Shown here: piece by piece, positions 1 to 64,000 of the stretch | Layout of the letters: each line of letters starts with the position of its first letter | Numbering within the stretch: position 1 is the first letter of the stretch | IMG/VR virus record: IMGVR_UViG_3300030098_003955 | Direction: 5' to 3' (one strand) | Length of the DNA: 64,000 nt | Source of the DNA: a virus | Notes under the pieces: model-generated | What the model was told of the DNA's origin: nothing | The model's input: only the letters and a program-made list of their open reading frames with translations | Databases searched by the model: none | Position numbers and translations under genes: made by a program

Positions 1-2
1 AC

Positions 3-80
3 CACTACTCTGAAGAGCAATTTGTCAACCAGTGGTTAGACATATTTTACGAAGCATCAAAAGTAACTTTTAGAGGATAG
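3..80 (+). CDS. C-terminal fragment of an upstream gene, probably a GT-B (GT4-like) glycosyltransferase; truncated by the window edge
   Basis: Open frame HYSEEQFVNQWLDIFYEASKVTFRG* ends with TAG at 78-80, 1 nt before the next ATG. It resembles the terminal helix of GT4 enzymes. Confidence 0.55.
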   Translation, partial: HYSEEQFVNQWLDIFYEASKVTFRG

Positions 81-81
81 T

Positions 82-549
82 ATGAAAATCTATATTACTA
101 TAAAAGGAACGGCTACTAAGAGCGGCTATGTTAATATCAACCCAGTGGCAAATCAATCTGGATTTGTAAAGGCTGATGTTAGAAACTTAAATGATTTTGT
201 TTCAGACAACGAGTGCACCGAAATCTTGATTGACAACGTGCTTTCATTTTTGGAAAAGAAACAGGCGTTGCAAGCCATAGACCATTGGATCAGCAAGCTA
301 CGGCACGGCGGCAAGATAATAATTAAAGATATTGACTCGTTAGAAATTTCAAGAAATTTTGTTTCTTCTACGATAAATGACGAACAATATGACGAGCTTG
401 TTCATGGAAAATTTACCCAGCCTTGGGACGTTAAGTTAAGCTCATATACGTTAGAATCAATATCCAACCAGCTATCATCTAGAAACTTGAGACTCACAAA
501 AAAAAGAATAAGAGGATTTGACTTAGTTGTTGAAGGAACTCGCCAATGA
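82..549 (+). CDS. Class I SAM-methyltransferase-like protein with degenerate motifs
   Basis: GYVNIN...ADV...EILIDNVLSFL...W..KLRHGGKIII follows the Methyltransf_11-like pattern, but the GxG SAM loop is eroded. Confidence 0.6.
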   Translation: MKIYITIKGTATKSGYVNINPVANQSGFVKADVRNLNDFVSDNECTEILIDNVLSFLEKKQALQAIDHWISKLRHGGKIIIKDIDSLEISRNFVSSTINDEQYDELVHGKFTQPWDVKLSSYTLESISNQLSSRNLRLTKKRIRGFDLVVEGTRQ

Positions 550-1349
550 AACCAATAAAAAAACAAAAGCTGACTACAGACTGTATAGATTGTGTATTTG
601 CAGATTTTGAAGAAAATTCTCAAACAAGATGCAAAATTGGAAGAATTGAAAAATATGCAGAACAAGGCTTTAATATCAATACCGTAACCGACGAAGCGAC
701 CGAAAAAAAATACAAACAAGTTGAAGGCGCTCTTTGCTCTCTAAATAGAAATGAGGACTGGATTGAGTTTGTTGTTGGCTCAGAAGATCCTTTAGAGGTA
801 GTCTATGAAGAGGCCAAAATTGCAGTCGGTTATTTCATTGATGCCTCTGGACTCTTGTCATATTCAAAGATTAAAGAAGACGTAGAGTCCACCGTAGAAT
901 CTATGCCAGAGTTGGGCAAGAAAAGTTTTATTACCATCTTCGTAGGTAAGAATATAACGGTAAATGAGATCATAGAGTTGTCTGCGACTTGTGAATCTCT
1001 CACTGGTATCACCACTAAAGTAGTTGTTGAAAACACTGCCTTGTCTATTACTAATGTTATAGATGCCTTAGACAATTCCTTCTCTACCTTAAAAAATGGC
1101 TATCTCGTCTGTGTAAAAGCAGGAGAAAAGTTCACAATTAATCCAGAAGAAAAAATAAACAACGCAATAGTGAAAGACCTCAAGAGCGTATCATACTTTG
1201 ATTCTGATGAGACATTTTCAGGATATGCTTTTTCGACCTTTATATTCAAGAACTTAAGAGGTAATCGTGGAATTCCTATAAAAGAAAAAATTGAAGAGAT
1301 GGAAAAGCACTACAATCAAAAAGGCATTTATTCTTGGTCGGAAGTATGA
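546..1349 (+). CDS. Hypothetical protein with an N-terminal Cys cluster (CxxC...C...C)
   Basis: 267-aa ORF coupled by ATGA overlaps on both sides; CIDCVF...TRC...LC. Confidence 0.7.
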   Translation: MKPIKKQKLTTDCIDCVFADFEENSQTRCKIGRIEKYAEQGFNINTVTDEATEKKYKQVEGALCSLNRNEDWIEFVVGSEDPLEVVYEEAKIAVGYFIDASGLLSYSKIKEDVESTVESMPELGKKSFITIFVGKNITVNEIIELSATCESLTGITTKVVVENTALSITNVIDALDNSFSTLKNGYLVCVKAGEKFTINPEEKINNAIVKDLKSVSYFDSDETFSGYAFSTFIFKNLRGNRGIPIKEKIEEMEKHYNQKGIYSWSEV

Positions 1350-2152
1350 ACCCAGTAGTAACGACACTGATAGCAAACTATAACCTCTCGCAATATCTAG
1401 GAAATGCAATAGATAGCGCTTTAGAGCAAACGTACTCGGTGTACAAGAACATAATTTGCATAGTAGATGACGGATCTACCGACGGCTCTTGGGATTTGAT
1501 CACAAGCTATTTTACAGACTCTTATGCCGAGATAGTTAAAGATGAAACCGAAGAGGGCGGTCTTCTTATTATAAGAGAAGACAACACAGGGCCTTATGGC
1601 TACACGACCTTGATTGCAATCAAATGCGAAAATGGCGGGCCTAGTAGGGCGAGAAACATCGGCATTGACTACACCATCGACGAAACTGATATCTACGCAA
1701 TATTAGACGCTGATGACTGGATGAAATCATCAAAGATAAACACATGTGTATCTGTGCTGAAAAAAAGCCCAATGATAGGAGCTGTCTATGCAGACTATGA
1801 CACGATTAATACTGAGACGGGTAAGGTCATACGAGAATACAAAGAGCCTTACAGTCGTGATAAATTAGTTAGAGAATGTATTGTTCATAGTGGTTCTTTG
1901 ATAACAAAACAAGCCTTGGTCAACACCAAAGAAGAAACTGGATACTATGATGAGACTATGAGGACTTGTGAAGACTACGACTTATGGATGAGGATAAGTG
2001 AAAAGTACATAATTGGGCATGTACCTTTAGCACTTACAAATGTAAGAGTCACTGGACTGAATTCTAGTTTTACGGTAGACCAGTCTGTTTGGGGAAGAAA
2101 TTGGAAACGGGTAGTAGAAAAAGCACAGCAGAGAGCAAATGGCCAGCAATAG
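1346..2152 (+). CDS. Family 2 glycosyltransferase (GT-A)
   Basis: IANYN...AIDSALEQTY, IVDDGSTDGS, GPSRARNIGI, LDADD (DxD), CEDYDLWMRI. Start moved to the ATG at 1346, which overlaps the upstream stop. Confidence 0.93.
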   Translation: MNPVVTTLIANYNLSQYLGNAIDSALEQTYSVYKNIICIVDDGSTDGSWDLITSYFTDSYAEIVKDETEEGGLLIIREDNTGPYGYTTLIAIKCENGGPSRARNIGIDYTIDETDIYAILDADDWMKSSKINTCVSVLKKSPMIGAVYADYDTINTETGKVIREYKEPYSRDKLVRECIVHSGSLITKQALVNTKEETGYYDETMRTCEDYDLWMRISEKYIIGHVPLALTNVRVTGLNSSFTVDQSVWGRNWKRVVEKAQQRANGQQ

Positions 2153-2858
2153 GTTTACTACCCAAATAAAAAACAATCATCCGGGATTGAATCCAGAAAA
2201 GCCACTTACGGTAATAATACCTATAGCTGGTATTGGCAACCGCATGAAGTCATATGGCCCAAAGTGTCTTTTAGAAGTTCCTAAGAAAAACAAAAGCATA
2301 ATAGAAGAAATAATAGCGTCAATCAAAAATATATACCCTTATTCAGACATAATTGTTTGTGTCGGATTTGAGGCAGATAAGGTCATAAAGTCGTTACTGG
2401 GCAAGGTTAGGATAGTAGAGAACAAAGATTACGACGAGACGAATATAACCGAGTCCATAAGACTATGCATGAATGTTTGCATGACCGATCACGTCATGAT
2501 AGTATACGGAGATCTCATATTTAGCCCATCCGCGATCAGCGAAATAACAAAGCACGGATCTTGCGCTCTAGTAGATAGTAAACTAAGATTTAAGGAGAGC
2601 GAGATAGGGGTTAATGTAGTTGACAAAAAGATAACTAACTTTGCCTATGGGCTAGACACGAAATGGGCACACATAATATTTTTAGAAAATGAAGAACTAA
2701 AATTTTTCAAAAAGCAGTGTGTCGAAAAAAGAAAATCAAAGCTTTATCCATTTGAAATTTTCAACAAGATACTAGACAAGGGTCTTACAATAAATGCGAT
2801 AGAGCCTAGAAATATGCGAATCAAAGAGATCGACTCTTCTAGGGACTTATTTGAATGA
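2139..2858 (+). CDS. Nucleotidyltransferase (LicC / NTP_transferase-like sugar- or phosphocholine-phosphate nucleotidyltransferase)
   Basis: IIPIAGIGNRM...PKCLL, VYGDL, C-terminal EIDSSRDL. Confidence 0.85.
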   Translation: MASNRFTTQIKNNHPGLNPEKPLTVIIPIAGIGNRMKSYGPKCLLEVPKKNKSIIEEIIASIKNIYPYSDIIVCVGFEADKVIKSLLGKVRIVENKDYDETNITESIRLCMNVCMTDHVMIVYGDLIFSPSAISEITKHGSCALVDSKLRFKESEIGVNVVDKKITNFAYGLDTKWAHIIFLENEELKFFKKQCVEKRKSKLYPFEIFNKILDKGLTINAIEPRNMRIKEIDSSRDLFE

Positions 2859-3886
2859 GAGTGATGATACAGAGTGATGGGCCTCATGCTCATTACTATA
2901 TAAGAATGGGATGGGCAAAGGTCTTTTCTGCAATCGGGTGGAATGTAAGCCTGTGGGAAAAGGATGGCAAGTCTGCCTTTGATGCGTTCGATGAGTTTGA
3001 ACCTACTGTATTTATGGGTCAAACTTACAATCTCAGCGATGCAATCATTAAGTGTATAAAAGAAAGACCTCACATGAAGGTCGTTATGAGAGCTTCTGAT
3101 TGGGGACAACTCAACGAGTCTATAGATAGAGAAAAATATCCTATTCTCAAGGCTAGTGAAGATGAAATAAGGCTAGTAGACAGACTTAAAAGACAAACCG
3201 GCAAGCCTGACTTTGTTCACAATCACTACACCCAAAAGTGGATAGAAGAGACTCATGGTCACTGGAGAGAGATAGGGGTAGAGCCTGTCTCACTCATACA
3301 TGGGGCGGATGTTTATGATTACTATAATGGCTCCTTTGATGAGCACCTAGCATCTGACGTAGCCTTTGTTGGTGGCTACTGGCCCTATAAAGCCAAGTCA
3401 TTAGATAAATATATGCTACCCATATGTGATGAAGACCTGAATGTAAAAATATTTGGAAACAACTGGCCTACACCAAAAGGATTAGGCAGGCTTTCAAACG
3501 AGAGAGTTAAAGACCTTTTCTTCTCTAGCGTTGTTTGCCCAAACGTAAGCGAGCCGCACTCACAAGACTTCGGGTATGACATTATAGAAAGACCGTTCAA
3601 GGTTTTACTGAGCAAAGGTTTTTGCATATCGGATCGAGTTCAATCTATGGAAGAAGAAGTCTTTCCTGACCAGATTGTTTATGCGGACAATCCACAAGAC
3701 TTCAAAGAAAAAATACACCACTTTGTTAAGAACCCCGAAGAAAGACAAAAGTACATCCAAAAAGGCTTTCTTGAGGTCTTGACTAAGCATACTTATTTTC
3801 ATAGAGTGTCTTTCATACTAGAAAAATTAGGATTCAAAAAAGAATCCGAGCAATGTCTTTCCATTCTAAGGGATATCATTTCATGA
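2855..3886 (+). CDS. GT-B glycosyltransferase, CgeB / Glyco_trans_1_2-like
   Basis: DVAFVGG, VKIFGNNW, ERPFKVLLSKGFCISD, KHTYFHRV C-terminal motif. Confidence 0.85.
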   Translation: MRVMIQSDGPHAHYYIRMGWAKVFSAIGWNVSLWEKDGKSAFDAFDEFEPTVFMGQTYNLSDAIIKCIKERPHMKVVMRASDWGQLNESIDREKYPILKASEDEIRLVDRLKRQTGKPDFVHNHYTQKWIEETHGHWREIGVEPVSLIHGADVYDYYNGSFDEHLASDVAFVGGYWPYKAKSLDKYMLPICDEDLNVKIFGNNWPTPKGLGRLSNERVKDLFFSSVVCPNVSEPHSQDFGYDIIERPFKVLLSKGFCISDRVQSMEEEVFPDQIVYADNPQDFKEKIHHFVKNPEERQKYIQKGFLEVLTKHTYFHRVSFILEKLGFKKESEQCLSILRDIIS

Positions 3887-4845
3887 GAGCCTTAATTACA
3901 GGTGCCTCTGGGTTTATAGGCAGAAACCTTCTTAAAAGATTACTTCTTCTCGAAAATCAATTTGAAGAAATAATCACGGTAACTAGGACTCCTTTTATTA
4001 TCCCAAACAAGAAGGTGAAAAACTTTGCGTGCGATCTTGGCGATTCTAAAAAATTTGGAATTAAAGACCCTGCTTACGCAGCTATAGCGATAGAGAAGCC
4101 AGACGTAATTTTTCATCTGGCTAGTAAGCCTGTAGTAAAGTTTGAGGACGGAGAAAATCCTTTCAAGATTGTAGACAACAACATCACGTCAACTTATAAG
4201 GTGTGTGAATATGCGCCAAAAGGATCTCGTGTCGTTATGGCGTCGTCGGTTATTGTCTACGGCGATTGGATGTTTGACGAAGATCAAAAAGACCTACTAT
4301 CTCCTCTCGTACCATACTCAGAGGAAGACAAGACCAAGCCAACATCTATTTATGGCATGACAAAAAGAGCATCAGAGAGCATACTAGATGTATATAACGA
4401 GCTAGGGATTAGCTGCGCCTCTGCGAGATTATGTGCTACAGTTGGAGAAGGTCTTACGCACGGAGTCATAAAAGACTTTATCAGAAAGCTGAATACTGAT
4501 AGTGATATGCTGGATGTGCTGGGTGACGCTCCGGGATCTACAAAGCCTTACCTACATATTGACGATGCCCTTTCTGCTCTAATCAAAATATCGCAAACAA
4601 CAGGAAATGAACACTACAATGTATGCCCTGATGACCAGATCAACATAGCAGATGTAGCAGATGCAGTCATGATAGGAACAGACATTCATAAGCCACTAAA
4701 CTGGCTTGGTGAGGGTGCGAACTGGAAGGGTGATAATAGAATAATCACAGTTTCAAATAAGAAGCTTAGATCCATAGGATGGGAGCCTAAGTTTCCTAAA
4801 TCTAAAGAAGTTATTATCGACATAGTAAGAAAGATTGGTGGATAA
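3883..4845 (+). CDS. NAD-dependent epimerase/dehydratase (extended SDR, UDP-glucose 4-epimerase-like)
   Basis: ITGASGFIG, IFHLAS, ASSVIVYG, YGMTK (YxxxK). Start moved to the ATG at 3883 (ATGA overlap). Confidence 0.9.
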   Translation: MRALITGASGFIGRNLLKRLLLLENQFEEIITVTRTPFIIPNKKVKNFACDLGDSKKFGIKDPAYAAIAIEKPDVIFHLASKPVVKFEDGENPFKIVDNNITSTYKVCEYAPKGSRVVMASSVIVYGDWMFDEDQKDLLSPLVPYSEEDKTKPTSIYGMTKRASESILDVYNELGISCASARLCATVGEGLTHGVIKDFIRKLNTDSDMLDVLGDAPGSTKPYLHIDDALSALIKISQTTGNEHYNVCPDDQINIADVADAVMIGTDIHKPLNWLGEGANWKGDNRIITVSNKKLRSIGWEPKFPKSKEVIIDIVRKIGG

Positions 4846-5523
4846 ATGGAAGGCTGGAGACAAGCTTTAGCGCAAATAGAATACGCCGAGCATACAGATG
4901 TTTATGAGTTTGGTGTCTTTACAGGAAAGTCTATCAAGTATATAAATGATGCACTTTCGCATGTTGGCAAAGATATTAGAAAAATATTTGGCTTTGATTC
5001 TTTTTGCGGACTCCCAAAAGAAACAGAAGACGAGAGAGATGAAGTCATCTCAGAGGTTGGTATATATCAGTGGAGAGAGGGCGACTTTGATTCACAAAGA
5101 CATTTTGGCGTTAGTGGAGTAGACAAAGTAATAGATTCTGTCAACTCATTTGTAAGAGAGTCTGTTCCTGAAAGTGTTGACATTGAATGGATTGCTGGGT
5201 TTTATTCTGACTCTTTGCAGGACAACATAGTCAAAGAACTGGACATGCAGCCAGCTTCTTATGTTGATCTAGATGCAGACCTATACCTATCAACAATAGA
5301 AGCTCTAGACTTTATGTTTAGAAATGGTTTGATACAGAAGGGAACTGTCATTGGATATGACGATTGGGGAGGAACTCCAAGATGGAACACACAAGAAGAT
5401 GGGGCTAGCAAAGCGCATGTAGAGATGTGTGAAAAATACAACGTAGACATGCAGCTTTTGGCAAAAATGGGAGACTCCTATCCTCACGTACAAACACTCT
5501 TCTTGGTGGACTCAATTGGCTGA
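4846..5523 (+). CDS. TylF/MycF-like sugar O-methyltransferase
   Basis: YEFGVFTGKS, FGFDSFCGLP, DLDADLYLST, GTVIGYDDW. Confidence 0.85.
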   Translation: MEGWRQALAQIEYAEHTDVYEFGVFTGKSIKYINDALSHVGKDIRKIFGFDSFCGLPKETEDERDEVISEVGIYQWREGDFDSQRHFGVSGVDKVIDSVNSFVRESVPESVDIEWIAGFYSDSLQDNIVKELDMQPASYVDLDADLYLSTIEALDFMFRNGLIQKGTVIGYDDWGGTPRWNTQEDGASKAHVEMCEKYNVDMQLLAKMGDSYPHVQTLFLVDSIG

Positions 5524-5654
5524 TGACAACAACAGAACGAATGATAATAATAATAGAACATAGAGACTCATTGCTCATGGTAACTGGTTCTCATCTTCTT
5601 ACTTTTGGTATATCAATGCTGTTGTTTTCTTTTTGCTGTAAAGACAGGGCATAA
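5523..5654 (+). CDS. Small 43-aa hydrophobic protein (absent from the ORF track)
   Basis: TGATG coupling to the upstream stop. MTTTERMIIIIEHRDSLLMVTGSHLLTFGISMLLFSFCCKDRA* fills the gap exactly up to the next gene. Confidence 0.5.
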   Translation: MTTTERMIIIIEHRDSLLMVTGSHLLTFGISMLLFSFCCKDRA

Positions 5655-6344
5655 GTGATGATAACTGACTTTTACGATAAAGCTCACTGTTTGGTTCTTG
5701 ATAAGAGATATCAAGAATTTACAGAAACATCGTTGAAAGAATTGAGATCTGTCTCCATAGAGCCGGAGCTATTCATAGCTGGGGATGGCAGTCACGATCT
5801 AACATACAATCATATAGACACAAAAGATTTGCCTAAAGTTATAGATGGAACTACAGGATATCCAACTTGGTTGAGAAGACCAAACCCATACAATGCTTGG
5901 CTATGCCATAAAAAAATGTTTGAATCGTTCCTGAAGAGTAGAGGGGAAAATCTACTTTTGCTAGAGGACGACGTTAAAATAGAAGATGACTTCCTAGAAG
6001 TATTTGGAAAAGCAGAAGAATTTTTTCAGAACAACGACTGGGACATGATTTACTTAGGTTGTTATGTCAATGACAGGAACCCAGTAGAGCCAACTAGCAA
6101 CGAACATGTCTACCGTGTAAAGGGCAGTGGTGGATTTCATGGTGTTATCATAAATAAAAGGGTTTTATCGTTATTAAACAGGTTTAATCCAATCGGGCCG
6201 TTTGACTGGATAACAGGTCAATTTATACATAAGCAAGATTGGGCGAATTGTTTTGCGATTAACCCTTGCATAATTAGCCAAAAGTCGGGATACTCATATG
6301 TAGAGGATGGTGTTCTAGACAAACCAAGCAGGTACATTGCATGA
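5655..6344 (+). CDS. Family 25-like glycosyltransferase
   Basis: AWLCHKKM, LLLLEDDV, WDMIYLG, PFDW motifs. The start is either GTG 5655 or ATG 5658. Confidence 0.82.
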   Translation: MMITDFYDKAHCLVLDKRYQEFTETSLKELRSVSIEPELFIAGDGSHDLTYNHIDTKDLPKVIDGTTGYPTWLRRPNPYNAWLCHKKMFESFLKSRGENLLLLEDDVKIEDDFLEVFGKAEEFFQNNDWDMIYLGCYVNDRNPVEPTSNEHVYRVKGSGGFHGVIINKRVLSLLNRFNPIGPFDWITGQFIHKQDWANCFAINPCIISQKSGYSYVEDGVLDKPSRYIA

Positions 6345-7327
6345 AGATATACGCGGTAACAGAAGACTCAAAGCCATTTGTAAGCTTGTCCACAGGTAAA
6401 GCCTTTAGCAACCTTTCAAGCTATTACGATTGCGAAGTACAAGTTAAAGACTTTAACTACTGGCGGAACAGAGAAATAGATTCTGACTCTGGTAACGATG
6501 TGGTAGTAATATTTGAGTCTGTATATCTCGAACTAGCTGGAATGAGCACTAGGGACTTGAGAGAGTACTACCCTAATGCCAAATTTGTAGCTATGGGAAG
6601 TGACACAATCTACTATCTAGTGACTAACAAGAACAATGGCTATCAATTTGATAGTCCGTTTGAGGTTGACTTGTTCTTGGAAAAGATGGAAGACTGCATA
6701 GATCAATATAGAGCTAGAGGGATCAATGTAGACCATTGGATGTGGACAGCCTCTGACTGGCTATTAGATTATGTCCAGAAGTTTGATGAGGGCAAGAAGT
6801 TTGAAGAGAAAGAAAATGACTTCATAGGATTGTATGCACCACATACTATTCAAAGACCTAACTCCTATAGAAACAAGATGGTAAACTTTCTAGCCAGTAA
6901 AGGCAAGAAGTTTACTCAAGGAGGTGGCAGTGGGCACGACGATCCAGATGTTGACAAAATATTCCAACAGTACGCAAACAGCAAATTCACACTTGGAACC
7001 ACCTCTCATGATAACCCATTGTTTCACGGAATGAAGGGGTTTAGAGACTGGATTGGGCCGCATATGGGTTCCATGCTGATATATGATGATTATCCAGATA
7101 TCAGAAAGCACTTTCAAGGCGGCGAACTTGTACCGTTATATGAGTATGGAGTCTTTGAGGGAATATTGGCAATTCATGACCACTATTCGCAAAATACGAA
7201 CCAGTACTATGAAGTTATAGAGCACCAAAAAGCTTGGGCTCTAGACAACACAATAGAAAAACAATTAGTAAAATTATTTACTAAGCATGGGATCATAGAT
7301 GAAAGTTTTATTTCACAGCCTAGTTGA
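6341..7327 (+). CDS. Putative GT-B-like glycosyltransferase / hypothetical protein
   Basis: 328-aa coupled ORF. The C-half (YRNKMVNFL...QYANSKFTLG...KGFRDW...MLIYDD) resembles Glyco_trans_1_2. Confidence 0.55.
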   Translation: MKIYAVTEDSKPFVSLSTGKAFSNLSSYYDCEVQVKDFNYWRNREIDSDSGNDVVVIFESVYLELAGMSTRDLREYYPNAKFVAMGSDTIYYLVTNKNNGYQFDSPFEVDLFLEKMEDCIDQYRARGINVDHWMWTASDWLLDYVQKFDEGKKFEEKENDFIGLYAPHTIQRPNSYRNKMVNFLASKGKKFTQGGGSGHDDPDVDKIFQQYANSKFTLGTTSHDNPLFHGMKGFRDWIGPHMGSMLIYDDYPDIRKHFQGGELVPLYEYGVFEGILAIHDHYSQNTNQYYEVIEHQKAWALDNTIEKQLVKLFTKHGIIDESFISQPS

Positions 7328-8324
7328 TTACGAAGATCTTCCTGAGTACGGTCACAGACTAGACTACTTGGCTGATTCTGTCTTTCATGGGTTTAGGGAT
7401 CTTCTTGGAGAAGATGCTGTTGATTACCCAAAGATGGAACACATGTACAAGGAGAACTTTTCTCTTGTAAAGACAGACAAGTGCAAGGGCTTTAGTCTGT
7501 ACAATAGACTGGATGATATACCAGTTGATAGAGAAGACATTGAGCAAAAGATAAGAAACAACTACTTTGACATTGTTGTAGTTGCAATACATCACAGCTA
7601 CCTGTCAAATAGAGAAGCTGTAATAAGAATAATTGGCGAGATAGAACATCTAAACCCTCACCAAAAAATAGCTTTGCTCGACGGCAATGACTCACAAGGT
7701 GATGACCATGAGCTGTTTGGCTTAGCTCGATACTACAAACGAGAGATGAAGGGTGCGAATAGACACCTATGTCTTCCAATAGCTTTTTCGATACCAGAGT
7801 CTGTAGTGGTTGACGAAGTGCCGGAGAAGACAAAAGACTTTGCCACTATTGTACCATCCTTCATGAGGCATCCTCATTGGGCTACTTATGTCTTTGATGA
7901 AGAAGAGAAATACTTTGCAGACTATGAAAATAGTTTTTATGGATTTACTTGCAAGAAAGGCGGATGGGATTGTCTACGCCATTACGAGATATTAGCGCGT
8001 GGATGTGTTCCTTTCTTTACAGATCTAGAGCAATGCCCAGACCTAACCTTATTTAACTTTCCTAAAAATCTAACAATATTAGGTAAACAAATCCAAGGAC
8101 TAGAGCCTTGCCTTGTAGATGGTTCTAAGTATGATCCAAATCATAGCTTTATAGGTACTTGCATGAATTCATTATGCACCTATAATCACAAGATAAATCA
8201 CTCTGTCTTTAATAAAGACATGTATTACGAAATAGCAAACGAGCTATTAGATTACACTAGATCAAAATTGACAACTAAGTATATTGCAAAATATATTATC
8301 GAAACGATAAAAATTGGAGTTTAA
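7299..8324 (+). CDS. Putative glycosyltransferase (GT-B-like)
   Basis: DYLADSVFHG, LLDGND, YYKRE, SFYGFTCKKGGWDCLRHYEILARGCVPFF. Confidence 0.65.
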   Translation: MKVLFHSLVDYEDLPEYGHRLDYLADSVFHGFRDLLGEDAVDYPKMEHMYKENFSLVKTDKCKGFSLYNRLDDIPVDREDIEQKIRNNYFDIVVVAIHHSYLSNREAVIRIIGEIEHLNPHQKIALLDGNDSQGDDHELFGLARYYKREMKGANRHLCLPIAFSIPESVVVDEVPEKTKDFATIVPSFMRHPHWATYVFDEEEKYFADYENSFYGFTCKKGGWDCLRHYEILARGCVPFFTDLEQCPDLTLFNFPKNLTILGKQIQGLEPCLVDGSKYDPNHSFIGTCMNSLCTYNHKINHSVFNKDMYYEIANELLDYTRSKLTTKYIAKYIIETIKIGV

Positions 8325-8325
8325 T

Positions 8326-9261
8326 ATGGCTAAAGTTTTAGTTACTGGTGGCGGCGGATATGTAGGAAATGTTCTTTGCAGACATTTGCTAGACAATGGA
8401 CATCAAGTAAAGTGCATTGATAATTTTCACAAGGGTCAATGTGATGCGATTATTCCATTAGCTACAAATCCAAACTTTGAGTTTGAGTATGGGGACGTTA
8501 CTATACTAGACCAGATGAAGGAGGCTGTTCATGGGTGTGATGCTATTATTCACCTTGCTGCTATTGTTGGCTTTCCGGCTTGCAAATCCCAACCCGCTTT
8601 GGCGACGGCGGTAAACGTAGAAGGCACTAGAAATATGCTTTTTGCAAGAGAAGCCTATAATCCAAAAATGCCGTTTGTCTATGCTTCTACAGGAAGCGTG
8701 TATGGCAAAGTTGAAGACTTATGTACGGAAGAGTCTCCACTGAACGCTGTGTCGCTATACGGCGTGAATAAGCGCGTTGCAGAGGAAATGGTGGCCACTC
8801 AGGAGAACACGGTTTCATTTCGCTTCGCAACTGGGTTTGGTGTTAGCCCATGTATGCGGGTCAACCTGCTTGTGAACGACTTTGTGTATCAGGCTATTAC
8901 GAATCGTATACTGACTATTTTTCAGGCAGATTTTAGACGCACATTTATCCATGTCCGTGACATGGCAAAGGCCTTTACTATGGGCTTTGAAAATATGAAT
9001 AATTGGAAACATAAAGTTTATAACTGTGGAGCAAACCATCTCAACTGGACTAAGAGAGAGCTTGCAGAGTATGTAAAAGAGCAGACTGGTTGCTTTGTCC
9101 ATTACGAAGAGATTGGCACAGACGCAGACCAAAGAGACTACGAAGTAAGCTATGACAAGCTAGAGAACGAAGGTTTTGTTTGTGATGTTGACATGAAGAC
9201 CGGAATTCAAGAACTAATCAAGGTAGCACCATTACTACAAATCAGACATCAGTACGCATAA
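8326..9261 (+). CDS. NAD-dependent epimerase/dehydratase (extended SDR)
   Basis: VTGGGGYVG, HLAAIVG, YASTGSVYG, YGVNK, RTFIHVRD. A GGAG RBS precedes the ATG at 8326. Confidence 0.92.
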   Translation: MAKVLVTGGGGYVGNVLCRHLLDNGHQVKCIDNFHKGQCDAIIPLATNPNFEFEYGDVTILDQMKEAVHGCDAIIHLAAIVGFPACKSQPALATAVNVEGTRNMLFAREAYNPKMPFVYASTGSVYGKVEDLCTEESPLNAVSLYGVNKRVAEEMVATQENTVSFRFATGFGVSPCMRVNLLVNDFVYQAITNRILTIFQADFRRTFIHVRDMAKAFTMGFENMNNWKHKVYNCGANHLNWTKRELAEYVKEQTGCFVHYEEIGTDADQRDYEVSYDKLENEGFVCDVDMKTGIQELIKVAPLLQIRHQYA

Positions 9262-9262
9262 A

Positions 9263-9892
9263 ATGAAAAGCACATCTGAAATAGGTTGGTTTCCTTTCGA
9301 CGGTAAACCTCATCATTATAATAATATACAAGGTTGGTTCAGCTTTCCGGCTGTTTATGACGAGATAGTAGAATCTTTTGACAACGCTACTTTTGTAGAA
9401 ATAGGCTGCTGGCTTGGAAAATCAACTTGCTATATGGCAGAAGCTATATCTCTAAGTCGCAAGAATATAGATTTCTACTGTGTTGACACTTGGGAAGGGA
9501 CTCCAGATGAACCAGCACACGCCTCAATGATAGAGAGCTTAGGTGGAGATATCTATTCCGTGTTTAACAATAACATGGCCTCTGCTGGCGTAAGTCATAT
9601 TGTCAAGCCTATGAAAATGACTTCAATAGAAGCCTCTACCAAATTTGAAGACAACTCCTTAGACTTTATCTTCATAGACGGTGGTCATACATACGAAGAT
9701 GTTAACAATGACATAGCTCACTGGCTACCAAAACTTAAAGATGGTGGCCGAATTGCAGGTCATGATTATTATGAATGGTCTAATGAAGAAGTTCATGATG
9801 GAGTGAAGAAGGCGGTAGCCAACTTTTTTACTAGAGAAGAAATAGAATTAAAAGCAGATTGCTGGATAACAAAACCAGATTGGAGAAAATAA
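9263..9892 (+). CDS. Class I SAM-dependent methyltransferase (Methyltransf_24-like)
   Basis: VEIGCWLGKST, VDTWEG, DFIFIDGGHTYE, GGRIAGHDY. Confidence 0.9.
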   Translation: MKSTSEIGWFPFDGKPHHYNNIQGWFSFPAVYDEIVESFDNATFVEIGCWLGKSTCYMAEAISLSRKNIDFYCVDTWEGTPDEPAHASMIESLGGDIYSVFNNNMASAGVSHIVKPMKMTSIEASTKFEDNSLDFIFIDGGHTYEDVNNDIAHWLPKLKDGGRIAGHDYYEWSNEEVHDGVKKAVANFFTREEIELKADCWITKPDWRK

Positions 9893-10842
9893 TGCAGCTA
9901 GAAGGCAAAAAAGTATTAGTCACTGGAGGAGAAGGCTTTTTAGGAAAAGCTATATGCCTGAACTTAGAGACTAAAGGTGCAGAAGTAATTGTGTTAAAAC
10001 ACAGCGAAGTTGACCTGTGTAACTTAGCAGATACGCTTGTGTTTGTTGACAGTGTGAAGCCTGACTATTGTATACATGCCGCTGGTCACAACGGAGGCAT
10101 TGAGTTTAACAGGATGTATCCTGCTGACATTCTCTATGCCAATACTGTGATGGGCTTGAATATACACAACGCCTGCACATTCTCTGGCGTTAAAAAGATA
10201 GTTTCAATCATGACATCTTGCGCATATCCTGACACTGGTATGGAAGTTCTGGAAGAAGACACTTTCTGGAATGGGCTTCCTAATAAAACAATTAGAGCTC
10301 ATGGTATAGCTAAGAGAATCTTGCAAACAGCTTCTGAGGCTTATAAAGACCAGTATGATTTAGACGCAGTAACTGTTTGCATTACTAATCTATATGGGCC
10401 ATACGACACATTTAACCTCGTCAGAACTAAGGTTGTAGGAGCTTTGATTAGGAAATTTGTAGAGGCGGTCATAGAAGAAAAAGATACGGTTGAGTGCTGG
10501 GGTACAGGAGCTCCTATGAGAGAGTTCATGTATGTAGCCGATGCGGCAGAAGCTGTGGTTCAATCATTACAAAATTACAATGATGAAACAAAGCCTCTAA
10601 ACATAGGAACCGGCAAAGACATATCAATTAAGGAATTAGTTGAAGGTATTGTTGAAGTCACTGGTTATAAAGGCGAAGTGTTCTGGAACACAGACAAACC
10701 TGACGGACAACTCAAAAAGCTTTTAAGCACCGAAAGAATGAAAGAGTTTGTAGAGCTAGAACCTACAGACTTCAAAGATGGCTTAAAGCAAACTATTAAT
10801 TGGTACACAGAGAATAAGCAAGAAGCTGATGCAAAACACTAA
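9892..10842 (+). CDS. fcl: GDP-L-fucose synthase family epimerase/reductase with an atypical active site
   Basis: VTGGEGFLG, IHAAGHNGGI, TSCAYP, TNLYGP, WGTGAPMREFMYV.D, NIGTG, DKPDGQ. The family is clear, but catalytic positions differ (see findings). GGAG RBS and TAATG coupling at 9892. Confidence 0.8.
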   Translation: MQLEGKKVLVTGGEGFLGKAICLNLETKGAEVIVLKHSEVDLCNLADTLVFVDSVKPDYCIHAAGHNGGIEFNRMYPADILYANTVMGLNIHNACTFSGVKKIVSIMTSCAYPDTGMEVLEEDTFWNGLPNKTIRAHGIAKRILQTASEAYKDQYDLDAVTVCITNLYGPYDTFNLVRTKVVGALIRKFVEAVIEEKDTVECWGTGAPMREFMYVADAAEAVVQSLQNYNDETKPLNIGTGKDISIKELVEGIVEVTGYKGEVFWNTDKPDGQLKKLLSTERMKEFVELEPTDFKDGLKQTINWYTENKQEADAKH

Positions 10843-11311
10843 AAAGATTGGTATAATAGTAAGAGATCTTAGTCCTAGTTACTTATCTTTCTGCTTGATT
10901 GACATGATTAATAAGCAGGTTGAAGAAACTCCAGACTATGACTTCACCATATTTTACGAAAACAGGTATCCTAACTCTCTTGACGTGTTGTGTTCTACAA
11001 TGTCGTCTAGTGAGATATGGAACTTTGATGGGGTATTAATATCAACAGATATTTCCACAACGCTTTCGTCGTTAAATTCGTCGAGTGTTCGTAGAAGGCT
11101 GTTCTATGTTTGGGACTTAGAATGGACTAGGCAGGAAGGTAAAGACTACGACTACGTAAGCAAGGCTTACAACCACAAAGAAGTTGAATTAGTTTCTAGA
11201 TCTGTAGATCACTCTCCTCTTTTAGAAAACTATTCAAACAAGAAGGTTAGCGGAGTCGTTAATGATTTTTCTTTCAAAGATCTAAAGGAGATTTTAGATG
11301 GACAGCAATAG
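10829..11311 (+). CDS. Hypothetical protein resembling a glycosyltransferase N-terminal half
   Basis: 160-aa coupled ORF. DGVLISTD..T...RRLFYVWDLEW resembles GT4/WsaF N-domain motifs. Confidence 0.55.
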   Translation: MQNTKKIGIIVRDLSPSYLSFCLIDMINKQVEETPDYDFTIFYENRYPNSLDVLCSTMSSSEIWNFDGVLISTDISTTLSSLNSSSVRRRLFYVWDLEWTRQEGKDYDYVSKAYNHKEVELVSRSVDHSPLLENYSNKKVSGVVNDFSFKDLKEILDGQQ

Positions 11312-12092
11312 CGAATTTATTAAGAAGCACGGAAATGCAATCAGCAAGATGTACCTAAAAGAAAGCAAGAGTACCTATGAGATTGCTCAAGAATTCAACA
11401 CATACCCAAACAAAATCAGAAGGACTCTCAAGACTCTTGGTGTGTCTCTCAGGGACAAAAGTAAGGCTCAAACCGTAGCTATTAAGAATGGTAGGCATGA
11501 GCATCCTACGAGAGGGAAAAAGAGGTCTGAGTCCGAGAAGATTGCGATTAGCAATGGTATGTCAAAGTTTTGGAACGACATGGAAGAAGAGGAGAGGGCT
11601 AGAAGATGTGAGATTTCTAGAAAGCAGTGGGCATCAATGTCGGACGAACAAAGAGAGCTTCTTAGAAAGTCTGCCACTGAAGCTGTTCTGAAAGCCAGTA
11701 AAGAAGGATCTAAGATAGAAAAATATATCTACAAGGGCTTGACCGCAGAAGGATATGAGGTTATCTTCCATAAAAAGAACTTGGTGTCTGATAGAAAACT
11801 TGAAGTTGACCTGTTCTTGCCGACCCTGAATCTTGCAATAGAAATTGATGGGCCTGCTCACTTTCTGCCTATATGGGGAGAAGAAAAATTGCAAAAGCAC
11901 ATAAATGCAGATGCTAGGAAAGCAGGTTTGTTATTGCAATCAGGGTTTGTATTAATAAGGCTTAAGAACATCACTAAGAATGTTTCCAAAGCCAACATGG
12001 CGAAGAGCCTTGGTGCTGTCGTCGAAGAAGTTAAGAAGGTGGAAAACAAGTTTCCGCCCAAATCCAAAAGACTTATTGAGATTGAAGTTTAA
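11298..12092 (+). CDS. Vsr / DUF559 / EDxHD-type endonuclease with N-terminal HTH and NUMOD3-like repeats (homing-endonuclease-like)
   Basis: MYLKE.KSTYEIAQEF...IRRTL (HTH); RGKKRSESEKIAIS (NUMOD3-like); EVDLFLP..NLAIEIDGPAH...D.RK...GFVLIRL. Confidence 0.8.
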   Translation: MDSNSEFIKKHGNAISKMYLKESKSTYEIAQEFNTYPNKIRRTLKTLGVSLRDKSKAQTVAIKNGRHEHPTRGKKRSESEKIAISNGMSKFWNDMEEEERARRCEISRKQWASMSDEQRELLRKSATEAVLKASKEGSKIEKYIYKGLTAEGYEVIFHKKNLVSDRKLEVDLFLPTLNLAIEIDGPAHFLPIWGEEKLQKHINADARKAGLLLQSGFVLIRLKNITKNVSKANMAKSLGAVVEEVKKVENKFPPKSKRLIEIEV

Positions 12093-13015
12093 TGAAGAAT
12101 TACGAAGACTGTACAGTTAAAGAACTGAAGCAAATTTTGAATGAACATAATTACTCCTGTCCTTCAGGAGCAAAGAAGGAGGATTTAGTAGGAATGGTCA
12201 AGGAACTTATGGAAGTAGATGGACTATCGGAAGAAGTAGAGGAAATCTTGGAAGGCGTAACCGAAAAGATCGAGAACATAGAAGAAAAGCTGGAAGAAAA
12301 GGTTAACGATGATTCTAGACCTTCAATGCACTCGCCAGAATGGAATGATTACGTCATGTCTCATTTTGAGCCACACGAGTTGGTCGATGGAAATCCAATT
12401 TGTGCAGGATTAAGAAGAGTCGCTGAAAAGCTTTTAGGAACGATTGTCGAATCTGGGCCGGATCAAGTATTTCCAGCTACAGAAGGAGACGGTCCGGGAA
12501 GAGCTACTGTAGTATTCAAAGTAGTTTTTAGCTGGATGGATACAGGAATGATGAAAGTCTTCAAGGAAGTAGCAGATGTGTGGCATGGTAATACTGATGA
12601 TTTGTTCTGCGCTCATCCTGTCGCTACTGCTAGCACGAGGGCTGAAGGGAGAGCTTTGAGAAAGGCTCTTAAAATAAGATGCTTAGCCGCTGAAGAATTG
12701 GCACGTAAAGACATCGCTGAGATTGTCAGGAGTGCGGTAACAGGATCTCAGGCGGTTAAGTTTGGAGATACTTCCAACTTAGGACAGGAAGGCAAGATTA
12801 CAACACAGCAGGTTCAGTATTTAGACAACGTATGTCTACAACTGGATATCAACGCATTCTCGTACATCAATTCGGGAGAACGAGAATACGACGCTGTTGC
12901 GGACATCCCGAAGGAAAAAGCTAAGCTGATTATCCGTAAGATTAATCAGTACAAAAATAACAAAGACCTAATCCCTGATGGTATTAAGGGATATGACCCT
13001 AACTGGAGAAATTGA
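12092..13015 (+). CDS. Rad52/Sak-like single-strand annealing protein with an N-terminal HeH/SAP-like DNA-binding domain
   Basis: TVKELKQIL...GAKKEDLV (HeH/SAP); GLRRVAEKLLG...RATVVFKV...ATASTRAEGRALRKAL; C-terminal ITTQQVQYL...AKLII. Confidence 0.65.
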   Translation: MKNYEDCTVKELKQILNEHNYSCPSGAKKEDLVGMVKELMEVDGLSEEVEEILEGVTEKIENIEEKLEEKVNDDSRPSMHSPEWNDYVMSHFEPHELVDGNPICAGLRRVAEKLLGTIVESGPDQVFPATEGDGPGRATVVFKVVFSWMDTGMMKVFKEVADVWHGNTDDLFCAHPVATASTRAEGRALRKALKIRCLAAEELARKDIAEIVRSAVTGSQAVKFGDTSNLGQEGKITTQQVQYLDNVCLQLDINAFSYINSGEREYDAVADIPKEKAKLIIRKINQYKNNKDLIPDGIKGYDPNWRN

Positions 13016-13350
13016 TGAAGATCACTTACAGTACCCCCAATAAGAGAATTACAGTTGAAATCGAGGCTGAAAGCCAAAGAGAGGCCTTTGCCGAGCTCGC
13101 AAACTTCCAAGAGGTATTTGACAATACTGAATGTGGAAAATGCGGCAGCGATAACGTTGTGTTCTGTACTAGAACTGTGGACGACAACCTCTACTATGAA
13201 TTGAGATGTCGTGACTGCGGAGCTAAGCTAAGCTTTGGTGTTATGAAGAAGGGCGGTAGGCTCTTTCCTAAGCGCAAGGACAAGGATGGTAAATGGCTTC
13301 CAGACAATGGATGGGTCAAGTGGAATGCTGAAACCCAACGCGAGGAATAA
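13015..13350 (+). CDS. Zinc-ribbon protein
   Basis: CGKCGS...CRDCGA; TGATG coupling and GGAG RBS. Confidence 0.75.
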   Translation: MKITYSTPNKRITVEIEAESQREAFAELANFQEVFDNTECGKCGSDNVVFCTRTVDDNLYYELRCRDCGAKLSFGVMKKGGRLFPKRKDKDGKWLPDNGWVKWNAETQREE

Positions 13351-13398
13351 GATGAGAGCCATCCTGAAGGTGAAATCCATTTAAGAGATGCTCAATAG

Positions 13399-13427
13399 AA
13401 ACCCTACCAGAAATGGTAGGGTTTTTT
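13399..13427 (+). terminator. Rho-independent terminator of the left operon
   Basis: AACCCTACCA-GAAA-TGGTAGGGTT followed by a T-run. Confidence 0.88.
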
Positions 13428-13435
13428 AATGGCAT

Positions 13436-13463
13436 AAAAAAACGCCCTGCGAACAGGGCGTTT
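13436..13463 (-). terminator. Rho-independent terminator of the structural operon
   Basis: Minus strand CGCCCTG-TTCG-CAGGGCG-TTTTTTT (UUCG tetraloop), 10 nt after the last gene. Confidence 0.9.
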
Positions 13464-13473
13464 GCTACGAGCA

Positions 13474-14184
13474 TTAGAGATATTCCAGCTCGACATATAA
13501 CCCATACTGGGTCTTACTGCCGATACTGTCTGGCGAAGCTGAGATGCCCACATACCAGTCATGCTGAGTGTACTGTCGAGTGTTTCCACTACCGTCACCA
13601 GCGTGTTGGCCACTTGGGCCGGGAGACTGAGCAAGGGGAACGTAAATCCCACTTCCGCCTACGGTATTTGTACCGGCTGGAAGTCTATCGCTGGGATTTG
13701 GAGAGCCTTGAATCGCTCCCTGAGCATCAGCGCCAGTAGAACTTGCACTACCCCACCAGACGGAATCTCCAGAGCCTTCTACACTTGTGCTTGTGGCTGG
13801 GTGAATAAACTCACACGCACGAGTAATCACCCCACTAGCAGGGTGGTTTTTGTTTACTCTGTCAAAGATTCTCATCTTGCAGTTCTGCGTTCTAACTGCC
13901 GTAGCGTTAGTAAACCTAATATTTAATGTAGCTTTGCTATTAGGAATGTATTTTAAGCCAGTAGGAGGCGTAGCCCACTGAACACTGGCTAAAGTGTCAG
14001 AATAGTATTTATTATTGTTTGTAGCGCCACCATTAGTGCTTCCATTACCATCGGTAATGAATGTAGTACTTTGAAATGTGTTTAGTTCTACCGATTGACC
14101 GAAAGAACCACCAAAGAATCCAAGTCCAGATCCCGAAAGGTGATTTACTGCGGTATTACCGGCATAAAATGCAATACTAGCCAT
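13474..14184 (-). CDS. Putative virion structural protein (Gly/Ser/Thr-rich, beta-rich)
   Basis: 236 aa with an AGGAG RBS and its own upstream GTGTATA motif; last gene of the structural block. Confidence 0.7.
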   Translation of the reverse strand: MASIAFYAGNTAVNHLSGSGLGFFGGSFGQSVELNTFQSTTFITDGNGSTNGGATNNNKYYSDTLASVQWATPPTGLKYIPNSKATLNIRFTNATAVRTQNCKMRIFDRVNKNHPASGVITRACEFIHPATSTSVEGSGDSVWWGSASSTGADAQGAIQGSPNPSDRLPAGTNTVGGSGIYVPLAQSPGPSGQHAGDGSGNTRQYTQHDWYVGISASPDSIGSKTQYGLYVELEYL

Positions 14185-14218
14185 TATGTTTTACTCCTAA
14201 AGCTATTAGGTCTATATT

Positions 14219-14227
14219 AATATACAC
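14219..14227 (-). promoter_or_regulatory. Putative late promoter motif GTGTATATT
   Basis: The same motif lies upstream of 50513 and 58269; here it is about 35-45 nt before the ATG at 14184. Confidence 0.55.
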
Positions 14228-14715
14228 TATTCTTGAAAAAAGCCTTTTGTTTTCTTAGGCTTCTTACCATAAGGGAATAGGTTGTTTAGTTTCTCTTGTC
14301 TTCCTCCGCATCCGCAGTCTTTACCCATAGCCTCAAAGGCGGTATCTACTACCTTTTTGATACCTGTGGCCTTTGTAAATTTTGCAAATGTGTCTCCAAA
14401 ACCTCTAGATTCCTTGGGAATTCTAGGATCTCCCATGAAGTATTCTTCTTGGCCTTCCTCTTCTTTAGCTTCCTCTTGGCGTTCTATCTCTTGACCAACT
14501 ACTCTATTGTCCACAATTCTGTGTTCTTGCATTGGCCCTATGCCTTGCTCCCACAAATCAAAATATTTATGATTGAACTTGCATAAATTTTGCAAACTAG
14601 GAGTCTTTTGGCATTGGTGTCTTGGGCAGTATATGTTCGACTCGCTATAAGGACAATCGCACTTTGTGTGCATGGAATCTGCCTGCTCGTCGTCGTTGAA
14701 AAATCCTTTTGTCAT
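14227..14715 (-). CDS. Small Cys-rich protein (N-terminal CxC..C..C module plus GxGDT...CGC..RQ..LN domain), possible tail-tip assembly factor
   Basis: CDCP...YCPRHQCQKT...LC; GFGDTFAKFTKATGIKKVV...DCGCGGRQEKLN. Directly follows the giant gene. Confidence 0.7.
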   Translation of the reverse strand: MTKGFFNDDEQADSMHTKCDCPYSESNIYCPRHQCQKTPSLQNLCKFNHKYFDLWEQGIGPMQEHRIVDNRVVGQEIERQEEAKEEEGQEEYFMGDPRIPKESRGFGDTFAKFTKATGIKKVVDTAFEAMGKDCGCGGRQEKLNNLFPYGKKPKKTKGFFQE

Positions 14716-17700
14716 TTACCCACCTCCTGTCTCTGGTCTTATAGTTCTTGCCTGTTCGTGTAGATGTACTTTTAGAACTGCCGTCCCAACTCCGGGCTCT
14801 GTCTGTACCATAACCGGACCTCCCGGAAGATCATATCCTTTTGATGTTATTATACCCTTCGGTGGCTTGAAGTGCTGACATGTTTCGTCTGGCATAAGCA
14901 TATAGTATGTCATGTTCAGAGGAAGATCGCTGTTGTTTTCTCTACAGCTCACAGAGGCGGTAGGCAGTGCTTCTGGGACGCCTATATTTATATTAAATGA
15001 ACCTACATGCCTACTCCAATATCCATATATCTTTTCATCTTCCAGTCCTAAGTCTTCTGGGAATACCCATCCGGTAAACACTCTCTTAGGGACGGCTCCT
15101 GACTGTCTTAAGAAATCACCAGCCCCATTAAACTGAGTGCCAAAGAACATATTTGGTTTTTTCGCAGCAAAGGTAAACTCACTTCCTATAGATGGTCTAG
15201 GCCGAACAGTGTCTGAACTAGGCATTCCTGCCACTTGGCTTGAAATTCCTCCATGCCCTTCTGGGTCGTTTTTCCTATAGCCTTCTAGATTTAATATATT
15301 TCCTCTGTCGGTTCTTTCTGAGAATAACTGGACATAATCATCGCTAGTACTAGGTGCGTGTTCCCTGTGAGAACAAACGGCACTGTAGGTCACACTTGGA
15401 AGACATCCGCCTTGGATACAAATGCCAGTAGGATCTCTCTTGTCACAGAAATATGTACACTCAGGATCTGCCACGCAACCATTTTCATCTTGCGCCTTGC
15501 TAAAGCATCTTCCGGCCACCTCGTCAAGCCTATCGGTCTCCCTGATTGCGCTAATTTCAAGCAGTGTTTGTCCTTCTATCGTCCAGTTTAGATCGCTGTC
15601 AATACCAAAAGATGTGGACTCTAATACGCAATAGTTACTTTCTTCACATGAGCCTTTGTCTAGGACTGAGCAATCAGAGGCGTGAGCGCAAATAAGAACA
15701 TTTTGCCCACCGCCTGTGGTTGAGCTTACAACAACAGTGTCGTGCTGAGCTCCGCAATGGGCGATCTCGTCTAGTCCTAAATTGTTAACTCCTAACAATC
15801 CACTATGCGCTCTAGAAGAAGAATCAATTGCAATATCATCAAGAGTTCCGTTTGGTTGAACTATCTTAGTAGTAGTACTTCTCAAGAACCTCTTAGTCTT
15901 GTCCGTGACATATCCAACAACACCAATGTCTGCTTTTGACAGTATCTCAACCGCGCTACTGACTTTGGTGATATCGTAGAGTTCTCTTTGGAATAGTTGA
16001 TCGGTCTCAACATCTGGCAAGAATGGAGAGAGAAAGGCTTCTCCTACTTTCTTTGTACCGTCCATTCCAGAGTAAAATCCCATAGAATTATGGTCAGAAT
16101 CAAATAGCTGTGTTGGATTTTGTGAATGCTGAATTGGGTATTCAACAAGGCCTTTTTTGTCTAAAGGATCGTATTTAGCTGACTTTTTATTAAACCCAAA
16201 TCTATCTGCGTTGTCTAAAGGATTTCTGCTGTATTTTGCTAGTCTAGTAAAGTCTTGTTCAAAGTCTGTCTGATGCTCCCAACCAATGACAAACGCCTTG
16301 GTGTCGAGAACTCTTACAATATGCTCTCCATCTAATCCAAACAACTCTCCATTGGAATCCTCTCTAGCGCAGAGAGGGCAGTGCGTAACATCTTCTTCTC
16401 CTTCTGTTTTCTCTACTTCGCAGTCTTGGCAGAAGTTTTCATCTAGACATCCTTTCTCTGTCCTAAACGCCTCTATCTGTGCTTGATTTCTACAGAACAC
16501 AGGACATCCCTGCTCATAATCATAAGCACTCTCTATGCTTGCGTCAGGCCCCCAGCTTCCACCAAGAGTGACTTCGCATATGGTTTTGTCTATCGTGTTA
16601 GCCTTAATTGTCACGCCAGCTATGTCTAGGACGCCACTATACCACACAAGATCAGGGTCTTTCTTGCAGTCCGCTTCGGTGATATTAAAGACAGTTCCAA
16701 AGCCATCTTTTTCATAGCATCCTGTATCCTTGGCGTCTGAAATTACAGACCCATCGACAGTACAAGCTGCATCGTAGCATCTATTGCCACTTATTGTAAT
16801 AAGTTCGTTGTCTAGTAAGTCATGATGTCCTAGTACATGGACGACAGTACCTAAGAATTTAGGAACCCAATATCCTCCAAGTGTAGTGCATTCTGTCCTT
16901 GTTAACGCTCTGTCAGGATCTGAAAGTTCTACATGATTCTCGAATAAGCAACTTCCGTTATCGCCAGTATCATAAACATTTTCGATTCTTTCAATGCTAA
17001 TATGCTTATTACCAATACCTGTAGTCGGATCATAAGGAACTACAGAAGTGTAGTAAGTTCCATTAATTGAATCTTCTAAGTTAAGATTATGAGCAGTAGG
17101 TATCAATCCTACTCTAGAGTGATTGACGCCTAGCCCAAACCCTACTCCAAAGGAATCTCCAACGTGAGTTTTTCCGGGTGTTTTGCCTCCACCAAAAGCC
17201 TGACTACCTACTTGCTGGGAACTCTGTACCGGCATTGGCATTGGATAATTACCATAAGGTGCAGGTAGTTGTAGTTTCTTTACAAAGAATGCCTCTGCTG
17301 GCTGTGGATCACCGTATTCATCTACCGGAATAAACTCTTCATAAATGGCGAACTGCCTGAAGTAAGCATTGTTATTAGTCATTAGCCCAGTCGCATCGTC
17401 AACCTTTATGGTTGTGTATGCTGGAAGCTGTATTCCAAACGATGATGCTCCTCTAGTATCTTTGATTTCATCAACTAGTCTAGCATTTCCAGAGATGTAA
17501 GGATTTTTACTTTTCTTATCTATACTACTTCCATTGTAGCTCCCGGTTTCGGCTTCAAACTTTTCAGCCTTGCCAACACTTACAAGAGTACCTTCGCCAT
17601 AGCTACAGCTTTCCCTGTTATCTATATGTAGTAAGTCATAACTTTCTTCATCATTCTCTATTCTTTCTACCCAAAAGACCCTTCTGTTTAGAGTTGGTTT

Positions 17701-20700
17701 TTTAGGATAATAAGGAGAAGAGGAAAAATTCCACATCTCATTTTGGCCTTGATGAGTGTCTGCCTGCATTGGGAACGCTGCGGCTGCACTATATTCATAT
17801 AAATGACCACTGTAGTCATCTACTATTCTTCCACTAATAAACTCGCACCCTCCAGTACACGGTGGCCTTACGTCGCAGTGTTGTCCGGGAATGCTATGAC
17901 AACTTTGTTTAGTGCAAGAATATCCACTTTCTATCATCTCCTCTCTTGTTACGCACAAGAAAGGAGTTTCTACTACATTTGATATAGCATCGCCAATTTT
18001 GTTTCCTTTATCATCTACTACATCTTCGTATTCATATTTAATTACTACATCAGGACACTGGCTATTAGCTGGAGCAGCAGAGATAGCAGAGGTGTTACAA
18101 GCAACACCACAATGAATAACATCCATTTCTAAATTTAATCTTGGATCTGAATACGTTCTATCTTCCCCAAGAGCATCAGGTGGTATTTGACCATTAAGAG
18201 TTTCAAATAGCCCAACTTCAGGACCGCACTGAGCTACAAGGCGGAAGAAATGACCATCCCTATTGCTTGTAGGTCTAGGAAGATCATTAGATTTTTCATA
18301 TAGGCCGCATCCATAATCGTTCGACGGGCAGCTTCCACAGTCTGCGTTTCTTACAACGTCGTGGTTTCCTGCTCTCACTTTGCTCCTTGGAGGACACTGG
18401 AATACATCTCCGTTTACGACAAACTGATTAGATTTTATATTGCTGGGACTAACACCCCCGACCAGCACTGGCTCAAATTCAGTCTTATAAAAATCACTCC
18501 AACAACAATATTGCTTTTCTACATTTGGGACGCGGAAAGTCTCACAGTTTTGACCCCCTACATACTCGCCTTTTCTTACTCCTTGTCCATCAAATTCAAA
18601 CCTTTCTTTTGCTCCCATCAAAGCCCAATCGCTTCTCCAAGCAGAATCGGTGTACTTCAGATCTATAGTCTTAGATTGGCCAAAGCCTAAACATCCTACC
18701 GTTGGAGCATATATGTCCGCATAACAATGAAATCCGTCGTCGGCAGCTCCCATTTCATTTATGTTAGGACAGCCATCTATACCTCCATGTAGACCAGAAG
18801 CAACAACGTTTTGGTTTATATCACATCTATTCTTGATTTCATTTCCAGCATTGTCTTGCTCACAATTAATTGCCACAGTAGGATTTGGGAAAAATTCAGT
18901 TCCTCCACATCTATGATCTTTCTGACCTCTACAAAATCTAGGAGTTACATTTGTCTCTACGCACGATGGCTCGCAGGCAAAAGGCCTGTTGTTTGGATAT
19001 CCTATGCACGGATCACAAACAGGATCTCCTCCGCCAGCATTACTCATCCAATCACAGCCAGCATTGTTACAATCCGTTCTCGTCGATTGTCCGCTACAAG
19101 CAAATGGATCTGGACTGTTATTACCTTCTACACATTCACCACAGTTTTCAAAGACGTCAGTAGGGTCCATTCCCGGATCTGTAAAGCAAACATCTTGAGG
19201 TATTTCACAAGTTATATTCTGTGCTGTATGACTTCCATTCGCATATAAAGTTGCGACATGGCACCCCATCCACTCTTCAATGGTAGGATAGTCTTTTTTA
19301 CAAGGGTCATCTACTGCGGTGTCTCCCGGAATACAGTCCTCAAGACAACAAGGATGACTAGATCTAGACAAATGTTGGTGGGGAATGTTTCTCAGTTGGT
19401 CAGAAGGTCTAGCACAGAATTTCTTCTGAGCGTCACATCTTAATGAAGCATAGGTTTGTTGTAGATAAGAAATCTCATCGTCATATATTTTTTTAGCGAC
19501 ATGGCAAGTGGACGATGGATCAGAGGAGCAAGGTACAGACTCACACTTACAAGTCTTGCCTTCTATTTCCACATACTTATAATTAGGAGCAACGCAGTCA
19601 ACTTTTTCAATTCCGTTGGCTCTACTTCCATCAGAAACGTTTGTACAGAAACCTTGCTTATTGTTGTCTGTACATTCTTGCATTGTGCTATATTCTTGCG
19701 CATTACAAGACAAGGAAGCGGATAAGTTGATTGCAGCAAAAGCGTCACTCACTTCTTGCTGGATATCACTTTCTCTACACAGTCTGTACTCACTTATTTT
19801 AAGGCCGTACTCATCTAATTGATTGGTAGTATGGTAGCCAACAGCATTGAATCCATCACATGAATTAAATCCACAACCATCATCAGTATATAGGTCGTTC
19901 AATATACTTGTACTTACAGAGCCTATAGTCGCACTGATGGTATCAGGCAAAAAGTGATCGCAGCATACGGGGCATGTCTCTTTGTGCTCTACATAAACAT
20001 AATAATCATCAGCAGGAGGCTCATTTATCAGAGAGCTTCCAGTCCAGCCTTTGAAATATCCATTCTTATTTTGTCCAATACCATAAACATCCTCAGTACG
20101 TATAAGTCCATCTGCGTAGTGATTCCAAGTTCCGCTCCAAGGAACATTACCTAGAATTTCTATCTGACCTCCTTGGATGATGCTCGCTCCGCAGGTCATA
20201 GATACTTGAGGATCATTGGTCAGAACAAACTCATTCTGATTGTACGATGTGTCGTCTTGGCCAGCTACTACTTCTCCGGTTATGTGATGTTTAATACTTG
20301 ATAGGGTAGTCCCGTCTGAAGATGTGGGCCCTGAGTAAGTAACATCTTCACAACCCCTTGGACAACAAGTGTCATTCATAGCTTTGCATGAAGTAAACTT
20401 CAGTCCAGCTCCGCTGAATGTAAATATTGTAGAAGGACAGAAATTATTAGAAAGGAATTGAGATATTCTTTCTGTAGATTCTAAAGTATTGCCGTCGCAG
20501 GTAAACAAAGAGAAATGGTCTTTATCTACTTGCTTTTGTACTAAAAATTCAGCAGGAGCAGGATCACCATTTTCTTTGGTTGCAAAAGAGCACATAGGCT
20601 CTCCGTCAATCCTAAAGCTACAGGCAGGTTTGCAGGCGCTTTCCCTATCAATCCATTCACATAAGCCACCTCCAATGTCTGGTCTAGAAGCTGCCAAAGT

Positions 20701-23700
20701 GCCGCAATCAAGTTGATTCCTAGCCATATCACAATTTGGATATTCAGCCGAAGGAACTTTAGAAACACATTTATAAAGAGAAGCTGCGGTAGATGGCTCG
20801 CATTGAGGAGGATGCCATTTATATATTGGTGGCCAACACGCTTCTTCAGAAACGTTAACACCACCTCCAGTGGAAAGGTCTTCACACCAACCCTGAGCTT
20901 CTTCTACGCCACAACCAGAATCGGCACTAGCATAACAAATCCCAAGTATATCAGGACCAAGTATTTTTTCAGGATTACTGCAACTGACAGTGGTCAATCC
21001 TGCGGGAAGACCCATGCATGGATTACCATCATCATCAACTCCACAATTTTGTTTTAGATGCTCTAGGTCTAAAGGTTTAAATGGATTGTCTTCGAGGAAC
21101 TTAGAAAAGCTTCCAATGTCGTCATGCTTGCATCCTCCAGCACCCTTCCTTAAATAGTCATAAGGACATTCAACCAGAGGCCATATTTGATCATCAGGAC
21201 CATGTTTCTTTAAGTCATATTTTTCTGCTTCTTTTTTAATTATCCTAGAAGCCTTGCCAGTGCCATCAGATTCTAAAGCTGCATGGAACTCAGTCTCAAT
21301 CCAGTCTTTCTTGAATATAGGCGCGTTTACTACAAAGTTTCCATACACAGGGTCGTTGTTGATATAACCAATCTGCAACTTTGTTGGGTAAGAGGGGAGC
21401 TTATGATTGCTTGATTTTACAATAACAGGGTCTGTCAGGCTTGCGTGTTCGACATATCCAAATAGCTGATTGCCTTTGCATGAGTCTGCTTCATAACTAG
21501 AGCTTTTATGCTCTGGCCATAATCCAGTTTCTCCCCAGTATTTGAGAGAGTCTTCTTTTCTCTTAGTTATAAAGGATACATCCCTTCCTAAGAGAGATCC
21601 AAATGTGTCTGCGTCACTTACCGTGCCTTCTCTATACAGAACAGATAAAGATTCTGGGCTTAAAAATTCAGCCTCTTGACATCGACTGTCGTCTGATGTG
21701 CTTTTACATGTGTATCCTACGGTAGCTCCTTGAATGTAGGTTGCTCCGCCGGACTTCCAAGCATCATACCAAGAACAGTTGAGCTCTGTGGCTGGCTTAC
21801 AAGTTCCCACATGACCGGGTTCGGGAGCGTTCCCATTAGCATCAAGGAAGTCTTGCCAGACACAGCATGTATAGTCAATCCCATCGCTGTCAGTACCGGA
21901 AAGGTTTTCACATTTGTTCTGATTGTTGTTTGCTGGGTCTGTAGGACTGGCCATTCCGCCACTCGTATTTGCAGAGACCCCGTTTGTGAACTGCCCACAG
22001 TTAAGACCACATATAGCAGTCTTTGCATTGCAGTCTGTTCTTGCTTGATTTCCAGTAGTTCCAATATCTATGAAAAATGCTTGGCATTTTGTTCGAGCAT
22101 AGGTTTCAAAGGGTATCGAGTGGCGTACTACTTGGCCAGCACCAACGGCAGGTTGATCTTGTGTAGCTTCACAAATTTCCGTACCTACTGCGGCGACATC
22201 GCAATACCCACACTCATCAGGATCATCTATAGCGGCGAAAGAAAGCCCTTCTTCTTTATGACCATTAATAAATAGCTTATCGCTATAAGCAAGATCTAAT
22301 TCGTTACATTTACTTCCATCGCCACCTTCTTCTATAGGGGGACAATGCCCAGCCAGAGGAGTCTTAATCTCGGCAATAGTTGGTGTTGGTTCGCAGAACA
22401 AGTCTGGGCAATCACACTCTGATTCACATCTTTCTAAGGTTGTTTTCTTGTCTAGTAAGTCTTTCTCTGGCTTATAAAGATTTCCCAAGCCTATATCATT
22501 ACAGTTGTCTGGGTCCTTTGGAAGACAAACACCACCCATCAATCTGCATCTTGCAACTGGGCAAACTCCAGTACGGAGATATTCAGCGCCGCAGTTTTGC
22601 GTTGGGAAACAAGCAAGCTCTTGACCTATGGAAGGATCTGGATGATATTCCATCGCCCATACGCTGTGTACGGTGCAATTTCTATCAGTCAACCCAATGT
22701 TGTTTTGAATTCTGTAATTTGAGATATCAACAGACAAAAGCTCACAGGCGTCATGATCCATTACCGGACTGAAAGAGCTACCATTATTCCAATTGGTTGG
22801 GTCGTATTGCTTCTCATTGCCTACCATTTTGAAACATCTTCTAGTTTGAGGGTCGTACTCAACTAGAGGGTCTGTATTTCCAAAGCTGTCTTTGCATAAA
22901 TATGCAACAAAGTCATGATCGAACCAGTAGGCAAGTCCTCTGTTTATTGACAAAGGAGAATAAGATGTCGCTCCGTGACATGGAGAAAACCCAAACGATC
23001 CGGGATCAGCATCCTCTGCGTCTACAACTTGTTGGATAGCCAGATTTCGAGCATTGTCACTCGAAGCAGTTTTACCAATACATAAGTGATATTGGTCAAG
23101 GTCAAACTTTGCTTGTGCTAGTGTTTTGTATTTTAATGATTTGTGTTCAGTAGCCTTAAAGGGCTGTGGTTGCAGATTGAGGTTTCTTAGCCTAAAGTCT
23201 CCGACAGCATGATGGCTTCTGTTAAGAATGTTTGTATATGGATAAATACCAACAACGTTACATTTGACTTGTTTTGCTAGGTTTGGAGAAAGGCAAGTGT
23301 AGTATGGGTCAGGATCAAAAGGATTGTTTTCGTCATGGAGTTTCCAACAGTTGCCATCTGCGTCAGGGCCAAGATCACAGTTTCCTAAGTTGGCGAGTCC
23401 TTCACACTTAGTATCAACCCAAATAGACTCAGCAGCTTCGCACGCAGATCTAGTTGTAGACTTACCGTCTTGGCAAGAGCCATCACAATCAGCAGGAACG
23501 TAACTTGACTCAACCTCATCGCAATGGTCTGGACATGTTGGCTCGTGCCATAGGTAGACAGGACCAAGGCAATCTTCTTTTTCTATTGGTACAGTTACAC
23601 CAGTCGCTACTTCTTCACAAAATCCATCTAAAGGAAGTTCGTGAAATCCACCCTTCGGCGATGTTGGGTTTTCTGGATCAGGGTCTCCCTTACATCCAGC

Positions 23701-26700
23701 ACCTCCTGAAAGAACAAAGTCTAGACCCCAAGCTGATTCTGGATAGTAGGCAACAGAACAAGCAGTACCGCCGGTTTCGCCACAAAAATCTGGGTTTGGA
23801 TGAGAAAGCCCTAGATCAGACAAAAACGCCTCGCTAGGACATCCCGGATAATCCGCAAGCTTATTGTCACCTATTTGCCTAATTCCATCTGTTTCAATTC
23901 TGTATTCGTTGGTGCCAGTAACTAAAAAGGGAATTTGTCTTACAAATCCGGGCCTTCCAAAATCTTTGTCAACATCCTCATTTAGGCAATAACAAAAGTC
24001 TTCGTTGTCTAAAGGCCTTCCCGGAAATGCAACTCCAAAGTGCCTATATCCACTATGGTCTTGGTAAGGAACCATATTTAGGTTATCAAAGCAACCGTAA
24101 TAGTAATCACCGCCTTCTTCTATTCCAGTGCATTCTTTGTTCCCATCATTTACAAAGTATGTACCGTCTATATCAATAGCGTGACCTTCGGGATTATCTT
24201 GGTCAGGTGACTTTTTCCAACATGTCGCACTAGGAGTGCAGCCAGTAGGGCAAGAATCTTTGTTGTCATAAATGTCTGGAGGATTGCCGACGTTGGTGCA
24301 ACCGCCGCCAACGTTAGCTTCTGAATCCACAAGAAGATCTCTAGGAATCCAACCTTTTCTAAATCCTATACTATCTACTTCACTAGCAAAGAAATTACTA
24401 GTACTTGCAAATTGATCTGTGGGAATTTGTAGTACTGTGGTTCTTCCTAGTAAGTGTTCTTTTACCTCGCAAGTACCAAAATTTGTCCACTTCTCAGTAG
24501 CCGACGCTGGCCCATTGCCACACTCAGATTGTTTTCTTGGATTTCCGTCATCATCTTGCAGGCACATGCCAGTGCCCTCTCCTGTAGATGGATCTAATTT
24601 CTCACAGCAAGATCCCTCAGTTTTCCAGTAGCAAGGATTTGTTGATATACCGTTATCATAAACAGTATGCTCACCACAAGTTTCAATTTCTTGAACACCA
24701 CAATCTTTGATAACACTTTGCGAAACGCAGTTGCCGTAATAATCACAGCCCCTAATCGCCAAGTTAAAAAAGCCAGTCTCCTCATCAGTAGCTTCAAGAT
24801 GATAATAGTTTCTATCATAGATGTTTTTTATTCCCTGACAGGAACCATCAGCTTGGAATACTACTTCTTTATGTGGACTATAGCAGACTTGATTGTATTT
24901 CAGTCCAGATACATCTCCTTCTGCATCCATGTGCGGTATATGATGAGGGCTATCATCACTTAAGGCTACTCCACCACAGCAACTACTAGCGTCTGAAATT
25001 CCTATCTCCCAATCAGGAGTCCAGTAAACGCTACTACTTCCAACAACCTCTCTATAAGCAAGACATTGGTATTTATCTATGAAGGCCTCGGCAGTATTAT
25101 GAAATCCGCCTTCTCCTAAGCTATAACATTGAGGCCCAATACCTAATCCAGAAGAAGGATCTGTTTCACCCCTATCTTCGTAAGAGCACTGGTCACTAGA
25201 CTTACAAAGATCGGCGCTAGTAAGGTCTCCACAAGCTACAGTGACACAGCTAGTTCCTGACTCCAAGTCTTCCCAAGCCAGCCAAGTCATTAGGTCGTAG
25301 TTTACATTTTTTTCATACTTATCGTAGTGTACAGTCTCATAAGTAGTAGGACTTGATATCGTTATAGGTTTTTTGCAGCATCTAGACTTTGCAGTACACT
25401 CAGATTCTGTAGGCCTTACAGCTTGAACTATATAACCCTTGGTGACTCCATCCGTCGTCTCGAAGCCTTGAGGGCAATTATCTGGAGTGAATTCTGTAGC
25501 AGGGACATAGCCAACCTGAGAGTTGTAGTACATACACTTAGATAGAAGAAGCTCTCCATCGGCAACAACACCTTCTTCTTCTCTCCATTGTGTACATATG
25601 CCATTTGGGTCAAATTCCTCACAAGCGTTTTGCCAACCCTTAAGAGACATCGTGACAGTCTCTTTTTTATCTTTTATATATACGCCACTAACGCCATCAA
25701 AATTACTCTTTTGGCCGTCTACACTACAATAGTTTGGAAATCTTCTAGGAGCGACTCCATCCTCAATACAACCTATCCTCAAATCTCTTTCATCTTTTAA
25801 GGAGTAAATGGTTCTTGTTGGAAGATGAACCGTAGCTATGTTATCTACTACGTTGTCAGATTCAGGCGAGCTTAAAGAGTTGAATGAAAAAGAGGTTGCT
25901 GCCTTGTCAGTCTTATTATGAAATATTCCGGGAGGCAAATCTCCGATAATATCATATGAAGGGAGGGTATAGTTGAGCGTCGCTAGACCAGCGATTTGAG
26001 AAAATGTGTACTGAGCTTCTCTGTATCTTGAGGACTTACCTACAGGGTCTTGATTGGTCCTATTAACGCTTCTAGCTCTATCGTCTACATCATTACTAAC
26101 ATCATCTCTAAAGACAAAAGATGGTCTGTGTATGCCACCACCACCAGAGAAAGAACAGTCAGACCTTTGACCAGTCACATCAAAGTTTACGATTTCGCCG
26201 TTTACCAAGTTTGGCTCTATGTGTTGTACCGACGCTAGAGCTCCACCACTTATTCGGAGAGCGTCAATCGTAGTTACCGAGCACGGCTCACAGCCACTCC
26301 AGTCTTTTATTTTTGACGTTACAGCGAACTCGCCCGGAGATGTCTCCTCATAAGCGTCTGCGTCTGGATGGCATTGAGTTTTATTAGTCTCAAGGTCTCC
26401 TGTGCCAATGTCACCATCTACATAACCCCATTTGCACTGCATTCCTAAAGTCTTGAGTGCTCCGCACTGCTCTTCGCCCGCCTTTCCTCCGTCTTCATCA
26501 TTGCCACTTTTGTCTGCAAGTTCGCAGGCTGGCCTGCACATCTTTGGAGCTTCTTTTCCACGATCTGGACCAGATCTAATTATTAAGTTTGGGACACTGC
26601 CCCATTTGCAAGAGACTCTATCATTACACTCATCTTCATCTGTTATGTTAGAGCATTCGACAGGCCATTCAAAGTATGGATAATCTCCAGCTGGTTCTAC

Positions 26701-27012
26701 ATAGAAAACTCTAGTGTCAGAATCAAAGCAACACTTTCTGCCCCTCCAAGCTCCATTTGAATATTTGACATCAAATCTTTCAGCTTGGCCTAGTTGTATT
26801 TTCTTCCTAGCCTCATCTCTAGAACCAGCTTTGACAATTGACAAAACCAATTCTTGAGGCAGTATGGGTTGATATCCAGTGAGATTGTTTGAGCACTGTT
26901 GTATACAACCACATCCTATATTGCAAGGATGATGAGTGTTATGACTTCGACGGCCTGTTGACCTGTTGACAAGACCGGGCCAAGAGGTGTCAAAGTTGTC
27001 TCCTATTGTCAT
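14716..27012 (-). CDS. Giant 4098-aa cysteine-rich putative tail-tip / receptor-binding protein
   Basis: Uninterrupted 12.3-kb ORF abutting both neighbours; about 210 Cys by hand count; recurring C..C..CxW modules; downstream of TMP and hub genes; no signal peptide. Confidence 0.8.
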   Translation of the reverse strand: MTIGDNFDTSWPGLVNRSTGRRSHNTHHPCNIGCGCIQQCSNNLTGYQPILPQELVLSIVKAGSRDEARKKIQLGQAERFDVKYSNGAWRGRKCCFDSDTRVFYVEPAGDYPYFEWPVECSNITDEDECNDRVSCKWGSVPNLIIRSGPDRGKEAPKMCRPACELADKSGNDEDGGKAGEEQCGALKTLGMQCKWGYVDGDIGTGDLETNKTQCHPDADAYEETSPGEFAVTSKIKDWSGCEPCSVTTIDALRISGGALASVQHIEPNLVNGEIVNFDVTGQRSDCSFSGGGGIHRPSFVFRDDVSNDVDDRARSVNRTNQDPVGKSSRYREAQYTFSQIAGLATLNYTLPSYDIIGDLPPGIFHNKTDKAATSFSFNSLSSPESDNVVDNIATVHLPTRTIYSLKDERDLRIGCIEDGVAPRRFPNYCSVDGQKSNFDGVSGVYIKDKKETVTMSLKGWQNACEEFDPNGICTQWREEEGVVADGELLLSKCMYYNSQVGYVPATEFTPDNCPQGFETTDGVTKGYIVQAVRPTESECTAKSRCCKKPITISSPTTYETVHYDKYEKNVNYDLMTWLAWEDLESGTSCVTVACGDLTSADLCKSSDQCSYEDRGETDPSSGLGIGPQCYSLGEGGFHNTAEAFIDKYQCLAYREVVGSSSVYWTPDWEIGISDASSCCGGVALSDDSPHHIPHMDAEGDVSGLKYNQVCYSPHKEVVFQADGSCQGIKNIYDRNYYHLEATDEETGFFNLAIRGCDYYGNCVSQSVIKDCGVQEIETCGEHTVYDNGISTNPCYWKTEGSCCEKLDPSTGEGTGMCLQDDDGNPRKQSECGNGPASATEKWTNFGTCEVKEHLLGRTTVLQIPTDQFASTSNFFASEVDSIGFRKGWIPRDLLVDSEANVGGGCTNVGNPPDIYDNKDSCPTGCTPSATCWKKSPDQDNPEGHAIDIDGTYFVNDGNKECTGIEEGGDYYYGCFDNLNMVPYQDHSGYRHFGVAFPGRPLDNEDFCYCLNEDVDKDFGRPGFVRQIPFLVTGTNEYRIETDGIRQIGDNKLADYPGCPSEAFLSDLGLSHPNPDFCGETGGTACSVAYYPESAWGLDFVLSGGAGCKGDPDPENPTSPKGGFHELPLDGFCEEVATGVTVPIEKEDCLGPVYLWHEPTCPDHCDEVESSYVPADCDGSCQDGKSTTRSACEAAESIWVDTKCEGLANLGNCDLGPDADGNCWKLHDENNPFDPDPYYTCLSPNLAKQVKCNVVGIYPYTNILNRSHHAVGDFRLRNLNLQPQPFKATEHKSLKYKTLAQAKFDLDQYHLCIGKTASSDNARNLAIQQVVDAEDADPGSFGFSPCHGATSYSPLSINRGLAYWFDHDFVAYLCKDSFGNTDPLVEYDPQTRRCFKMVGNEKQYDPTNWNNGSSFSPVMDHDACELLSVDISNYRIQNNIGLTDRNCTVHSVWAMEYHPDPSIGQELACFPTQNCGAEYLRTGVCPVARCRLMGGVCLPKDPDNCNDIGLGNLYKPEKDLLDKKTTLERCESECDCPDLFCEPTPTIAEIKTPLAGHCPPIEEGGDGSKCNELDLAYSDKLFINGHKEEGLSFAAIDDPDECGYCDVAAVGTEICEATQDQPAVGAGQVVRHSIPFETYARTKCQAFFIDIGTTGNQARTDCNAKTAICGLNCGQFTNGVSANTSGGMASPTDPANNNQNKCENLSGTDSDGIDYTCCVWQDFLDANGNAPEPGHVGTCKPATELNCSWYDAWKSGGATYIQGATVGYTCKSTSDDSRCQEAEFLSPESLSVLYREGTVSDADTFGSLLGRDVSFITKRKEDSLKYWGETGLWPEHKSSSYEADSCKGNQLFGYVEHASLTDPVIVKSSNHKLPSYPTKLQIGYINNDPVYGNFVVNAPIFKKDWIETEFHAALESDGTGKASRIIKKEAEKYDLKKHGPDDQIWPLVECPYDYLRKGAGGCKHDDIGSFSKFLEDNPFKPLDLEHLKQNCGVDDDGNPCMGLPAGLTTVSCSNPEKILGPDILGICYASADSGCGVEEAQGWCEDLSTGGGVNVSEEACWPPIYKWHPPQCEPSTAASLYKCVSKVPSAEYPNCDMARNQLDCGTLAASRPDIGGGLCEWIDRESACKPACSFRIDGEPMCSFATKENGDPAPAEFLVQKQVDKDHFSLFTCDGNTLESTERISQFLSNNFCPSTIFTFSGAGLKFTSCKAMNDTCCPRGCEDVTYSGPTSSDGTTLSSIKHHITGEVVAGQDDTSYNQNEFVLTNDPQVSMTCGASIIQGGQIEILGNVPWSGTWNHYADGLIRTEDVYGIGQNKNGYFKGWTGSSLINEPPADDYYVYVEHKETCPVCCDHFLPDTISATIGSVSTSILNDLYTDDGCGFNSCDGFNAVGYHTTNQLDEYGLKISEYRLCRESDIQQEVSDAFAAINLSASLSCNAQEYSTMQECTDNNKQGFCTNVSDGSRANGIEKVDCVAPNYKYVEIEGKTCKCESVPCSSDPSSTCHVAKKIYDDEISYLQQTYASLRCDAQKKFCARPSDQLRNIPHQHLSRSSHPCCLEDCIPGDTAVDDPCKKDYPTIEEWMGCHVATLYANGSHTAQNITCEIPQDVCFTDPGMDPTDVFENCGECVEGNNSPDPFACSGQSTRTDCNNAGCDWMSNAGGGDPVCDPCIGYPNNRPFACEPSCVETNVTPRFCRGQKDHRCGGTEFFPNPTVAINCEQDNAGNEIKNRCDINQNVVASGLHGGIDGCPNINEMGAADDGFHCYADIYAPTVGCLGFGQSKTIDLKYTDSAWRSDWALMGAKERFEFDGQGVRKGEYVGGQNCETFRVPNVEKQYCCWSDFYKTEFEPVLVGGVSPSNIKSNQFVVNGDVFQCPPRSKVRAGNHDVVRNADCGSCPSNDYGCGLYEKSNDLPRPTSNRDGHFFRLVAQCGPEVGLFETLNGQIPPDALGEDRTYSDPRLNLEMDVIHCGVACNTSAISAAPANSQCPDVVIKYEYEDVVDDKGNKIGDAISNVVETPFLCVTREEMIESGYSCTKQSCHSIPGQHCDVRPPCTGGCEFISGRIVDDYSGHLYEYSAAAAFPMQADTHQGQNEMWNFSSSPYYPKKPTLNRRVFWVERIENDEESYDLLHIDNRESCSYGEGTLVSVGKAEKFEAETGSYNGSSIDKKSKNPYISGNARLVDEIKDTRGASSFGIQLPAYTTIKVDDATGLMTNNNAYFRQFAIYEEFIPVDEYGDPQPAEAFFVKKLQLPAPYGNYPMPMPVQSSQQVGSQAFGGGKTPGKTHVGDSFGVGFGLGVNHSRVGLIPTAHNLNLEDSINGTYYTSVVPYDPTTGIGNKHISIERIENVYDTGDNGSCLFENHVELSDPDRALTRTECTTLGGYWVPKFLGTVVHVLGHHDLLDNELITISGNRCYDAACTVDGSVISDAKDTGCYEKDGFGTVFNITEADCKKDPDLVWYSGVLDIAGVTIKANTIDKTICEVTLGGSWGPDASIESAYDYEQGCPVFCRNQAQIEAFRTEKGCLDENFCQDCEVEKTEGEEDVTHCPLCAREDSNGELFGLDGEHIVRVLDTKAFVIGWEHQTDFEQDFTRLAKYSRNPLDNADRFGFNKKSAKYDPLDKKGLVEYPIQHSQNPTQLFDSDHNSMGFYSGMDGTKKVGEAFLSPFLPDVETDQLFQRELYDITKVSSAVEILSKADIGVVGYVTDKTKRFLRSTTTKIVQPNGTLDDIAIDSSSRAHSGLLGVNNLGLDEIAHCGAQHDTVVVSSTTGGGQNVLICAHASDCSVLDKGSCEESNYCVLESTSFGIDSDLNWTIEGQTLLEISAIRETDRLDEVAGRCFSKAQDENGCVADPECTYFCDKRDPTGICIQGGCLPSVTYSAVCSHREHAPSTSDDYVQLFSERTDRGNILNLEGYRKNDPEGHGGISSQVAGMPSSDTVRPRPSIGSEFTFAAKKPNMFFGTQFNGAGDFLRQSGAVPKRVFTGWVFPEDLGLEDEKIYGYWSRHVGSFNINIGVPEALPTASVSCRENNSDLPLNMTYYMLMPDETCQHFKPPKGIITSKGYDLPGGPVMVQTEPGVGTAVLKVHLHEQARTIRPETGGG

Positions 27013-27015
27013 TCT

Positions 27016-29067
27016 CTATATAATCCCTCTAGTTGGGTAATCATCATTCGGTCCACAATCTTCTGGAGTTACATATCCTTGAGCGAAGAATTTCCTAGTA
27101 CAAGCTGCCATCTCTCCTTGTTCGCAACCTGCGTGGGTAATGATGTCCATTCCAAAGAACTCACCCTGTAGTATAACATGCACTGGTATTATCTCTTTAA
27201 CGGTAACTGGGTTTCCAGCAGGGAATCCATTCCTTATATGAGATCCTTGCATGTCAGACTTTACATACTCAAAAATAACTCTTCTGCCAGTGTCATAGCT
27301 AAAGAAGTTATCACCTAAGTTTAACCCTTGACCTAGTGGGTTTTCTATAAATATTTTTTGATACAAAGTTGACATAGCGGCGTCAGAAAATCTTCCTGCT
27401 TCTACCTTGTGAGAGAGCTGCTCTACCTTGCTTTTTAGTTTCTGGTCAGAGTATGCTCCTCCCATTCCATGGCAAGGGTCTCCCATTCTTCTAGCGTAAG
27501 GAGAGCCGTTTGATGTTTTTCTGAACTTGTCACCACAATCACTGTAATCTCCACCAGCAACATAATGGTCTACAGACCTAAGTATTACTGCGTCATAAAA
27601 AGGAACACAGTTATTCCTAAAGTCTGTACAGTTTACATATGGGTTACCATTACCATCTTCCTTTACCTGACAGTTTCCTCCCCAGTCAATATCTTCAGGA
27701 TCGTAGATTTCTATATCAGGATAGTGAGGACTTCTCGCAAAGTAGACGCTAAACTCACAAGGCTCGTTTGGACATACATTTCTATAAAGCCTTCCGGGAT
27801 TATTGATATTACCTCCAACCCCTAAGTTGAAAGAGTTCTTGCCATCAGGCCCAGCTTTGGGAAGTATACACTTAGTTGCTTTTGACAGGTAAACTCCATT
27901 ATGCCTACCACCAACCCAAACTTTTCTTTCTCTGTCCCATCTCAAGTCGATTGGTCCGGTCTTCCACTTATCAGTCCTTCTGAGGTGACCATTCAAAAAG
28001 TGTTGCTTTGTCGTGTTTGGGATTTTACTTGGGAATGTTTGCTCGGCGATGCAAACTTCACTACTTGTACCTTTGTCTTTTAATGTATAGGTTACGGTTG
28101 AGCCATCGCTAAGAACATAGACCTTGGAGCCATCAGCATCTACGTGCTCACTATCAACAGTTGATGACCAAGTAGAAACATCAAATCCAGTTCCTGCCGG
28201 ATCGCAGCTAGCGGCTCCCGGAAATTTTTGGGAAAACATAATTGTCTTCCCGTATCGTCTACTGTGAGGGTCGCCTACCCTTAAGTCTGACTCTAGTTTG
28301 GCGTTTGGTACAGGCAGTCCTTCTAGGTCAAAGCCCCAGCCAGACATAACCATAGGACCTCTAAAGGCAACAGGCCTAGCAGGGGAATCAGCCTTTATTG
28401 TAGTAGAACCAAACTTTGGAAGTGACGGAGACTGGTTTTTAGTTTTTTGCGTGGCTACTTCTTTAGGGTCGTTGCCAGCTAAGCTCATTTCAATTGTAGA
28501 GCCAATAACGTATGGATTTAGTACTGCACTACTAGGTAATCCACTTCCCTGAACCATAAAGCTAGAAAAAGATTTAGTAGCATCTGCATTATTAACATAA
28601 GCAAAAGGTGTTTCAAATGAAGGAAACCTTAAATCTGTCTCCTTGTCTTTACCGCCTTCAGAGTTGAATATCTCCCCAGATAAAGTTCTTATTTTGAATC
28701 CGGCAGATATCGGTATAAATATAGAGTCTAGGGTGGCAGAAGCGCCTTGGTTGTAGTCTTTGTTTTGTAAGTAATTCTGCTCTTCTGGGTTCGCGCTTTG
28801 CGCCGCTTTATTAGCCGGAAAAAAAGTACTAAGCTGATCTTTTGTGGTTGTACCTACACTGTACTCCGCCATTAAGATAGGAACAGACGTTCCCATAAAT
28901 GTAAGAACGCTAGCACCATCTGCCTTTGTTTGTGTAGGAAGTCCTGTCATCCCAGCGTTCAAAATGACTGGCGATGGTCTATAGTTAGCAGCTAAGACCA
29001 CATGCGAAACATTTGACTGACTGGCATGTGTCTTCTTATGCTGTTCTACTTTGTGTATATTAGCCAT
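27016..29067 (-). CDS. Putative tail-tip protein with a Cys-containing C-terminal half
   Basis: 683 aa, coupled to the 2123-aa gene; RGPMVMSGWGFD...GPIDLRWD...W; position in the tail-tip block. Confidence 0.65.
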   Translation of the reverse strand: MANIHKVEQHKKTHASQSNVSHVVLAANYRPSPVILNAGMTGLPTQTKADGASVLTFMGTSVPILMAEYSVGTTTKDQLSTFFPANKAAQSANPEEQNYLQNKDYNQGASATLDSIFIPISAGFKIRTLSGEIFNSEGGKDKETDLRFPSFETPFAYVNNADATKSFSSFMVQGSGLPSSAVLNPYVIGSTIEMSLAGNDPKEVATQKTKNQSPSLPKFGSTTIKADSPARPVAFRGPMVMSGWGFDLEGLPVPNAKLESDLRVGDPHSRRYGKTIMFSQKFPGAASCDPAGTGFDVSTWSSTVDSEHVDADGSKVYVLSDGSTVTYTLKDKGTSSEVCIAEQTFPSKIPNTTKQHFLNGHLRRTDKWKTGPIDLRWDRERKVWVGGRHNGVYLSKATKCILPKAGPDGKNSFNLGVGGNINNPGRLYRNVCPNEPCEFSVYFARSPHYPDIEIYDPEDIDWGGNCQVKEDGNGNPYVNCTDFRNNCVPFYDAVILRSVDHYVAGGDYSDCGDKFRKTSNGSPYARRMGDPCHGMGGAYSDQKLKSKVEQLSHKVEAGRFSDAAMSTLYQKIFIENPLGQGLNLGDNFFSYDTGRRVIFEYVKSDMQGSHIRNGFPAGNPVTVKEIIPVHVILQGEFFGMDIITHAGCEQGEMAACTRKFFAQGYVTPEDCGPNDDYPTRGII

Positions 29068-32000
29068 TGTCTTGTCTCAAGCTTCTTGGGTCTGGAAGCC
29101 TGCTTTTCTTAATTGAATCTGCTTGCTTCTTTTTCATTTCAATCATTGTCTTCTGTATTCTTCTAAGTCTCTTTTCTTGCCTAGAATTATCACCAAACCT
29201 TATTTCTCTGGAAAGGCTATAAGTGGTTTTCATCCCAGCATCTCCAATGTCAACAGACATGTCGGTTATGTATGGGCCGTACTTAGGACTTGAGGTATTT
29301 AATCCAAATTGGATAGGTTTTCCGGGTTGGTATTTAGGTAGACCTGCCAAGGTGACGTTTCCACTTTCATTTTGGTCTATACCAACAGTGTCAAAGTAGA
29401 CTTTTGCTTTCCCAGAAGAATTCAAAATAACTTCAGATCCAAATGCTCCCGGATGATAACTTTCGTCTATGCTGACTTCTGCCTTTCCATAGCCTTGATT
29501 TATAGCCCAAGGTCCCCATCTAACTCTATTGGAAACTTGAGGAACAGCCGCTGCCCAAGGTTTAAATCTAGCAGCTACTAAGCTAGACTTTTCTTGCTCT
29601 GCGTCGGCTAATACTTGTCCTACATTAGGAACATTTGAGTTCAATGATGTTAATGCTAAGTATTCCAACTTTGGTCCAAGCAATGATGCAGGGCCATCAA
29701 TAGCCCCTAAGTGAACGCAATAAGACAACGTATTCAAAGGAGCAGTTAGTTCGGGATTTGATATTGGCGGGGCTATTGCGTTTGGGCCAACAGCATACTC
29801 AGAAGCCTGTGGTGAGTGATAACTTACGTTGAAGTCTAGAGCACCAAGAGCTGGGATTTCTATTTCTTTAACAGCCCCAACGTCTGGAGATACATACTCA
29901 ACAGGATTGTCTACATTTATTAAGGCGTAAGGCCTTAGTTTAGCGCACCTTACCTCATCAGTATCAACGCAGTCTACCCTAACGCTGACTTTCCTCTTTT
30001 TAGGAGCTGCGGTATCCCAGTTATAACCAGAGGCACACTCATTTGTATTAGGGTCTGGTTTTGTTGTTTTCGCAGCATCTTTCGGCAAGTTTGAATTGTC
30101 ATCTTTAACACAACTCTTAAAGCAGTGATTTCCATCACCTTCAATAAGTGAATCCGCATCCTTTTTGTCTAGCACACACCTTCCTCTGTATTCTTCAGCA
30201 TGGTGTATTTCCCAGTCTGGAACATCATAAAGCCAATAGACTTTATCGGACACATTTGCCTTCACAAAGGTCTTACCATAAGTAGGAAAGCCTCTTTCGT
30301 CTGAATACTCAGCCGTCATTGAGTGATGTGTGGTATGAATCTTTTCAGGGGTTACGTTTTGGAAGTTTAGCGGTTCTAATTTTTGAGAAAGGATGTATTT
30401 TATTTTCGTGGGATATACCACGAACGGCATCAAGTTTCCTTCCCCTGTAAAGAAGTTTATGTTCTGTGGATATCTTGTATTGGTAGTATCATTATCAAAC
30501 CTAACCTCGCAAGGCCATCCGTCATTCGCTATACTCCACTTATCTTCAAAGCTATTTGCCGACTCAGGTATAGGTCTCACCCAGTTTGACATCACATTGT
30601 CATACGGCAATGGCATTAAGTAATGAGTCCCATAAAATTTAGAAGCCACTTCATTTATTAGACGAAAAGCAGTGTCTTTCTGCCACCTAATTTTGTCTTC
30701 TGGCTTTAGAGTAAAGGTCACAGGAGCGCACGGATCTCCGTTTGCCTCTGTCGAGTTTTGAGACATCGCCTCTGCTTTTGCGAACGCCTCTTCGCTATAC
30801 GGACCCATAGTCAATGCGTCCATAGCATCGTGTTCTAGCTCTGTATTAGTATTGTTTTCATTTGCGTCATCAGGCCATCCCATGTATGAGGCAAGGTGAT
30901 TGTCGATGTTTCTTATGAACTTCATCCATTGTTCTTGGCCACTAGCAGCAGCCCTAAGCTCTGAAACAGTCGCGTAATAGAACCTGCGGAAGTCTCCATT
31001 ACCACCTGAGAATACTTTCTTAAATTGGAATGGGTCAGTTAAGGCTGCGGTCTTTGGAACTGGGTCGCCTATGTTTGCCCCTTTGTTTTCTAGCAAGGCC
31101 TTGCAAGCGACTGGATCTCTAGAAGTTCTCCAGTCTCCGTATTCACACCGATCATTGTCAGGGTCATATACTACGCAGTCATGCGGTTGTTCTGTCGTTT
31201 TAGAAACACACTTAAACGTTGCGGGATTAAAAGGACCTCCGTCATACCCAATTTCTGACAAGTCGATTGGTATCGTGGCTGTTATTGGTTTGACTGTAGG
31301 CTGTGCAAAATCGTCTACAAGACCACCTTCGTTGTAACATCTTAGAGGATCATCATCCGAGTATTCAAAAGTATCGTCTGGATTCAGTGGGTCTAGAGAT
31401 AGGTCTACACATCCTTTTTGTCTTTTTGCGTATGTGACACCTACACTAAATACTTCAGCAACTTTCTTGGCATAGTTATCGCTTGCCAACTGAGCTGCGT
31501 CTGCCGCGATCCCAAGAACGCCACCTACACCAATTTCCGAAAGAGGTCTTTTAGCTTCTCTTTGTAGATTTTCAAGAGCTCTCCAGTCGAGAACTTCATA
31601 GTCACCTCCGACAAAGAAGTTTGCTGGCTTGTCGAGTGCAGGAAATGGACCTTTTGGCAAATTTGCATCAACAGGACGAAGCGGCATGTTAAGAGGCATA
31701 TCCTGATAAAATGCTTTCATCGCGCCTATGCTCTTGAACTTCCTACAGAAAATAGAGCTTTGCCCTAAGAACTTTCTGACGTTATCTACTATGCCCATCT
31801 GAGAACCGCCCAAATCTAACTCAGTTGCATGAGAAGGTTTAGAAACACTCTGCACAGCAAAAGATCCGGGATTTAGGACAACCGTAGCTTCACTATCTGA
31901 AGACTCTTTTACAAGAACGCCACCTTCTTGCTTCCAGCATATTTCGGAGTTGTCTCCGGGCTCTTTAGCACTTAGGTGCTCCCAAGGATGAAGCCTCGTG

Positions 32001-35000
32001 CTATTGAAGGCGTGATAGATGTTGTCCTTCTCTATAACGATTAGCTTAGTAAACGAAGCTTCTGATTGAACTTTATTGAACTTAGCAAACTCTTCTTCTC
32101 TACTTGGATCACATCCACCACCATTAGGATTGATATATATGGTAGATATGTCACCTTTTCTAAATGCGAGCTGTCCTGCTTGACTTGCTCCAATTGCAGG
32201 AATGTCTTTGTCAAATCTAACAACGCAAACAGGCTGGTTGTTTAGAGGATCTGGCTGCTTGGTAGTTGCGGGACATTCGCCATTATCGTTGCTAGGATTT
32301 CCGGGCTGGATTGCTGAAAAACCAAAGAGTCTTCTTCCCGGACCAAATCTCTTCAATGGATCTTTTAATAAGTTTGCCTCAAATGGGGTAAGGTCTACAG
32401 CCCTCTTAGCGTCGGGATTGTTTGGATCTTTTTCTAAAAGAGCGCAAGCTACGGTGACGGTATCTCTATCAATACATGCATAGTTTCTGCAAGCAACAGC
32501 TTGAGAATTATAATATGCCTTATTACTAGTCAGCCCTTCGTCATTAAAATAAGAGCCGGGAACTATCAGTCCACCGTTTACGCCAAATACATTTTCGTTC
32601 CTAATGTCTTTATCGTAATCTCTATAAGGATCATCATCATCGAACAATCCTTTAATAGGATTTCCTTGGACTTCAACCTTTACTTGGTTCAAGCCTTCTG
32701 TACAAACACCATACTTCAAACAAGTTTCGCCAGTGTCGTCCCACTGAGCACAACCCTTGTCGTCCCATATACAATCCAGAGACGCTTGGCATTGGTTTTC
32801 GTTTTTAGTGCCGCATAGACTAGAAGCAGACCTCTTGTTGTATCCCCACATTGGATACAGGTCTATAATGTTATCGCCAAGAACTGAGTATCTTGTTGTT
32901 TCTAACTCTATGTTTGCAATGTCATCAACCTTGGATAGATTCCATAGCAGGTCTCCAGCACTCCTGCCAGTCACAGGAACTCCATCATTACAGTCGATAC
33001 CTTCATTGAACTCACATCCTCCAGTATGGTCTACACACAGGTTGAACAAAGATCCAAATTCCGCGCTCGACTTCATGTCATTTAGAGAATATGAATAAAT
33101 TTCTCCCAGATCTCCCTGATTTTGAAACTGTCTAGTAAAGTTTAGCCCATTGTAAGGAGCTTGACAATTTGTGTCGGTGGTTACGTTGTAGTACCCCTGT
33201 TGCACTAATTTCTTGGGTTCTCCAGCGGCATTTTTGTTTATATTCTTGTCAAAGGTTTTCTTGCCTTCAGGACCTCCTAAAGAAACAGAGTTAAACATGT
33301 ATGGAGTAGGTACGAGCTTTACGTTTTCTACTTTGGATTGATCCTGAGTTTCATCTTCATTGCTACTTTTTTCTATAATCGTAACCGTATGAAGGTTTAA
33401 TTTTAGATTGCTATACTTATCTGTATTGTAAGAATCTGCACTTATGATCGGTGCGACTGTCGGATTTGCTTCCCATATCTCTTCTCCATCTGCTAGATTG
33501 ACTAGATTAGCGGGAATGGGGTCTGGCTGAAATCCAACAATCCTATTAAATACAGATGGAAGGTCGTCGATTGGTCTTCCGTAAAGCTGAGTACCATCTG
33601 TGTCTGTCGGCTCTACAAGATAGCCATTGTATGTATCGCCATACTTTCTATTTTCTTTCCATATACCAGCACGTCCGTCGATTACGTTACCGCCCAGAGG
33701 TGTAACTCCAACGACTCTCGTTCTATGGCTCCCAAATAACATTTTGCTTTGGGTAGGATTGGCAAAATCAAAACCTATACTTGCGTCAGAAACAGAATTA
33801 AACCAAGGATTTTGATTTGCGGCAGATGTATTTGCTCCAGAAGAAATACTTACAGACTCTTCTATGACATCTCTAATCAAGCCTTCTGTTAAAGGTCTTC
33901 TTCTAGATATTAGATCTATCTTTATAATCCCAGAGTAAGGGCTATCAACAGGAGCCTCTACCATATTTACTATGAAGTCAGCACCAGCAGCTTCGCAGAC
34001 TTCTTGTATTAAAGACAGCAAACTCATTTGACTACCGTCAACTCTGAAATCGCTACTTAGATCCCCTTGCCTCCCAGCTCCAAAATTATCATACAATGTA
34101 TATAAAGAAGTAAGGTCTACTGCATATCTATGGGCGTCATGTTCTCCCGGCTGTGTAGCTCCATATCCTCTAGCCCATTCTCTTAAGTCTGGACCCCAGT
34201 AAACAGGGCCGCCAAAAGGCTCTCCAAAACCGATATACTTGTTATCTTGTACTATCCTTCCAGTTACTGGATGAATAGCATAACCCAACATCATGGTAAG
34301 GGCTGGCAAAATACCAAACTCATGCTCTAGATTGTAAAATGTTTTTCTTTTTCTGGGGTTTGGATCGTACCATTGCATTCCGGCCTCGTTAGTCTCGGCG
34401 GAACCAAACTGATTTTTTTCATAATATCCATAGACATTAAGAACATTATAAGCACCAAGATATCCGCCCTTTTGCCCTTGCGGAAAAGTGACAGCTGGAG
34501 TGCTTCCAACAACTCCGGGAGCTTGAGGGTCAGAAAATTTTCTTATGAAAGGATCATGTATATACGGAAAGTCTGCTGGAGCCACATTTCTGTCATCGTC
34601 AGAAAGTATGACTATTACATTCTCCAGTATTGTTCTTGGGTCTTCTAGAGTAACACTAAAGGTTTCTCCGCTAGTACCCATCGACTTAGAAACACTCTTT
34701 ACTATTCCGTTGAACTCTAGAACTTTTTCTATTTTATAGTCATTCCAGTCATCACACTGATTGGGATGTGGTGGGGATGCGGTTGGCTTAATAGGGGCTG
34801 GAACGCAATCAGGGTTTTCTGGGTGATTTGCTCCGGGAGCCTGAGCATAATATTTGAAGTATGCAGGACTTCCAACTCTAGGTGAATAAAAGACATCCCC
34901 ATTAGGATATCTCATATGTTTATAGGTTGCAGATTCTTCATCTAGGTTCCGAAGGCTTGTAGGAAACTGGCGTTTCGATGTTCTGGTCTGTTTTCCTTCT

Positions 35001-35431
35001 TGATCTACGGGAGCTCCACGATCAGTGTCGTAAAAATTTATAACTGGAGAAGCTTTTATATCCCAGCTATGATAACCTTCAGAAACAGCTCCTGCGTATT
35101 GCAAAGACTCATAGTCATTGCCATTAGAGTCTGTTCTGGTAATTACAACTTTGGGAGCACCTAAAGGAGTATTAAATTTATTGTCTGGGTCATCCTCATA
35201 CTGAGTACTTGCAGCATCAAGCGCGCTGATAGAATCAATCCAATTGCCTTTGGTGTCATACTCACCAGTAGCAGCACCTCTGATAAAGCCATCATCCTCA
35301 ACAAGATTTATGTTCATCGTTGTGGAATCAGAGTTATAACCAATACTAATATTGAAGCTGGTTATTGACGCTCCAAGGAACGTCTGTTGGAATGGTATAT
35401 AGTTTGGATGATTTCCGGGGTATGTAGACAT
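29060..35431 (-). CDS. Large putative tail hub / Tal-like protein
   Basis: 2123 aa. N-terminal QTFLGASITSFNISIG...MNINLVED, FNGIVKS...VTLEDPR, MSLLSLIQEVCEAAG and C-terminal GNVTLAGLP...ITDMSVDIG...TTYSL resemble hub-protein architecture; Cys-rich inserts. Confidence 0.65.
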   Translation of the reverse strand: MSTYPGNHPNYIPFQQTFLGASITSFNISIGYNSDSTTMNINLVEDDGFIRGAATGEYDTKGNWIDSISALDAASTQYEDDPDNKFNTPLGAPKVVITRTDSNGNDYESLQYAGAVSEGYHSWDIKASPVINFYDTDRGAPVDQEGKQTRTSKRQFPTSLRNLDEESATYKHMRYPNGDVFYSPRVGSPAYFKYYAQAPGANHPENPDCVPAPIKPTASPPHPNQCDDWNDYKIEKVLEFNGIVKSVSKSMGTSGETFSVTLEDPRTILENVIVILSDDDRNVAPADFPYIHDPFIRKFSDPQAPGVVGSTPAVTFPQGQKGGYLGAYNVLNVYGYYEKNQFGSAETNEAGMQWYDPNPRKRKTFYNLEHEFGILPALTMMLGYAIHPVTGRIVQDNKYIGFGEPFGGPVYWGPDLREWARGYGATQPGEHDAHRYAVDLTSLYTLYDNFGAGRQGDLSSDFRVDGSQMSLLSLIQEVCEAAGADFIVNMVEAPVDSPYSGIIKIDLISRRRPLTEGLIRDVIEESVSISSGANTSAANQNPWFNSVSDASIGFDFANPTQSKMLFGSHRTRVVGVTPLGGNVIDGRAGIWKENRKYGDTYNGYLVEPTDTDGTQLYGRPIDDLPSVFNRIVGFQPDPIPANLVNLADGEEIWEANPTVAPIISADSYNTDKYSNLKLNLHTVTIIEKSSNEDETQDQSKVENVKLVPTPYMFNSVSLGGPEGKKTFDKNINKNAAGEPKKLVQQGYYNVTTDTNCQAPYNGLNFTRQFQNQGDLGEIYSYSLNDMKSSAEFGSLFNLCVDHTGGCEFNEGIDCNDGVPVTGRSAGDLLWNLSKVDDIANIELETTRYSVLGDNIIDLYPMWGYNKRSASSLCGTKNENQCQASLDCIWDDKGCAQWDDTGETCLKYGVCTEGLNQVKVEVQGNPIKGLFDDDDPYRDYDKDIRNENVFGVNGGLIVPGSYFNDEGLTSNKAYYNSQAVACRNYACIDRDTVTVACALLEKDPNNPDAKRAVDLTPFEANLLKDPLKRFGPGRRLFGFSAIQPGNPSNDNGECPATTKQPDPLNNQPVCVVRFDKDIPAIGASQAGQLAFRKGDISTIYINPNGGGCDPSREEEFAKFNKVQSEASFTKLIVIEKDNIYHAFNSTRLHPWEHLSAKEPGDNSEICWKQEGGVLVKESSDSEATVVLNPGSFAVQSVSKPSHATELDLGGSQMGIVDNVRKFLGQSSIFCRKFKSIGAMKAFYQDMPLNMPLRPVDANLPKGPFPALDKPANFFVGGDYEVLDWRALENLQREAKRPLSEIGVGGVLGIAADAAQLASDNYAKKVAEVFSVGVTYAKRQKGCVDLSLDPLNPDDTFEYSDDDPLRCYNEGGLVDDFAQPTVKPITATIPIDLSEIGYDGGPFNPATFKCVSKTTEQPHDCVVYDPDNDRCEYGDWRTSRDPVACKALLENKGANIGDPVPKTAALTDPFQFKKVFSGGNGDFRRFYYATVSELRAAASGQEQWMKFIRNIDNHLASYMGWPDDANENNTNTELEHDAMDALTMGPYSEEAFAKAEAMSQNSTEANGDPCAPVTFTLKPEDKIRWQKDTAFRLINEVASKFYGTHYLMPLPYDNVMSNWVRPIPESANSFEDKWSIANDGWPCEVRFDNDTTNTRYPQNINFFTGEGNLMPFVVYPTKIKYILSQKLEPLNFQNVTPEKIHTTHHSMTAEYSDERGFPTYGKTFVKANVSDKVYWLYDVPDWEIHHAEEYRGRCVLDKKDADSLIEGDGNHCFKSCVKDDNSNLPKDAAKTTKPDPNTNECASGYNWDTAAPKKRKVSVRVDCVDTDEVRCAKLRPYALINVDNPVEYVSPDVGAVKEIEIPALGALDFNVSYHSPQASEYAVGPNAIAPPISNPELTAPLNTLSYCVHLGAIDGPASLLGPKLEYLALTSLNSNVPNVGQVLADAEQEKSSLVAARFKPWAAAVPQVSNRVRWGPWAINQGYGKAEVSIDESYHPGAFGSEVILNSSGKAKVYFDTVGIDQNESGNVTLAGLPKYQPGKPIQFGLNTSSPKYGPYITDMSVDIGDAGMKTTYSLSREIRFGDNSRQEKRLRRIQKTMIEMKKKQADSIKKSRLPDPRSLRQDNG

Positions 35432-37890
35432 TACCAGCTAGCCTTTCCTTCATCAAGAGGTGTGGTAGTATCATAGTCAGTGATAGGCTGATTAACCTGT
35501 CTTCTGATTGGTGTGTCACTAGCAGTATGCATTTTGACTGGGTACTGAAGCTGTGACATATTGCTATCATCGAGGTGTGTAACATCCATCTCGTATGTCC
35601 AGCTTATACTCCAAGACCACGATCCAGTCTTTGGATTCCAGCTTTCAGAAGGAGGATCGACATAATATTTACGCACGCCATTTTGGCCTTTAGGACTTAT
35701 GGCATCAATGATTCCCTTTATTTTACCAATCACATCTCCATTGTTTGATGGCTTAGAAACCATCATTTGAGAAAATGTGTTAGTGCCTTGCGTAAGATTT
35801 GTGCTTATGTCATGTATTCTATTGGCCTGAGTTGGGCCATAGCCAGCACGAGTACTAGCGTTTGTGCTTTTAATCGAGTTTGCAATTGTATTCTCAGTCA
35901 ATGCTTGATATCTCATGCCGACATCAACAGTGCAATCAATATTTAAAGTTCTTTTCCATTCGGTTTGAGTGCCGATGTTCTGTAGCACAGGACCAATTTT
36001 TCTACCAATGACTCCTTGAGATGCGTAAACATTTCCGGGATAGTTATCACTGATCGTTATATTTTCAGACCTAGTATTAGGTATTAAGTTCAAAGGTCTA
36101 TTATTAAACGAATAGTTGTAAGTGATTGTTCCAGTAGTTGGATTAGTAGCAACAGATTTTGAAATAGGCCTTGGGTTGAGTAGTATGTAACAACCTCCGC
36201 CATACTTGCCAATATTTCTAGCAGTCCTAACATTGTTAATATGATTAACGACACCAGAGCAGGCAATCTGATTAGCCATGTGCTGTGCTGTCAGATAGAG
36301 CTCTTGCTGTATCCCATTAAAATGAGATAATGCCTCTTCGTATTTTGAGTTTTTATAATTGTTGCCATCTATCCCTGCGTTTGTAAACTCGTTGTTCCTA
36401 AAATCAGCAGCAGACCCTTCTTGCAAATCTAGAGCGTCACTCACAATCGCATCTTGAGTGTGGGAAGGATTTCCAAAGTTGGTTGCAGTTGCGTCACCAT
36501 TATCTATAGCTGGATTTGCGTCAATGCCATCAATACCAGTCATAACAGGCTTGACTAAGCCTTGGACAGATCCATTTATAGAAACAGACACGAGACCATT
36601 ATCTTGTGATTCTTCAACACTTATATCAACAGTTTCGGTGACGTTTGATTGGTTTACACCGGAAGGAGCAAGTAAGTAACTCTCGGAAACCGAAAAGGCT
36701 CCTCCCATCTTGTCTACATTTTGACTTCTGCTATAGTTGAATACAGCATATCCCGAGGGAATACTTACCCCTTGAAGATCAATCTTGTTGTTTAATGGAT
36801 TAAGACCGTGACCAATAATATCAGTCACAAATCCACGAGCTTGTTCCCAAGCAGGGCTATCATATTTTTTAGCAAAGTTTTGAGCTTCTTTGCCTCTAAA
36901 ATTGACGCCACTAGCGGCAAGCCAATCCTCTCCTGCGTACTCATGGTCTGCGGAGCCAGTGCTGGGCTTTAAGAATCCCTCTGCTTGTGGCGTGTTGGTA
37001 AACTCAAACTTATTCTTACCAGTAGCACTTATTGATCTAGAAACAGTGAAAGTTTTATATGTTCTAGAAATGGTTTCTAGAGACGCTGTGTTTAAGTTGT
37101 TTGTAAGACTGGTGTCGGAGTCGTCTTGCTCTCTCCCAGTGTTTGCCGCATTTCCAAAGTTGACTCTTTCTATTACTACCTCAGAACCTTCGGAAATATC
37201 GTATGACTCAGAAGCTCCGGTGATAAGCCACTTGTTTGTAAAGTCATCCTGATCTATCAGCGCTCCGCTAGTCGGGCCAATCAAAAAGTCTGCTTCTAAG
37301 TTGATAGTGTATTGAGCTACATATGTGTTGCCTTCTGGATGTGCTGGCAAATCAACACTAACAATTCTCGGATAGCATTTAAAACCAGAGTTTCCACCCA
37401 TGCCATAGGCGTCAACGAGAAGCTCGCCACCTTCATTCTTTTTACTGAAGAGGTTGGCTATAGCCATTTGCTTTACTTGTAATGACTTATAGTACTGGTT
37501 TATGTTAGTTCCGGGCCCATCTTCCTTGTCAAGCCCTATTGCACCATTGTCCGCACTTGAGGCATCTGTTATTGTAGTAGTCCAATCTTGACTGTACTGG
37601 CCTCCATCATTCCCGTACTTAGTGGTGTTTGGCCTTTTCGAGTACTTAGATGCTTCAAACTTAATGTGTTTGGTTTCATCAACATCATTGTCTCCAGTCA
37701 GGGCGAAAGACCCATTAGACAAGGGAGAGCCATGGTTGGCGACCAATGTACCAGTTAGCGTAATGCTATATGTAATACCAATTATTTCGCCATTACCGGC
37801 TTTGATATAGTTTTTATTTAAATTTATAAAAGGACACGGCGTTATAAAAAATGGATTAGCCTGACCGTGTACGTGGTATGAAATAGGCAT
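35431..37890 (-). CDS. Putative distal tail / baseplate protein
   Basis: 819 aa rich in alternating beta-strand patterns (YSITLTGTL, TVSRSISATG, ITYNYSFN, WSWSISWTY); second gene after TMP. Confidence 0.6.
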   Translation of the reverse strand: MPISYHVHGQANPFFITPCPFINLNKNYIKAGNGEIIGITYSITLTGTLVANHGSPLSNGSFALTGDNDVDETKHIKFEASKYSKRPNTTKYGNDGGQYSQDWTTTITDASSADNGAIGLDKEDGPGTNINQYYKSLQVKQMAIANLFSKKNEGGELLVDAYGMGGNSGFKCYPRIVSVDLPAHPEGNTYVAQYTINLEADFLIGPTSGALIDQDDFTNKWLITGASESYDISEGSEVVIERVNFGNAANTGREQDDSDTSLTNNLNTASLETISRTYKTFTVSRSISATGKNKFEFTNTPQAEGFLKPSTGSADHEYAGEDWLAASGVNFRGKEAQNFAKKYDSPAWEQARGFVTDIIGHGLNPLNNKIDLQGVSIPSGYAVFNYSRSQNVDKMGGAFSVSESYLLAPSGVNQSNVTETVDISVEESQDNGLVSVSINGSVQGLVKPVMTGIDGIDANPAIDNGDATATNFGNPSHTQDAIVSDALDLQEGSAADFRNNEFTNAGIDGNNYKNSKYEEALSHFNGIQQELYLTAQHMANQIACSGVVNHINNVRTARNIGKYGGGCYILLNPRPISKSVATNPTTGTITYNYSFNNRPLNLIPNTRSENITISDNYPGNVYASQGVIGRKIGPVLQNIGTQTEWKRTLNIDCTVDVGMRYQALTENTIANSIKSTNASTRAGYGPTQANRIHDISTNLTQGTNTFSQMMVSKPSNNGDVIGKIKGIIDAISPKGQNGVRKYYVDPPSESWNPKTGSWSWSISWTYEMDVTHLDDSNMSQLQYPVKMHTASDTPIRRQVNQPITDYDTTTPLDEGKASW

Positions 37891-40379
37891 TATTGATAAC
37901 CTCTGACATATAATGTTTCTGAGCCAGTGCCACTAGCAAAAGGCTTGACAAACAATGTTGTATTCGATGTTACTGCTGCGTGACCACTTGTGGCCAGATT
38001 CATGTTACTGTTTCTTCCCAATGTTCCAAATCCATGCATTGAAGATCCACCAAAGATGTTTATATGCTTTAAGAATAAGTTCATATTGTCATTTGCACTG
38101 TAAACACCAGAGTTCCTAACCAAAAGATTTAAGCTGTTATTAACGGGCTCATTAGATCTAAGGTATAGAGGTATGTTGGAGACTGGCTGCAATCCTTTGA
38201 TAAACAACAGTCTGTAGTCTTGGAACCCAGCACCACCAACATTTGGCAGTACCATGTTCATGGCTCCACTTATACTTCCAGAAGATCTATCAGCGTTACT
38301 CAAGTAAAGAGGAGCTGTGTTGAAGAGAGAAGGAACCAAGTCCTTTCCAGCTTGCAGCATAAGATTTACACTAGCAGCCCTCGAACTAAGGACCTCGCTT
38401 CTCTTTAAGAACAGCTGTAGTGTTCTTATCTCAACACCACCAATAGTAAATAGGTTTGCGCTGTTGGATGTGTTTATAGTGGGGACGCCAGAAACATGAC
38501 CTGTGCCACTATGCCCGAGAGAGGTAAGTGGAAATGGATTGTATAATAACAAGTCCATGCTTTGGGCGGCGGTAGTAGCATTTACAAAAAGGTCTGTACT
38601 ACCACTCGAAGAAACTGCGCTAGCCCCAAATGTTTTGAGGGTTAAAGAAGGCGAAAGCTGTCCTGTATTTTGGAAATCTCCACTAGCTGTGTTGAAAGAA
38701 TAAAAACGATCATAGGAAGAAAATCTTACTTTGCTCGAATATATTTTGAACTCGCCGTCGAAGTAAGAACCAGTATCTTCATAAAATACGCTAAGGTTAA
38801 GCTTGTGCTCTTCAAAGAACTCCTTGTAGCTTAAAGACTTTCCGCCTTGGAAATATAAATCATCTGCAAGGACCCCAGAAAAAGTAACTAATTCTGGAAA
38901 TCCTGAAGGGATTAATGCTCCGCCTCTCCATCCCTTTACCTTTCTTATACCACTGACGGCAGCTGCGTTTTCTCTAAACCTAGTAGCAGAATGTGGAATG
39001 AATCGCATATTCCTCTGATAGCTATTATCGTTCTCATTTTCAAACGTAGCTAAAAGTATAGCCCCACTAGGGTGATTTGTTCTATTCTCTACATGGATGT
39101 CTATGAATACATCTTTGACTTGATGTAGATTTGCATGTGCGCTTTTTATAGGGAAAGATATTTGAGAGGAAATGGCATGGGTTGAATGACCCCAAATATC
39201 GAAAGCTCCTCCAGCGGCACCTTCTGAATTTGTGCCATCAATCTCCAGCATGACATGAGTTTTATCTTTGGCGTCAAAAGCTCTACTAAATCCAGCTTGA
39301 GCTATTGCACCACTACCCGGAGTAGTGACCTCTTCATCTATAAATGTAGGAAGAGCAAAGTGAGAATCATAAAAGCTTTTAACTTCATTAGAAGTCATAG
39401 ATCCGCTAGCAAGACCAAGCTCATCAACAAATCCAACAAAGCTATTTTCTACAATGTTAAACTCACTTCGTCCTAGAACGATGTTGGTAGTGTTGTTTCC
39501 AGCGGTTCTTGAAAATGATGGACTTCTACCTTCAAGCTGTCCATTCACATATAGCTTAAGTCTACTATCACCAGATGCGTAAGTAGTAACCATATGGATT
39601 GGGTAGGCATACTGCTCAAACTTCTTAGTACTAGTGACTACAATCGGAGTATTTGTTCCGGCGACGCTTGTGTCTGTTCTAGCAAAGAATCTACCCTCGT
39701 CATTACATCCCATAATCAAGATTGCAGGATCTTCTTTATGCTGACTAAGGAAGGTGGTGCCTGTTATATTTCCACTAGGAGTGAACTTTACATATCCAGT
39801 GAACTCTCCGCCGCCGGTCGCTGGCAAAGCAGCGCCGCTACCAAGAACGACCCTAGAATCATCCCTCAGCAATAAGGACCTTTGCTTGACTGCATTATTT
39901 CCTATTTGCTCTACTGTAGCACCAGCTTTATACCATTCAGCGTTGCCTTGGACTGTGAAGCTGACAGTACTTCCAGATCCAGAGCTACTACAAGTACCAT
40001 CGCCGAGATCGCCATCACTACTACCATCGTATGATGGAGGGCTTGCTGTACATTCAGCATGGTCAGCACACTCATCAGATTGACGACTCCATTCTCCCGG
40101 CGGTTCATTCCATTGATAACTAGCTTGATAGCTAGAGCAGTTGTCGCCCTGTGGAGCATTGCTATTAGGTGTGGATACTACAGGCTTTCCGCCACGAACA
40201 CCACTACCTTCAAAGGGTAAATATAATAAGGAGAACTTACTGTTCTTAAAGTCCCTGTCGGCACTTCCTCTCCAATATCCGTAGTCCAAGTGCGTACCGC
40301 TCGGGAAAACGGCATTGTCTTGCTTATATGCGACCTTGCCGTTTATTACCAGCGAAGCATTATTATTAATCTCTGCCAC
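37890..40379 (-). CDS. LamG / concanavalin-A-like domain virion protein
   Basis: LLYLPFEG...HMVTTY...LKLYVNGQLEG...IVLG...FVGFVDEL...EVKSFY; C-terminal repeats of the MNLFL type; GTG start. Confidence 0.75.
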   Translation of the reverse strand: MAEINNNASLVINGKVAYKQDNAVFPSGTHLDYGYWRGSADRDFKNSKFSLLYLPFEGSGVRGGKPVVSTPNSNAPQGDNCSSYQASYQWNEPPGEWSRQSDECADHAECTASPPSYDGSSDGDLGDGTCSSSGSGSTVSFTVQGNAEWYKAGATVEQIGNNAVKQRSLLLRDDSRVVLGSGAALPATGGGEFTGYVKFTPSGNITGTTFLSQHKEDPAILIMGCNDEGRFFARTDTSVAGTNTPIVVTSTKKFEQYAYPIHMVTTYASGDSRLKLYVNGQLEGRSPSFSRTAGNNTTNIVLGRSEFNIVENSFVGFVDELGLASGSMTSNEVKSFYDSHFALPTFIDEEVTTPGSGAIAQAGFSRAFDAKDKTHVMLEIDGTNSEGAAGGAFDIWGHSTHAISSQISFPIKSAHANLHQVKDVFIDIHVENRTNHPSGAILLATFENENDNSYQRNMRFIPHSATRFRENAAAVSGIRKVKGWRGGALIPSGFPELVTFSGVLADDLYFQGGKSLSYKEFFEEHKLNLSVFYEDTGSYFDGEFKIYSSKVRFSSYDRFYSFNTASGDFQNTGQLSPSLTLKTFGASAVSSSGSTDLFVNATTAAQSMDLLLYNPFPLTSLGHSGTGHVSGVPTINTSNSANLFTIGGVEIRTLQLFLKRSEVLSSRAASVNLMLQAGKDLVPSLFNTAPLYLSNADRSSGSISGAMNMVLPNVGGAGFQDYRLLFIKGLQPVSNIPLYLRSNEPVNNSLNLLVRNSGVYSANDNMNLFLKHINIFGGSSMHGFGTLGRNSNMNLATSGHAAVTSNTTLFVKPFASGTGSETLYVRGYQ

Positions 40380-40393
40380 AAGAAGGTTCCCGA

Positions 40394-43300
40394 CTAGGTT
40401 TGAACGTTAGTTTCGATTGTTTTACTGCGTCTTTTGCCAATCACCTCTGAATCTCTGCCGAGTTTAGGGAAGTGCTTCTTGAGCATTGAATTAATACCCT
40501 GTCTGACCTTACCGGCAGCTATTTCTCCAATCGCTCCCTCAGCTTCGCTCAGCCACTCAGCTCCATTGAGATGGACATCTACATTTATTGTACCACCGAC
40601 ATCCACGCTAAATCCTCCTCTAAGGACATCACTTAGTCTGTCAATTTGTACAGAGAATCTTTGTATGCTTTTGTCAAACTGAGATGCGTCTATCATCGCT
40701 ACTCCGCCGCCACTGACTGTGTCGCCGTCATGATAGTACCCATTTCCTCCACGACGCTTGGTTCCAGCACGACCCATGTTGTTTATGCTTCTTAAAGTTG
40801 AAACACCAACAGCATCTACTGCGGCTTTTCTTACAACGAACTCTCCGGGAGTAAGCATAGCTGGAACAGTGTCAGTACCTCTACGGATGAATGCTCCAGT
40901 GCTTGCGTAGATCATACCTCCTGCATATCTACTTGTTACCGATTCTGCTTGATTTCTTCTTTCCTCTGCCTTTTGGTTGGCTATGGTTTCAGCTTCTGTA
41001 CGAGCTTCCGACAATTTCTGATTTGCTTCATTTATCTCCACTTGTAAAGTATTCAGCGACCCTGTAATAGCATCAAGCGCATTGTTTGCGTTGGTCACAG
41101 CTTCTCCAAAGCTTGACATAGGACCTAATGGTATTCCTGACAGGGCTGCGCTCAATTCTTCAAAACTCATACCAGACTCAAGCATCCTATCTAAGGTATT
41201 AGCGCTAATTCCAGCAGCTAAAGCCTCTTCGCGAATTGCTGCTGCATTTCCCTCTCTCGTAGCTGTACCAGCCATGATCGAAGCTTGCAAGACATCTCCA
41301 AGCATGTCGTCATCAAACTCTCCCATATTAGCGAACCTAGTCCTGAATTCTTTGATGATTTGAGCTCCTAGCTCAGTGTCGCCAAAGGTTCTCTTCATTT
41401 GTTCTTCAATTGCTTGTGCTACTTTTTGTCTTCCTGTTTCTGTATCTACTTCTGCATCGCTCAAGCCAAAGAACTGACCTATTCTATCAATAATCTGAGT
41501 TGTTCCTCCCTCGTCTACTAAGTCTTCCATTTTTAATCCAAACTCTTCACCAAAGAACTTGAATAAGTTTTGAGAGGCTCCAATTCCTGTAGCGTCAGAG
41601 TCTTCTAGATTTCTAATTCCTTTTATCATGTCCCTTTCTTCTGCCGTCATTCCAGAAGTACCAATTCTTTTTATTAAATTCCTTCCGCTCTCTGTGTTAA
41701 TCTTGTCAAATTCAGCTGTAGTTAGTTTGAAGTCACTTCTAATCTTATTGGCCGCATCCCGATTGGACTCCGCAGCTTTCAAATTTACCTCAGCGGTTCG
41801 TTGTTCTTGTTCTAGCCTTCCCTTCTGAGCCTCTAGCATAATCTTCTTGAGCTCTGCTAAAAACGTAGCATTTTGGTTAGCTATGACTTTATTCATATCA
41901 TCAAGAGCTTGTCCTTGTAGCTCTGCTAATATCTTCGCAGCTTCTTCCCTATCTTTGAGGACATCTCTGATTTCCCTCATGATGTCAACTTCTGTCTTAG
42001 AAGCTTCAAACAAAGCCTTGGCTTGACTTTCAAGCATGGCAGGATCAGCTTGTCCTGCATACCTTCTTTGGAACTCAGAGATCATGAGCTGTTCAGCTTC
42101 TTTGCCTTTGCCTTGAGCTCTCAGGAAGCCAATTACATCTTTTTGTCTTTCTCTAGAAAGTCCAGCCAGACTTCCTGTTTCTTGAGTTCTTCTTGTGGCA
42201 AGAGCAGTCCTGATAGCCCTATTTGAACTACTAGCATCACCAAACATGATGTCTTCTGCCATCGAGCCTTTTGCTTCTCTTTCTTTTCTAGCTTTAGAAA
42301 GACGTTCTTGTAGCTGGGCCAGCAGTTCTGTGGAGCTCTTATAATTTTCTAAAACCTGAGTAAGACTTTGGAACTCACTTCTTAAGGTCTCTGACTCATC
42401 TAGAAGTGCTCTTTGTTCTCTTATCTGGTCTACATTTAATCCGCCGCCTTGGTCTGATTGCAGTTGCGCAAGTTCATTAAGCCTGTTAGCTATTTCTCTC
42501 ATCCTGTCTCTGTTTGCTCCAGCGGCAGCTCCAACAGAGGAAAGACCGGCGCCAGAACCAAGACGAGTATTTGATAGCAAAACATTCTGTCTTCTCTCAA
42601 AATCTGCTTGAGGTTGTCCAGCAGCAATCGAGCCTCCAGTCATTTCTCTTATTATTTTTGCATTGTCTTGCTGTACGCTTACGACTGCTCCAAGCGCCTT
42701 AATATATTTTTGCTCAAGGTCAGTCCTTTTCTTAAGTGCCTGAGCTAACTGTGCGTTCTGTTTGCTGATTATCTCTCTCATTGTATTAAAGAGATCTACT
42801 GCTATAGTTCCGGGCAATCCTTCTATTAACTTTTTAGTAGCACCTTCTATGTCAGCATCTACAAACTCTTTCAGCGTTTTCTTTGCTCCGTCTGCGTCAT
42901 TAGCCATGTTGCCAAGCTTAGCACTAAACGCATCTAGCTGAGCCTGAACCTCTGGAAGGCTTATGTCAATTCCTGCTTTTTTAAGTCTCTCTTCTAACTT
43001 TTTCCGAACGACATCTTCAATTTCTTCACCTTCACCAAGCTGGGTAAGAGAAGCATCTGAAATTATATTTTGCAAGTCTGACTGAACAACATCAGCTATA
43101 CCAGCAGTGACACCGGCGGCAGTTCCTATGCCGCCCATGACGGAGGCGCCTCCAATCGTAGAGGTGGCCTGAAAGCCTGCCATTATACCGGCGCTTTGTC
43201 CAATCATTCCACGCTTGGTAACATCTAATTTGACAAACTTACCTAAAGAAAGAGAAGCGTTATCGGCAGTTGCACTTAAGTTGTCCAGTGCGGTTTTCTG

Positions 43301-46300
43301 TATGTCTAGTGACTTGGAATAATTTTCTAAAGCTGAGAATAGATAGTTCATACTAGACCTAAGAGTGTTCATCTTAGCTATAGTATCTGCCATGTCTTTC
43401 GTTCGTTGGTTTGCTAAGGCTTGGGCTTTTATCTGATCCATATACTGCTTTTTAAGCCTATGGAATGGTATGCCCTGCATCAATGCAAGTTGTCTAACTG
43501 CATTTTCGGCATTAGTCGCAAACAAAGCTTGAGCCTCTGCGGCAGTACGACCGCCACTTGCAACATCTTTTACTAATTTATCTAGACCAGCAACAGTCCC
43601 CTTGATGACTTCAGTTCTGGCTTTCAGTGCATTCTGTCTGTCCTCATCATTAGTTACCTGATATAGTCTTTCAGCTGTACCAGCCAAAGTTCGACCAGCT
43701 TGTACTACGTAAGAGCCTGCCTCTATTCCACCAGCTTCAAAAGCTTTGGTAGCTGAGTTAAACGCATTTATCATAGAGTCAAATTTGAATTTATTTTTAG
43801 CGGCATTAATTTTTTCTGCTACCGTGCTAGCAAAATTCGCAAGCTCTGCAAGAGCCATGATCCAACCAACTGGACCCATAAAGGCAAAGATAAGAACCTT
43901 GAGTCCCGTCTTGATCGCCTCGCCCACTTTAACCATAGTTTCGGCTTGCATTTGAATGCCTAAGAAGGTGCTTGTTGTCTGCCCTTCTTCTAAAGCTTTC
44001 TGTCCTTTTTTGGACATCTTACTACCAGCCGCATAAAGAGCAGCAAAAGCTATAACAGCAGCTCCAACCCCAGCAGCTAATCCGATTAATGGCCCGACTG
44101 CCCCAGCAGCAGCAGATGTGAATGCACTGCCAGCCTTTGTCAGCCCTGAGCCGAGCGGCCCTAAACCTTTACCAAAGTTCGACATCTTAGTGCCAACATT
44201 AGTAAGGCCTCTACCAATTGAGGTAAATTTTTTGCTCAAGGCTACGGCTGCTGGATTAGCTGCCATAGCAGCGCTCGGTGCGGCTGCTCCCCCTGCCAGA
44301 CCTGCCATTGACTGATGTTTCATTGCCGTCAAAAAGCCAGTTTTTCCACCGAACTTACCGCTAAGCGCACTCGCTATAGCCTCTTTCTGCTTCGCGACAA
44401 TTAACAAGCCTGTGGCAATTCCGAGAGCTCCAAACAACTTAATGTTTTCAGCAATCGACTCATTTTGGCCAGATATACTGTCAACTACATTAGAGGCACT
44501 ATCTGCCAGAGCTTGGAGAACAGCAGGCAACATAGTGAAAATAAATAACGCATTGGTGAGCTTACCCATCATTCCACCAATGCCACCCGTACCACCACCA
44601 ACAGGTCCAGCACTTCCAGTATTGAATCCAACAATACCACCTTTATTGAACCTAGCAGCTCCATGCCTGTTCATTCGTGAAAGGTTGCCATAGCCAATAC
44701 TTTTAGCGGACTTTGCATTGACTACAAATTCGCCGGGAGTCAAAAGGGCAGGGACGCTATCAGAGCCATAGATACCACCACCTGTATTTTTTGTTTTCCT
44801 TTTTGATCTTAGTGCGGTCGTTCGACGTTGAATTGCGCTTCTAAAAAGACCTTGATTGACCCCTTTTTTAATAACATCTTGTGCAGCTTTGTTGGTGCCG
44901 GAAAGCTTGATGTCTGTATAGGGCTGTATGTCCTCCTTAGTGTATTGGCCTAGTGAGGCATTAATAAGGTCAAAGTCTCTATTTCCCGGTTTGTCGGCTT
45001 TTGAAATAGCAATAACGTAGTCTTCAAATAACTGACCCATACCTTGGCTAAATTTTTTGCCCATGGTAAGGCCCATAGCATTGCCTTTGGCTCTTTTAGA
45101 ACTCTTGCTTAATTTTTTTCTACTTTTTATGACAGTGCTTTCTATTGGGTCTTCTGCCATTTTTTTGAAGCCTTCGCTTCTTGTGAATTGAGATACATCC
45201 ACTGGGGCAGTAAACCTAGTCGCGGGAGCAAGTGTTTTAAGTCTTTTTATAGCAGTAGTTTGTCTGACTTTATCAATCGAAACACTTGACTTATTAAAGT
45301 CTCTAGGGTCGCCATCTCCTGTCTTACGAATAAGCATCCCAAGGCTGTCATTCAATTTTACTTTGTTACCAGCGCTGTACTTGTTCATAGCATGAAGACG
45401 CTCAGTGCCTATCGACTGAACGGCACTCTTTCTAAGAACAAACTCTCCGGGAGTTAAGACTGCTGGAACGCTATCAGTGTTGCCACTTCCGGGAACGACG
45501 CCACCCCTATTAAACCCAAGCATCTTCCCGAAGCCTTTAGCCGCAAATCTACCAGCCATACCTACAGCAAGCATACCAATGACAGGTATCAAAGGACTAA
45601 GAGCATCAGCAACTTTGATAGCCGCATTGGCTATCTTAATCATCATGTCTACAAAGACTTGGAATCCTTTAGTCGCAGTGATTGTTCTAAAGAGTTCCTT
45701 GACTGTTTCTGTTAGTCTTTGCATCCTAACTATGGTAGCCTTCTGGGCTGTCTGCGCGTCCCTATCTAAAGAACCAGACTCGGCCATGGCAACAGCTCTA
45801 GCTTTCTCCGCTTCAGAGAATTGCTGAATCATAGGGATAACTTTAGAAACCTGACGGAAACCACCAAGTTGTTCAATAATCATTGAATACCTGATGTCTC
45901 TAGGATCTAAAGAAGCCAAAGCAGCATTAAGCCTTCTAACAGCGTCATAAGAACCAACAAACTTTCCGTCAAGACCTTGAAGCTCAACCCCAAATTGCCT
46001 CAAGAATTTAATTGTTGTCGGTCTCTGTAAACGTGTAAAGATAGTCCTAAAACCAGTAGCAATGGTTTCAGCAGTTTCACGAGTGGTCGAACGCACGGAT
46101 GTGAATAAAGCTATGAGCTCTTCTACACTACCGCCAGCAGCTCTAAATGCACCACCAGCACGCTTGATAGCAGTACCAATGTCAGATGCCTCAACAGCAA
46201 ATTGACCAGCCACAGCATTAATCTGCCCAAGAACTCTATCAAGGCCAGATGCTTCAATTTTGAATTGCCTCATTACGGCAACCGCAGTTTCAGCTGTATT

Positions 46301-46858
46301 TTTAATATCATCAAAAGTAGGTGCTAGCGTTGTTTTGGCCAAAGCTTGCATCGCTATTCTGGTATCGTTTGCACTTAAACCAGTTTGCGCCAAAATTCTA
46401 GTGACATCTACTAATGAGGATGACGAAACCCCAAGACCTGTACTTATATCACTAATGGATTTTTGTAGACCTTGCAGTTGTTTTACACTTTTGCCCGTAA
46501 CCTGAGAGACTTTTATCATTTGTCTCTCAAATTGAAGTGCTGCACTAGTGGCATCAGAGATACCTCTAGTCATAATTCTTATTGCGGCGTATGCTAATTG
46601 AGTTCTAAGAGCGTAGAAAACAGCACCCTTAAGCTGTTTGCCAAACTTGTTCATCGCTCCCGCTGCTTGATTTGCCTGCTTAGCTACGTTGGAAGTTTGG
46701 TTAGCGGTGTTCTTTAATTGCTGATTAGCCTTACCAGAATTGACGTTTACATTTACATTTAACTGATTTTGCAATTGCTGTCTAATTTGCGTTGCAAATC
46801 TAGTTAATTGAGGTGCTTGGAAATTCACCTGTGCTGTCAATTGAAATGGTTGCGCCAT
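40394..46858 (-). CDS. Phage tail tape measure protein (TP901-like core)
   Basis: FERQMIKVSQVTG, LAQTGLSA, INAVAGQFAV, TRETAETIATGFRTIFTRL, LGGFRQ; hydrophobic Ala/Gly segments, long coiled coils, three D[ST]VPAxLTPGEFV repeats; follows tube and chaperones. Confidence 0.92.
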   Translation of the reverse strand: MAQPFQLTAQVNFQAPQLTRFATQIRQQLQNQLNVNVNVNSGKANQQLKNTANQTSNVAKQANQAAGAMNKFGKQLKGAVFYALRTQLAYAAIRIMTRGISDATSAALQFERQMIKVSQVTGKSVKQLQGLQKSISDISTGLGVSSSSLVDVTRILAQTGLSANDTRIAMQALAKTTLAPTFDDIKNTAETAVAVMRQFKIEASGLDRVLGQINAVAGQFAVEASDIGTAIKRAGGAFRAAGGSVEELIALFTSVRSTTRETAETIATGFRTIFTRLQRPTTIKFLRQFGVELQGLDGKFVGSYDAVRRLNAALASLDPRDIRYSMIIEQLGGFRQVSKVIPMIQQFSEAEKARAVAMAESGSLDRDAQTAQKATIVRMQRLTETVKELFRTITATKGFQVFVDMMIKIANAAIKVADALSPLIPVIGMLAVGMAGRFAAKGFGKMLGFNRGGVVPGSGNTDSVPAVLTPGEFVLRKSAVQSIGTERLHAMNKYSAGNKVKLNDSLGMLIRKTGDGDPRDFNKSSVSIDKVRQTTAIKRLKTLAPATRFTAPVDVSQFTRSEGFKKMAEDPIESTVIKSRKKLSKSSKRAKGNAMGLTMGKKFSQGMGQLFEDYVIAISKADKPGNRDFDLINASLGQYTKEDIQPYTDIKLSGTNKAAQDVIKKGVNQGLFRSAIQRRTTALRSKRKTKNTGGGIYGSDSVPALLTPGEFVVNAKSAKSIGYGNLSRMNRHGAARFNKGGIVGFNTGSAGPVGGGTGGIGGMMGKLTNALFIFTMLPAVLQALADSASNVVDSISGQNESIAENIKLFGALGIATGLLIVAKQKEAIASALSGKFGGKTGFLTAMKHQSMAGLAGGAAAPSAAMAANPAAVALSKKFTSIGRGLTNVGTKMSNFGKGLGPLGSGLTKAGSAFTSAAAGAVGPLIGLAAGVGAAVIAFAALYAAGSKMSKKGQKALEEGQTTSTFLGIQMQAETMVKVGEAIKTGLKVLIFAFMGPVGWIMALAELANFASTVAEKINAAKNKFKFDSMINAFNSATKAFEAGGIEAGSYVVQAGRTLAGTAERLYQVTNDEDRQNALKARTEVIKGTVAGLDKLVKDVASGGRTAAEAQALFATNAENAVRQLALMQGIPFHRLKKQYMDQIKAQALANQRTKDMADTIAKMNTLRSSMNYLFSALENYSKSLDIQKTALDNLSATADNASLSLGKFVKLDVTKRGMIGQSAGIMAGFQATSTIGGASVMGGIGTAAGVTAGIADVVQSDLQNIISDASLTQLGEGEEIEDVVRKKLEERLKKAGIDISLPEVQAQLDAFSAKLGNMANDADGAKKTLKEFVDADIEGATKKLIEGLPGTIAVDLFNTMREIISKQNAQLAQALKKRTDLEQKYIKALGAVVSVQQDNAKIIREMTGGSIAAGQPQADFERRQNVLLSNTRLGSGAGLSSVGAAAGANRDRMREIANRLNELAQLQSDQGGGLNVDQIREQRALLDESETLRSEFQSLTQVLENYKSSTELLAQLQERLSKARKEREAKGSMAEDIMFGDASSSNRAIRTALATRRTQETGSLAGLSRERQKDVIGFLRAQGKGKEAEQLMISEFQRRYAGQADPAMLESQAKALFEASKTEVDIMREIRDVLKDREEAAKILAELQGQALDDMNKVIANQNATFLAELKKIMLEAQKGRLEQEQRTAEVNLKAAESNRDAANKIRSDFKLTTAEFDKINTESGRNLIKRIGTSGMTAEERDMIKGIRNLEDSDATGIGASQNLFKFFGEEFGLKMEDLVDEGGTTQIIDRIGQFFGLSDAEVDTETGRQKVAQAIEEQMKRTFGDTELGAQIIKEFRTRFANMGEFDDDMLGDVLQASIMAGTATREGNAAAIREEALAAGISANTLDRMLESGMSFEELSAALSGIPLGPMSSFGEAVTNANNALDAITGSLNTLQVEINEANQKLSEARTEAETIANQKAEERRNQAESVTSRYAGGMIYASTGAFIRRGTDTVPAMLTPGEFVVRKAAVDAVGVSTLRSINNMGRAGTKRRGGNGYYHDGDTVSGGGVAMIDASQFDKSIQRFSVQIDRLSDVLRGGFSVDVGGTINVDVHLNGAEWLSEAEGAIGEIAAGKVRQGINSMLKKHFPKLGRDSEVIGKRRSKTIETNVQT
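40815..45516 (-). repeat. Three copies of the peptide repeat D[ST]VPA[VLM]LTPGEFV within the TMP (about 45420-45516, 44705-44790, 40815-40930)
   Basis: TDSVPAVLTPGEFVLRKSAV; SDSVPALLTPGEFVVNAKSA; TDTVPAMLTPGEFVVRKAAV. Confidence 0.9.
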
Positions 46859-46869
46859 CTTACACCTCT

Positions 46870-46920
46870 AAAAAAAATGGGCATACCGATAGCGCAGTTA
46901 ACTCGCTAACGATATACCCA
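46870..46920 (-). terminator. Long-stem intrinsic terminator/attenuator between chaperone and TMP
   Basis: Minus strand TGGGTATATCGTTAGCG...CGCTATCGGTATGCCCA (about 16 bp with G-U pairs and one mismatch) followed by T8. Confidence 0.75.
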
Positions 46921-46933
46921 CTTTCCAAGTTTA

Positions 46934-47842
46934 CTATTCGGGATTATTTGTTGCCGTCTTTTTAGGAGGACGACCTCTCCTTTTCTTAGGTTCCTTTATC
47001 TCCGTCTCCTCTGCTTCAGCTTCAGCTTCAGCTTCTTCTGAGTTTGGAGGCGTAACTTCTTTTCCATCTTCATCTAGAAATGGAACAAAGTCCATCTTGT
47101 AACGAAGCTTGTCATCTAATTCAATACCGTCGTGAGAAAGAAGCTTTCCATCTTCATCTACTCGATATCCAAGCTCGTTCACCCTTTCTCCATCTCTGTT
47201 GACTAAATTGCCATCCTCATCAATCAACCTTAGTTCGTCATCTACAAACTTGTAATCTGAAAGGAAAGTATTCTCAGGTAAATTCTTTTCAAAGTTTGCG
47301 TCCAAGCCGTATAGCCGTTCGGCTAAAACTCTAGCGGCTTCAACTACATAAGGAGTTCCTGTGTCGTTTTCATAGTCTTCTTGGCTTTCAAATAGTTTTT
47401 CACCATTCTCATCAAGAATACATGCAAAGCAAAGATAATTAAATCTAGCATTGTCCGCTTGTCCTTCTGCGGTACTGCTATCCATCTGTGTACGTTCTGC
47501 AATGAGATTCCTAAACTCGGCTCTTGAGTCCCTCATCTCTAATGCTATTTGTTTTGCTTCAGAAAGCTTAATACCACCTGAAGCAATCTTTTTCTCGTTA
47601 TCATTGATGCTTGTGAGTATTTCTTGGTATCTGGTTTCTTTTTCTTGACTCCAAACACCTTGCTCAATTAAAACATCATCGAGTTTTCTTCTCAACACAG
47701 CGCCTGACTGTATTGCGTCTCTAAAAGTTCTGTTGTAAGCTAGCTGTGATTCTTTAGATACTTTGGAATTTGGCAACTGAATATATACAGTTACCTTCTT
47801 TCCATCATTATCATTAGATTCGACCTTAATTCGTTCCGGCAT
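46934..47842 (-). CDS. Putative tail assembly chaperone with a C-terminal AT-hook-like motif
   Basis: Immediately upstream of TMP; acidic and helical; DEDG repeats; KKRRGRPPKK. AGGAG spacing favours ATG 47842 over 47848. Confidence 0.6.
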   Translation of the reverse strand: MPERIKVESNDNDGKKVTVYIQLPNSKVSKESQLAYNRTFRDAIQSGAVLRRKLDDVLIEQGVWSQEKETRYQEILTSINDNEKKIASGGIKLSEAKQIALEMRDSRAEFRNLIAERTQMDSSTAEGQADNARFNYLCFACILDENGEKLFESQEDYENDTGTPYVVEAARVLAERLYGLDANFEKNLPENTFLSDYKFVDDELRLIDEDGNLVNRDGERVNELGYRVDEDGKLLSHDGIELDDKLRYKMDFVPFLDEDGKEVTPPNSEEAEAEAEAEETEIKEPKKRRGRPPKKTATNNPE

Positions 47843-48212
47843 CTTCATCTCCTTCTAAACTTTTAACTGGGATAGTCATCTCATATCTACGCCAGTTAAT
47901 ATCATAATTAGCAAATTCTCCTTCTAAGTTCCTAGACTGGTTGTTACCCTTGTCTAAAATCTCAGACCTTATTTGAGAGAACTGTTCTCTCATATGTTCC
48001 TGCTCTGGAGTTAAGGCTTCTTCTGAGCCGTAGCCCCACAGAAAACCAAAATGTTTTTCTATGATACTAAGAGCGCCTATCATAGTTGTCTCAATTTTCT
48101 TTTGAGAGATTTTGAGAAGGCGGTCTTTTGAAATTTGCTTGTATCTTTCCTCTCTTGTTTCCTTGTAGTCTTTAGACTTTCTTATTAAGTCTTGATACTT
48201 TTCCATATCCAT
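47826..48212 (-). CDS. Hypothetical protein (tail assembly region)
   Basis: 128-aa coupled ORF between tube and TMP. Confidence 0.7.
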   Translation of the reverse strand: MDMEKYQDLIRKSKDYKETREERYKQISKDRLLKISQKKIETTMIGALSIIEKHFGFLWGYGSEEALTPEQEHMREQFSQIRSEILDKGNNQSRNLEGEFANYDINWRRYEMTIPVKSLEGDEDAGTN

Positions 48213-49249
48213 TATCGGATTCCTTTTTGTTCTTGTGCTATTCTTGTGCGAACATCCATGAAATCTAAATCATGAGCAGTCTTACCTTTTTCAGAAGCAA
48301 CCTTTATTGCTTTTTGTCTTTGAGCAATATTAAATCTTGACTGTTCTGAATTGAGGTCATAAATTTCTTCTATTTCCTCTTGGTTATCAGCCATGATGAA
48401 AATCTCATCAGAGTTTTTGACCTTGTCTGATAATCCATCATCTAAGGACTTGGTTTTTTTATCCTTGTCTCTTTTGCGGTTCTCTTGTATTAGCCAACCA
48501 TCAAAAGCATCATCGTCTTCAACTATTTCCTTGCTTGGACAATCAGGACTTTCTTGAACATTTTCATAAAGTTTAGACCATCCAACTACGCTTTTTTGTT
48601 CTTGAGTGAGCTCAATTATTGGCCTGTCGAAAATAGACGAGCCTTCCTTTGAGCTAGAAGCCCAAAGGCTTCTCCAAGGTTCCTCCCTCGATATCTTCCT
48701 AGCATCACTATCTGAAAGCATGTGTTTAGTAACGTGGTTTAGAACCGTGTTAATTCCCACTTCTTTCCAGTCGTAAGGCCGTCCATCCTCAAATGTGACA
48801 GTATTTTCTATTAACCAATTAAGCTTTGCGTATGTAGCTAAGCCTTCGCAGGTTACATAATTATACTGCATTTTTTCTTGCATCAATTCAGTGAATTGAT
48901 CTTCAAGATTTCTTAAATCCTGTCTATAGCCTTCTCTAACTGTAGTTTGTCGAAAGTTCTTAAATATCTTTATTTTAAGCTCTTCGACTTCATTAGGTAT
49001 TTGCTCTAAAGTTTCTTCCTTTTCTGAAGACCAAATACCTTCCGCTTTTAACAATTTAACAGATTCTTCTGAAGTCAAATTGTCTTTAACTAACGCATCT
49101 CGATACGCTTCCTTGTATACTACTTGAGACTTGTATAATTGCTGTAAGCTTGGATTGTGAATACGAAGTACCAAACCCTCTTTGACTTTGTATTCTTTGT
49201 ATCCAAGAAACAACTCATAAACAATTAAGTCTCTTTCGTATGCTTCCAT
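48212..49249 (-). CDS. Hypothetical protein, possible tail assembly chaperone
   Basis: 345-aa charged helical ORF directly after the tail tube gene. Confidence 0.65.
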   Translation of the reverse strand: MEAYERDLIVYELFLGYKEYKVKEGLVLRIHNPSLQQLYKSQVVYKEAYRDALVKDNLTSEESVKLLKAEGIWSSEKEETLEQIPNEVEELKIKIFKNFRQTTVREGYRQDLRNLEDQFTELMQEKMQYNYVTCEGLATYAKLNWLIENTVTFEDGRPYDWKEVGINTVLNHVTKHMLSDSDARKISREEPWRSLWASSSKEGSSIFDRPIIELTQEQKSVVGWSKLYENVQESPDCPSKEIVEDDDAFDGWLIQENRKRDKDKKTKSLDDGLSDKVKNSDEIFIMADNQEEIEEIYDLNSEQSRFNIAQRQKAIKVASEKGKTAHDLDFMDVRTRIAQEQKGIR

Positions 49250-49260
49250 CCCATAAGTCC

Positions 49261-49338
49261 AAAAAAGTCAGCATACCACTTGCCTATCTTCCACATGCTT
49301 TCCTTAAGCGATGGCTATCGCAGATTGCATATGCCGAC
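49261..49338 (-). terminator. Branched RNA structure ending in a U-tract after the tail tube gene (terminator/attenuator)
   Basis: Minus strand GTCGGCATA...TATGCTGAC-TTTTTT closes an internal GCGAT-AGCC-ATCGC hairpin and ATCT/AGAT, TGC/GCA pairings. Confidence 0.6.
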
Positions 49339-49346
49339 CAATATAT

Positions 49347-50513
49347 TTAGTTGAGGTAATCGCCTTGGCCATGACCACCACTAGCACTTACAACGCTAAG
49401 TTCGTTGAAGTTACGGTAAGAGAAAGTCATAGTTGAGTTTTCACCACCAGTTGTACCACCACCATAAGCAACGGAGGTAAGGGTATTATTGTCCCCTAAT
49501 CCGAATGTATGGTTGGCTGCACTATTACTGTCAGCTTTGTCTGGAGTGTTCTTAACCTGAAGCACAATAGATCTTGCGCCCGTGTTAATCTCATTAGTCA
49601 AAGCGTTGACGTCGGTTCCAGAAGCTAAAACTTCAACTTCGGTAGTGACTTCAAACGGAAGACTGACAAATCTCAGGAACGGGTCTTTTTGGCCTAGTAT
49701 GTTAATATTTTCTCGACCAAAATCAGCGCTTACAGAAATGTTTGTAATTCTTGCATTGCTACCAGTATCAGTGGCTACACCATACTTCTTGTTCGTGGTT
49801 ACAGCATCTACCCAGTTCGTTGACCTGATGCCACTAAGAGCACCCATGTTAACAAAGTGCTGTCTTCTCTTAACACCAGTATCTTTAGCAACAGTGCTAG
49901 ATCCGTCATTCTCATTAAGAACATCAGTAGCTCTGGCTCTTTTAGCCGCGTCTTTTGTTGGTAGATGCCTAATTGACTGGCCACTTTGTGTCTGATATAC
50001 AAATCTCTTGTTATTACCAACAAAGGTAATGGACTCGGTGAAGTTTCCGTCGGTTGGGAAAGAAAAAGAGGCAGAAGATACGTACATACCAGTGGCAACA
50101 ATGAATGTTCCCAAGGTTGTATTATCAACGTCGCCTAAGTTATTCTTGCCGTCGTTACCAACTTGGAAGACCAAAGTTTTCTTGTTGTTCTGAAGCTGAA
50201 TAACCCCACCGTGACCGCCCATACCTCTATTGTAAAGAAGGTCGTAGTCATCAATGGTCTTTTCTACAGTGATTTCGATATCTGGAACTTCTTCGTAGTC
50301 TTGGTACAAAGCAAGCTGACCAAGCTGGAAGATTTGTTCTAAGTTGAATGTAGTTGTAATACCGACACTCTGAACGCCCGGTACATACTCTGCTTTTTTA
50401 GCAGGTGTGTTCATGTCGGTGCGAGCATTGTCGTCGCTGTCTGTTCTAATTGCGCCGTCGTCCGCGACTCCAAGTGCGGTGATAGCCCAATATAGTCTAT
50501 TTGGGACTGCCAT
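49347..50513 (-). CDS. Major tail tube protein (putative)
   Basis: Lies between neck genes and chaperones/TMP; strong AAGGAG RBS and promoter motif; two related halves (VQSVGITTTFNLEQIFQLG...PDIEITVE / SVSADFGRENINILG...PFEVTTEVE). Confidence 0.75.
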   Translation of the reverse strand: MAVPNRLYWAITALGVADDGAIRTDSDDNARTDMNTPAKKAEYVPGVQSVGITTTFNLEQIFQLGQLALYQDYEEVPDIEITVEKTIDDYDLLYNRGMGGHGGVIQLQNNKKTLVFQVGNDGKNNLGDVDNTTLGTFIVATGMYVSSASFSFPTDGNFTESITFVGNNKRFVYQTQSGQSIRHLPTKDAAKRARATDVLNENDGSSTVAKDTGVKRRQHFVNMGALSGIRSTNWVDAVTTNKKYGVATDTGSNARITNISVSADFGRENINILGQKDPFLRFVSLPFEVTTEVEVLASGTDVNALTNEINTGARSIVLQVKNTPDKADSNSAANHTFGLGDNNTLTSVAYGGGTTGGENSTMTFSYRNFNELSVVSASGGHGQGDYLN

Positions 50514-50555
50514 TTTATGTTAAACTCCTTAAAAGTTGAGAATACTTTCCAAAGT

Positions 50556-50564
50556 ATTATACAC
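50556..50564 (-). promoter_or_regulatory. Putative late promoter motif GTGTATAAT
   Basis: Intergenic, about 45-50 nt upstream of the tail tube ATG; overlaps the inverted repeat AATACTTT-CC-AAAGTATT (50541-50558). Confidence 0.6.
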
Positions 50565-50569
50565 CAAAA

Positions 50570-51553
50570 TTAATTTATAACTTCCATAGTTACCCTTACC
50601 GTTCCATGGTAAAGGTTAGTAGATAATGGGTCTGAATTTGCCACTCTAGTGTTCGTAAATCTAGCAATACCACCCTCTACGCCGTTGTAAGCAAATCCTC
50701 CAACTCCACTTGGCCTTATTAAGGCTGGGTATGTCTTAGCATAAGCATTCACCATGCCCCTATAATCAATAGGAAATGCATTATTTTCGCCTATTGCATT
50801 TGTATCAAAAAGAACGATTGCCGCTTCTTCTTGGAAGGATATCATGTCTATGAGCTGATCTCTTTCATAATCTTCCTCAGCAAGAATATGAAATACTACG
50901 TCTAAGCCTAGTTCATGCTTTGAATTACCAAGCTCGTAGGGTTCAAATCTTCTGCTTCCAGCTATCTCTACGCCAACTGCTGGTAATTGGATTCTGTTTT
51001 CTCCAAGGATAGAATAGTCGCCAGAGCCAACCATTTGAAAATCTTCGTCTGCTCTTTGGGTTCTATATTGTATTTCCCTAAAAAACCTACTATTGGCTGG
51101 CACTACGTCTACATATTTATAACTGTACTCAGCGGTAACAGTGCTGCTGGTATCTATAGCAGAGTCAAAGACAACTCTACCATTATCATAGTCAATATGA
51201 TGGGAGTAAGAATCACTGCTAGTAATGGGCTTAAAAGCGCCATCGACATAAACTCCAGATATTCCGGGATTTGCTGGGGTCGTTGTAGTATTAGGTCTTT
51301 CAGGAGCAGATAATCCACTCTCCCATACCCAGTTTTTTCTAAAGCCTTCCCAAACCTGACCAGAGTCATATCTTGGATCGTCAACAAGTCTAAGTTGGTG
51401 CTTATCAGCACCATACCAGCCACTAGTAGGTATTTCTATATTCGTAAAGCCACCTGCATTCAAAAACTCCCAATCAAAAAATGAGACTAGGTTGTCTTGA
51501 AGTAAGGTGCTTAATGTAGGCTTACCAAATGTAGTTATTTTATTTAATACCAT
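50570..51553 (-). CDS. Putative tail completion/terminator protein
   Basis: IQLPAVGVE...DVVFHILAE...RDQLIDMI; includes IDYDNGRVVF...VTAEYSY; directly upstream of the tube gene. Confidence 0.65.
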   Translation of the reverse strand: MVLNKITTFGKPTLSTLLQDNLVSFFDWEFLNAGGFTNIEIPTSGWYGADKHQLRLVDDPRYDSGQVWEGFRKNWVWESGLSAPERPNTTTTPANPGISGVYVDGAFKPITSSDSYSHHIDYDNGRVVFDSAIDTSSTVTAEYSYKYVDVVPANSRFFREIQYRTQRADEDFQMVGSGDYSILGENRIQLPAVGVEIAGSRRFEPYELGNSKHELGLDVVFHILAEEDYERDQLIDMISFQEEAAIVLFDTNAIGENNAFPIDYRGMVNAYAKTYPALIRPSGVGGFAYNGVEGGIARFTNTRVANSDPLSTNLYHGTVRVTMEVIN

Positions 51554-51554
51554 A

Positions 51555-52229
51555 TTACTTCATGTATTTTTGTATTGACATTTTTACCAGCGCTAAGAAG
51601 CCACTTTCTCTCAAAGTTCTAGTAATAATGTTGTCAAATTGAGTACCAGATATTGAAGAAGGAACCTTCCAAACATTTATGCTGCCAGTTCTCATCATCT
51701 TACCCTGCCCAGATCTACCTCCAGCCATGGCGGTAAACTGGCCATCGGTTACTATGATAGCGTCACCTCTCATTAGTATCCAATTAAGCCAATCAAGCTC
51801 AACAACCTTCTTATAATACATTGAGTAGTATCTAATAACAGAATCTAGTCCAACAGAAGCAAAGATGTTAGTAAAGTCTTCTGGCTGCACATGAATTGAA
51901 AACCCTCCAGTAAAACTACGGTTTTTATATTTTAGAGGTGTATGTGTATACATCACGCTATTTGTGATGCCAGCTATTATTCCATTGACAGCACTTCTGG
52001 CCTTGGCGGGAGTTAATCCTAATTGACCTCTCAAATCATCTTGAAGGATATCTGCTATCTGACTTTTATTAAGATAAACAGCTGCCTGTTTTCTAATGTC
52101 AAGAATAGCCTTATTCGCCGCTACACCCATCCTTTTGTCTAGATCAGAAGCTATGGCTTTCCCTATCATCTTAGCAATTTGTGCTGGGGTCTCCTTAATA
52201 ATGATTTCTACATCAGCTATATTTGTCAC
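51555..52229 (-). CDS. Putative neck/tail component
   Basis: Position between head closure and terminator; LDWLNWILMRG motif. The GTG at 52229 overlapping the upstream TAG is preferred to 52250. Confidence 0.55.
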   Translation of the reverse strand: MTNIADVEIIIKETPAQIAKMIGKAIASDLDKRMGVAANKAILDIRKQAAVYLNKSQIADILQDDLRGQLGLTPAKARSAVNGIIAGITNSVMYTHTPLKYKNRSFTGGFSIHVQPEDFTNIFASVGLDSVIRYYSMYYKKVVELDWLNWILMRGDAIIVTDGQFTAMAGGRSGQGKMMRTGSINVWKVPSSISGTQFDNIITRTLRESGFLALVKMSIQKYMK

Positions 52230-52741
52230 TAGACTTGCTCCCAAAAACAAACGCCATACTGAGTGTTGTTTTGCTTAAAGCCTTGGACAAAAGGTTCAGT
52301 AGCTCGTTTATATCGACCACTGCCATACTTGCCTATATCTATTAATATTTCCTTTGCCTTCATAACATCAGGCATATCATCTAAGTAAAATATTGTTTGT
52401 ATATAGTTAGATGGTACGTTGACTTCAAAATTAGGCACTGCAAGAAAATCTCTTTGTCTATGATAAACCCTCATAGAAAAGTCTTCTGTTTGTGCTGTCC
52501 TTTTATTTCCGGCTCCTCCACATAGCGGGCACTGCATACCTCTCCCAAAAGGGATCGGTCCATTAGTTCTATAAACATGAATAGACCGACCACCAATGGT
52601 GTTAGTAATGCAATTACCGCATCTTTCCACTTTGTCTGCAAAGACCAAAGTAACTTTTCGATTGAAAAGCTTTACAGCATCATTGAAAATGTCAAAGACA
52701 CTTTGATGTATGCTAATTGAAGATTCACCTTTAAGAGCCAT
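52229..52741 (-). CDS. Putative head-closure protein with a zinc-finger insert
   Basis: CGNC...CPLCGGAG; position in the head-tail joining block. Confidence 0.6.
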   Translation of the reverse strand: MALKGESSISIHQSVFDIFNDAVKLFNRKVTLVFADKVERCGNCITNTIGGRSIHVYRTNGPIPFGRGMQCPLCGGAGNKRTAQTEDFSMRVYHRQRDFLAVPNFEVNVPSNYIQTIFYLDDMPDVMKAKEILIDIGKYGSGRYKRATEPFVQGFKQNNTQYGVCFWEQV

Positions 52742-52749
52742 AGGTCACC

Positions 52750-53550
52750 TTATATTGTTATTTCTAATTGAGCAGGAACATCTCCTGAGTCATCGTACAT
52801 TTCAACGTATATCATTTGATTGTTGCCTCCGGGCTGTTCAGCTTTTGAGTAGAATGCGATAACTATGCTATTGCCGGAAGACCATCCTGACCTATCCAGA
52901 ACCTCCTGAATTGCAGTTTTAATATCGGGAGAGCTTAAGACAGTTCCATTAGCTGCACTTCTAATTGTTCCATTTCCGGTATCTGTGTTGCTACCCCAAG
53001 CGATTTGTGCTGTGGTGTAATTACTGTGGTTGAGACCGGCTGCGGTTGTTGGAGCAGCCTGATTGTCTGCGTCATAAGCAGCTACATAGAAATCATAATC
53101 AGCTGAATTGCCTGAAAACCCTCTCTTATTTATCTTAAAGTACGCACTCTGAACAGTAGCTCCTTGCTCTGCAACGATATTATTGAATCTAAAGTATGCT
53201 GCATAGTAATCATTAGTACCCTCGTCATCCTGCACACCAACGTATTCTTTAGTCTGATTATTCCTGAATCCTGTATTGTACGTTGAAACAGTACTAGAAC
53301 TAGTAGACCTAGCTGCTCTACCATCGTCTGCACCAGCAGCTATGGTATAAGTAGTAGTAGTTTGTAATCCATCTGAATCACCTCTATAAAAACGAGGATT
53401 ATCAAATCTTCCATCCATGTCATAACCTGTGGAAGAGTCTAATATACGAGGAGATAAGGTTTCAATAATACCTCCTTTAGTCACATAAGGTATCGCATTT
53501 CCGTTTTTAACGTCGTTTGCAGATATAGCTTTTGTTACTGGATTAGCCAT
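52750..53550 (-). CDS. Virion protein: MANPVTKAIS anchor module plus DNRLRE-like beta-sandwich domain
   Basis: N-terminus shared with 54031-54384 and 54395-54610; AYFRFNNI...QGATVQSAYF...SPDIKTAIQEVLDR.GW...PAQLEITI. Confidence 0.75.
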   Translation of the reverse strand: MANPVTKAISANDVKNGNAIPYVTKGGIIETLSPRILDSSTGYDMDGRFDNPRFYRGDSDGLQTTTTYTIAAGADDGRAARSTSSSTVSTYNTGFRNNQTKEYVGVQDDEGTNDYYAAYFRFNNIVAEQGATVQSAYFKINKRGFSGNSADYDFYVAAYDADNQAAPTTAAGLNHSNYTTAQIAWGSNTDTGNGTIRSAANGTVLSSPDIKTAIQEVLDRSGWSSGNSIVIAFYSKAEQPGGNNQMIYVEMYDDSGDVPAQLEITI

Positions 53551-53560
53551 TATTCACCTA

Positions 53561-54028
53561 TTATGAATGTGTTATCACTAATTGGTTAACATTTCTAGTT
53601 CCGTCACTTGCATTGGTCGTACTGCTCATGCCGTGTACTTTTCTATATTCATCGCTTGTAAGACTAGCTACAGGTTCACGAATAATAATTCCGATTGCAT
53701 TTCCAGAACTCCATCCAGTTCTATCTACAATTTCCTGTATGATCGTTTTTATATCGGGACTTGTTTTGTAGTACTTGCCTGAGTCTTGAGATCCTTCAGA
53801 TGGAATGTTCCAACTGACAGTAGCCGTTGTTTCAGTACCATGAGCGGCATATGTATTGTCGGTGGGTGCATCAAAATCATCAACGTCTACAGCAGCTATT
53901 AAGAAGTTAACGTCTTCTCCACCCTCCCAATTCAATTTTATGTACGCACTGTCTATAGTCGCTCCTTGTGGAACAACAACATTTTGAAACCTAAAATAAG
54001 CTTTGTAGTATCTATATCTATGTGACAT
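53561..54028 (-). CDS. DNRLRE-like domain; C-terminal half of a split paralogue of 52750-53550
   Basis: YYKAYFRFQNVVVPQGATIDSAYIKLN...SPDIKTIIQEIVDRTGWSSGNAIGI aligns with the C-half of the 266-aa protein. Confidence 0.7.
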   Translation of the reverse strand: MSHRYRYYKAYFRFQNVVVPQGATIDSAYIKLNWEGGEDVNFLIAAVDVDDFDAPTDNTYAAHGTETTATVSWNIPSEGSQDSGKYYKTSPDIKTIIQEIVDRTGWSSGNAIGIIIREPVASLTSDEYRKVHGMSSTTNASDGTRNVNQLVITHS

Positions 54029-54030
54029 CG

Positions 54031-54384
54031 TTAATTCCTCTCAAACCCAACTTTCCATTCGGCAGTACTCCTCGTTGGACTCCCATAATTATTGCTGGAA
54101 CCGGGATCATGACTAGCGTCTGTACTACTAGACAACCAATAACCATTGTCTTGGGTGTCCCACACAACACAAGTGATAGTGGTCGGACCTCCTGCCCCAT
54201 CAGTGCTTGAATCTCCACTGTAATATCTTAGATCATCAAACCTTCCATCTAAATCTTTTCCTGTAGATGAATCTAGTATAGGAGGAGCAACTGTTTCAAT
54301 TGTTCCTGCTTTGCTTACATGTGCTACAAAATTTCCGTTTTTGACATCATTTGAAGATATCGCTTTTGTTACTGGATTAGCCAT
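54031..54384 (-). CDS. Anchor-module protein; N-terminal half of the split paralogue
   Basis: MANPVTKAISSNDVKNG...DGRFDDLRYYSGD is near-identical in pattern to the start of the 266-aa protein. Confidence 0.75.
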   Translation of the reverse strand: MANPVTKAISSNDVKNGNFVAHVSKAGTIETVAPPILDSSTGKDLDGRFDDLRYYSGDSSTDGAGGPTTITCVVWDTQDNGYWLSSSTDASHDPGSSNNYGSPTRSTAEWKVGFERN

Positions 54385-54394
54385 TATTCACCTA

Positions 54395-54610
54395 TTAAGT
54401 GGCTGCGTCGCCTGTATAGTATCTAGCATCGTCAAATCTATCAGAAAGGTTGGCGTTTAACTGAGCTGGCTCACCTTTCTTGTTAATACCCATGCCAGAA
54501 TCCTCTGGATTAATCTCATGAGTATTACCAAACTTATCTACTCCAGTCACTACAGAACCATTATTTTCAACAGTGATTGAAGAATGAGCATTTGTTACCG
54601 CGTTAGGCAT
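54395..54610 (-). CDS. Stand-alone 71-aa anchor-module protein
   Basis: MPNAVTNA.SS..V.NNG...DRFDDARYYTGD; GGAG RBS. Confidence 0.75.
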   Translation of the reverse strand: MPNAVTNAHSSITVENNGSVVTGVDKFGNTHEINPEDSGMGINKKGEPAQLNANLSDRFDDARYYTGDAAT

Positions 54611-54622
54611 TTTTATTCTCCA

Positions 54623-56443
54623 TTAAAATGAGCTTAAAGTAATTCGTTTCCAAGTGTTAGATGCAGTACAAACGTACAAATAACTTGTATCCCAAGCAAT
54701 GTGTCCAACAGAACAAGGACTAGAAGCTAAAGGCGTTCTTGTCTGCGATATGATTACACCACTAGAAGTAGTGAGCGAACCATGAAATGTACTGGCGTCT
54801 GAATAAACATTAAATTGATTTATATTCGTGTTGTCAGTGTCAAATCTATTGACTGCTAGCTTTGCTCCAGTATCTGCGGCGGTTGTACCAGCTTGAATGT
54901 AAGCAGAGTCATTTGTGCTACGAGAGCCAAGCAGTCTTAATGCTGAGTTTCCAGCACCACCAACAGGCGTACCAATTAATACAGCAGAGTCGTCCCCATA
55001 AACATGAAGTCTATTAGTACCGATAGAGTTGCCAGCATAAGGTGCGGCTGTGTTCAATCCAACGTTACCGTGCCTATTTATGGTAAGATTTGAAGGGTTA
55101 AGAGATCCTGAGTTATTGATCTTTAGGACATCTGTAGATGCCTTATAGCCAATAGCAGACCAGAGTCCTATTTCTGCATTTCCGCTACCTTCTGTCTTCG
55201 CTCCGATATAAATTGCAGCGCCGTCATTGGTTGCATTTTCTACAGTAGACTGTACTGCACTTCCGCTGTTATAAACATGGAAGTTGTACGCAGGAGTCCA
55301 GTGACTATCTGGAGCTCCAGAAGTGGCCACACCTACATAACCAGTAGAAGCGTCGAGCACCAACTGGTTATCTTGCTCGTACTGCTTTTTAGTAGTAATC
55401 GCAAGTCTTTTATTATTGTTGTGCCATTTGAATTTGGCCCATTTAGTTTGGTAAGAAGCTCCAGCACCAGAACCAATAATGAGCTGTGAAGGACCACCAT
55501 TGTGACCAACGACAACACTAGTTCCTACGCCACTTGGCGTGAAAGTGCCAAGATTACTACCAATAACAACAGTATCCTCTGGTCTAGCAGAGGTAGCTAA
55601 AGATATATGGCCTCCACTGTCTAAAACAAAAGAAGCGTCTGTGTTGTTGGTGACTTTATCTCTATTTGAGTCTGTCCCAATGTAGAAATAACCAGTGCCA
55701 CTTCCCGGAGAAAACACACCAAGACCAAAACCAACTCGATATTGGTCATAGCTGTAGTCCGTTCCATATTTAAGAAGATTTAAGAAGGGTCTTTCAGTAC
55801 CACCAGTTTTTTGTTCATATCTTAAAGAGGAGTCCAATCCTCGTATGTGAAACTTCTCTTCAGGGTTGGTAATACCAAAGCCAAATTTGTCATCTTTAGT
55901 AATTACAAACTTATGTGTATAGCTTGAGTCATTGTTTTTCCAATGGCCTAAAGAAAAGCCTTGGCCACTAGGGTAAGCTATGTTGTTATGACCATCTAAT
56001 AAAAGATTCACGCCAGAGCCATGAATAGATCTGACATATGCTCCATACCTATTACCACTACCAAGGACTTCCAAAGATCCGTGATTGTCTATTATCACAG
56101 ACTTGCGAGGTCTTCCATCTTCGGCTGTTAGAAAATGTATCTCTCCATCGTCTTTGTTTGAAGTGTCGTCACCAGTGACAAACCTTACTTCGGCTACGTG
56201 CTTAGTATCCCACTGACCAAATATAGAACCGATCTTCTTACCAGCTCCAGTTACTGAGTTGTCCCTAATATCTATGTCATTCTTGAAATAGACATCGGAA
56301 CCACTAGCCATGATTGGTATGATAGAGTCCGCAACATTTTTCATGTTCTCACGAATGTTCGCTGCGGTAATCGAGCCAACAGTATTATCTGGTAGCTCGC
56401 TATCAATTAAGCTTTTTAGTGCAGGGTTGGTATACTCAGCCAT
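54623..56443 (-). CDS. Fibre-like virion protein
   Basis: Repeats of the GNVG[IL]xT..P...LHV type (KFGFGITNPEEKFHI, GYVGVAT, GNVGLNTAAP...RLHV); C-terminal GHIAWDTSYLYVCTASNTWKR. Confidence 0.75.
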   Translation of the reverse strand: MAEYTNPALKSLIDSELPDNTVGSITAANIRENMKNVADSIIPIMASGSDVYFKNDIDIRDNSVTGAGKKIGSIFGQWDTKHVAEVRFVTGDDTSNKDDGEIHFLTAEDGRPRKSVIIDNHGSLEVLGSGNRYGAYVRSIHGSGVNLLLDGHNNIAYPSGQGFSLGHWKNNDSSYTHKFVITKDDKFGFGITNPEEKFHIRGLDSSLRYEQKTGGTERPFLNLLKYGTDYSYDQYRVGFGLGVFSPGSGTGYFYIGTDSNRDKVTNNTDASFVLDSGGHISLATSARPEDTVVIGSNLGTFTPSGVGTSVVVGHNGGPSQLIIGSGAGASYQTKWAKFKWHNNNKRLAITTKKQYEQDNQLVLDASTGYVGVATSGAPDSHWTPAYNFHVYNSGSAVQSTVENATNDGAAIYIGAKTEGSGNAEIGLWSAIGYKASTDVLKINNSGSLNPSNLTINRHGNVGLNTAAPYAGNSIGTNRLHVYGDDSAVLIGTPVGGAGNSALRLLGSRSTNDSAYIQAGTTAADTGAKLAVNRFDTDNTNINQFNVYSDASTFHGSLTTSSGVIISQTRTPLASSPCSVGHIAWDTSYLYVCTASNTWKRITLSSF

Positions 56444-56961
56444 TATTCAAAATATCCCCATCTGTTGTCTAAGCGTTGTCTGGCTATACTGTCTGAACCC
56501 GGAGAGTAAGGGCCAAGTATTGCTTTCCCGACAATTCCGTTGAGTTTGTATTGTGTTTTGGTATCTTCGTACTTCTTACAAAGATCCGTGTATAAGATAT
56601 TCAGTCCTTGAACAATGCCTCTGGTGTCAATTGCGGAAGGGCCATCTTTGAGAGATATTGCACTTAGCGCATTTGTTTTCATTTCGCTACCAAGTAACAA
56701 GCATCCAGTCTTCAAAGACACTAGGCTTATAAACCCATCATCTTTGCCGTCACTTCCGGTGCTTGCTGTAGGGTCTGGTGTAAGTGTCAAAGAGTCAACA
56801 TCTACAGTGTAAGAACTTTCAAAGTCTACTTCATGCAGTACTAGTTGGGAAGACACGAGTATGCTTTCTTCTATTCTACTATCAGTAAAGGTGTAAGAAC
56901 TAGAATCTAGATCATTGATTAAGTGACGAACTATGATCGTCATTTCATTTTGCCAGCTCAT
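56443..56961 (-). CDS. Putative head-tail adaptor/connector
   Basis: IVRHLINDLD...YTFTDSRI N-terminus typical of adaptor proteins; position. Confidence 0.65.
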   Translation of the reverse strand: MSWQNEMTIIVRHLINDLDSSSYTFTDSRIEESILVSSQLVLHEVDFESSYTVDVDSLTLTPDPTASTGSDGKDDGFISLVSLKTGCLLLGSEMKTNALSAISLKDGPSAIDTRGIVQGLNILYTDLCKKYEDTKTQYKLNGIVGKAILGPYSPGSDSIARQRLDNRWGYFE

Positions 56962-56971
56962 CTAGTACTCC

Positions 56972-57289
56972 TTATATGTTTCTGTAAACTTTGAATGTGT
57001 GAACGTCCGTAAAAAAAGTACCGTCTGTGATCTGAACCTTGCCTTGTAGCTTATATGTACCAGACTCATCTAAGTCATTTGCTACTGTTGTGTATTCCAT
57101 AACTCCATCAGTGCCGTCAGTTGTAAAAGATGCATTCTTCTCTAACTTATCACCAGATGGTTTTTTGATAATTACCTGCTTAGTACCAGCCGACACAGCG
57201 CTAGATATATTAACGGCACTACTACCGTCTTTTACTGTCAGCTTAAATTTAGTGCCGATATCATTTTCATGTATTTCGTTAGCTGCCAT
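56972..57289 (-). CDS. BppU N-terminal-like (Ig-like) virion protein
   Basis: DIGTKFKLTVKDG...VNIS...IKKPSG...DG.MEY....DLDESGTYKLQ...F.V. Confidence 0.7.
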   Translation of the reverse strand: MAANEIHENDIGTKFKLTVKDGSSAVNISSAVSAGTKQVIIKKPSGDKLEKNASFTTDGTDGVMEYTTVANDLDESGTYKLQGKVQITDGTFFTDVHTFKVYRNI

Positions 57290-58269
57290 TATCTCTCCCT
57301 CGTTAGTGTTTTTTCTATTTGTTTGTCTATATATGAATCAACACCGGATTGCTTGTCTATGTAACTACTAATAGCCAATGATTTGTCGATAAACCCATCC
57401 ATGCTCTTAGTCTTTGAAATGTAACTTGTAAAAGACTCTTCCTTGTTTAAAAATAGTGTGAAACTAACAATGTCTGGATTGTCCAGAGGATTCGTTAGTC
57501 TGGGTTGTAGGTAAATGTTTCCTACTATTGATGAAAAGCCTCCATTATATAATACACCGATAGATGATATATTTGCCGAAGTTGTAGGATTTGAAGACCC
57601 ACTAACCAGAGGCGTTCCAGTTCCAGAGGTGCTGGCCGAAGAAGAAAACGAACCTAATCCAGATATGTTTAGTTTCGGGATTGGTGACAAAGAGGCAGAT
57701 GAAGAGTTACTAGCCTTCGCACCCAATATCAAGAAAGGGGTTGAGGTCATAGAGGCGCTGGACGAACTTGAAGAGCTAGCCGATAAGTTCAAAAAACCAG
57801 TAATTGAAGTGCTTGCAGAAGCAGAAAAAGAACTGGAAGAAACAATGTTCAAAAATGGACTTGCGGCTACTGACCCAGAAGCAGACTTGGAAGCTAGTCC
57901 AAACAATACCCTAGTGCCAATCGCAGCTACAGAGCCTGAAGAACTACTAGAAGACTTTCCAGATATGTCTAAACTTGGTGTTGGGGAAACAGATCCAGAA
58001 GATGAAGCAGAAATAAATCCTGCTAGTTTCATCTCAGCTACAGACTGAACTGTAGCGTTTGAAGAAGCCTCAAACGTAGCAAAGAAATTCAACACAGCAG
58101 ATGCAGAAGTGCTAGAAGAACAAGACTGCGAATGTTCTACGTTGAATATTAAAAATGGACTAGATGCAATAGATCCAGACGAAGAAACAGAAGACGATCC
58201 TTCTATCGTAACGCCAACTCTTGGTATTGAGGAGATAGGATTTTCACTAATTGCATTAAAACCAAGCAT
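57289..58269 (-). CDS. Serine-rich repeat virion protein (20-aa and 10-aa periodic)
   Basis: About 28% Ser by hand count; MLGFNAISENPIS N-terminus; AGGAG RBS; promoter motif upstream. Confidence 0.8.
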   Translation of the reverse strand: MLGFNAISENPISSIPRVGVTIEGSSSVSSSGSIASSPFLIFNVEHSQSCSSSTSASAVLNFFATFEASSNATVQSVAEMKLAGFISASSSGSVSPTPSLDISGKSSSSSSGSVAAIGTRVLFGLASKSASGSVAASPFLNIVSSSSFSASASTSITGFLNLSASSSSSSSASMTSTPFLILGAKASNSSSASLSPIPKLNISGLGSFSSSASTSGTGTPLVSGSSNPTTSANISSIGVLYNGGFSSIVGNIYLQPRLTNPLDNPDIVSFTLFLNKEESFTSYISKTKSMDGFIDKSLAISSYIDKQSGVDSYIDKQIEKTLTRER

Positions 58270-58318
58270 AATTAGCTCCTATCTGCTAAAACTCTAAAAA
58301 AAACAACCCTCACATAAG

Positions 58319-58327
58319 AATATACAC
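58319..58327 (-). promoter_or_regulatory. Putative late promoter motif GTGTATATT
   Basis: Intergenic, about 50-58 nt upstream of the ATG at 58269; third copy of the motif. Confidence 0.55.
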
Positions 58328-58351
58328 TTTTTTTTATACAATATAAAAAGA

Positions 58352-58882
58352 TTAAGCTGTGTTTAGATGGGGTAGCTCACATCTTGGTATGCTGCATTTG
58401 TCACATATCTCATCCCATCTTTGAGGCAGGTCCTCAAAGTTATAGACTTCAACACCAAGATCTTCTCCATAGACGCCCTCAGTGAAAAACTGCGTAGTGT
58501 GACTTTTCCAGTTTTCCGTTATCCATTCTTTGTAATCATCTCTACCTACAAATTCTTTTATTTCATCGGAAACATATTCTTGCTCGTGAAATCCTTCTTT
58601 TTTCAAATGCTCTACCCATTTGAATATACTTTGCATTCTCTCTTGCATTGGTCTATGAACCGCAAACCTATATATATCATTCCATTCGCGTATGTAACCT
58701 CTTAGAGTAGAGGCAGTTTGATGTATCTGCACACGCTCAAATTGCTTTATGAAAGTTGGGATTGTACTCACAACTATTGGTATGTTCTGCCCAATGCAAG
58801 ACTTCGCTATGGCATTTTTTATAGAGTGCCCACCGGTTCTTGGTATATGTATGAACACTGCTCTTCTAGGTAAGTAAATCAT
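58352..58882 (-). CDS. Sulfotransferase family protein (Sulfotransfer_2-like)
   Basis: FIHIPRTGGHSI (5'-PSB loop), FAVHRPMQERMQS (3'-PB-like), FEDL, LPHLN. Confidence 0.8.
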   Translation of the reverse strand: MIYLPRRAVFIHIPRTGGHSIKNAIAKSCIGQNIPIVVSTIPTFIKQFERVQIHQTASTLRGYIREWNDIYRFAVHRPMQERMQSIFKWVEHLKKEGFHEQEYVSDEIKEFVGRDDYKEWITENWKSHTTQFFTEGVYGEDLGVEVYNFEDLPQRWDEICDKCSIPRCELPHLNTA

Positions 58883-59436
58883 AATACCTCACACATAAAA
58901 CTAGGCCACCGTTCTATGGTAATACCTATCATCCTAATCTTTCCTTCTTGTATCTTCTCATTTACCGCCCTGACAACTCCGGCCTTCCAGACCTGCGCAT
59001 TTGGTGCATAATCATGACCCATAATCAATCCACCGGGCTTTACCTTAAGCAAAGAAGCCTCTAACTCTATACTGACCGGCTTGTAATCGTGACACGCATC
59101 TATATAAACCCAGTCTAGATCGTTATCCTGTAGAGTGTGTAGAAAGTTTCCTCCCCACTCTCTATGTGTTTCCACCGTGCCTCTTTGTACCTCTTGCGGA
59201 AAAAACTTTTTCACTAGATCTTCATGATCGTCTTCCCATAAGCTCGTATCTTCTATTAAACACATATTTGGATGTCTCTCTTTCCAAATATCACATAAAT
59301 ACATTTTGGAAGGTCTGGTTATATGCCAAAGATTTATTGCATTCATGCCTTTGCATACACCTATCTCCACACCCACTCCTCCTTTTGGCACATCAAGATA
59401 CATCTCTTGAGTTGTTTCGTATTCTTTAATTTTCAT
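58879..59436 (-). CDS. Class I SAM-dependent methyltransferase (Methyltransf_24-like)
   Basis: GVEIGVCKG, LCDIW, LDWVYIDACHDY, KPGGLIMGHDY. The RBS supports ATG 59436. Confidence 0.88.
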   Translation of the reverse strand: MKIKEYETTQEMYLDVPKGGVGVEIGVCKGMNAINLWHITRPSKMYLCDIWKERHPNMCLIEDTSLWEDDHEDLVKKFFPQEVQRGTVETHREWGGNFLHTLQDNDLDWVYIDACHDYKPVSIELEASLLKVKPGGLIMGHDYAPNAQVWKAGVVRAVNEKIQEGKIRMIGITIERWPSFMCEVL

Positions 59437-59489
59437 GATTTTCCTTTTCAAGAACATGCAGCATATGGAATGGATAATTGCAAAACATA

Positions 59490-60506
59490 TCAGCTTGGAC
59501 ACACCACAAACTTTCCACTTTTTTCTTTTATTCTAGTGGCTTCTGCGATCTCGCTTTCTATAAAAAACTTGGCATGTGACCGTTTGAATATTTTAGCTTT
59601 GAACGTAGAAGATTCTTCGATGTGATTTTTGTCTCTTATGTCTTTCTTTTCTGTAGGATACATTTCCAGAAAACCATAATTAATTCCATACCTCTTCAGC
59701 CACGCTTCTGTTATAGCTCTGTACTTTTCTAAACGAGCCGTAACTATCCCTACACATTTAGTCTTGGGAATTCTGTGATAAAAAGGCTCTACAGTAGAAA
59801 TATAGTCTATATATTTATCTTCATCTTTGCAGGCCTCTTGTGGAACATTAGGGCAAAGTATTCCATCAAAGTCTAGTAGTGCATACTCTATGTAAGTACA
59901 GTTAAAAAGATTCCATTCTAATAAATGAGGTGCCTTTAGCTCTCTGGCATAAAAATCTGGTTTGAATTCAGATTCTGGCCTGACGTAGACGGAACAAGTA
60001 TATATATCCTCTAATATGCGGGGCATGAAATTTTTCATTGCTTTGCCGTTGTAAATGGTGTCATCTACGACTAAAAAACTTCCATTGCTACCTTTATATT
60101 TTAACATTCTTATTCCGCCAAAACGACTAGCTGCGGAAAGAGGTTGAGGAGACTCAAGAGCATCTAGATAATACATTGGCAGATTGAGCCACATCGCAAT
60201 CATGCTTGCTGGAAACATCCCAGATCTTGGAATGCCGATAACTCCCTTCAAGTTAAGGTTAGCAATCTTAGGGAGTAAAAGATCTTTGCAATCTTTTATG
60301 AGTTGTGAGTTTGTTATATAATCCGCTTCTAAGAAAGAGCGTTTCTCTCTTGCTTCCCTTGCTTGTTTCTTTTCACATGAAATTTTGTATTTGGCCCTAT
60401 CTTCTGGAGAGGCGTCCCTACACCACTGCCAGTTTGGTGGGTCATAAGTCATTTCTTGTTTATAAAAATTGCAGAAACCAGCAGACGCGCATTCGCATCT
60501 TTCCAT
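59490..60506 (-). CDS. Type I phosphoribosyltransferase - HAD phosphatase fusion with an N-terminal Cys module
   Basis: IGIPRSGMFPA, LVVDDTIYNGKAM (PRPP loop), then LDFDGILC (HAD DxD), IVTARLE, FK, FIES. Confidence 0.82.
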   Translation of the reverse strand: MERCECASAGFCNFYKQEMTYDPPNWQWCRDASPEDRAKYKISCEKKQAREAREKRSFLEADYITNSQLIKDCKDLLLPKIANLNLKGVIGIPRSGMFPASMIAMWLNLPMYYLDALESPQPLSAASRFGGIRMLKYKGSNGSFLVVDDTIYNGKAMKNFMPRILEDIYTCSVYVRPESEFKPDFYARELKAPHLLEWNLFNCTYIEYALLDFDGILCPNVPQEACKDEDKYIDYISTVEPFYHRIPKTKCVGIVTARLEKYRAITEAWLKRYGINYGFLEMYPTEKKDIRDKNHIEESSTFKAKIFKRSHAKFFIESEIAEATRIKEKSGKFVVCPS

Positions 60507-61328
60507 CTATATAACTCCTGCGGCGATCTTATCATAAGTTAAGATGTCAATGTGTTCTCTTTCGTCCATTGGCTTTCTGCAATCGCACACATGGTCCACA
60601 TTTCTAAGGTCGTCTACAGAACTGCCAAGCTCAGTTGTAAGATCCCAATAAGGAACAAACCATTTTCTTTTCGCTAGCAAGATAGGCTCGTAATCTTCTG
60701 GTGGGCTTTCGGGAATTTCTTCGATGGCAACTTCTTGCCGGGTGTGAACAGTATCTCCAGACAGCTCGACTCTCGTAAATGAATCGCCGACATAGCTTCG
60801 TCCCGAAGTATTTATGGCAATGAAATGCCTTTTTTCAACGTCTGAAAAAGGAAAGTTTGCATGATCTGATTGCAAAAAATTTGTGTGAGTTTCTATGTCA
60901 TTCCAAACAGCATTAATGTCTATGTCGTTCCTTTCTTTTGTGTACCAGTACTCCAATCCGTTAGTTTTAAAAATTGCATGATTTTTACTTTTCAACCTGC
61001 GGCTGATGTATTTATAGGCGTTGATCCTTTCGCCATCTTGATTTGGTGTTTTGCTTAGTATATCCTGCTGGTTAGTTATTAGATTTGTCCTTCTGACATC
61101 ATTTGAATTAAGCCTTTCAAACTTATATGTCTTAGTTCTTTCCAAGAACTTTATTAGCAATGGGTCTGCCGTCCTCGCCCCATCAGTAGTAAAGGAAAAA
61201 TTTTTAACATTACACTTGTTTTGTGCGTGATGATAATAGATCTCATCCAACGTAAATGCCTGAACTATGTCACCATCTTTATATGAAGTTGGAGAAGGTC
61301 CATTATTTGCTTTTACAATGATTTCCAT
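60507..61328 (-). CDS. Hypothetical protein
   Basis: 273-aa ORF abutting both neighbours. Confidence 0.7.
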   Translation of the reverse strand: MEIIVKANNGPSPTSYKDGDIVQAFTLDEIYYHHAQNKCNVKNFSFTTDGARTADPLLIKFLERTKTYKFERLNSNDVRRTNLITNQQDILSKTPNQDGERINAYKYISRRLKSKNHAIFKTNGLEYWYTKERNDIDINAVWNDIETHTNFLQSDHANFPFSDVEKRHFIAINTSGRSYVGDSFTRVELSGDTVHTRQEVAIEEIPESPPEDYEPILLAKRKWFVPYWDLTTELGSSVDDLRNVDHVCDCRKPMDEREHIDILTYDKIAAGVI

Positions 61329-61336
61329 TATTTTGC

Positions 61337-62719
61337 CTAATCAACAAAAATTAAAAATGACTCTGATCCTCCGGCGCTTACCCAGTCAGCACCTATACTC
61401 CAGTTACCAGACATCGTTTCGCCATCTATATCTATGTTAACTCCATTTGTTGTTCCAAGATCAACTCCGGCGCCAATACAAATAGAGTCAACGTCAAGAT
61501 GTAAATCTTCCGAACCAGCACCTGTAGAGACAAAGTCTATTTCAGCTAAAGTTTTTCCAGTCAAGGCAGTAGAGTCATTTAGGCTCTGATTCATGTCTTC
61601 AGCGTCGTAGGCAGCGTCAGCAGTATCATCGGAAAGGTTGTTGGCCGAATTTACCGTAGAACTGGCATTATTTTTGTAATAAGCTCTTTCTTGAGATCCA
61701 CTAAGCTGTGCGACTATATTGTTTTTTATATTAGTTGTATTGTTTGAGTTATTTGCAAACAGGATGCCATAAGCGTATTTGCTGCCCCCATTTGACTGTA
61801 AGTTATAAAGAGTATTACCGTAGATGTTAACGGTTCCTTGCCACTGATTGAAGTTAATTCCAACAGTGTGGTCATTAGACGTTTCTACCCAATTGTATAT
61901 GATGTTATTGATTACACTTATAGTGTCAGAGGTGCCACCAGCTGCAAGTGCTTGCATTGCGGTAGGGCCAGTGCTTCCGGGGTTTCCTCCTTTATCATGT
62001 AAGAGATTGTTTCTTATGATATTGTCATCATTAGTTCCAACAAAAGTTATTGCCCTGTTAGTATTTCTAGAGTCCAGACTATCTAAACTTATGTCCAGCC
62101 ACTCAGCAGTCATGTTATCTATATTAATTCTAAGAATACCTACGTTATGACCAGAATTAGCTGTTGGTTTCCATAAAGCTCCACTTTCTGCCGTACCATC
62201 ATGCCTGTCGTCTTCATAGACAGAAAGAGTTACGGAAGACAAACTTTGCTTGTTGTCAAAGTTAACAGTCGCATCCGTAAAATTAGAATCTGCATGTAGC
62301 TCACCGACAACATCGTCGCTACTTCCCCAATAGTCTGGGCTAGCATCATCTACCATAGCTTCAAACAGAGTGATTGTCGAAAAGGCTCTTTTGAAGACCA
62401 TCTCTGCTTGATTTGGGGCGCCACTAGTGCCAGTTCCGTCGTATAGTCCTACTGGAGAAGCGTCACCTTTTGAACCAGTGTCTGTCAAATATTTTAAAGT
62501 TATATCATCTCCGCTGATGGCAGTGACCAAGAACGTATAGTCAGATGCATTTCCACCACCAGCGTCTTCAGTATCCATAAAACCAATATCGCCAACATGG
62601 ATACCTGTTGGAGTTGTTTCAAAGGTGACAGTATAAGAAGGCCCACTGCCTGAAGTAGTGGCGGGAGTTTCTGTATCTATACTTTGGTTTGATCCTATGC
62701 TGACTGTTGTAGTAGCCAT
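61337..62719 (-). CDS. Right-handed beta-helix (pectin-lyase-like) virion protein
   Basis: IIRNNLLH, VINNIIYN, IYGNTLYN, IKNNIVA Asn ladders; DLHLDVDS.CIGAG...DIDG...WSIGAD. Confidence 0.8.
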   Translation of the reverse strand: MATTTVSIGSNQSIDTETPATTSGSGPSYTVTFETTPTGIHVGDIGFMDTEDAGGGNASDYTFLVTAISGDDITLKYLTDTGSKGDASPVGLYDGTGTSGAPNQAEMVFKRAFSTITLFEAMVDDASPDYWGSSDDVVGELHADSNFTDATVNFDNKQSLSSVTLSVYEDDRHDGTAESGALWKPTANSGHNVGILRINIDNMTAEWLDISLDSLDSRNTNRAITFVGTNDDNIIRNNLLHDKGGNPGSTGPTAMQALAAGGTSDTISVINNIIYNWVETSNDHTVGINFNQWQGTVNIYGNTLYNLQSNGGSKYAYGILFANNSNNTTNIKNNIVAQLSGSQERAYYKNNASSTVNSANNLSDDTADAAYDAEDMNQSLNDSTALTGKTLAEIDFVSTGAGSEDLHLDVDSICIGAGVDLGTTNGVNIDIDGETMSGNWSIGADWVSAGGSESFLIFVD

Positions 62720-63999
62720 TATCTTATATCTTGCCCCACAATGAATCCATCAAATGCCATCGTACTACCAGCTGGATTTGAGACGCATACAAAACCAATA
62801 AGATCAGCACTTGAATTGGTTTCTGTTAAGGTTGGAGCAGTTCCTCCGGGCCAATACAAAAGAGTGTTTGTTCCGTCTGGAGCATCCAAGTCAGTCCAGA
62901 CAACCGTGGCTTTTGTGCCAGAACTAGGCTGTTCAAATCTAATCAAAAATCTTTGGCCTACTGTAGGGTTGGTAAAGTTCACAGCAGTGATGTCTTCACC
63001 AGATCCTAGCTGAACTCTGAAATAGTTACTAGTAGCCAAGTCAAGGGTAAGAACCATGTTTGGATCGCTACCAGTGGCCGTATGACCTGTAGTAAGCTTT
63101 GTAACAAGACCCTGACTGAGTGAAACAGTTCCTCCAGACGATATTGAAATTGAATCTGCATCACTAGCAGAACCAATATTTCCACCATCTCCAACTAGAA
63201 GATTGGTGGTTTTTACTGTGCCCGTGCTAGGGTTGTAGGTTAGGTCTCCGTCAGACTCCAAGCCAATATTTCCGCCATCTACATCTCCACCAGCAGTAAA
63301 GATAATAGCGTTGTTTTCATTTTCATTTTCGTTATCTGTGATAGTTACGGTAGTAGCCACTGTTGCAGTATCAGCGTTACCTGTAACGTCGCCAGTTAGA
63401 TTACCAGTAACATTAGCCGTAATGCTACTAGGCAATCCAATAGTAATCGTTCCCGAAGATTCGCCTACTTCTACTTCATTAGCCGTTCCCGAGAATGTTA
63501 TTGTGCCGCCAAGAGACACGGCGGTAGTGCTACTTCCATCACTGACTGTTATAGAAGAGTTTGATAATTTTGCGTTGGCTATACTTCCTGCAAGCTGCGC
63601 GTTTGTAATTGTTCCACTAAGGCTTGAGGTTGGATAGTTCGTAGCGTCAGCAAGGTCAAAAGCTGGAGTATCATCAGATGCGCCTAAAGCGACACTAACA
63701 CCGCCAAAACTGACCGAGCTATTTGCAAGTTTATCATTAGCTATGCCCGATAAGCCTAAAGTTATAGTCCCCGAACTAGTAACAGGAGAGCCGCTGTCTA
63801 CCTGAATGCCATCAGTTCCAGTGATAGCTACGCTAGTAACAGTACCCGTCGTATCGCTATAACTATAAGATAAGATTTTATCTTCAATCGCGGCGGAGGT
63901 CATTATACTAGTATCGTTGTTAGCAAATGACTCAGCGCTAGTCTGTACAGCCGTGATGCCAACACTATCTACAGTAAGAGTTCCAGCAATAGTCACGTT
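62719..63999 (-). CDS. Tail fibre-like protein (5'-truncated)
   Basis: Frame open to the window edge; IANDKLANSS / IANAKLSNSS repeats, VTGNLTGDVTGNADTA, C-terminal LDL...NYF...WPGGTAPTLT...DLIGF domain. Confidence 0.8.
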   Translation of the reverse strand, partial: NVTIAGTLTVDSVGITAVQTSAESFANNDTSIMTSAAIEDKILSYSYSDTTGTVTSVAITGTDGIQVDSGSPVTSSGTITLGLSGIANDKLANSSVSFGGVSVALGASDDTPAFDLADATNYPTSSLSGTITNAQLAGSIANAKLSNSSITVSDGSSTTAVSLGGTITFSGTANEVEVGESSGTITIGLPSSITANVTGNLTGDVTGNADTATVATTVTITDNENENENNAIIFTAGGDVDGGNIGLESDGDLTYNPSTGTVKTTNLLVGDGGNIGSASDADSISISSGGTVSLSQGLVTKLTTGHTATGSDPNMVLTLDLATSNYFRVQLGSGEDITAVNFTNPTVGQRFLIRFEQPSSGTKATVVWTDLDAPDGTNTLLYWPGGTAPTLTETNSSADLIGFVCVSNPAGSTMAFDGFIVGQDIR

Positions 64000-64000
64000 A

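Follow-up and report, generated by a model that had tools for sequence, protein, structure and literature searches.

A virus-encoded, soluble glycan assembly island with a conserved core and a swappable arm in marine tailed phages: a candidate virion glycosylation system

According to our analysis, the window (the whole 64,000-nt stretch of IMG/VR record IMGVR_UViG_3300030098_003955) carries a phage-encoded island of soluble enzymes for glycan synthesis that is under purifying selection and in which a nine-gene core is followed by a variable 3′ arm, with no export genes among them. The island encodes nine glycosyltransferase (GT)-like proteins, three SDR enzymes, one nucleotidyltransferase, three methyltransferase-like proteins and an aminotransferase/formyltransferase/acetyltransferase trio. 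From these families we infer which sugars it may produce and where they may be attached: the putative acceptor is to be sought among the virion proteins of the phage itself, an assignment to which we give slightly less than an even chance. The phages belong to an abundant, uncultured, marine lineage of large tailed phages, and relatives of the island are located on viral contigs up to about 177-185 kb.

The earlier note described about 16 translationally coupled genes. The soluble block is real, but it was undercounted, as it comprises ~22 genes over 16.7 kb and starts 5.4 kb before the window. Its start, at window position -5390, was read from the near-identical contig L011 (window coordinate = L011 coordinate - 7146), where the pre-window part holds three GT4 genes and a DegT/formyltransferase/GNAT trio. 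On the plus strand, positions 1-11311 of the window contain 14 whole ORFs, preceded by the final 80 bases of another, and the claimed translational coupling is borne out by 12 of 13 junctions, which overlap or abut. The sole gap between ORFs spans 5524-5654; a promoter-like site is present inside it at 5523-5551, ahead of the GT25 gene. The enzymes named from the letters alone (GT2, GT25, several GT-B, three SDRs, a nucleotidyltransferase and methyltransferases) were recovered by Pfam or structure comparison, with the methyltransferase at 82-549 recognized by eye only. The features are as follows.

Pre-window (L011), six first island genes in order: GT4 544 aa, short DegT aminotransferase, formyltransferase, GNAT, GT4 372 aa, GT4 337 aa
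1..80, +, 3′ end of the third GT4 glycosyltransferase, 337 aa (whole gene L011:6213-7226)
82..549, +, 155-aa core protein (u155), class I methyltransferase-like by eye; most relatives, 30-48% identity
546..1349, +, 267-aa core protein (u267), GT-A/nucleotide-diphospho-sugar-transferase fold, N-terminal domain with four invariant Cys
1334..2152, +, GT2 glycosyltransferase, 272 aa, soluble (PF00535, E 4.9e-17), DxDD motif in all relatives
2139..2858, +, sugar-phosphate nucleotidyltransferase, MobA/GlmU/IspD-like (PF12804, NTP_transf_3, E 1e-9; NCBIfam partial matches)
2855..3886, +, core GT-B glycosyltransferase, CgeB/Glyco_trans_1_2 type (PF13524, E 2.6e-18); 31 relatives, 49-59% identity
3853..4845, +, SDR1, extended SDR nucleotide-sugar epimerase/reductase, final core gene (PF01370, E 5e-29), YxxxK intact
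4846..5523, +, TylF-like sugar O-methyltransferase (PF05711, E 1.7e-9)
5655..6344, +, GT25-family glycosyltransferase (PF01755; window copy E 0.0023, 18.2 bits versus a 24-bit cut-off)
6341..7327, +, CgeB-like GT-B glycosyltransferase (ESM Atlas model, TM 0.70-0.75 to Glyco_trans_1_2 clusters)
7299..8324, +, GT-B glycosyltransferase, Glyco_trans_1_2/RXYLT1_C/GT47-like (ESM Atlas structure clusters; 10 relatives aligned)
8314..9261, +, SDR2, close homologue of PDB 6VO6/6VO8 (E 3e-71, ~48% identity to 6VO6 over the full length)
9263..9892, +, Methyltransf_24 O-methyltransferase between SDR2 and SDR3 (PF13578, E 6e-26)
9859..10842, +, SDR3, GDP-L-fucose-synthase-like (NF047922, E 8.8e-76, below cut-off; PDB GDP-fucose synthases 1e-51 to 1e-57)
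10829..11311, +, 160-aa protein without a family assignment, co-occurring with the SDR2-SDR3 pair
11298..13350, +, three conserved non-glycan genes ending the transcription unit: HNH/homing-endonuclease-like; HeH-domain; small protein with weak, sub-threshold zinc-ribbon matches
13440..13463, no strand, strong two-way terminator-like hairpin (10-bp stem and T-run) separating the island unit from the convergent tail operon

The block had been taken as phage-encoded, and a host chromosomal LPS or capsule locus upstream of it had been named as a finding that would speak against this. What lies upstream is the C-half of phage DnaE, SSB and a sigma-factor gene, with no such host locus, so that the objection falls away. 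The island is translationally coupled to this replication operon and not to virion genes. At its other end it was said to run straight into phage recombination genes and to face a virion operon; the latter holds, since the unit converges on a tail operon, but the genes at 11298..13350 could not be confirmed in a recombination role.

Synteny across related phage contigs, which had been proposed as a check, recovered the nine-gene core followed by a variable arm in ~30 related marine phage contigs. The core consists of three GT4 genes (GT4a, GT4b and GT4c), u155, u267, GT2, the nucleotidyltransferase, GT-B and SDR1. Its glycosyltransferases are 51-67% identical among relatives, compared with 35-42% for the adjoining DnaE C-half. 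Protein sequences are kept while synonymous sites are close to saturation, which points to purifying selection. For GT4a, the first enzyme of the island, 2450 metagenomic relatives were found, all of them uninformatively named, and among 185,579 species genomes it was found on only 6 MAG contigs spanning five phyla. With so many metagenomic and almost no cellular relatives, it was not recently derived from a host. The EX7E motif of GT4a is invariant, and its best match among solved structures, ahead by four orders of magnitude, is the chlorovirus NY-2A protein B736L (3OY2; E 2.6e-18, TM 0.79, but only 17% identity); a methylmannose polysaccharide mannosyltransferase is also among the fold matches. 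The gene context of distant homologues in cultured phages is inconsistent, because these lie within a head module (S-CBS4), ahead of the terminase genes (TJE1) or next to a primase (S-EIVl).

As for the other core members, u155 has no Pfam, PHROG or NCBIfam match and may be a non-catalytic partner, because all relatives have a degenerate SAM-binding motif I. The fastest-evolving core gene encodes u267 (19-29% identity), which is without a DxD motif; its AlphaFold2 model (pLDDT 90) gives Foldseek GT-A matches with TM 0.4-0.47, and residues 88-267 reach VIA-align Z scores of 11-13.7. The nucleotidyltransferase retains an intact AGxGxRMKSYGPK signature, and SDR1, the true start of which is probably 3883, matches archaeal and bacterial epimerases in the PDB at ~1e-30.

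The arm that follows the core is swappable, being heptose/fucose-like in the window and sialic-acid-like or C-methyl-sugar-like in relatives, where the alternative modules comprise NeuB, CMP-synthetase, GT29-like, GT8, GT2 and FkbM genes or a HAD-nucleotidyltransferase with a C-methyltransferase. Although the window copy of GT25 itself falls below the cut-off, all 10 family members examined match PF01755 (best E 1.7e-10). The proteins encoded at 6341-7327 and 7299-8324 have no Pfam match, but their ESM Atlas models match virus-dominated CgeB/Glyco_trans_1_2 GT-B clusters with TM 0.71-0.82; the gene at 6341..7327 was found in none of 30 diverged loci. SDR2 is the most constrained gene of the island, with up to 94% identity between phages otherwise 50-67% identical in protein. 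Its structural homologue 6VO6/6VO8 we take to be Campylobacter jejuni Cj1427, a GDP-D-glycero-D-manno-heptose C4-dehydrogenase. The Methyltransf_24 gene occupies the same position in the window and in locus L029, with weak similarity in other loci. In SDR3, which probably starts at 9892, HxxxK replaces YxxxK, and the replacement is kept in 13 cassette-bearing sequences including the window.

This part of the arm recalls the capsular heptose modification of C. jejuni, where the Cj1427 dehydrogenase acts with a C3/C5 epimerase and a C4 reductase (PMC10680097). SDR2 is likewise followed by a GDP-fucose-synthase-like SDR, as C4 reductases follow in C. jejuni, and an O-methyltransferase sits between the two. 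SDR3, however, resembles true GDP-fucose synthases more than it does the reductases of C. jejuni, with its catalytic Tyr changed to His. Neither a cupin-type (C3/C5) epimerase family nor GDP-heptose synthesis genes were seen among the island proteins.

The statement that the locus has no multi-pass membrane protein proved correct: membrane segments number zero, the highest Kyte-Doolittle 19-residue mean among the island proteins being 1.49. Equally, no flippase, polymerase, ABC exporter or initiating transferase is present; in four related records, one of which (163.6 kb) is rated 100% complete, the initiating WbaP/WecA-type families (PF02397, PF00953) and the flippase, polymerase and ABC-2 exporter families (PF01943, PF04932, PF01061) were absent, while the positive controls were detected. 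A homologue of PAP2 lipid phosphatases is present in a single relative. The nine GT-like proteins all have acidic isoelectric points (pI 4.7-6.0), whereas peripheral enzymes that act on lipid-linked acceptors are typically basic. Two familiar locus types were considered and rejected. A bacterial Wzx/Wzy- or ABC-dependent O-antigen or capsule locus does not agree with the missing initiating and export families, the phage DnaE/SSB/sigma genes upstream and the tail operon downstream. A serotype-converting gtrABC cassette does not agree with the lack of a hydrophobic segment in any island protein and with a soluble, 272-aa GT2.

We think that the island could be an ancestral assembly line for glycans, specific to viruses, that works without a membrane component of its own. 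It would make several unusual activated sugars, among them an N-formyl/N-acetyl amino sugar, a heptose- or fucose-like L-sugar (via SDR2/SDR3) and O-methylated residues, and the nine soluble GT-like proteins would link them one by one in the cytoplasm. The nine-gene core would build an inner glycan shared across the lineage, and the swappable 3′ arm would add strain-specific outer sugars. Were the glycan placed on virion proteins, the particles would exit the cell sugar-coated, as in chloroviruses, mimiviruses and some mycobacteriophages. We therefore put forward only tentatively, with rather less confidence than doubt, a lineage-wide two-tier virion glycan in which nine ancient viral genes specify the inner core and swappable cassettes specify outer sugars that are heptose- or fucose-like, nonulosonic acids, or C-methyl or N-formyl amino sugars. 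If so, bacterial viruses would have their own equivalent of chlorovirus and mimivirus glycosylation, and, as far as the literature we found shows, this would be the first such case beyond mycobacteriophages. A candidate acceptor is encoded in the virion module.

57289..58269, -, Ser/Thr/Ala-rich repeat protein, 326 aa, 34% Ser+Thr, poly-Ser runs

The family of this protein, which fills one virion-module slot in the clade of the window, keeps its ends conserved while the number of repeats varies. In the complete relative G003 no member was found, the slot being occupied by an unrelated protein, and the structural proteins bear neither a general poly-Ser/Thr tag nor C-terminal poly-Ser/Thr tails.

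Virus-encoded soluble glycosyltransferases and nucleotide-sugar synthesis or tailoring genes are both present, as in autonomous virion glycosylation systems. The chlorovirus capsid N-glycosylation system (PBCV-1 A064R, A111/114R and A075L; NY-2A B736L/PBCV-1 A546L) likewise combines soluble glycosyltransferases with sugar methyltransferases, although it belongs to a eukaryotic giant virus with scattered genes and not to a tailed phage with one operon. In chlorovirus capsid glycans a virus-specific outer part is added to a conserved core, and B736L has no proven acceptor (PMC9614988); the two-part glycan parallels the core/variable gene layout of the island. Closer in virus type are the mycobacteriophages Che8, Corndog and Myrna, with virion O-glycosylation (Freeman et al. 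2023, cited in PMC12619734). According to that work, these tailed phages also encode their own soluble glycosyltransferases, acting on structural proteins in the cytoplasm, but with two or three GT genes beside structural genes and with glycosylation of the C-terminal tails of capsid and tail-tube subunits, whereas the island has nine GT-like genes and nucleotide-sugar pathways in a replication operon, and C-terminal Ser/Thr tails were not found. A tblastn search with five island proteins returned no mycobacteriophage match. A cellular parallel is the Bacillus spore crust, in which soluble CgeB/YkvP-type GT-B enzymes and Sps sugar pathways probably decorate a protein shell formed in the cytoplasm, with no lipid carrier or flippase involved. 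Three island proteins belong to the CgeB/Glyco_trans_1_2 type, but their kinship with the spore enzymes does not go beyond the family, and the acceptors are not related.

Remodeling of the host surface, which we deem unlikely but worth serious consideration, would have the same enzymes work peripherally at the inner membrane face, extending host lipid A-core (LOS-type) or undecaprenyl-linked intermediates for export by host MsbA/Lpt or Wzx/ABC; the infected cell surface would be changed, for instance blocking superinfection or the sticking of progeny to debris. Such a host lipid-linked route, also needing no membrane gene in the island, was overlooked in the earlier note. It is not excluded by the absence of export genes, because a locus for LOS-type assembly can do without a flippase, a polymerase and an initiating transferase. 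The best-known GT25 enzymes are LOS galactosyltransferases, the NeuB/CMP-synthetase/sialyltransferase-like sets of relatives recall LOS loci, SDR2 resembles a capsule heptose enzyme, and both the early or middle position of the operon and the single PAP2 homologue would suit this route. The marine cyanomyoviruses P-SSM2, S-SCSM1 and S-SCSM2R carry "LPS / cell-wall synthesis and modification" gene clusters, with 13 glycosyltransferases in S-SCSM2R, and these large clusters are so read in the literature, without experiments (PMC12801897). Like the window phage they are lytic marine phages with many glycosyltransferases and NDP-sugar epimerases; however, they are of another lineage and their genes are described as host-like and variable, while the island core is fixed. 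That core is anciently viral, more conserved than the neighboring replication genes and almost without cellular relatives, which host-derived auxiliary genes usually are not. Moreover, the acidity of all GT-like proteins argues against membrane work, none of the island proteins matched a Kdo-transferase or heptosyltransferase family, and a fixed nine-gene core would demand one acceptor conserved in all hosts of a very diverse lineage.

A product elsewhere, be it a free or protein-primed cytoplasmic methylated polysaccharide (mycobacterial MMP/MGLP-like), a small molecule bearing sugars or a glycan carried by some non-structural protein of phage or host, seems to us improbable. Polymethylated polysaccharide pathways likewise consist of soluble GT4s and methyltransferases without export genes, the mannosyltransferase among the GT4a fold matches points the same way, and TylF-like, DegT and formyltransferase genes are known also in antibiotic sugar pathways. 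However, the benefit for a lytic phage is not evident, the strain-variable outer arm suggests an exposed, selected surface, and the island is without scaffold-forming or polyketide genes.

Hypermodification of phage DNA with sugars against restriction, as in T-even phages and newer 5hmC-glycan systems, is very improbable, even though the island shares one operon with DnaE and SSB and phage DNA glycosyltransferases may have GT-A or GT-B folds, according to a preprint (bioRxiv 10.1101/2023.12.21.572611): in four related records the one homologue of thymidylate synthase scores as canonical ThyA (230 bits, above the model cut-off of 108) and no Tet/JBP dioxygenase was found, with the Tet_JBP control search also silent, so that the earlier ranking of DNA as the less likely target is retained. 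Nine GT-like proteins with nonulosonic-acid, heptose-like, amino-sugar and methylation modules would be excessive for a DNA glycan. We know of no DNA glycan that approaches such enzyme complexity. The coupling of the island to the replication operon fits DNA or host targets equally well.

According to our analysis, positions 1-11311 of the window form a single dense plus-strand block of 14 complete ORFs together with the final 80 bases of a fifteenth, in which all ORF junctions overlap or abut except for a 131-base gap at 5524-5654. The earlier note had drawn the glycan-synthesis island at these limits; the block itself stands, but its extent was too small, as a near-identical IMG/VR contig that extends upstream (L011) places the island start 5.4 kb before the window. 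The whole island thus amounts to about 22 genes in 16.7 kb, of which nine are glycosyltransferase-like. The genes that complete it upstream and those that follow it are:

Upstream island genes, on L011: a 544-aa GT4 glycosyltransferase (GT4a), a short DegT aminotransferase, a formyltransferase, a GNAT protein and two further GT4s (GT4b and GT4c).
Downstream of the island: an HNH/homing-endonuclease-like gene, a HeH-domain gene and a small gene with weak, sub-threshold zinc-ribbon matches.

The latter stand where the earlier note had recognized recombination genes, a description that we could not confirm. Beyond them, a strong two-way terminator-like hairpin (13440-13463) faces the end of the tail operon. 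Immediately 5' of the island, and translationally coupled to it, are genes for the C-terminal half of DnaE, which is split in this phage, for an SSB and for a sigma-70-region-2 protein; the island therefore does not continue upstream into a host LPS or capsule locus, the finding that would have spoken against a phage operon. Megablast of window 1-12000 retrieved no close DNA relatives among cultured phages, and the unknown island ORFs and most tail ORFs found no match in PHROGs.

Pfam and NCBIfam assign to the window part a GT2, a MobA/GlmU-like nucleotidyltransferase, a Glyco_trans_1_2 GT-B, three extended SDRs, a TylF-like and a Methyltransf_24 methyltransferase and, weakly, a GT25. This last prediction is solid at the family level, with PF01755 matched by 10 of 10 relatives (best E 1.7e-10). 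For two proteins with no family match, encoded by 6341-7327 and 7299-8324, the ESM Atlas models align in structure with CgeB/Glyco_trans_1_2-type GT-B clusters (TM 0.71-0.82), the majority of them viral. For the 267-aa protein of 546-1349, a model built from a 20-relative alignment (pLDDT 90) shows four invariant cysteines, set in an N-terminal domain, and a GT-A/nucleotide-diphospho-sugar-transferase fold devoid of DxD (Foldseek TM 0.4-0.47; VIA-align Z up to 13.7). Profile searches of PDB sequences with the 267-aa and 341-aa families gave nothing significant. Catalytic motifs are intact in the GT2 (DxDD), the nucleotidyltransferase, SDR1 (3853-4845), SDR2 (8314-9261) and GT4a (EX7E, invariant), and motif I of the 155-aa methyltransferase-like protein is degenerate in every relative. 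The adjacent core genes 82-549 and 546-1349 both look enzyme-like while lacking the usual catalytic motifs (motif I and DxD, respectively), and both are kept in nearly all relatives; 546-1349 is evolving much faster than its neighbours. By tblastn against cultured phages, the GT-B of 2855-3886 and the protein of 7299-8324 had no match, and the third GT4 and the GT2 had weak generic matches only.

We compared the block with 30 further IMG/VR loci that carry it, by tblastn and clustering. Its 5' part is conserved and was found in nearly all of them: DnaE-C, SSB, sigma, GT4a, GT4b, GT4c, the 155-aa methyltransferase-like protein, the 267-aa GT-A-fold protein, GT2, nucleotidyltransferase, GT-B and SDR1. 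Core glycosyltransferases share 51-67% identity, versus 35-42% for the adjoining DnaE piece. Fourfold-degenerate sites are near saturation between relatives while the proteins are conserved, which indicates purifying selection on these genes. In the 3' part the gene content varies, with alternative cassettes in different phages:

Variable arm in this phage: TylF methyltransferase, GT25, two CgeB-like glycosyltransferases, SDR2, Methyltransf_24, SDR3 and a 160-aa unknown protein.
Variable arm in one clade: FkbM methyltransferase, GT8, GT2, GT29-like sialyltransferase, NeuB, CMP-sugar synthetase and GT4.
Variable arm in another clade: HAD-nucleotidyltransferase fusion, FtsJ-like methyltransferase and sugar C-methyltransferase.

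The DegT/formyltransferase/GNAT trio and the 328-aa CgeB-like glycosyltransferase of 6341-7327 were found in none of the 30 diverged loci. In the clade with the NeuB and CMP-sugar synthetase arm (L026-L030), the core nucleotidyltransferase (around 9318-10004) has lost its AGxGxR signature.

Part of the sugar chemistry can be read from the arm of this phage. SDR2 matches over its full length (E 3e-71, about 48% identity) PDB entries 6VO6/6VO8, which we take to be Cj1427 of C. jejuni. Cj1427 is that organism's GDP-D-glycero-D-manno-heptose C4-dehydrogenase (PMC10680097). SDR3 (9859-10842) is GDP-L-fucose-synthase-like; in 13 of 13 cassette-bearing sequences, that of the window and those of relatives down to 44-49% identity among them, the catalytic YxxxK is replaced by HxxxK. 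Across 8314-10842, the HxxxK-bearing SDR3 is always accompanied by a Cj1427-like SDR2 with an unaltered YxxxK. The pair might act as a two-protein epimerase in which SDR2 both oxidises and re-reduces C4; with the Methyltransf_24 enzyme encoded between them, the predicted product is probably a methylated heptose or 6-deoxyhexose of L configuration. For the upstream DegT/formyltransferase/GNAT trio, the likely product would be an amino sugar in N-formyl or N-acetyl form. Recent transfer was considered for SDR2 (94% identity) and rejected as the main explanation: this identity mostly reflects purifying selection, because fourfold-degenerate sites are merely 53-60% identical. The best 120 relatives of SDR2 are all unnamed metagenomic proteins on contigs of at most 185 kb, with no clue to the host.

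GT4a has 2450 metagenomic relatives at E <= 1e-5, the best 120 of which share 52-99% identity and lie on contigs of up to 177 kb, none informatively named. Among GTDB genomes (one per species, 185,579 prokaryote species) it occurs on six MAG contigs only, from five unrelated phyla, which are probably phage DNA mis-binned into bacterial genomes; the MAGs of these contigs (L048-L053) are labelled Flavobacteriales, Verrucomicrobiales, SAR202, Roseovarius and Paceibacteria. The best match of the GT4a AlphaFold2 model (pLDDT 87) is the chlorovirus NY-2A glycosyltransferase B736L (E 2.6e-18, TM 0.79), with MshA and BshA four orders of magnitude behind; among viral models, an uncultured tailed-phage protein and unnamed BFVD entries rank best and giant-virus GT4s appear from rank 6. 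B736L, a GDP-mannose binder, has no known acceptor (PMC9614988). The few MAG contigs, the thousands of metagenomic relatives and the likeness to B736L together argue for an old virus-specific function of the gene set over recently captured host genes. GT4a (L011:1756-3390) also carries a four-Cys insertion in its C-terminal Rossmann domain (residues 267, 270, 285 and 288, invariant) and a helical C-terminal extension of about 110 residues.

As to the acceptor, we tentatively favour virion proteins, at slightly less than an even chance. The predicted viral ancestry, the fixed core and the acidic, soluble nature of all nine glycosyltransferase-like proteins (pI 4.7-6.0) would fit such a target. 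The gene layout of conserved core and variable arm parallels the capsid glycans of chloroviruses, in which a conserved core bears an outer part that is virus-specific (PMC9614988). One candidate substrate lies in the virion module:

57289-58269, minus strand: Ser/Thr/Ala-rich repeat protein, 326 aa, 34% Ser+Thr, with poly-Ser runs.

Its family has a conserved N-terminus (MLGFxxISExP), Ser/Thr/Ala-rich repeats of about 25 residues in varying number (326 to 451 aa) and a conserved C-terminus of repeated YIDK motifs ending in RER. It occupies the same slot in two further relatives (L058:4932-6287 and L059:3513-4868; 451 aa, 32% and 25% Ser+Thr) and was not found in the complete relative G003, where the slot holds an unrelated protein with 26% Ser+Thr. 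Neutral or adverse to virion proteins as acceptor are the lack of general poly-Ser/Thr tags, the wiring of the island to replication genes and the varying genome context of distant GT4a homologues in cultured phages: S-CBS4 has its copy in the head module, TJE1 together with other sugar genes ahead of the terminase genes, and S-EIVl next to a primase. Poly-Ser/Thr runs in G003 were discarded as tags, all being in non-coding frames, and collagen-like repeats, considered as a GT25 target, occur neither in the window nor in G003.

The machinery of a self-sufficient surface-polysaccharide pathway was not found, in agreement with the earlier note, which had seen no multi-pass membrane protein, flippase, polymerase, exporter or initiating transferase. 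Hydrophobicity reaches membrane-spanning strength in none of the island proteins (maximum 19-residue Kyte-Doolittle mean 1.49), and four related records, including one of 163.6 kb (CheckV 100% complete), lack WbaP-type and WecA-type transferases and the Wzx, Wzy and ABC-2 permease families, for which control genomes were positive. Host-envelope remodelling, the main rival and in our view somewhat less likely than virion proteins as acceptor, would accommodate this through LOS-type assembly, a route that the earlier note had left aside: peripheral enzymes would lengthen lipid A-core, or some other lipid-linked intermediate of the host, at the cytoplasmic face, and since host systems would export the product, the island would need no membrane gene. 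Consistent with this explanation are the GT25, the sialic-acid-like cassette that relatives carry, the PAP2 homologue of a single relative and the way in which cyanomyovirus glycosyltransferase clusters have been interpreted in print (PMC12801897). The record of L017 (G005; 17494-17769 and 67643-67921) encodes that PAP2 lipid-phosphatase homologue (E 1.3e-13) about 30 kb away from its island, together with a sub-threshold Maf/MptE-like match (E 1.5e-5) just past the variable arm. Among protein-glycosylation starters, the GT41 search of relatives was empty and this Maf/MptE-like match was the single one, in one relative. Another soluble product, or the glycan of a non-structural protein, seems improbable. 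Glycosylation of phage DNA, already ranked lower in the earlier note, is most improbable of all, since in the four related records no Tet/JBP domain was found (by a search whose control was positive nowhere) and the sole thymidylate-synthase homologue scores as canonical ThyA; the nonulosonic-acid, heptose-like and amino-sugar modules also weigh against it.

Chloroviruses, mimiviruses and a few mycobacteriophages are known to encode autonomous glycosylation, and for tailed phages the literature that we found contains experimental proof of virion glycosylation only for mycobacteriophages. Large glycosyltransferase clusters have been listed in marine cyanomyoviruses and 'moraphages' (PMC12801897, PMC12619734). 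What is new here is the uncultured and very abundant lineage, the island size and two-tier architecture documented across about 30 relatives, and the virus-specific core. Sugar coats on virus particles alter their sticking to hosts, mucus and marine particles, the way they are perceived by grazers or immune systems, and their survival time. If a virion glycan were confirmed, it would concern a large share of marine viral particles, since the hallmark GT4a has thousands of ocean-metagenome relatives, and it would connect glycosylation in phages with that in giant viruses; the swappable arm would offer soluble enzymes for rare sugars as a library made by nature. Should the target instead be the host surface, lytic marine phages would be shown to rebuild the envelope of infected cells, as has long been suspected for cyanophage 'LPS genes'.

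Further proteins of the virion and tail regions deserve mention. The 460-aa virion-module protein of 61337-62719 (minus strand) has Asn-rich repeated motifs resembling, by eye, the right-handed beta-helix of polysaccharide-degrading tailspikes, and a 386-aa virion-module protein of G003 (140528-141688, minus strand) has ten consecutive glycines near its C-terminal end. The 829-aa tail-region protein of 37890-40379 (minus strand) contains a concanavalin-A-like lectin/glucanase domain (Laminin_G_3, E 1.8e-10).

What the first reader, a model, noticed from the sequence alone, without database searches (positions are those of the whole stretch)
14716..27012. 4098-aa cysteine-rich tail protein resembling eukaryotic surface antigens
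It has about 210 Cys (about 5%) by hand count, in short modules: C-x7/8-C-x4/5-C-x-[WY] (CSNITDEDECNDRVSCKW, CGDLTSADLCKSSDQCSY, CSGQSTRTDCNNAGCDW), CxxxGGxW (CTTLGGYW, CEVTLGGSW) and a repeat G[FW]C....G......C..P.Y.W..P.C (about 23520-23630, 20800-20893, 19570-19655). The spacing looks like disulfide-bonded extracellular modules rather than CxxC zinc fingers, yet there is no signal peptide and phages assemble in reducing cytoplasm. This implies post-lysis oxidation, a phage redox-folding pathway or massive metal loading, and an unusually large adsorption device.
Basis: partly seen in the sequence, partly recalled or inferred. Interest (0 to 1): 0.82.

Follow-up and report, generated by a model that had tools for sequence, protein, structure and literature searches.

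The report
Giant cysteine-packed phage tail-tip protein
An uncultured marine phage encodes, at the end of its tail gene block, a 4098-residue protein whose 212 cysteines are almost perfectly conserved; it is most likely a disulfide-stapled host-adsorption device of a rare, undescribed family, but the chemistry of the cysteines is inferred, not shown.

Summary
Window 14716-27012 (-) is one ORF of 4098 aa with 212 Cys (5.17%, against 1.16% in the other 41 ORFs).

It is the last large gene after a 2154-aa tape measure gene, in an operon whose gene order is kept in relatives.

It belongs to a rare family: 31 hits among 1.84 billion representative proteins. Members are 2189-4200 aa, 3.9-6.7% Cys, and come from uncultured marine phage contigs. 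No Pfam, PHROG or PDB match was found. Two relatives carry an inserted M23 peptidase domain, which fits a tail-tip protein that meets the cell wall.

Cys is by far the most conserved residue: 209 of 212 at 56% identity, and 74% across distant lineages, against 15% for His. CxxC is not enriched. Strain-level variation avoids every Cys and piles up in Cys-bracketed loops. This favours disulfide frames displaying variable binding loops over zinc fingers.

Weak points: parity tests failed, AlphaFold failed, and metal sites are not excluded. No Erv oxidase was found. Three relatives encode a PDI-like CPHC/CPFC thioredoxin-fold protein, but it could serve their ribonucleotide reductase instead.

There is no homology to eukaryotic surface antigens. 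The scan noted this same stretch in overlapping windows, and Erv-linked Cys-rich tail proteins on other DNA.

The parts
14716..27012 (-). Giant Cys-rich ORF (4098 aa, 212 Cys), stop codon included
   Evidence: pN/pS is 0.26 against a 95%-identical strain.
26713..27012 (-). Family-signature N-terminal domain (aa 1-100): M-x-I-G-D-N-F-D-T-S, HPCNIGCGC, LPxEL, GAWRGRKCC. Invariant C30, C34, C36, C95.
   Evidence: Alignment A6 of 16 family members. This is the most conserved part of the family.
26293..26712 (-). Lineage-specific Cys-rich insertion (aa ~101-240) inside the N-terminal domain. It separates GAWRGRKCC from CEPCSVTT, which adjoin in most relatives.
23533..23625 (-). Copy 1 of the G[FW]C-x15-C-x2-P-x-Y-x-W-x3-C module (aa 1130-1160). 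The loop between its first two Cys is a strain-level hot spot.
20800..20892 (-). Copy 2 of the same module (aa 2041-2071), also a strain-level hot spot
19567..19653 (-). Copy 3 of the same module (aa 2454-2482), conserved between strains
22093..22212 (-). Strongest strain-level hot spot (aa 1601-1640; 26 of 40 positions vary), bracketed by invariant Cys. The 56% homolog has an insertion here carrying two extra Cys.
21313..21450 (-). Cys-poor conserved scaffold segment (aa ~1855-1900); in most relatives it reads T-x-P-I-x-I-K-S-x-x-H-x-L-x-x-G-D-x-I-x-I-x-G-V-x-G-N-F-x-A-N
19951..19974 (-). CPVCCDHF motif (aa 2347-2354): C-P-x-C-x-D-H invariant across all 18 aligned family sequences. Candidate metal site or disulfide knot.
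16528..17700 (-). Conserved C-terminal-third core (aa 3105-3495), the only part AlphaFold2 modelled with pLDDT 70-83. Beta-rich, with a small barrel-like domain and no significant fold match.
15973..16212 (-). Cys-free, lineage-specific hot spot (aa 3601-3680; 28 variable positions)
14719..15024 (-). Family-conserved C-terminal domain (aa 3997-4098; WSRHGGSFNI motif)
14227..14715 (-). 162-aa Cys/His-rich small protein encoded directly after the giant (first codon adjoins its stop codon). Conserved after the giant gene in all 6 distinct loci that show its downstream side. KTKGFF-type ends; CGC-x2-RQ-x2-LN motif.
   Evidence: No family found.
13474..14184 (-). 236-aa Gly/Ser/Thr-rich protein. 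It always follows the pair and is 98% identical between lineages whose giants are 56% identical.
27016..29067 (-). 683-aa upstream tail-module protein; 13 of 13 Cys conserved at 70% identity
29060..35431 (-). 2123-aa upstream tail-module protein; 35 of 36 Cys conserved at 59% identity
40394..46858 (-). Tape measure protein (2154 aa, no Cys), which anchors the tail module
   Evidence: PHROG tape-measure families, E down to 1e-28

Best explanation
The ORF encodes a structural protein of the distal tail (tail tip, baseplate or fibre) of an uncultured, long-tailed marine phage. It belongs to a rare, undescribed family.

A collinear scaffold of conserved segments is kept across the family. It consists of an N-terminal docking domain, several Cys-poor beta-rich segments and a C-terminal domain. 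Between and inside these segments, each lineage has acquired different Cys-rich modules.

Most of the 212 cysteines form intramolecular disulfides. These staple small modules and hold out loops that vary between strains and bind the host surface. A few invariant clusters (HPCNIGCGC, CPVCCDHF) may instead bind metal.

The protein has no export signal. Oxidation therefore happens either after lysis in oxic seawater or in the infected cell with help from a phage thioredoxin-fold oxidoreductase.

Shown: the gene is real, it lies in the tail module, the family exists, and Cys are extremely conserved. Inferred: presence in the virion, disulfide chemistry, loop-display binding and the route of oxidation.
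For: Position:
- It is the fifth large gene after the tape measure gene, packed tightly in one operon.
- The same order (2114-2155 aa, 683 aa, giant, 159-162 aa, 236 aa) is seen in relatives.
- Two family members carry an inserted Peptidase_M23 domain: P0018 at 38.9 bits (above the Pfam cut-off) and P0020 at E 1.2e-5. In phages this domain is typical of tail-tip and tape measure proteins that cross the cell wall (established knowledge).

Real, selected gene:
- pN/pS is 0.26 against a 95%-identical strain.

Cys are structural:
- 209 of 212 Cys are kept at 58.6% overall identity, against 48% for His.
- Across 14 more distant sequences the identities are Cys 74%, Trp 52%, Gly 42% and His 15%. Seventy Cys but only 4 His are kept in at least 10 of the 14.
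- None of 255 strain-variable positions is a Cys.

Disulfide rather than zinc fingers:
- CxxC occurs 8 times against 10.9 expected, and no spacing from 1 to 12 stands out strongly.
- No zinc-finger Pfam family was found.
- Cys differences between the two closest lineages come as one pair gained inside an insertion, one pair (C2717 and C2730) lost together, and one 5-residue shift.
- Some column pairs co-vary by substitution, for example 1917/1939, which are both absent here but Cys in the 14 more distant aligned sequences.

Loop display:
- Strain-level changes cluster in Cys-bracketed loops at aa 1121-1160, 1601-1640 and 2041-2080.

Precedent:
- Disulfides are proven in phage tails and baseplates: Pam3 (PMC9942802), and gp39, Milano and Q-beta (PMC13576161).

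Possible catalyst:
- All three relatives with genomes at least 83% complete encode one ~100-aa thioredoxin-fold protein with a WCPHC or WCPFC active site.
- Its best PDB matches are PDI catalytic domains (E 1e-8), ahead of thioredoxins (E 6e-5).
Against: - No direct evidence that the protein is in the virion.
- No fold or family match ties it to known fibres or hubs.
- Parity does not support all-paired Cys. Complete family members have 7 even and 5 odd totals. Lineage-private blocks have 7 even and 12 odd counts.
- Nearby co-varying Cys columns are only twice the background rate.
- Two single Cys gains in the closest homolog are unpaired in sequence.
- Both AlphaFold2 models were poor (mean pLDDT 34.5 and 40.9), and no coordinates were available, so Cys-Cys geometry could not be read.
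- No Erv or DsbA gene was found in four related contigs.
- The nearest relative's 100-kb contig has no thioredoxin-fold gene.
- In the three genomes that have the gene, an RNR-like 730-aa ORF lies 5-7 kb away, so the gene may simply reduce RNR.
- Invariant motifs with His next to Cys (HPCNIGCGC, CPVCCDHF) look like metal sites.
Confidence: 0.5

Rival explanations
1. The protein is a tail or virion protein, but its cysteines mainly coordinate metals (Zn, or Fe-S clusters) loaded in the reducing cytoplasm. The protein would then be a chain of small metal knuckles rather than disulfide knots.
For: - It is assembled without an export signal.
- Invariant H-x-C-x3-C-x-C and C-x2-C-C-D-H motifs are present.
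- The total Cys count is odd in 5 of 12 complete members.
- The small downstream partner protein has a Cys/His cluster.
- From memory, not checked here: lambda gpL tail-tip proteins bind an Fe-S cluster.
Against: - CxxC and CxxxxC are not enriched.
- His identity is 15-48%, against 74-99% for Cys.
- No zinc-finger or ribbon family was found at E <= 1.
- Two Cys, not four, were lost or gained together.
- Cys-bracketed loops of 12-30 residues are typical of disulfide loops.
Confidence: 0.2
2. The protein is not a fixed adsorption structure. It is instead a cargo or ejected protein, or one released at lysis, that acts on the host envelope or in the environment.
For: - The M23 peptidase insert in two relatives would also suit an ejected cell-wall-degrading protein.
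- No fibre or hub fold was recognised.
- Both termini are conserved across the family, whereas classical receptor-binding proteins have variable C-termini.
Against: - It sits after the tape measure and other tail-tip genes, not among head or internal-protein genes.
- Strain-level hot spots fit surface recognition.
- A 450-kDa, Cys-stapled protein is poorly suited to passing through a tail tube (inference).
Confidence: 0.12
3. The cysteines are substrates for another enzymatic cross-link (thioether or radical-SAM type stapling) or for glycan attachment by the neighbouring sugar island, rather than for disulfides.
For: - A glycosyltransferase, sugar-epimerase and methyltransferase island faces the tail operon.
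- Other windows of this scan reported radical-SAM plus Cys-repeat tail systems (unchecked here).
Against: - The Cys are not periodic. CxxxC occurs 17 times against 10.9 expected, and there is no repeat ladder.
- Pfam scans of the window ORFs that were scanned found no radical-SAM enzyme.
- S-glycosylation on this scale has no precedent (established knowledge).
Confidence: 0.05

Closest known systems
Disulfide-linked tail fibre and baseplate of cyanophage Pam3 (gp22/gp23/gp24; PMC9942802); also the disulfide-cross-linked tails of phage Milano and siphovirus gp39 (PMC13576161)
   Same: These are phage tail proteins made in the cytoplasm without a signal peptide that nevertheless carry functional disulfides in the virion. 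DTT detaches the Pam3 fibres.
   Different: Those proteins have 1-6 disulfides per subunit in ordinary-sized proteins. Here there could be up to about 106 in a single 4098-aa chain. There is no sequence or fold similarity, and the chemistry is not shown here.
Central tail fibre and tail-associated lysin proteins of siphophages (lambda gpJ, T5 pb3/pb4, TP901-1 Tal)
   Same: They are large genes after the tape measure gene. Some carry M23 or other cell-wall hydrolase domains, as two relatives of this protein do. A small beta-barrel in the model aligns weakly with lambda gpJ residues 490-564 (Z 4.2).
   Different: No Pfam, PHROG or PDB sequence match was found. The structural Z-score is within noise. 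This protein is 3-4 times larger and about 5% Cys, whereas those proteins are Cys-poor (established knowledge).
Cytoplasmic disulfide pathways of nucleocytoplasmic large DNA viruses (vaccinia E10R-A2.5L-G4L; ASFV pB119L; mimivirus R596, PMC3509050)
   Same: A virus assembling in a reducing compartment must oxidise many structural cysteines. Relatives of this phage encode a thioredoxin-fold CxxC protein whose best solved matches are PDI domains.
   Different: No Erv-family oxidase was detected in four related contigs. The thioredoxin-fold gene is not found in the nearest relative's 100 kb, and it lies near an RNR-like gene.
   Same: High Cys content, with invariant Cys and variable residues between them.
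   Different: No homology was found, Cys spacing is not periodic, and there is no signal peptide or membrane anchor.
Cys-packed phage tail proteins paired with Erv-like oxidases, reported by this scan on other genomes (e1-5354972, e1-5273095, e1-3410219)
   Same: A phage tail-module protein with tens of Cys and no obvious zinc-finger pattern.
   Different: Here the gene directly downstream is a 162-aa Cys/His protein with no Erv signature. This protein has four to seven times as many Cys.

Membership tests
Phage distal-tail proteins (tail fibre, central fibre, Tal) | Encoded in the tail module downstream of the tape measure gene | tested here: met
   The tape measure gene at 40394-46858 was identified by PHROGs. 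The giant is the fifth gene after it on the same strand. The gene order is kept in L001-L008.
Phage distal-tail proteins (tail fibre, central fibre, Tal) | A recognisable fibre, hub or Tal domain by sequence or fold | tested here: inconclusive
   No Pfam, PHROG or PDB sequence match. AlphaFold2 mean pLDDT was 34.5 and 40.9. Best VIA Z was 5.2 on a generic small beta-barrel.
Phage distal-tail proteins (tail fibre, central fibre, Tal) | Cell-wall hydrolase domain (Tal-type) | tested here: not met
   P0001 has no such domain. Two family members have an inserted Peptidase_M23 domain.
Phage distal-tail proteins (tail fibre, central fibre, Tal) | Physical presence at the tail tip of the virion | not testable with these tools
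   The phage is uncultured and known from metagenomes only.
Zinc-finger / zinc-ribbon proteins | Paired CxxC (or CxxC/HxxH) ligand motifs in excess | tested here: not met
   CxxC occurs 8 times against 10.9 +/- 3.3 expected; spacing 2 is depleted. In relatives CxxC is at chance level except in P0019 (17 against 9.2).
Zinc-finger / zinc-ribbon proteins | Match to a zinc-binding family model | tested here: not met
   The only hit is a sub-threshold Cas_CXXC_CXXC match (15.7 bits against a cut-off of 21) at aa 3056-3102. Three relatives gave nothing.
Eukaryotic Cys-rich surface antigens (VSP, EGF, furin-like, TNFR) | Family signature, periodic Cys repeat, signal peptide and anchor | tested here: not met
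   No Pfam hit at E <= 1. Only one three-copy ~30-aa module was found. There is no hydrophobic N- or C-terminal segment.
Viral cytoplasmic disulfide-formation system | Erv/ALR-type sulfhydryl oxidase in the genome | tested here: inconclusive
   PF04777 six-frame search of four related contigs gave 0 matches at E <= 0.1. The window's own genome is not held, and the nearest contig is about 50% complete.
Viral cytoplasmic disulfide-formation system | Thioredoxin-fold CxxC oxidoreductase partner | tested here: inconclusive
   Present (WCPHC or WCPFC active site) in G003, G004 and G005. Absent from the 100-kb nearest relative. An RNR-like ORF nearby offers another role.
Disulfide-rich structural protein (generic) | Cys conserved far above other residues and gained or lost in pairs | tested here: inconclusive
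   Conservation is met. Pairing is seen between the two closest lineages and in some columns. Parity of totals (7 even, 5 odd) and of private blocks (7 even, 12 odd) gives no support.

The most novel reading that the evidence does not exclude
The giant protein and its Cys-conserving neighbours (the 683-aa and 2123-aa proteins) form a redox-switched adsorption machine. More than 100 disulfides per chain would be installed by a phage PDI-like enzyme or by seawater oxygen after lysis, and they would be needed to arm the tail tip. Reduction on contact with the host envelope would unlock it for DNA delivery. The invariant Cys framework would serve as a general scaffold on which marine phages evolve new receptor-binding loops, a phage counterpart of knottin or antibody-like loop display.
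Probability: 0.15. Interest if true: 0.85.

Novelty: new variant of a known kind. Interest (0 to 1): 0.6.

Why it matters
Phage particles are built in a reducing cytoplasm, and known virion disulfides number a handful per subunit. If a single tail protein relies on about a hundred of them, phage assembly must include an oxidative maturation step, either enzymatic or environmental. It would also tie the infectivity of abundant marine phages to redox conditions.

The family offers a possible natural loop-display scaffold, with invariant Cys and strain-variable loops, relevant to host-range evolution. It has no Pfam, PHROG or solved-structure relative, so it marks a blind spot in current annotation of ocean viromes.

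Tried and rejected
Searches that found nothing:
- Pfam, PHROGs and PDB sequence or profile searches of the giant, of three relatives and of its neighbours gave no informative family.
- INPHARED phage genomes by DNA and by protein gave no match for the giant. The only protein match for a neighbour was the tape measure protein.
- GTDB genomes hold no prophage copy, so there is no host clue. The window has no tRNA.
- An ESM Atlas feature search of aa 3040-4098 gave scores of 0.81 or less, which is uninformative.
- The literature searches found no described disulfide-rich giant phage tail protein.

Structure:
- AlphaFold2 on aa 2140-3060 gave pLDDT 34.5, which is unusable, so no fold search was made.
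- AlphaFold2 on aa 3061-4098 gave pLDDT 40.9 with a partial core. Foldseek against PDB and BFVD found nothing at E <= 0.001. VIA-wide gave Z <= 5.2, which is within noise.
- My recalled lead that the H-x-L-x-x-G-D-x-I-x-I-x-G segments are E1-FCCH-like phage barrels got no Pfam support. Its only structural support was Z of about 4 to UBA1/E1 FCCH. I dropped it as a claim.

Cysteine pairing:
- Parity of total Cys (7 even, 5 odd) and of lineage-private blocks (7 even, 12 odd) does not support all-paired Cys.
- Co-varying Cys columns show only a 2-fold enrichment of nearby pairs, and the result is confounded by phylogeny.

Redox genes:
- The idea of an Erv-like oxidase directly downstream, taken from earlier scan notes, does not hold. 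The 162-aa neighbour has no Erv signature, and PF04777 is absent from related contigs.
- DsbA was not found.

Rejected readings:
- Artefact or non-coding ORF. Rejected on 16 homologous full-length or near-full-length genes and pN/pS of 0.26.
Full report
**Observation.** Window 14716-27012 on the minus strand is a single ATG-started ORF of 4098 codons. It holds 212 Cys, or 5.17%. The other 41 ORFs of the window hold 192 Cys in 16598 residues (1.16%), and the tape measure protein and several other structural proteins have none. The binomial tail is 4.5e-70, and base composition alone would give about 3.1%.

The N-terminus is polar, and no hydrophobic run of 14 or more residues exists anywhere, so there is no signal peptide or anchor.

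Two corrections apply. The protein is not a periodic repeat protein, because fragment-against-fragment BLAST finds only that one small module. Of the short motifs, C-x6-9-C-x4-6-C-x-[WYF] is enriched (4 against 0.6 expected), whereas C-x-GG-x-W is not enriched in this protein (2 against 0.7 expected), although it is in some relatives.

**Context.** On the same strand lies a 2154-aa tape measure protein at 40394-46858, with PHROG tape-measure families at E down to 1e-28. It is followed by genes of 829 aa (with a Laminin_G_3 domain), 819, 2123 and 683 aa. Then come the giant, a 162-aa Cys/His-rich protein and a 236-aa Gly/Ser/Thr-rich protein.

Genes abut or overlap throughout. The giant starts 3 nt after the 683-aa gene ends, and the 162-aa gene starts at the base after the giant's stop codon. 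On the opposite strand a sugar-nucleotide, glycosyltransferase and methyltransferase island faces this operon.

No genome is held for the window. Identical or near-identical copies come from marine metagenomes, including a Tara Oceans assembly. Another first-stage note reports a split DnaE polymerase elsewhere in the genome (unchecked here), which would point to a bacterial host. No tRNA, prophage copy or cultured relative gave a host.

**The family.** Word-indexed and pattern searches found several relatives:
- a 97% copy
- a 56% homolog of 4200 aa with 214 Cys
- more distant genes of 2189-3222 aa in IMG/VR contigs of 100-161 kb and in ocean metagenome contigs

A profile of aa 2140-3060 searched against 1.84 billion representative proteins returned only 31 hits, nine of them long family members. 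All members share several features:
- 3.9-6.7% Cys
- an N-terminal signature: M-x-I-G-D-N-F-D-T-S, HPCNIGCGC (variant GRFC-x-EGCGC), LPxEL, GAWRGRKCC, C[DE]PC-x-VTT
- a conserved C-terminus (WSRHGG-x-F-x-I)

Pairwise maps show a collinear scaffold of conserved segments at about aa 1-100, 650-770, 1250-1380, 1800-1950, 2150-2400, 2550-3000, 3100-3550 and 4000-4098. These are separated by lineage-specific stretches.

Insertions occur at different points in different lineages. In this lineage a ~140-aa Cys module lies inside the N-terminal domain, whereas L008 and L015 have a different insertion at another point of the same domain. Cys density is similar in scaffold (5.6%) and private parts (4.7%).

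Two members carry an inserted Peptidase_M23 domain. From established knowledge, such cell-wall hydrolase domains in phages are characteristic of tape measure and tail-tip proteins. Together with gene position, this makes a distal-tail role the best-supported reading. The gene is under purifying selection (pN/pS 0.26 against a 95% strain).

**What the cysteines are doing.** Cys is the most conserved residue by a wide margin:
- 209 of 212 are kept at 58.6% overall identity, against 88% for Trp and 48% for His.
- Across 14 more distant sequences, identities are 74% for Cys, 52% for Trp, 42% for Gly and 15% for His. Seventy Cys but only four His are kept in at least 10 of the 14.
- Among strains 95-97% identical there are 255 variable positions, and none is a Cys. 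The chance of that is about 1e-6 at 5.17% Cys.

The spacing spectrum is close to random. CxxC occurs 8 times against 10.9 expected, so the zinc-knuckle or ribbon signature is missing.

Between the two closest lineages the Cys differences fall into four groups:
- two Cys gained together in one insertion
- C2717 and C2730 lost together
- one Cys shifted by five residues
- two isolated gains

Some Cys columns also co-vary by substitution. For example, the pair at aa 1917/1939 is absent here but is Cys in the 14 more distant aligned sequences.

Strain-level variation is concentrated in Cys-bracketed loops, while the Cys frame is fixed. The hot spots are aa 1121-1160 and 2041-2080, which are the loop between the first two Cys of the repeated module, and aa 1601-1640, where 26 of 40 positions vary. 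This pattern is what disulfide-constrained, surface-exposed binding loops would give.

The neighbours behave the same way: 35 of 36 Cys are kept in the 2123-aa protein and 13 of 13 in the 683-aa protein.

**Limits of that inference.** Parity does not help. Complete family members have 7 even and 5 odd Cys totals, and lineage-private blocks have 7 even and 12 odd counts. Nearby co-varying pairs are only twice the background rate.

Invariant motifs with an adjacent His (HPCNIGCGC, CPVCCDHF) could be metal sites. AlphaFold2 with 18-sequence alignments failed for aa 2140-3060 (pLDDT 34.5). For aa 3061-4098 it gave only a partial core (pLDDT 40.9, with 157 residues at 70 or above). Coordinates are not exposed, so Cys geometry could not be checked.

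Fold searches gave nothing significant:
- Foldseek against PDB: best E 0.83
- Foldseek against BFVD: best E 0.01
- VIA-wide: best Z 5.2, on generic small beta-barrels that include lambda gpJ 490-564 at Z 4.2

My estimate is therefore about 0.5 for "tail-tip protein stabilised mainly by disulfides" and about 0.2 for "mainly metal-loaded".

**How oxidation could happen.** No Erv (PF04777) or DsbA (PF01323) gene was found in four related contigs. The three relatives whose genomes are at least 83% complete each encode one ~100-aa thioredoxin-fold protein with a WCPHC (twice) or WCPFC active site. It lies next to an epimerase gene. Its best solved-structure matches are PDI catalytic domains (E 1e-8), ahead of thioredoxins (E 6e-5). 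C-x-H-C is the DsbA/PDI-type motif (established knowledge).

Two facts weaken this lead. An RNR-like 730-aa ORF lies 5-7 kb away in the same genomes, so the protein may simply be the RNR reductant. The nearest relative of the window, a 100-kb contig about 50% complete, has no such gene.

Post-lysis oxidation in oxic seawater remains the simplest route. Functional disulfides in cytoplasmically assembled phage tails are experimentally established for Pam3 (PMC9942802), and for gp39, Milano and Q-beta (PMC13576161), though at a scale of a few per subunit.

**Comparison and novelty.** The protein works like a distal-tail adsorption protein, but it cannot be filed in any described family. The analogy with eukaryotic surface antigens fails on homology, periodicity and topology. 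Literature searches found no description of such a protein.

This scan has flagged the same stretch from overlapping windows. On other genomes it has flagged Cys-packed tail proteins coupled to Erv-like oxidases. Here the downstream neighbour is not Erv-like.

I rate it a new variant of a known kind: a phage tail protein with an extreme, conserved Cys framework. It is of fairly high interest because of its scale (up to about 106 disulfides per chain) and the open question of oxidative maturation. That interest is tempered by the lack of any direct evidence on the chemistry.

Noticed in passing
window 82-10842 (+): A run of glycosyltransferases (GT2, GT-B type, weak GT25), three NAD-dependent epimerase/dehydratases, a nucleotidyltransferase and TylF/Methyltransf_24 methyltransferases faces the tail operon. 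It could glycosylate virion proteins or alter the host surface; this was not tested.
   Followed up: partly
window 13474-14184 (-): The 236-aa Gly/Ser/Thr-rich protein is 98.3% identical between lineages whose giant proteins are only 56% identical. It follows the giant plus small-protein pair in every locus. It is an unusually constrained unknown protein with no family hit.
   Followed up: partly
window 14227-14715 (-): The 162-aa protein directly after the giant is conserved in every locus that shows the giant's downstream side. It has an N-terminal C-x-C...C-x-R-H-x-C Cys/His cluster, an acidic linker, a G-D-T-x-A-K-x-T-K-A-T-G-I-K...C-G-C-x2-R-Q-x2-L-N motif, and K-T-K-G-F-F at both ends. 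It could be a metal-binding assembly factor for the giant. It has no known family and is not Erv-like.
   Followed up: partly
P0018 aa 1619-1664; P0020 aa 1423-1468 (family members): A Peptidase_M23 domain is inserted into the variable region that corresponds to aa ~2180-2290 of the window protein.
   Followed up: yes
L017 1495-1812 (-), L018 1495-1791 (-), L019 1492-1848 (-): These are ~100-aa thioredoxin-fold proteins with WCPHC or WCPFC active sites in three related phage genomes. They lie beside an epimerase gene, and their best PDB matches are PDI domains. An RNR-like ORF lies 5-7 kb away.
   Followed up: partly
window 27016-35431 (-): The 683-aa and 2123-aa tail-module proteins keep 13 of 13 and 35 of 36 Cys at 70% and 59% identity. 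The Cys framework therefore extends beyond the giant protein.
   Followed up: partly
window 37890-40379 (-): The first gene after the tape measure gene (829 aa) has a Laminin_G_3 / concanavalin-like lectin domain at aa 197-334. This resembles the carbohydrate-binding inserts of 'evolved' distal tail proteins (recalled, not tested).
   Followed up: no
P0019 aa ~2950-3197: One family member has a C-terminal extension beyond the family's conserved C-terminus. It is proline-rich and is followed by a segment that looks vWA-like by eye. Pfam gave no hit.
   Followed up: partly
window 12092-13015 (+): A 307-aa protein with an N-terminal HeH/LEM (SAP-like) DNA-binding motif lies between the glycan island and the tail operon. 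It is conserved in L001.
   Followed up: no
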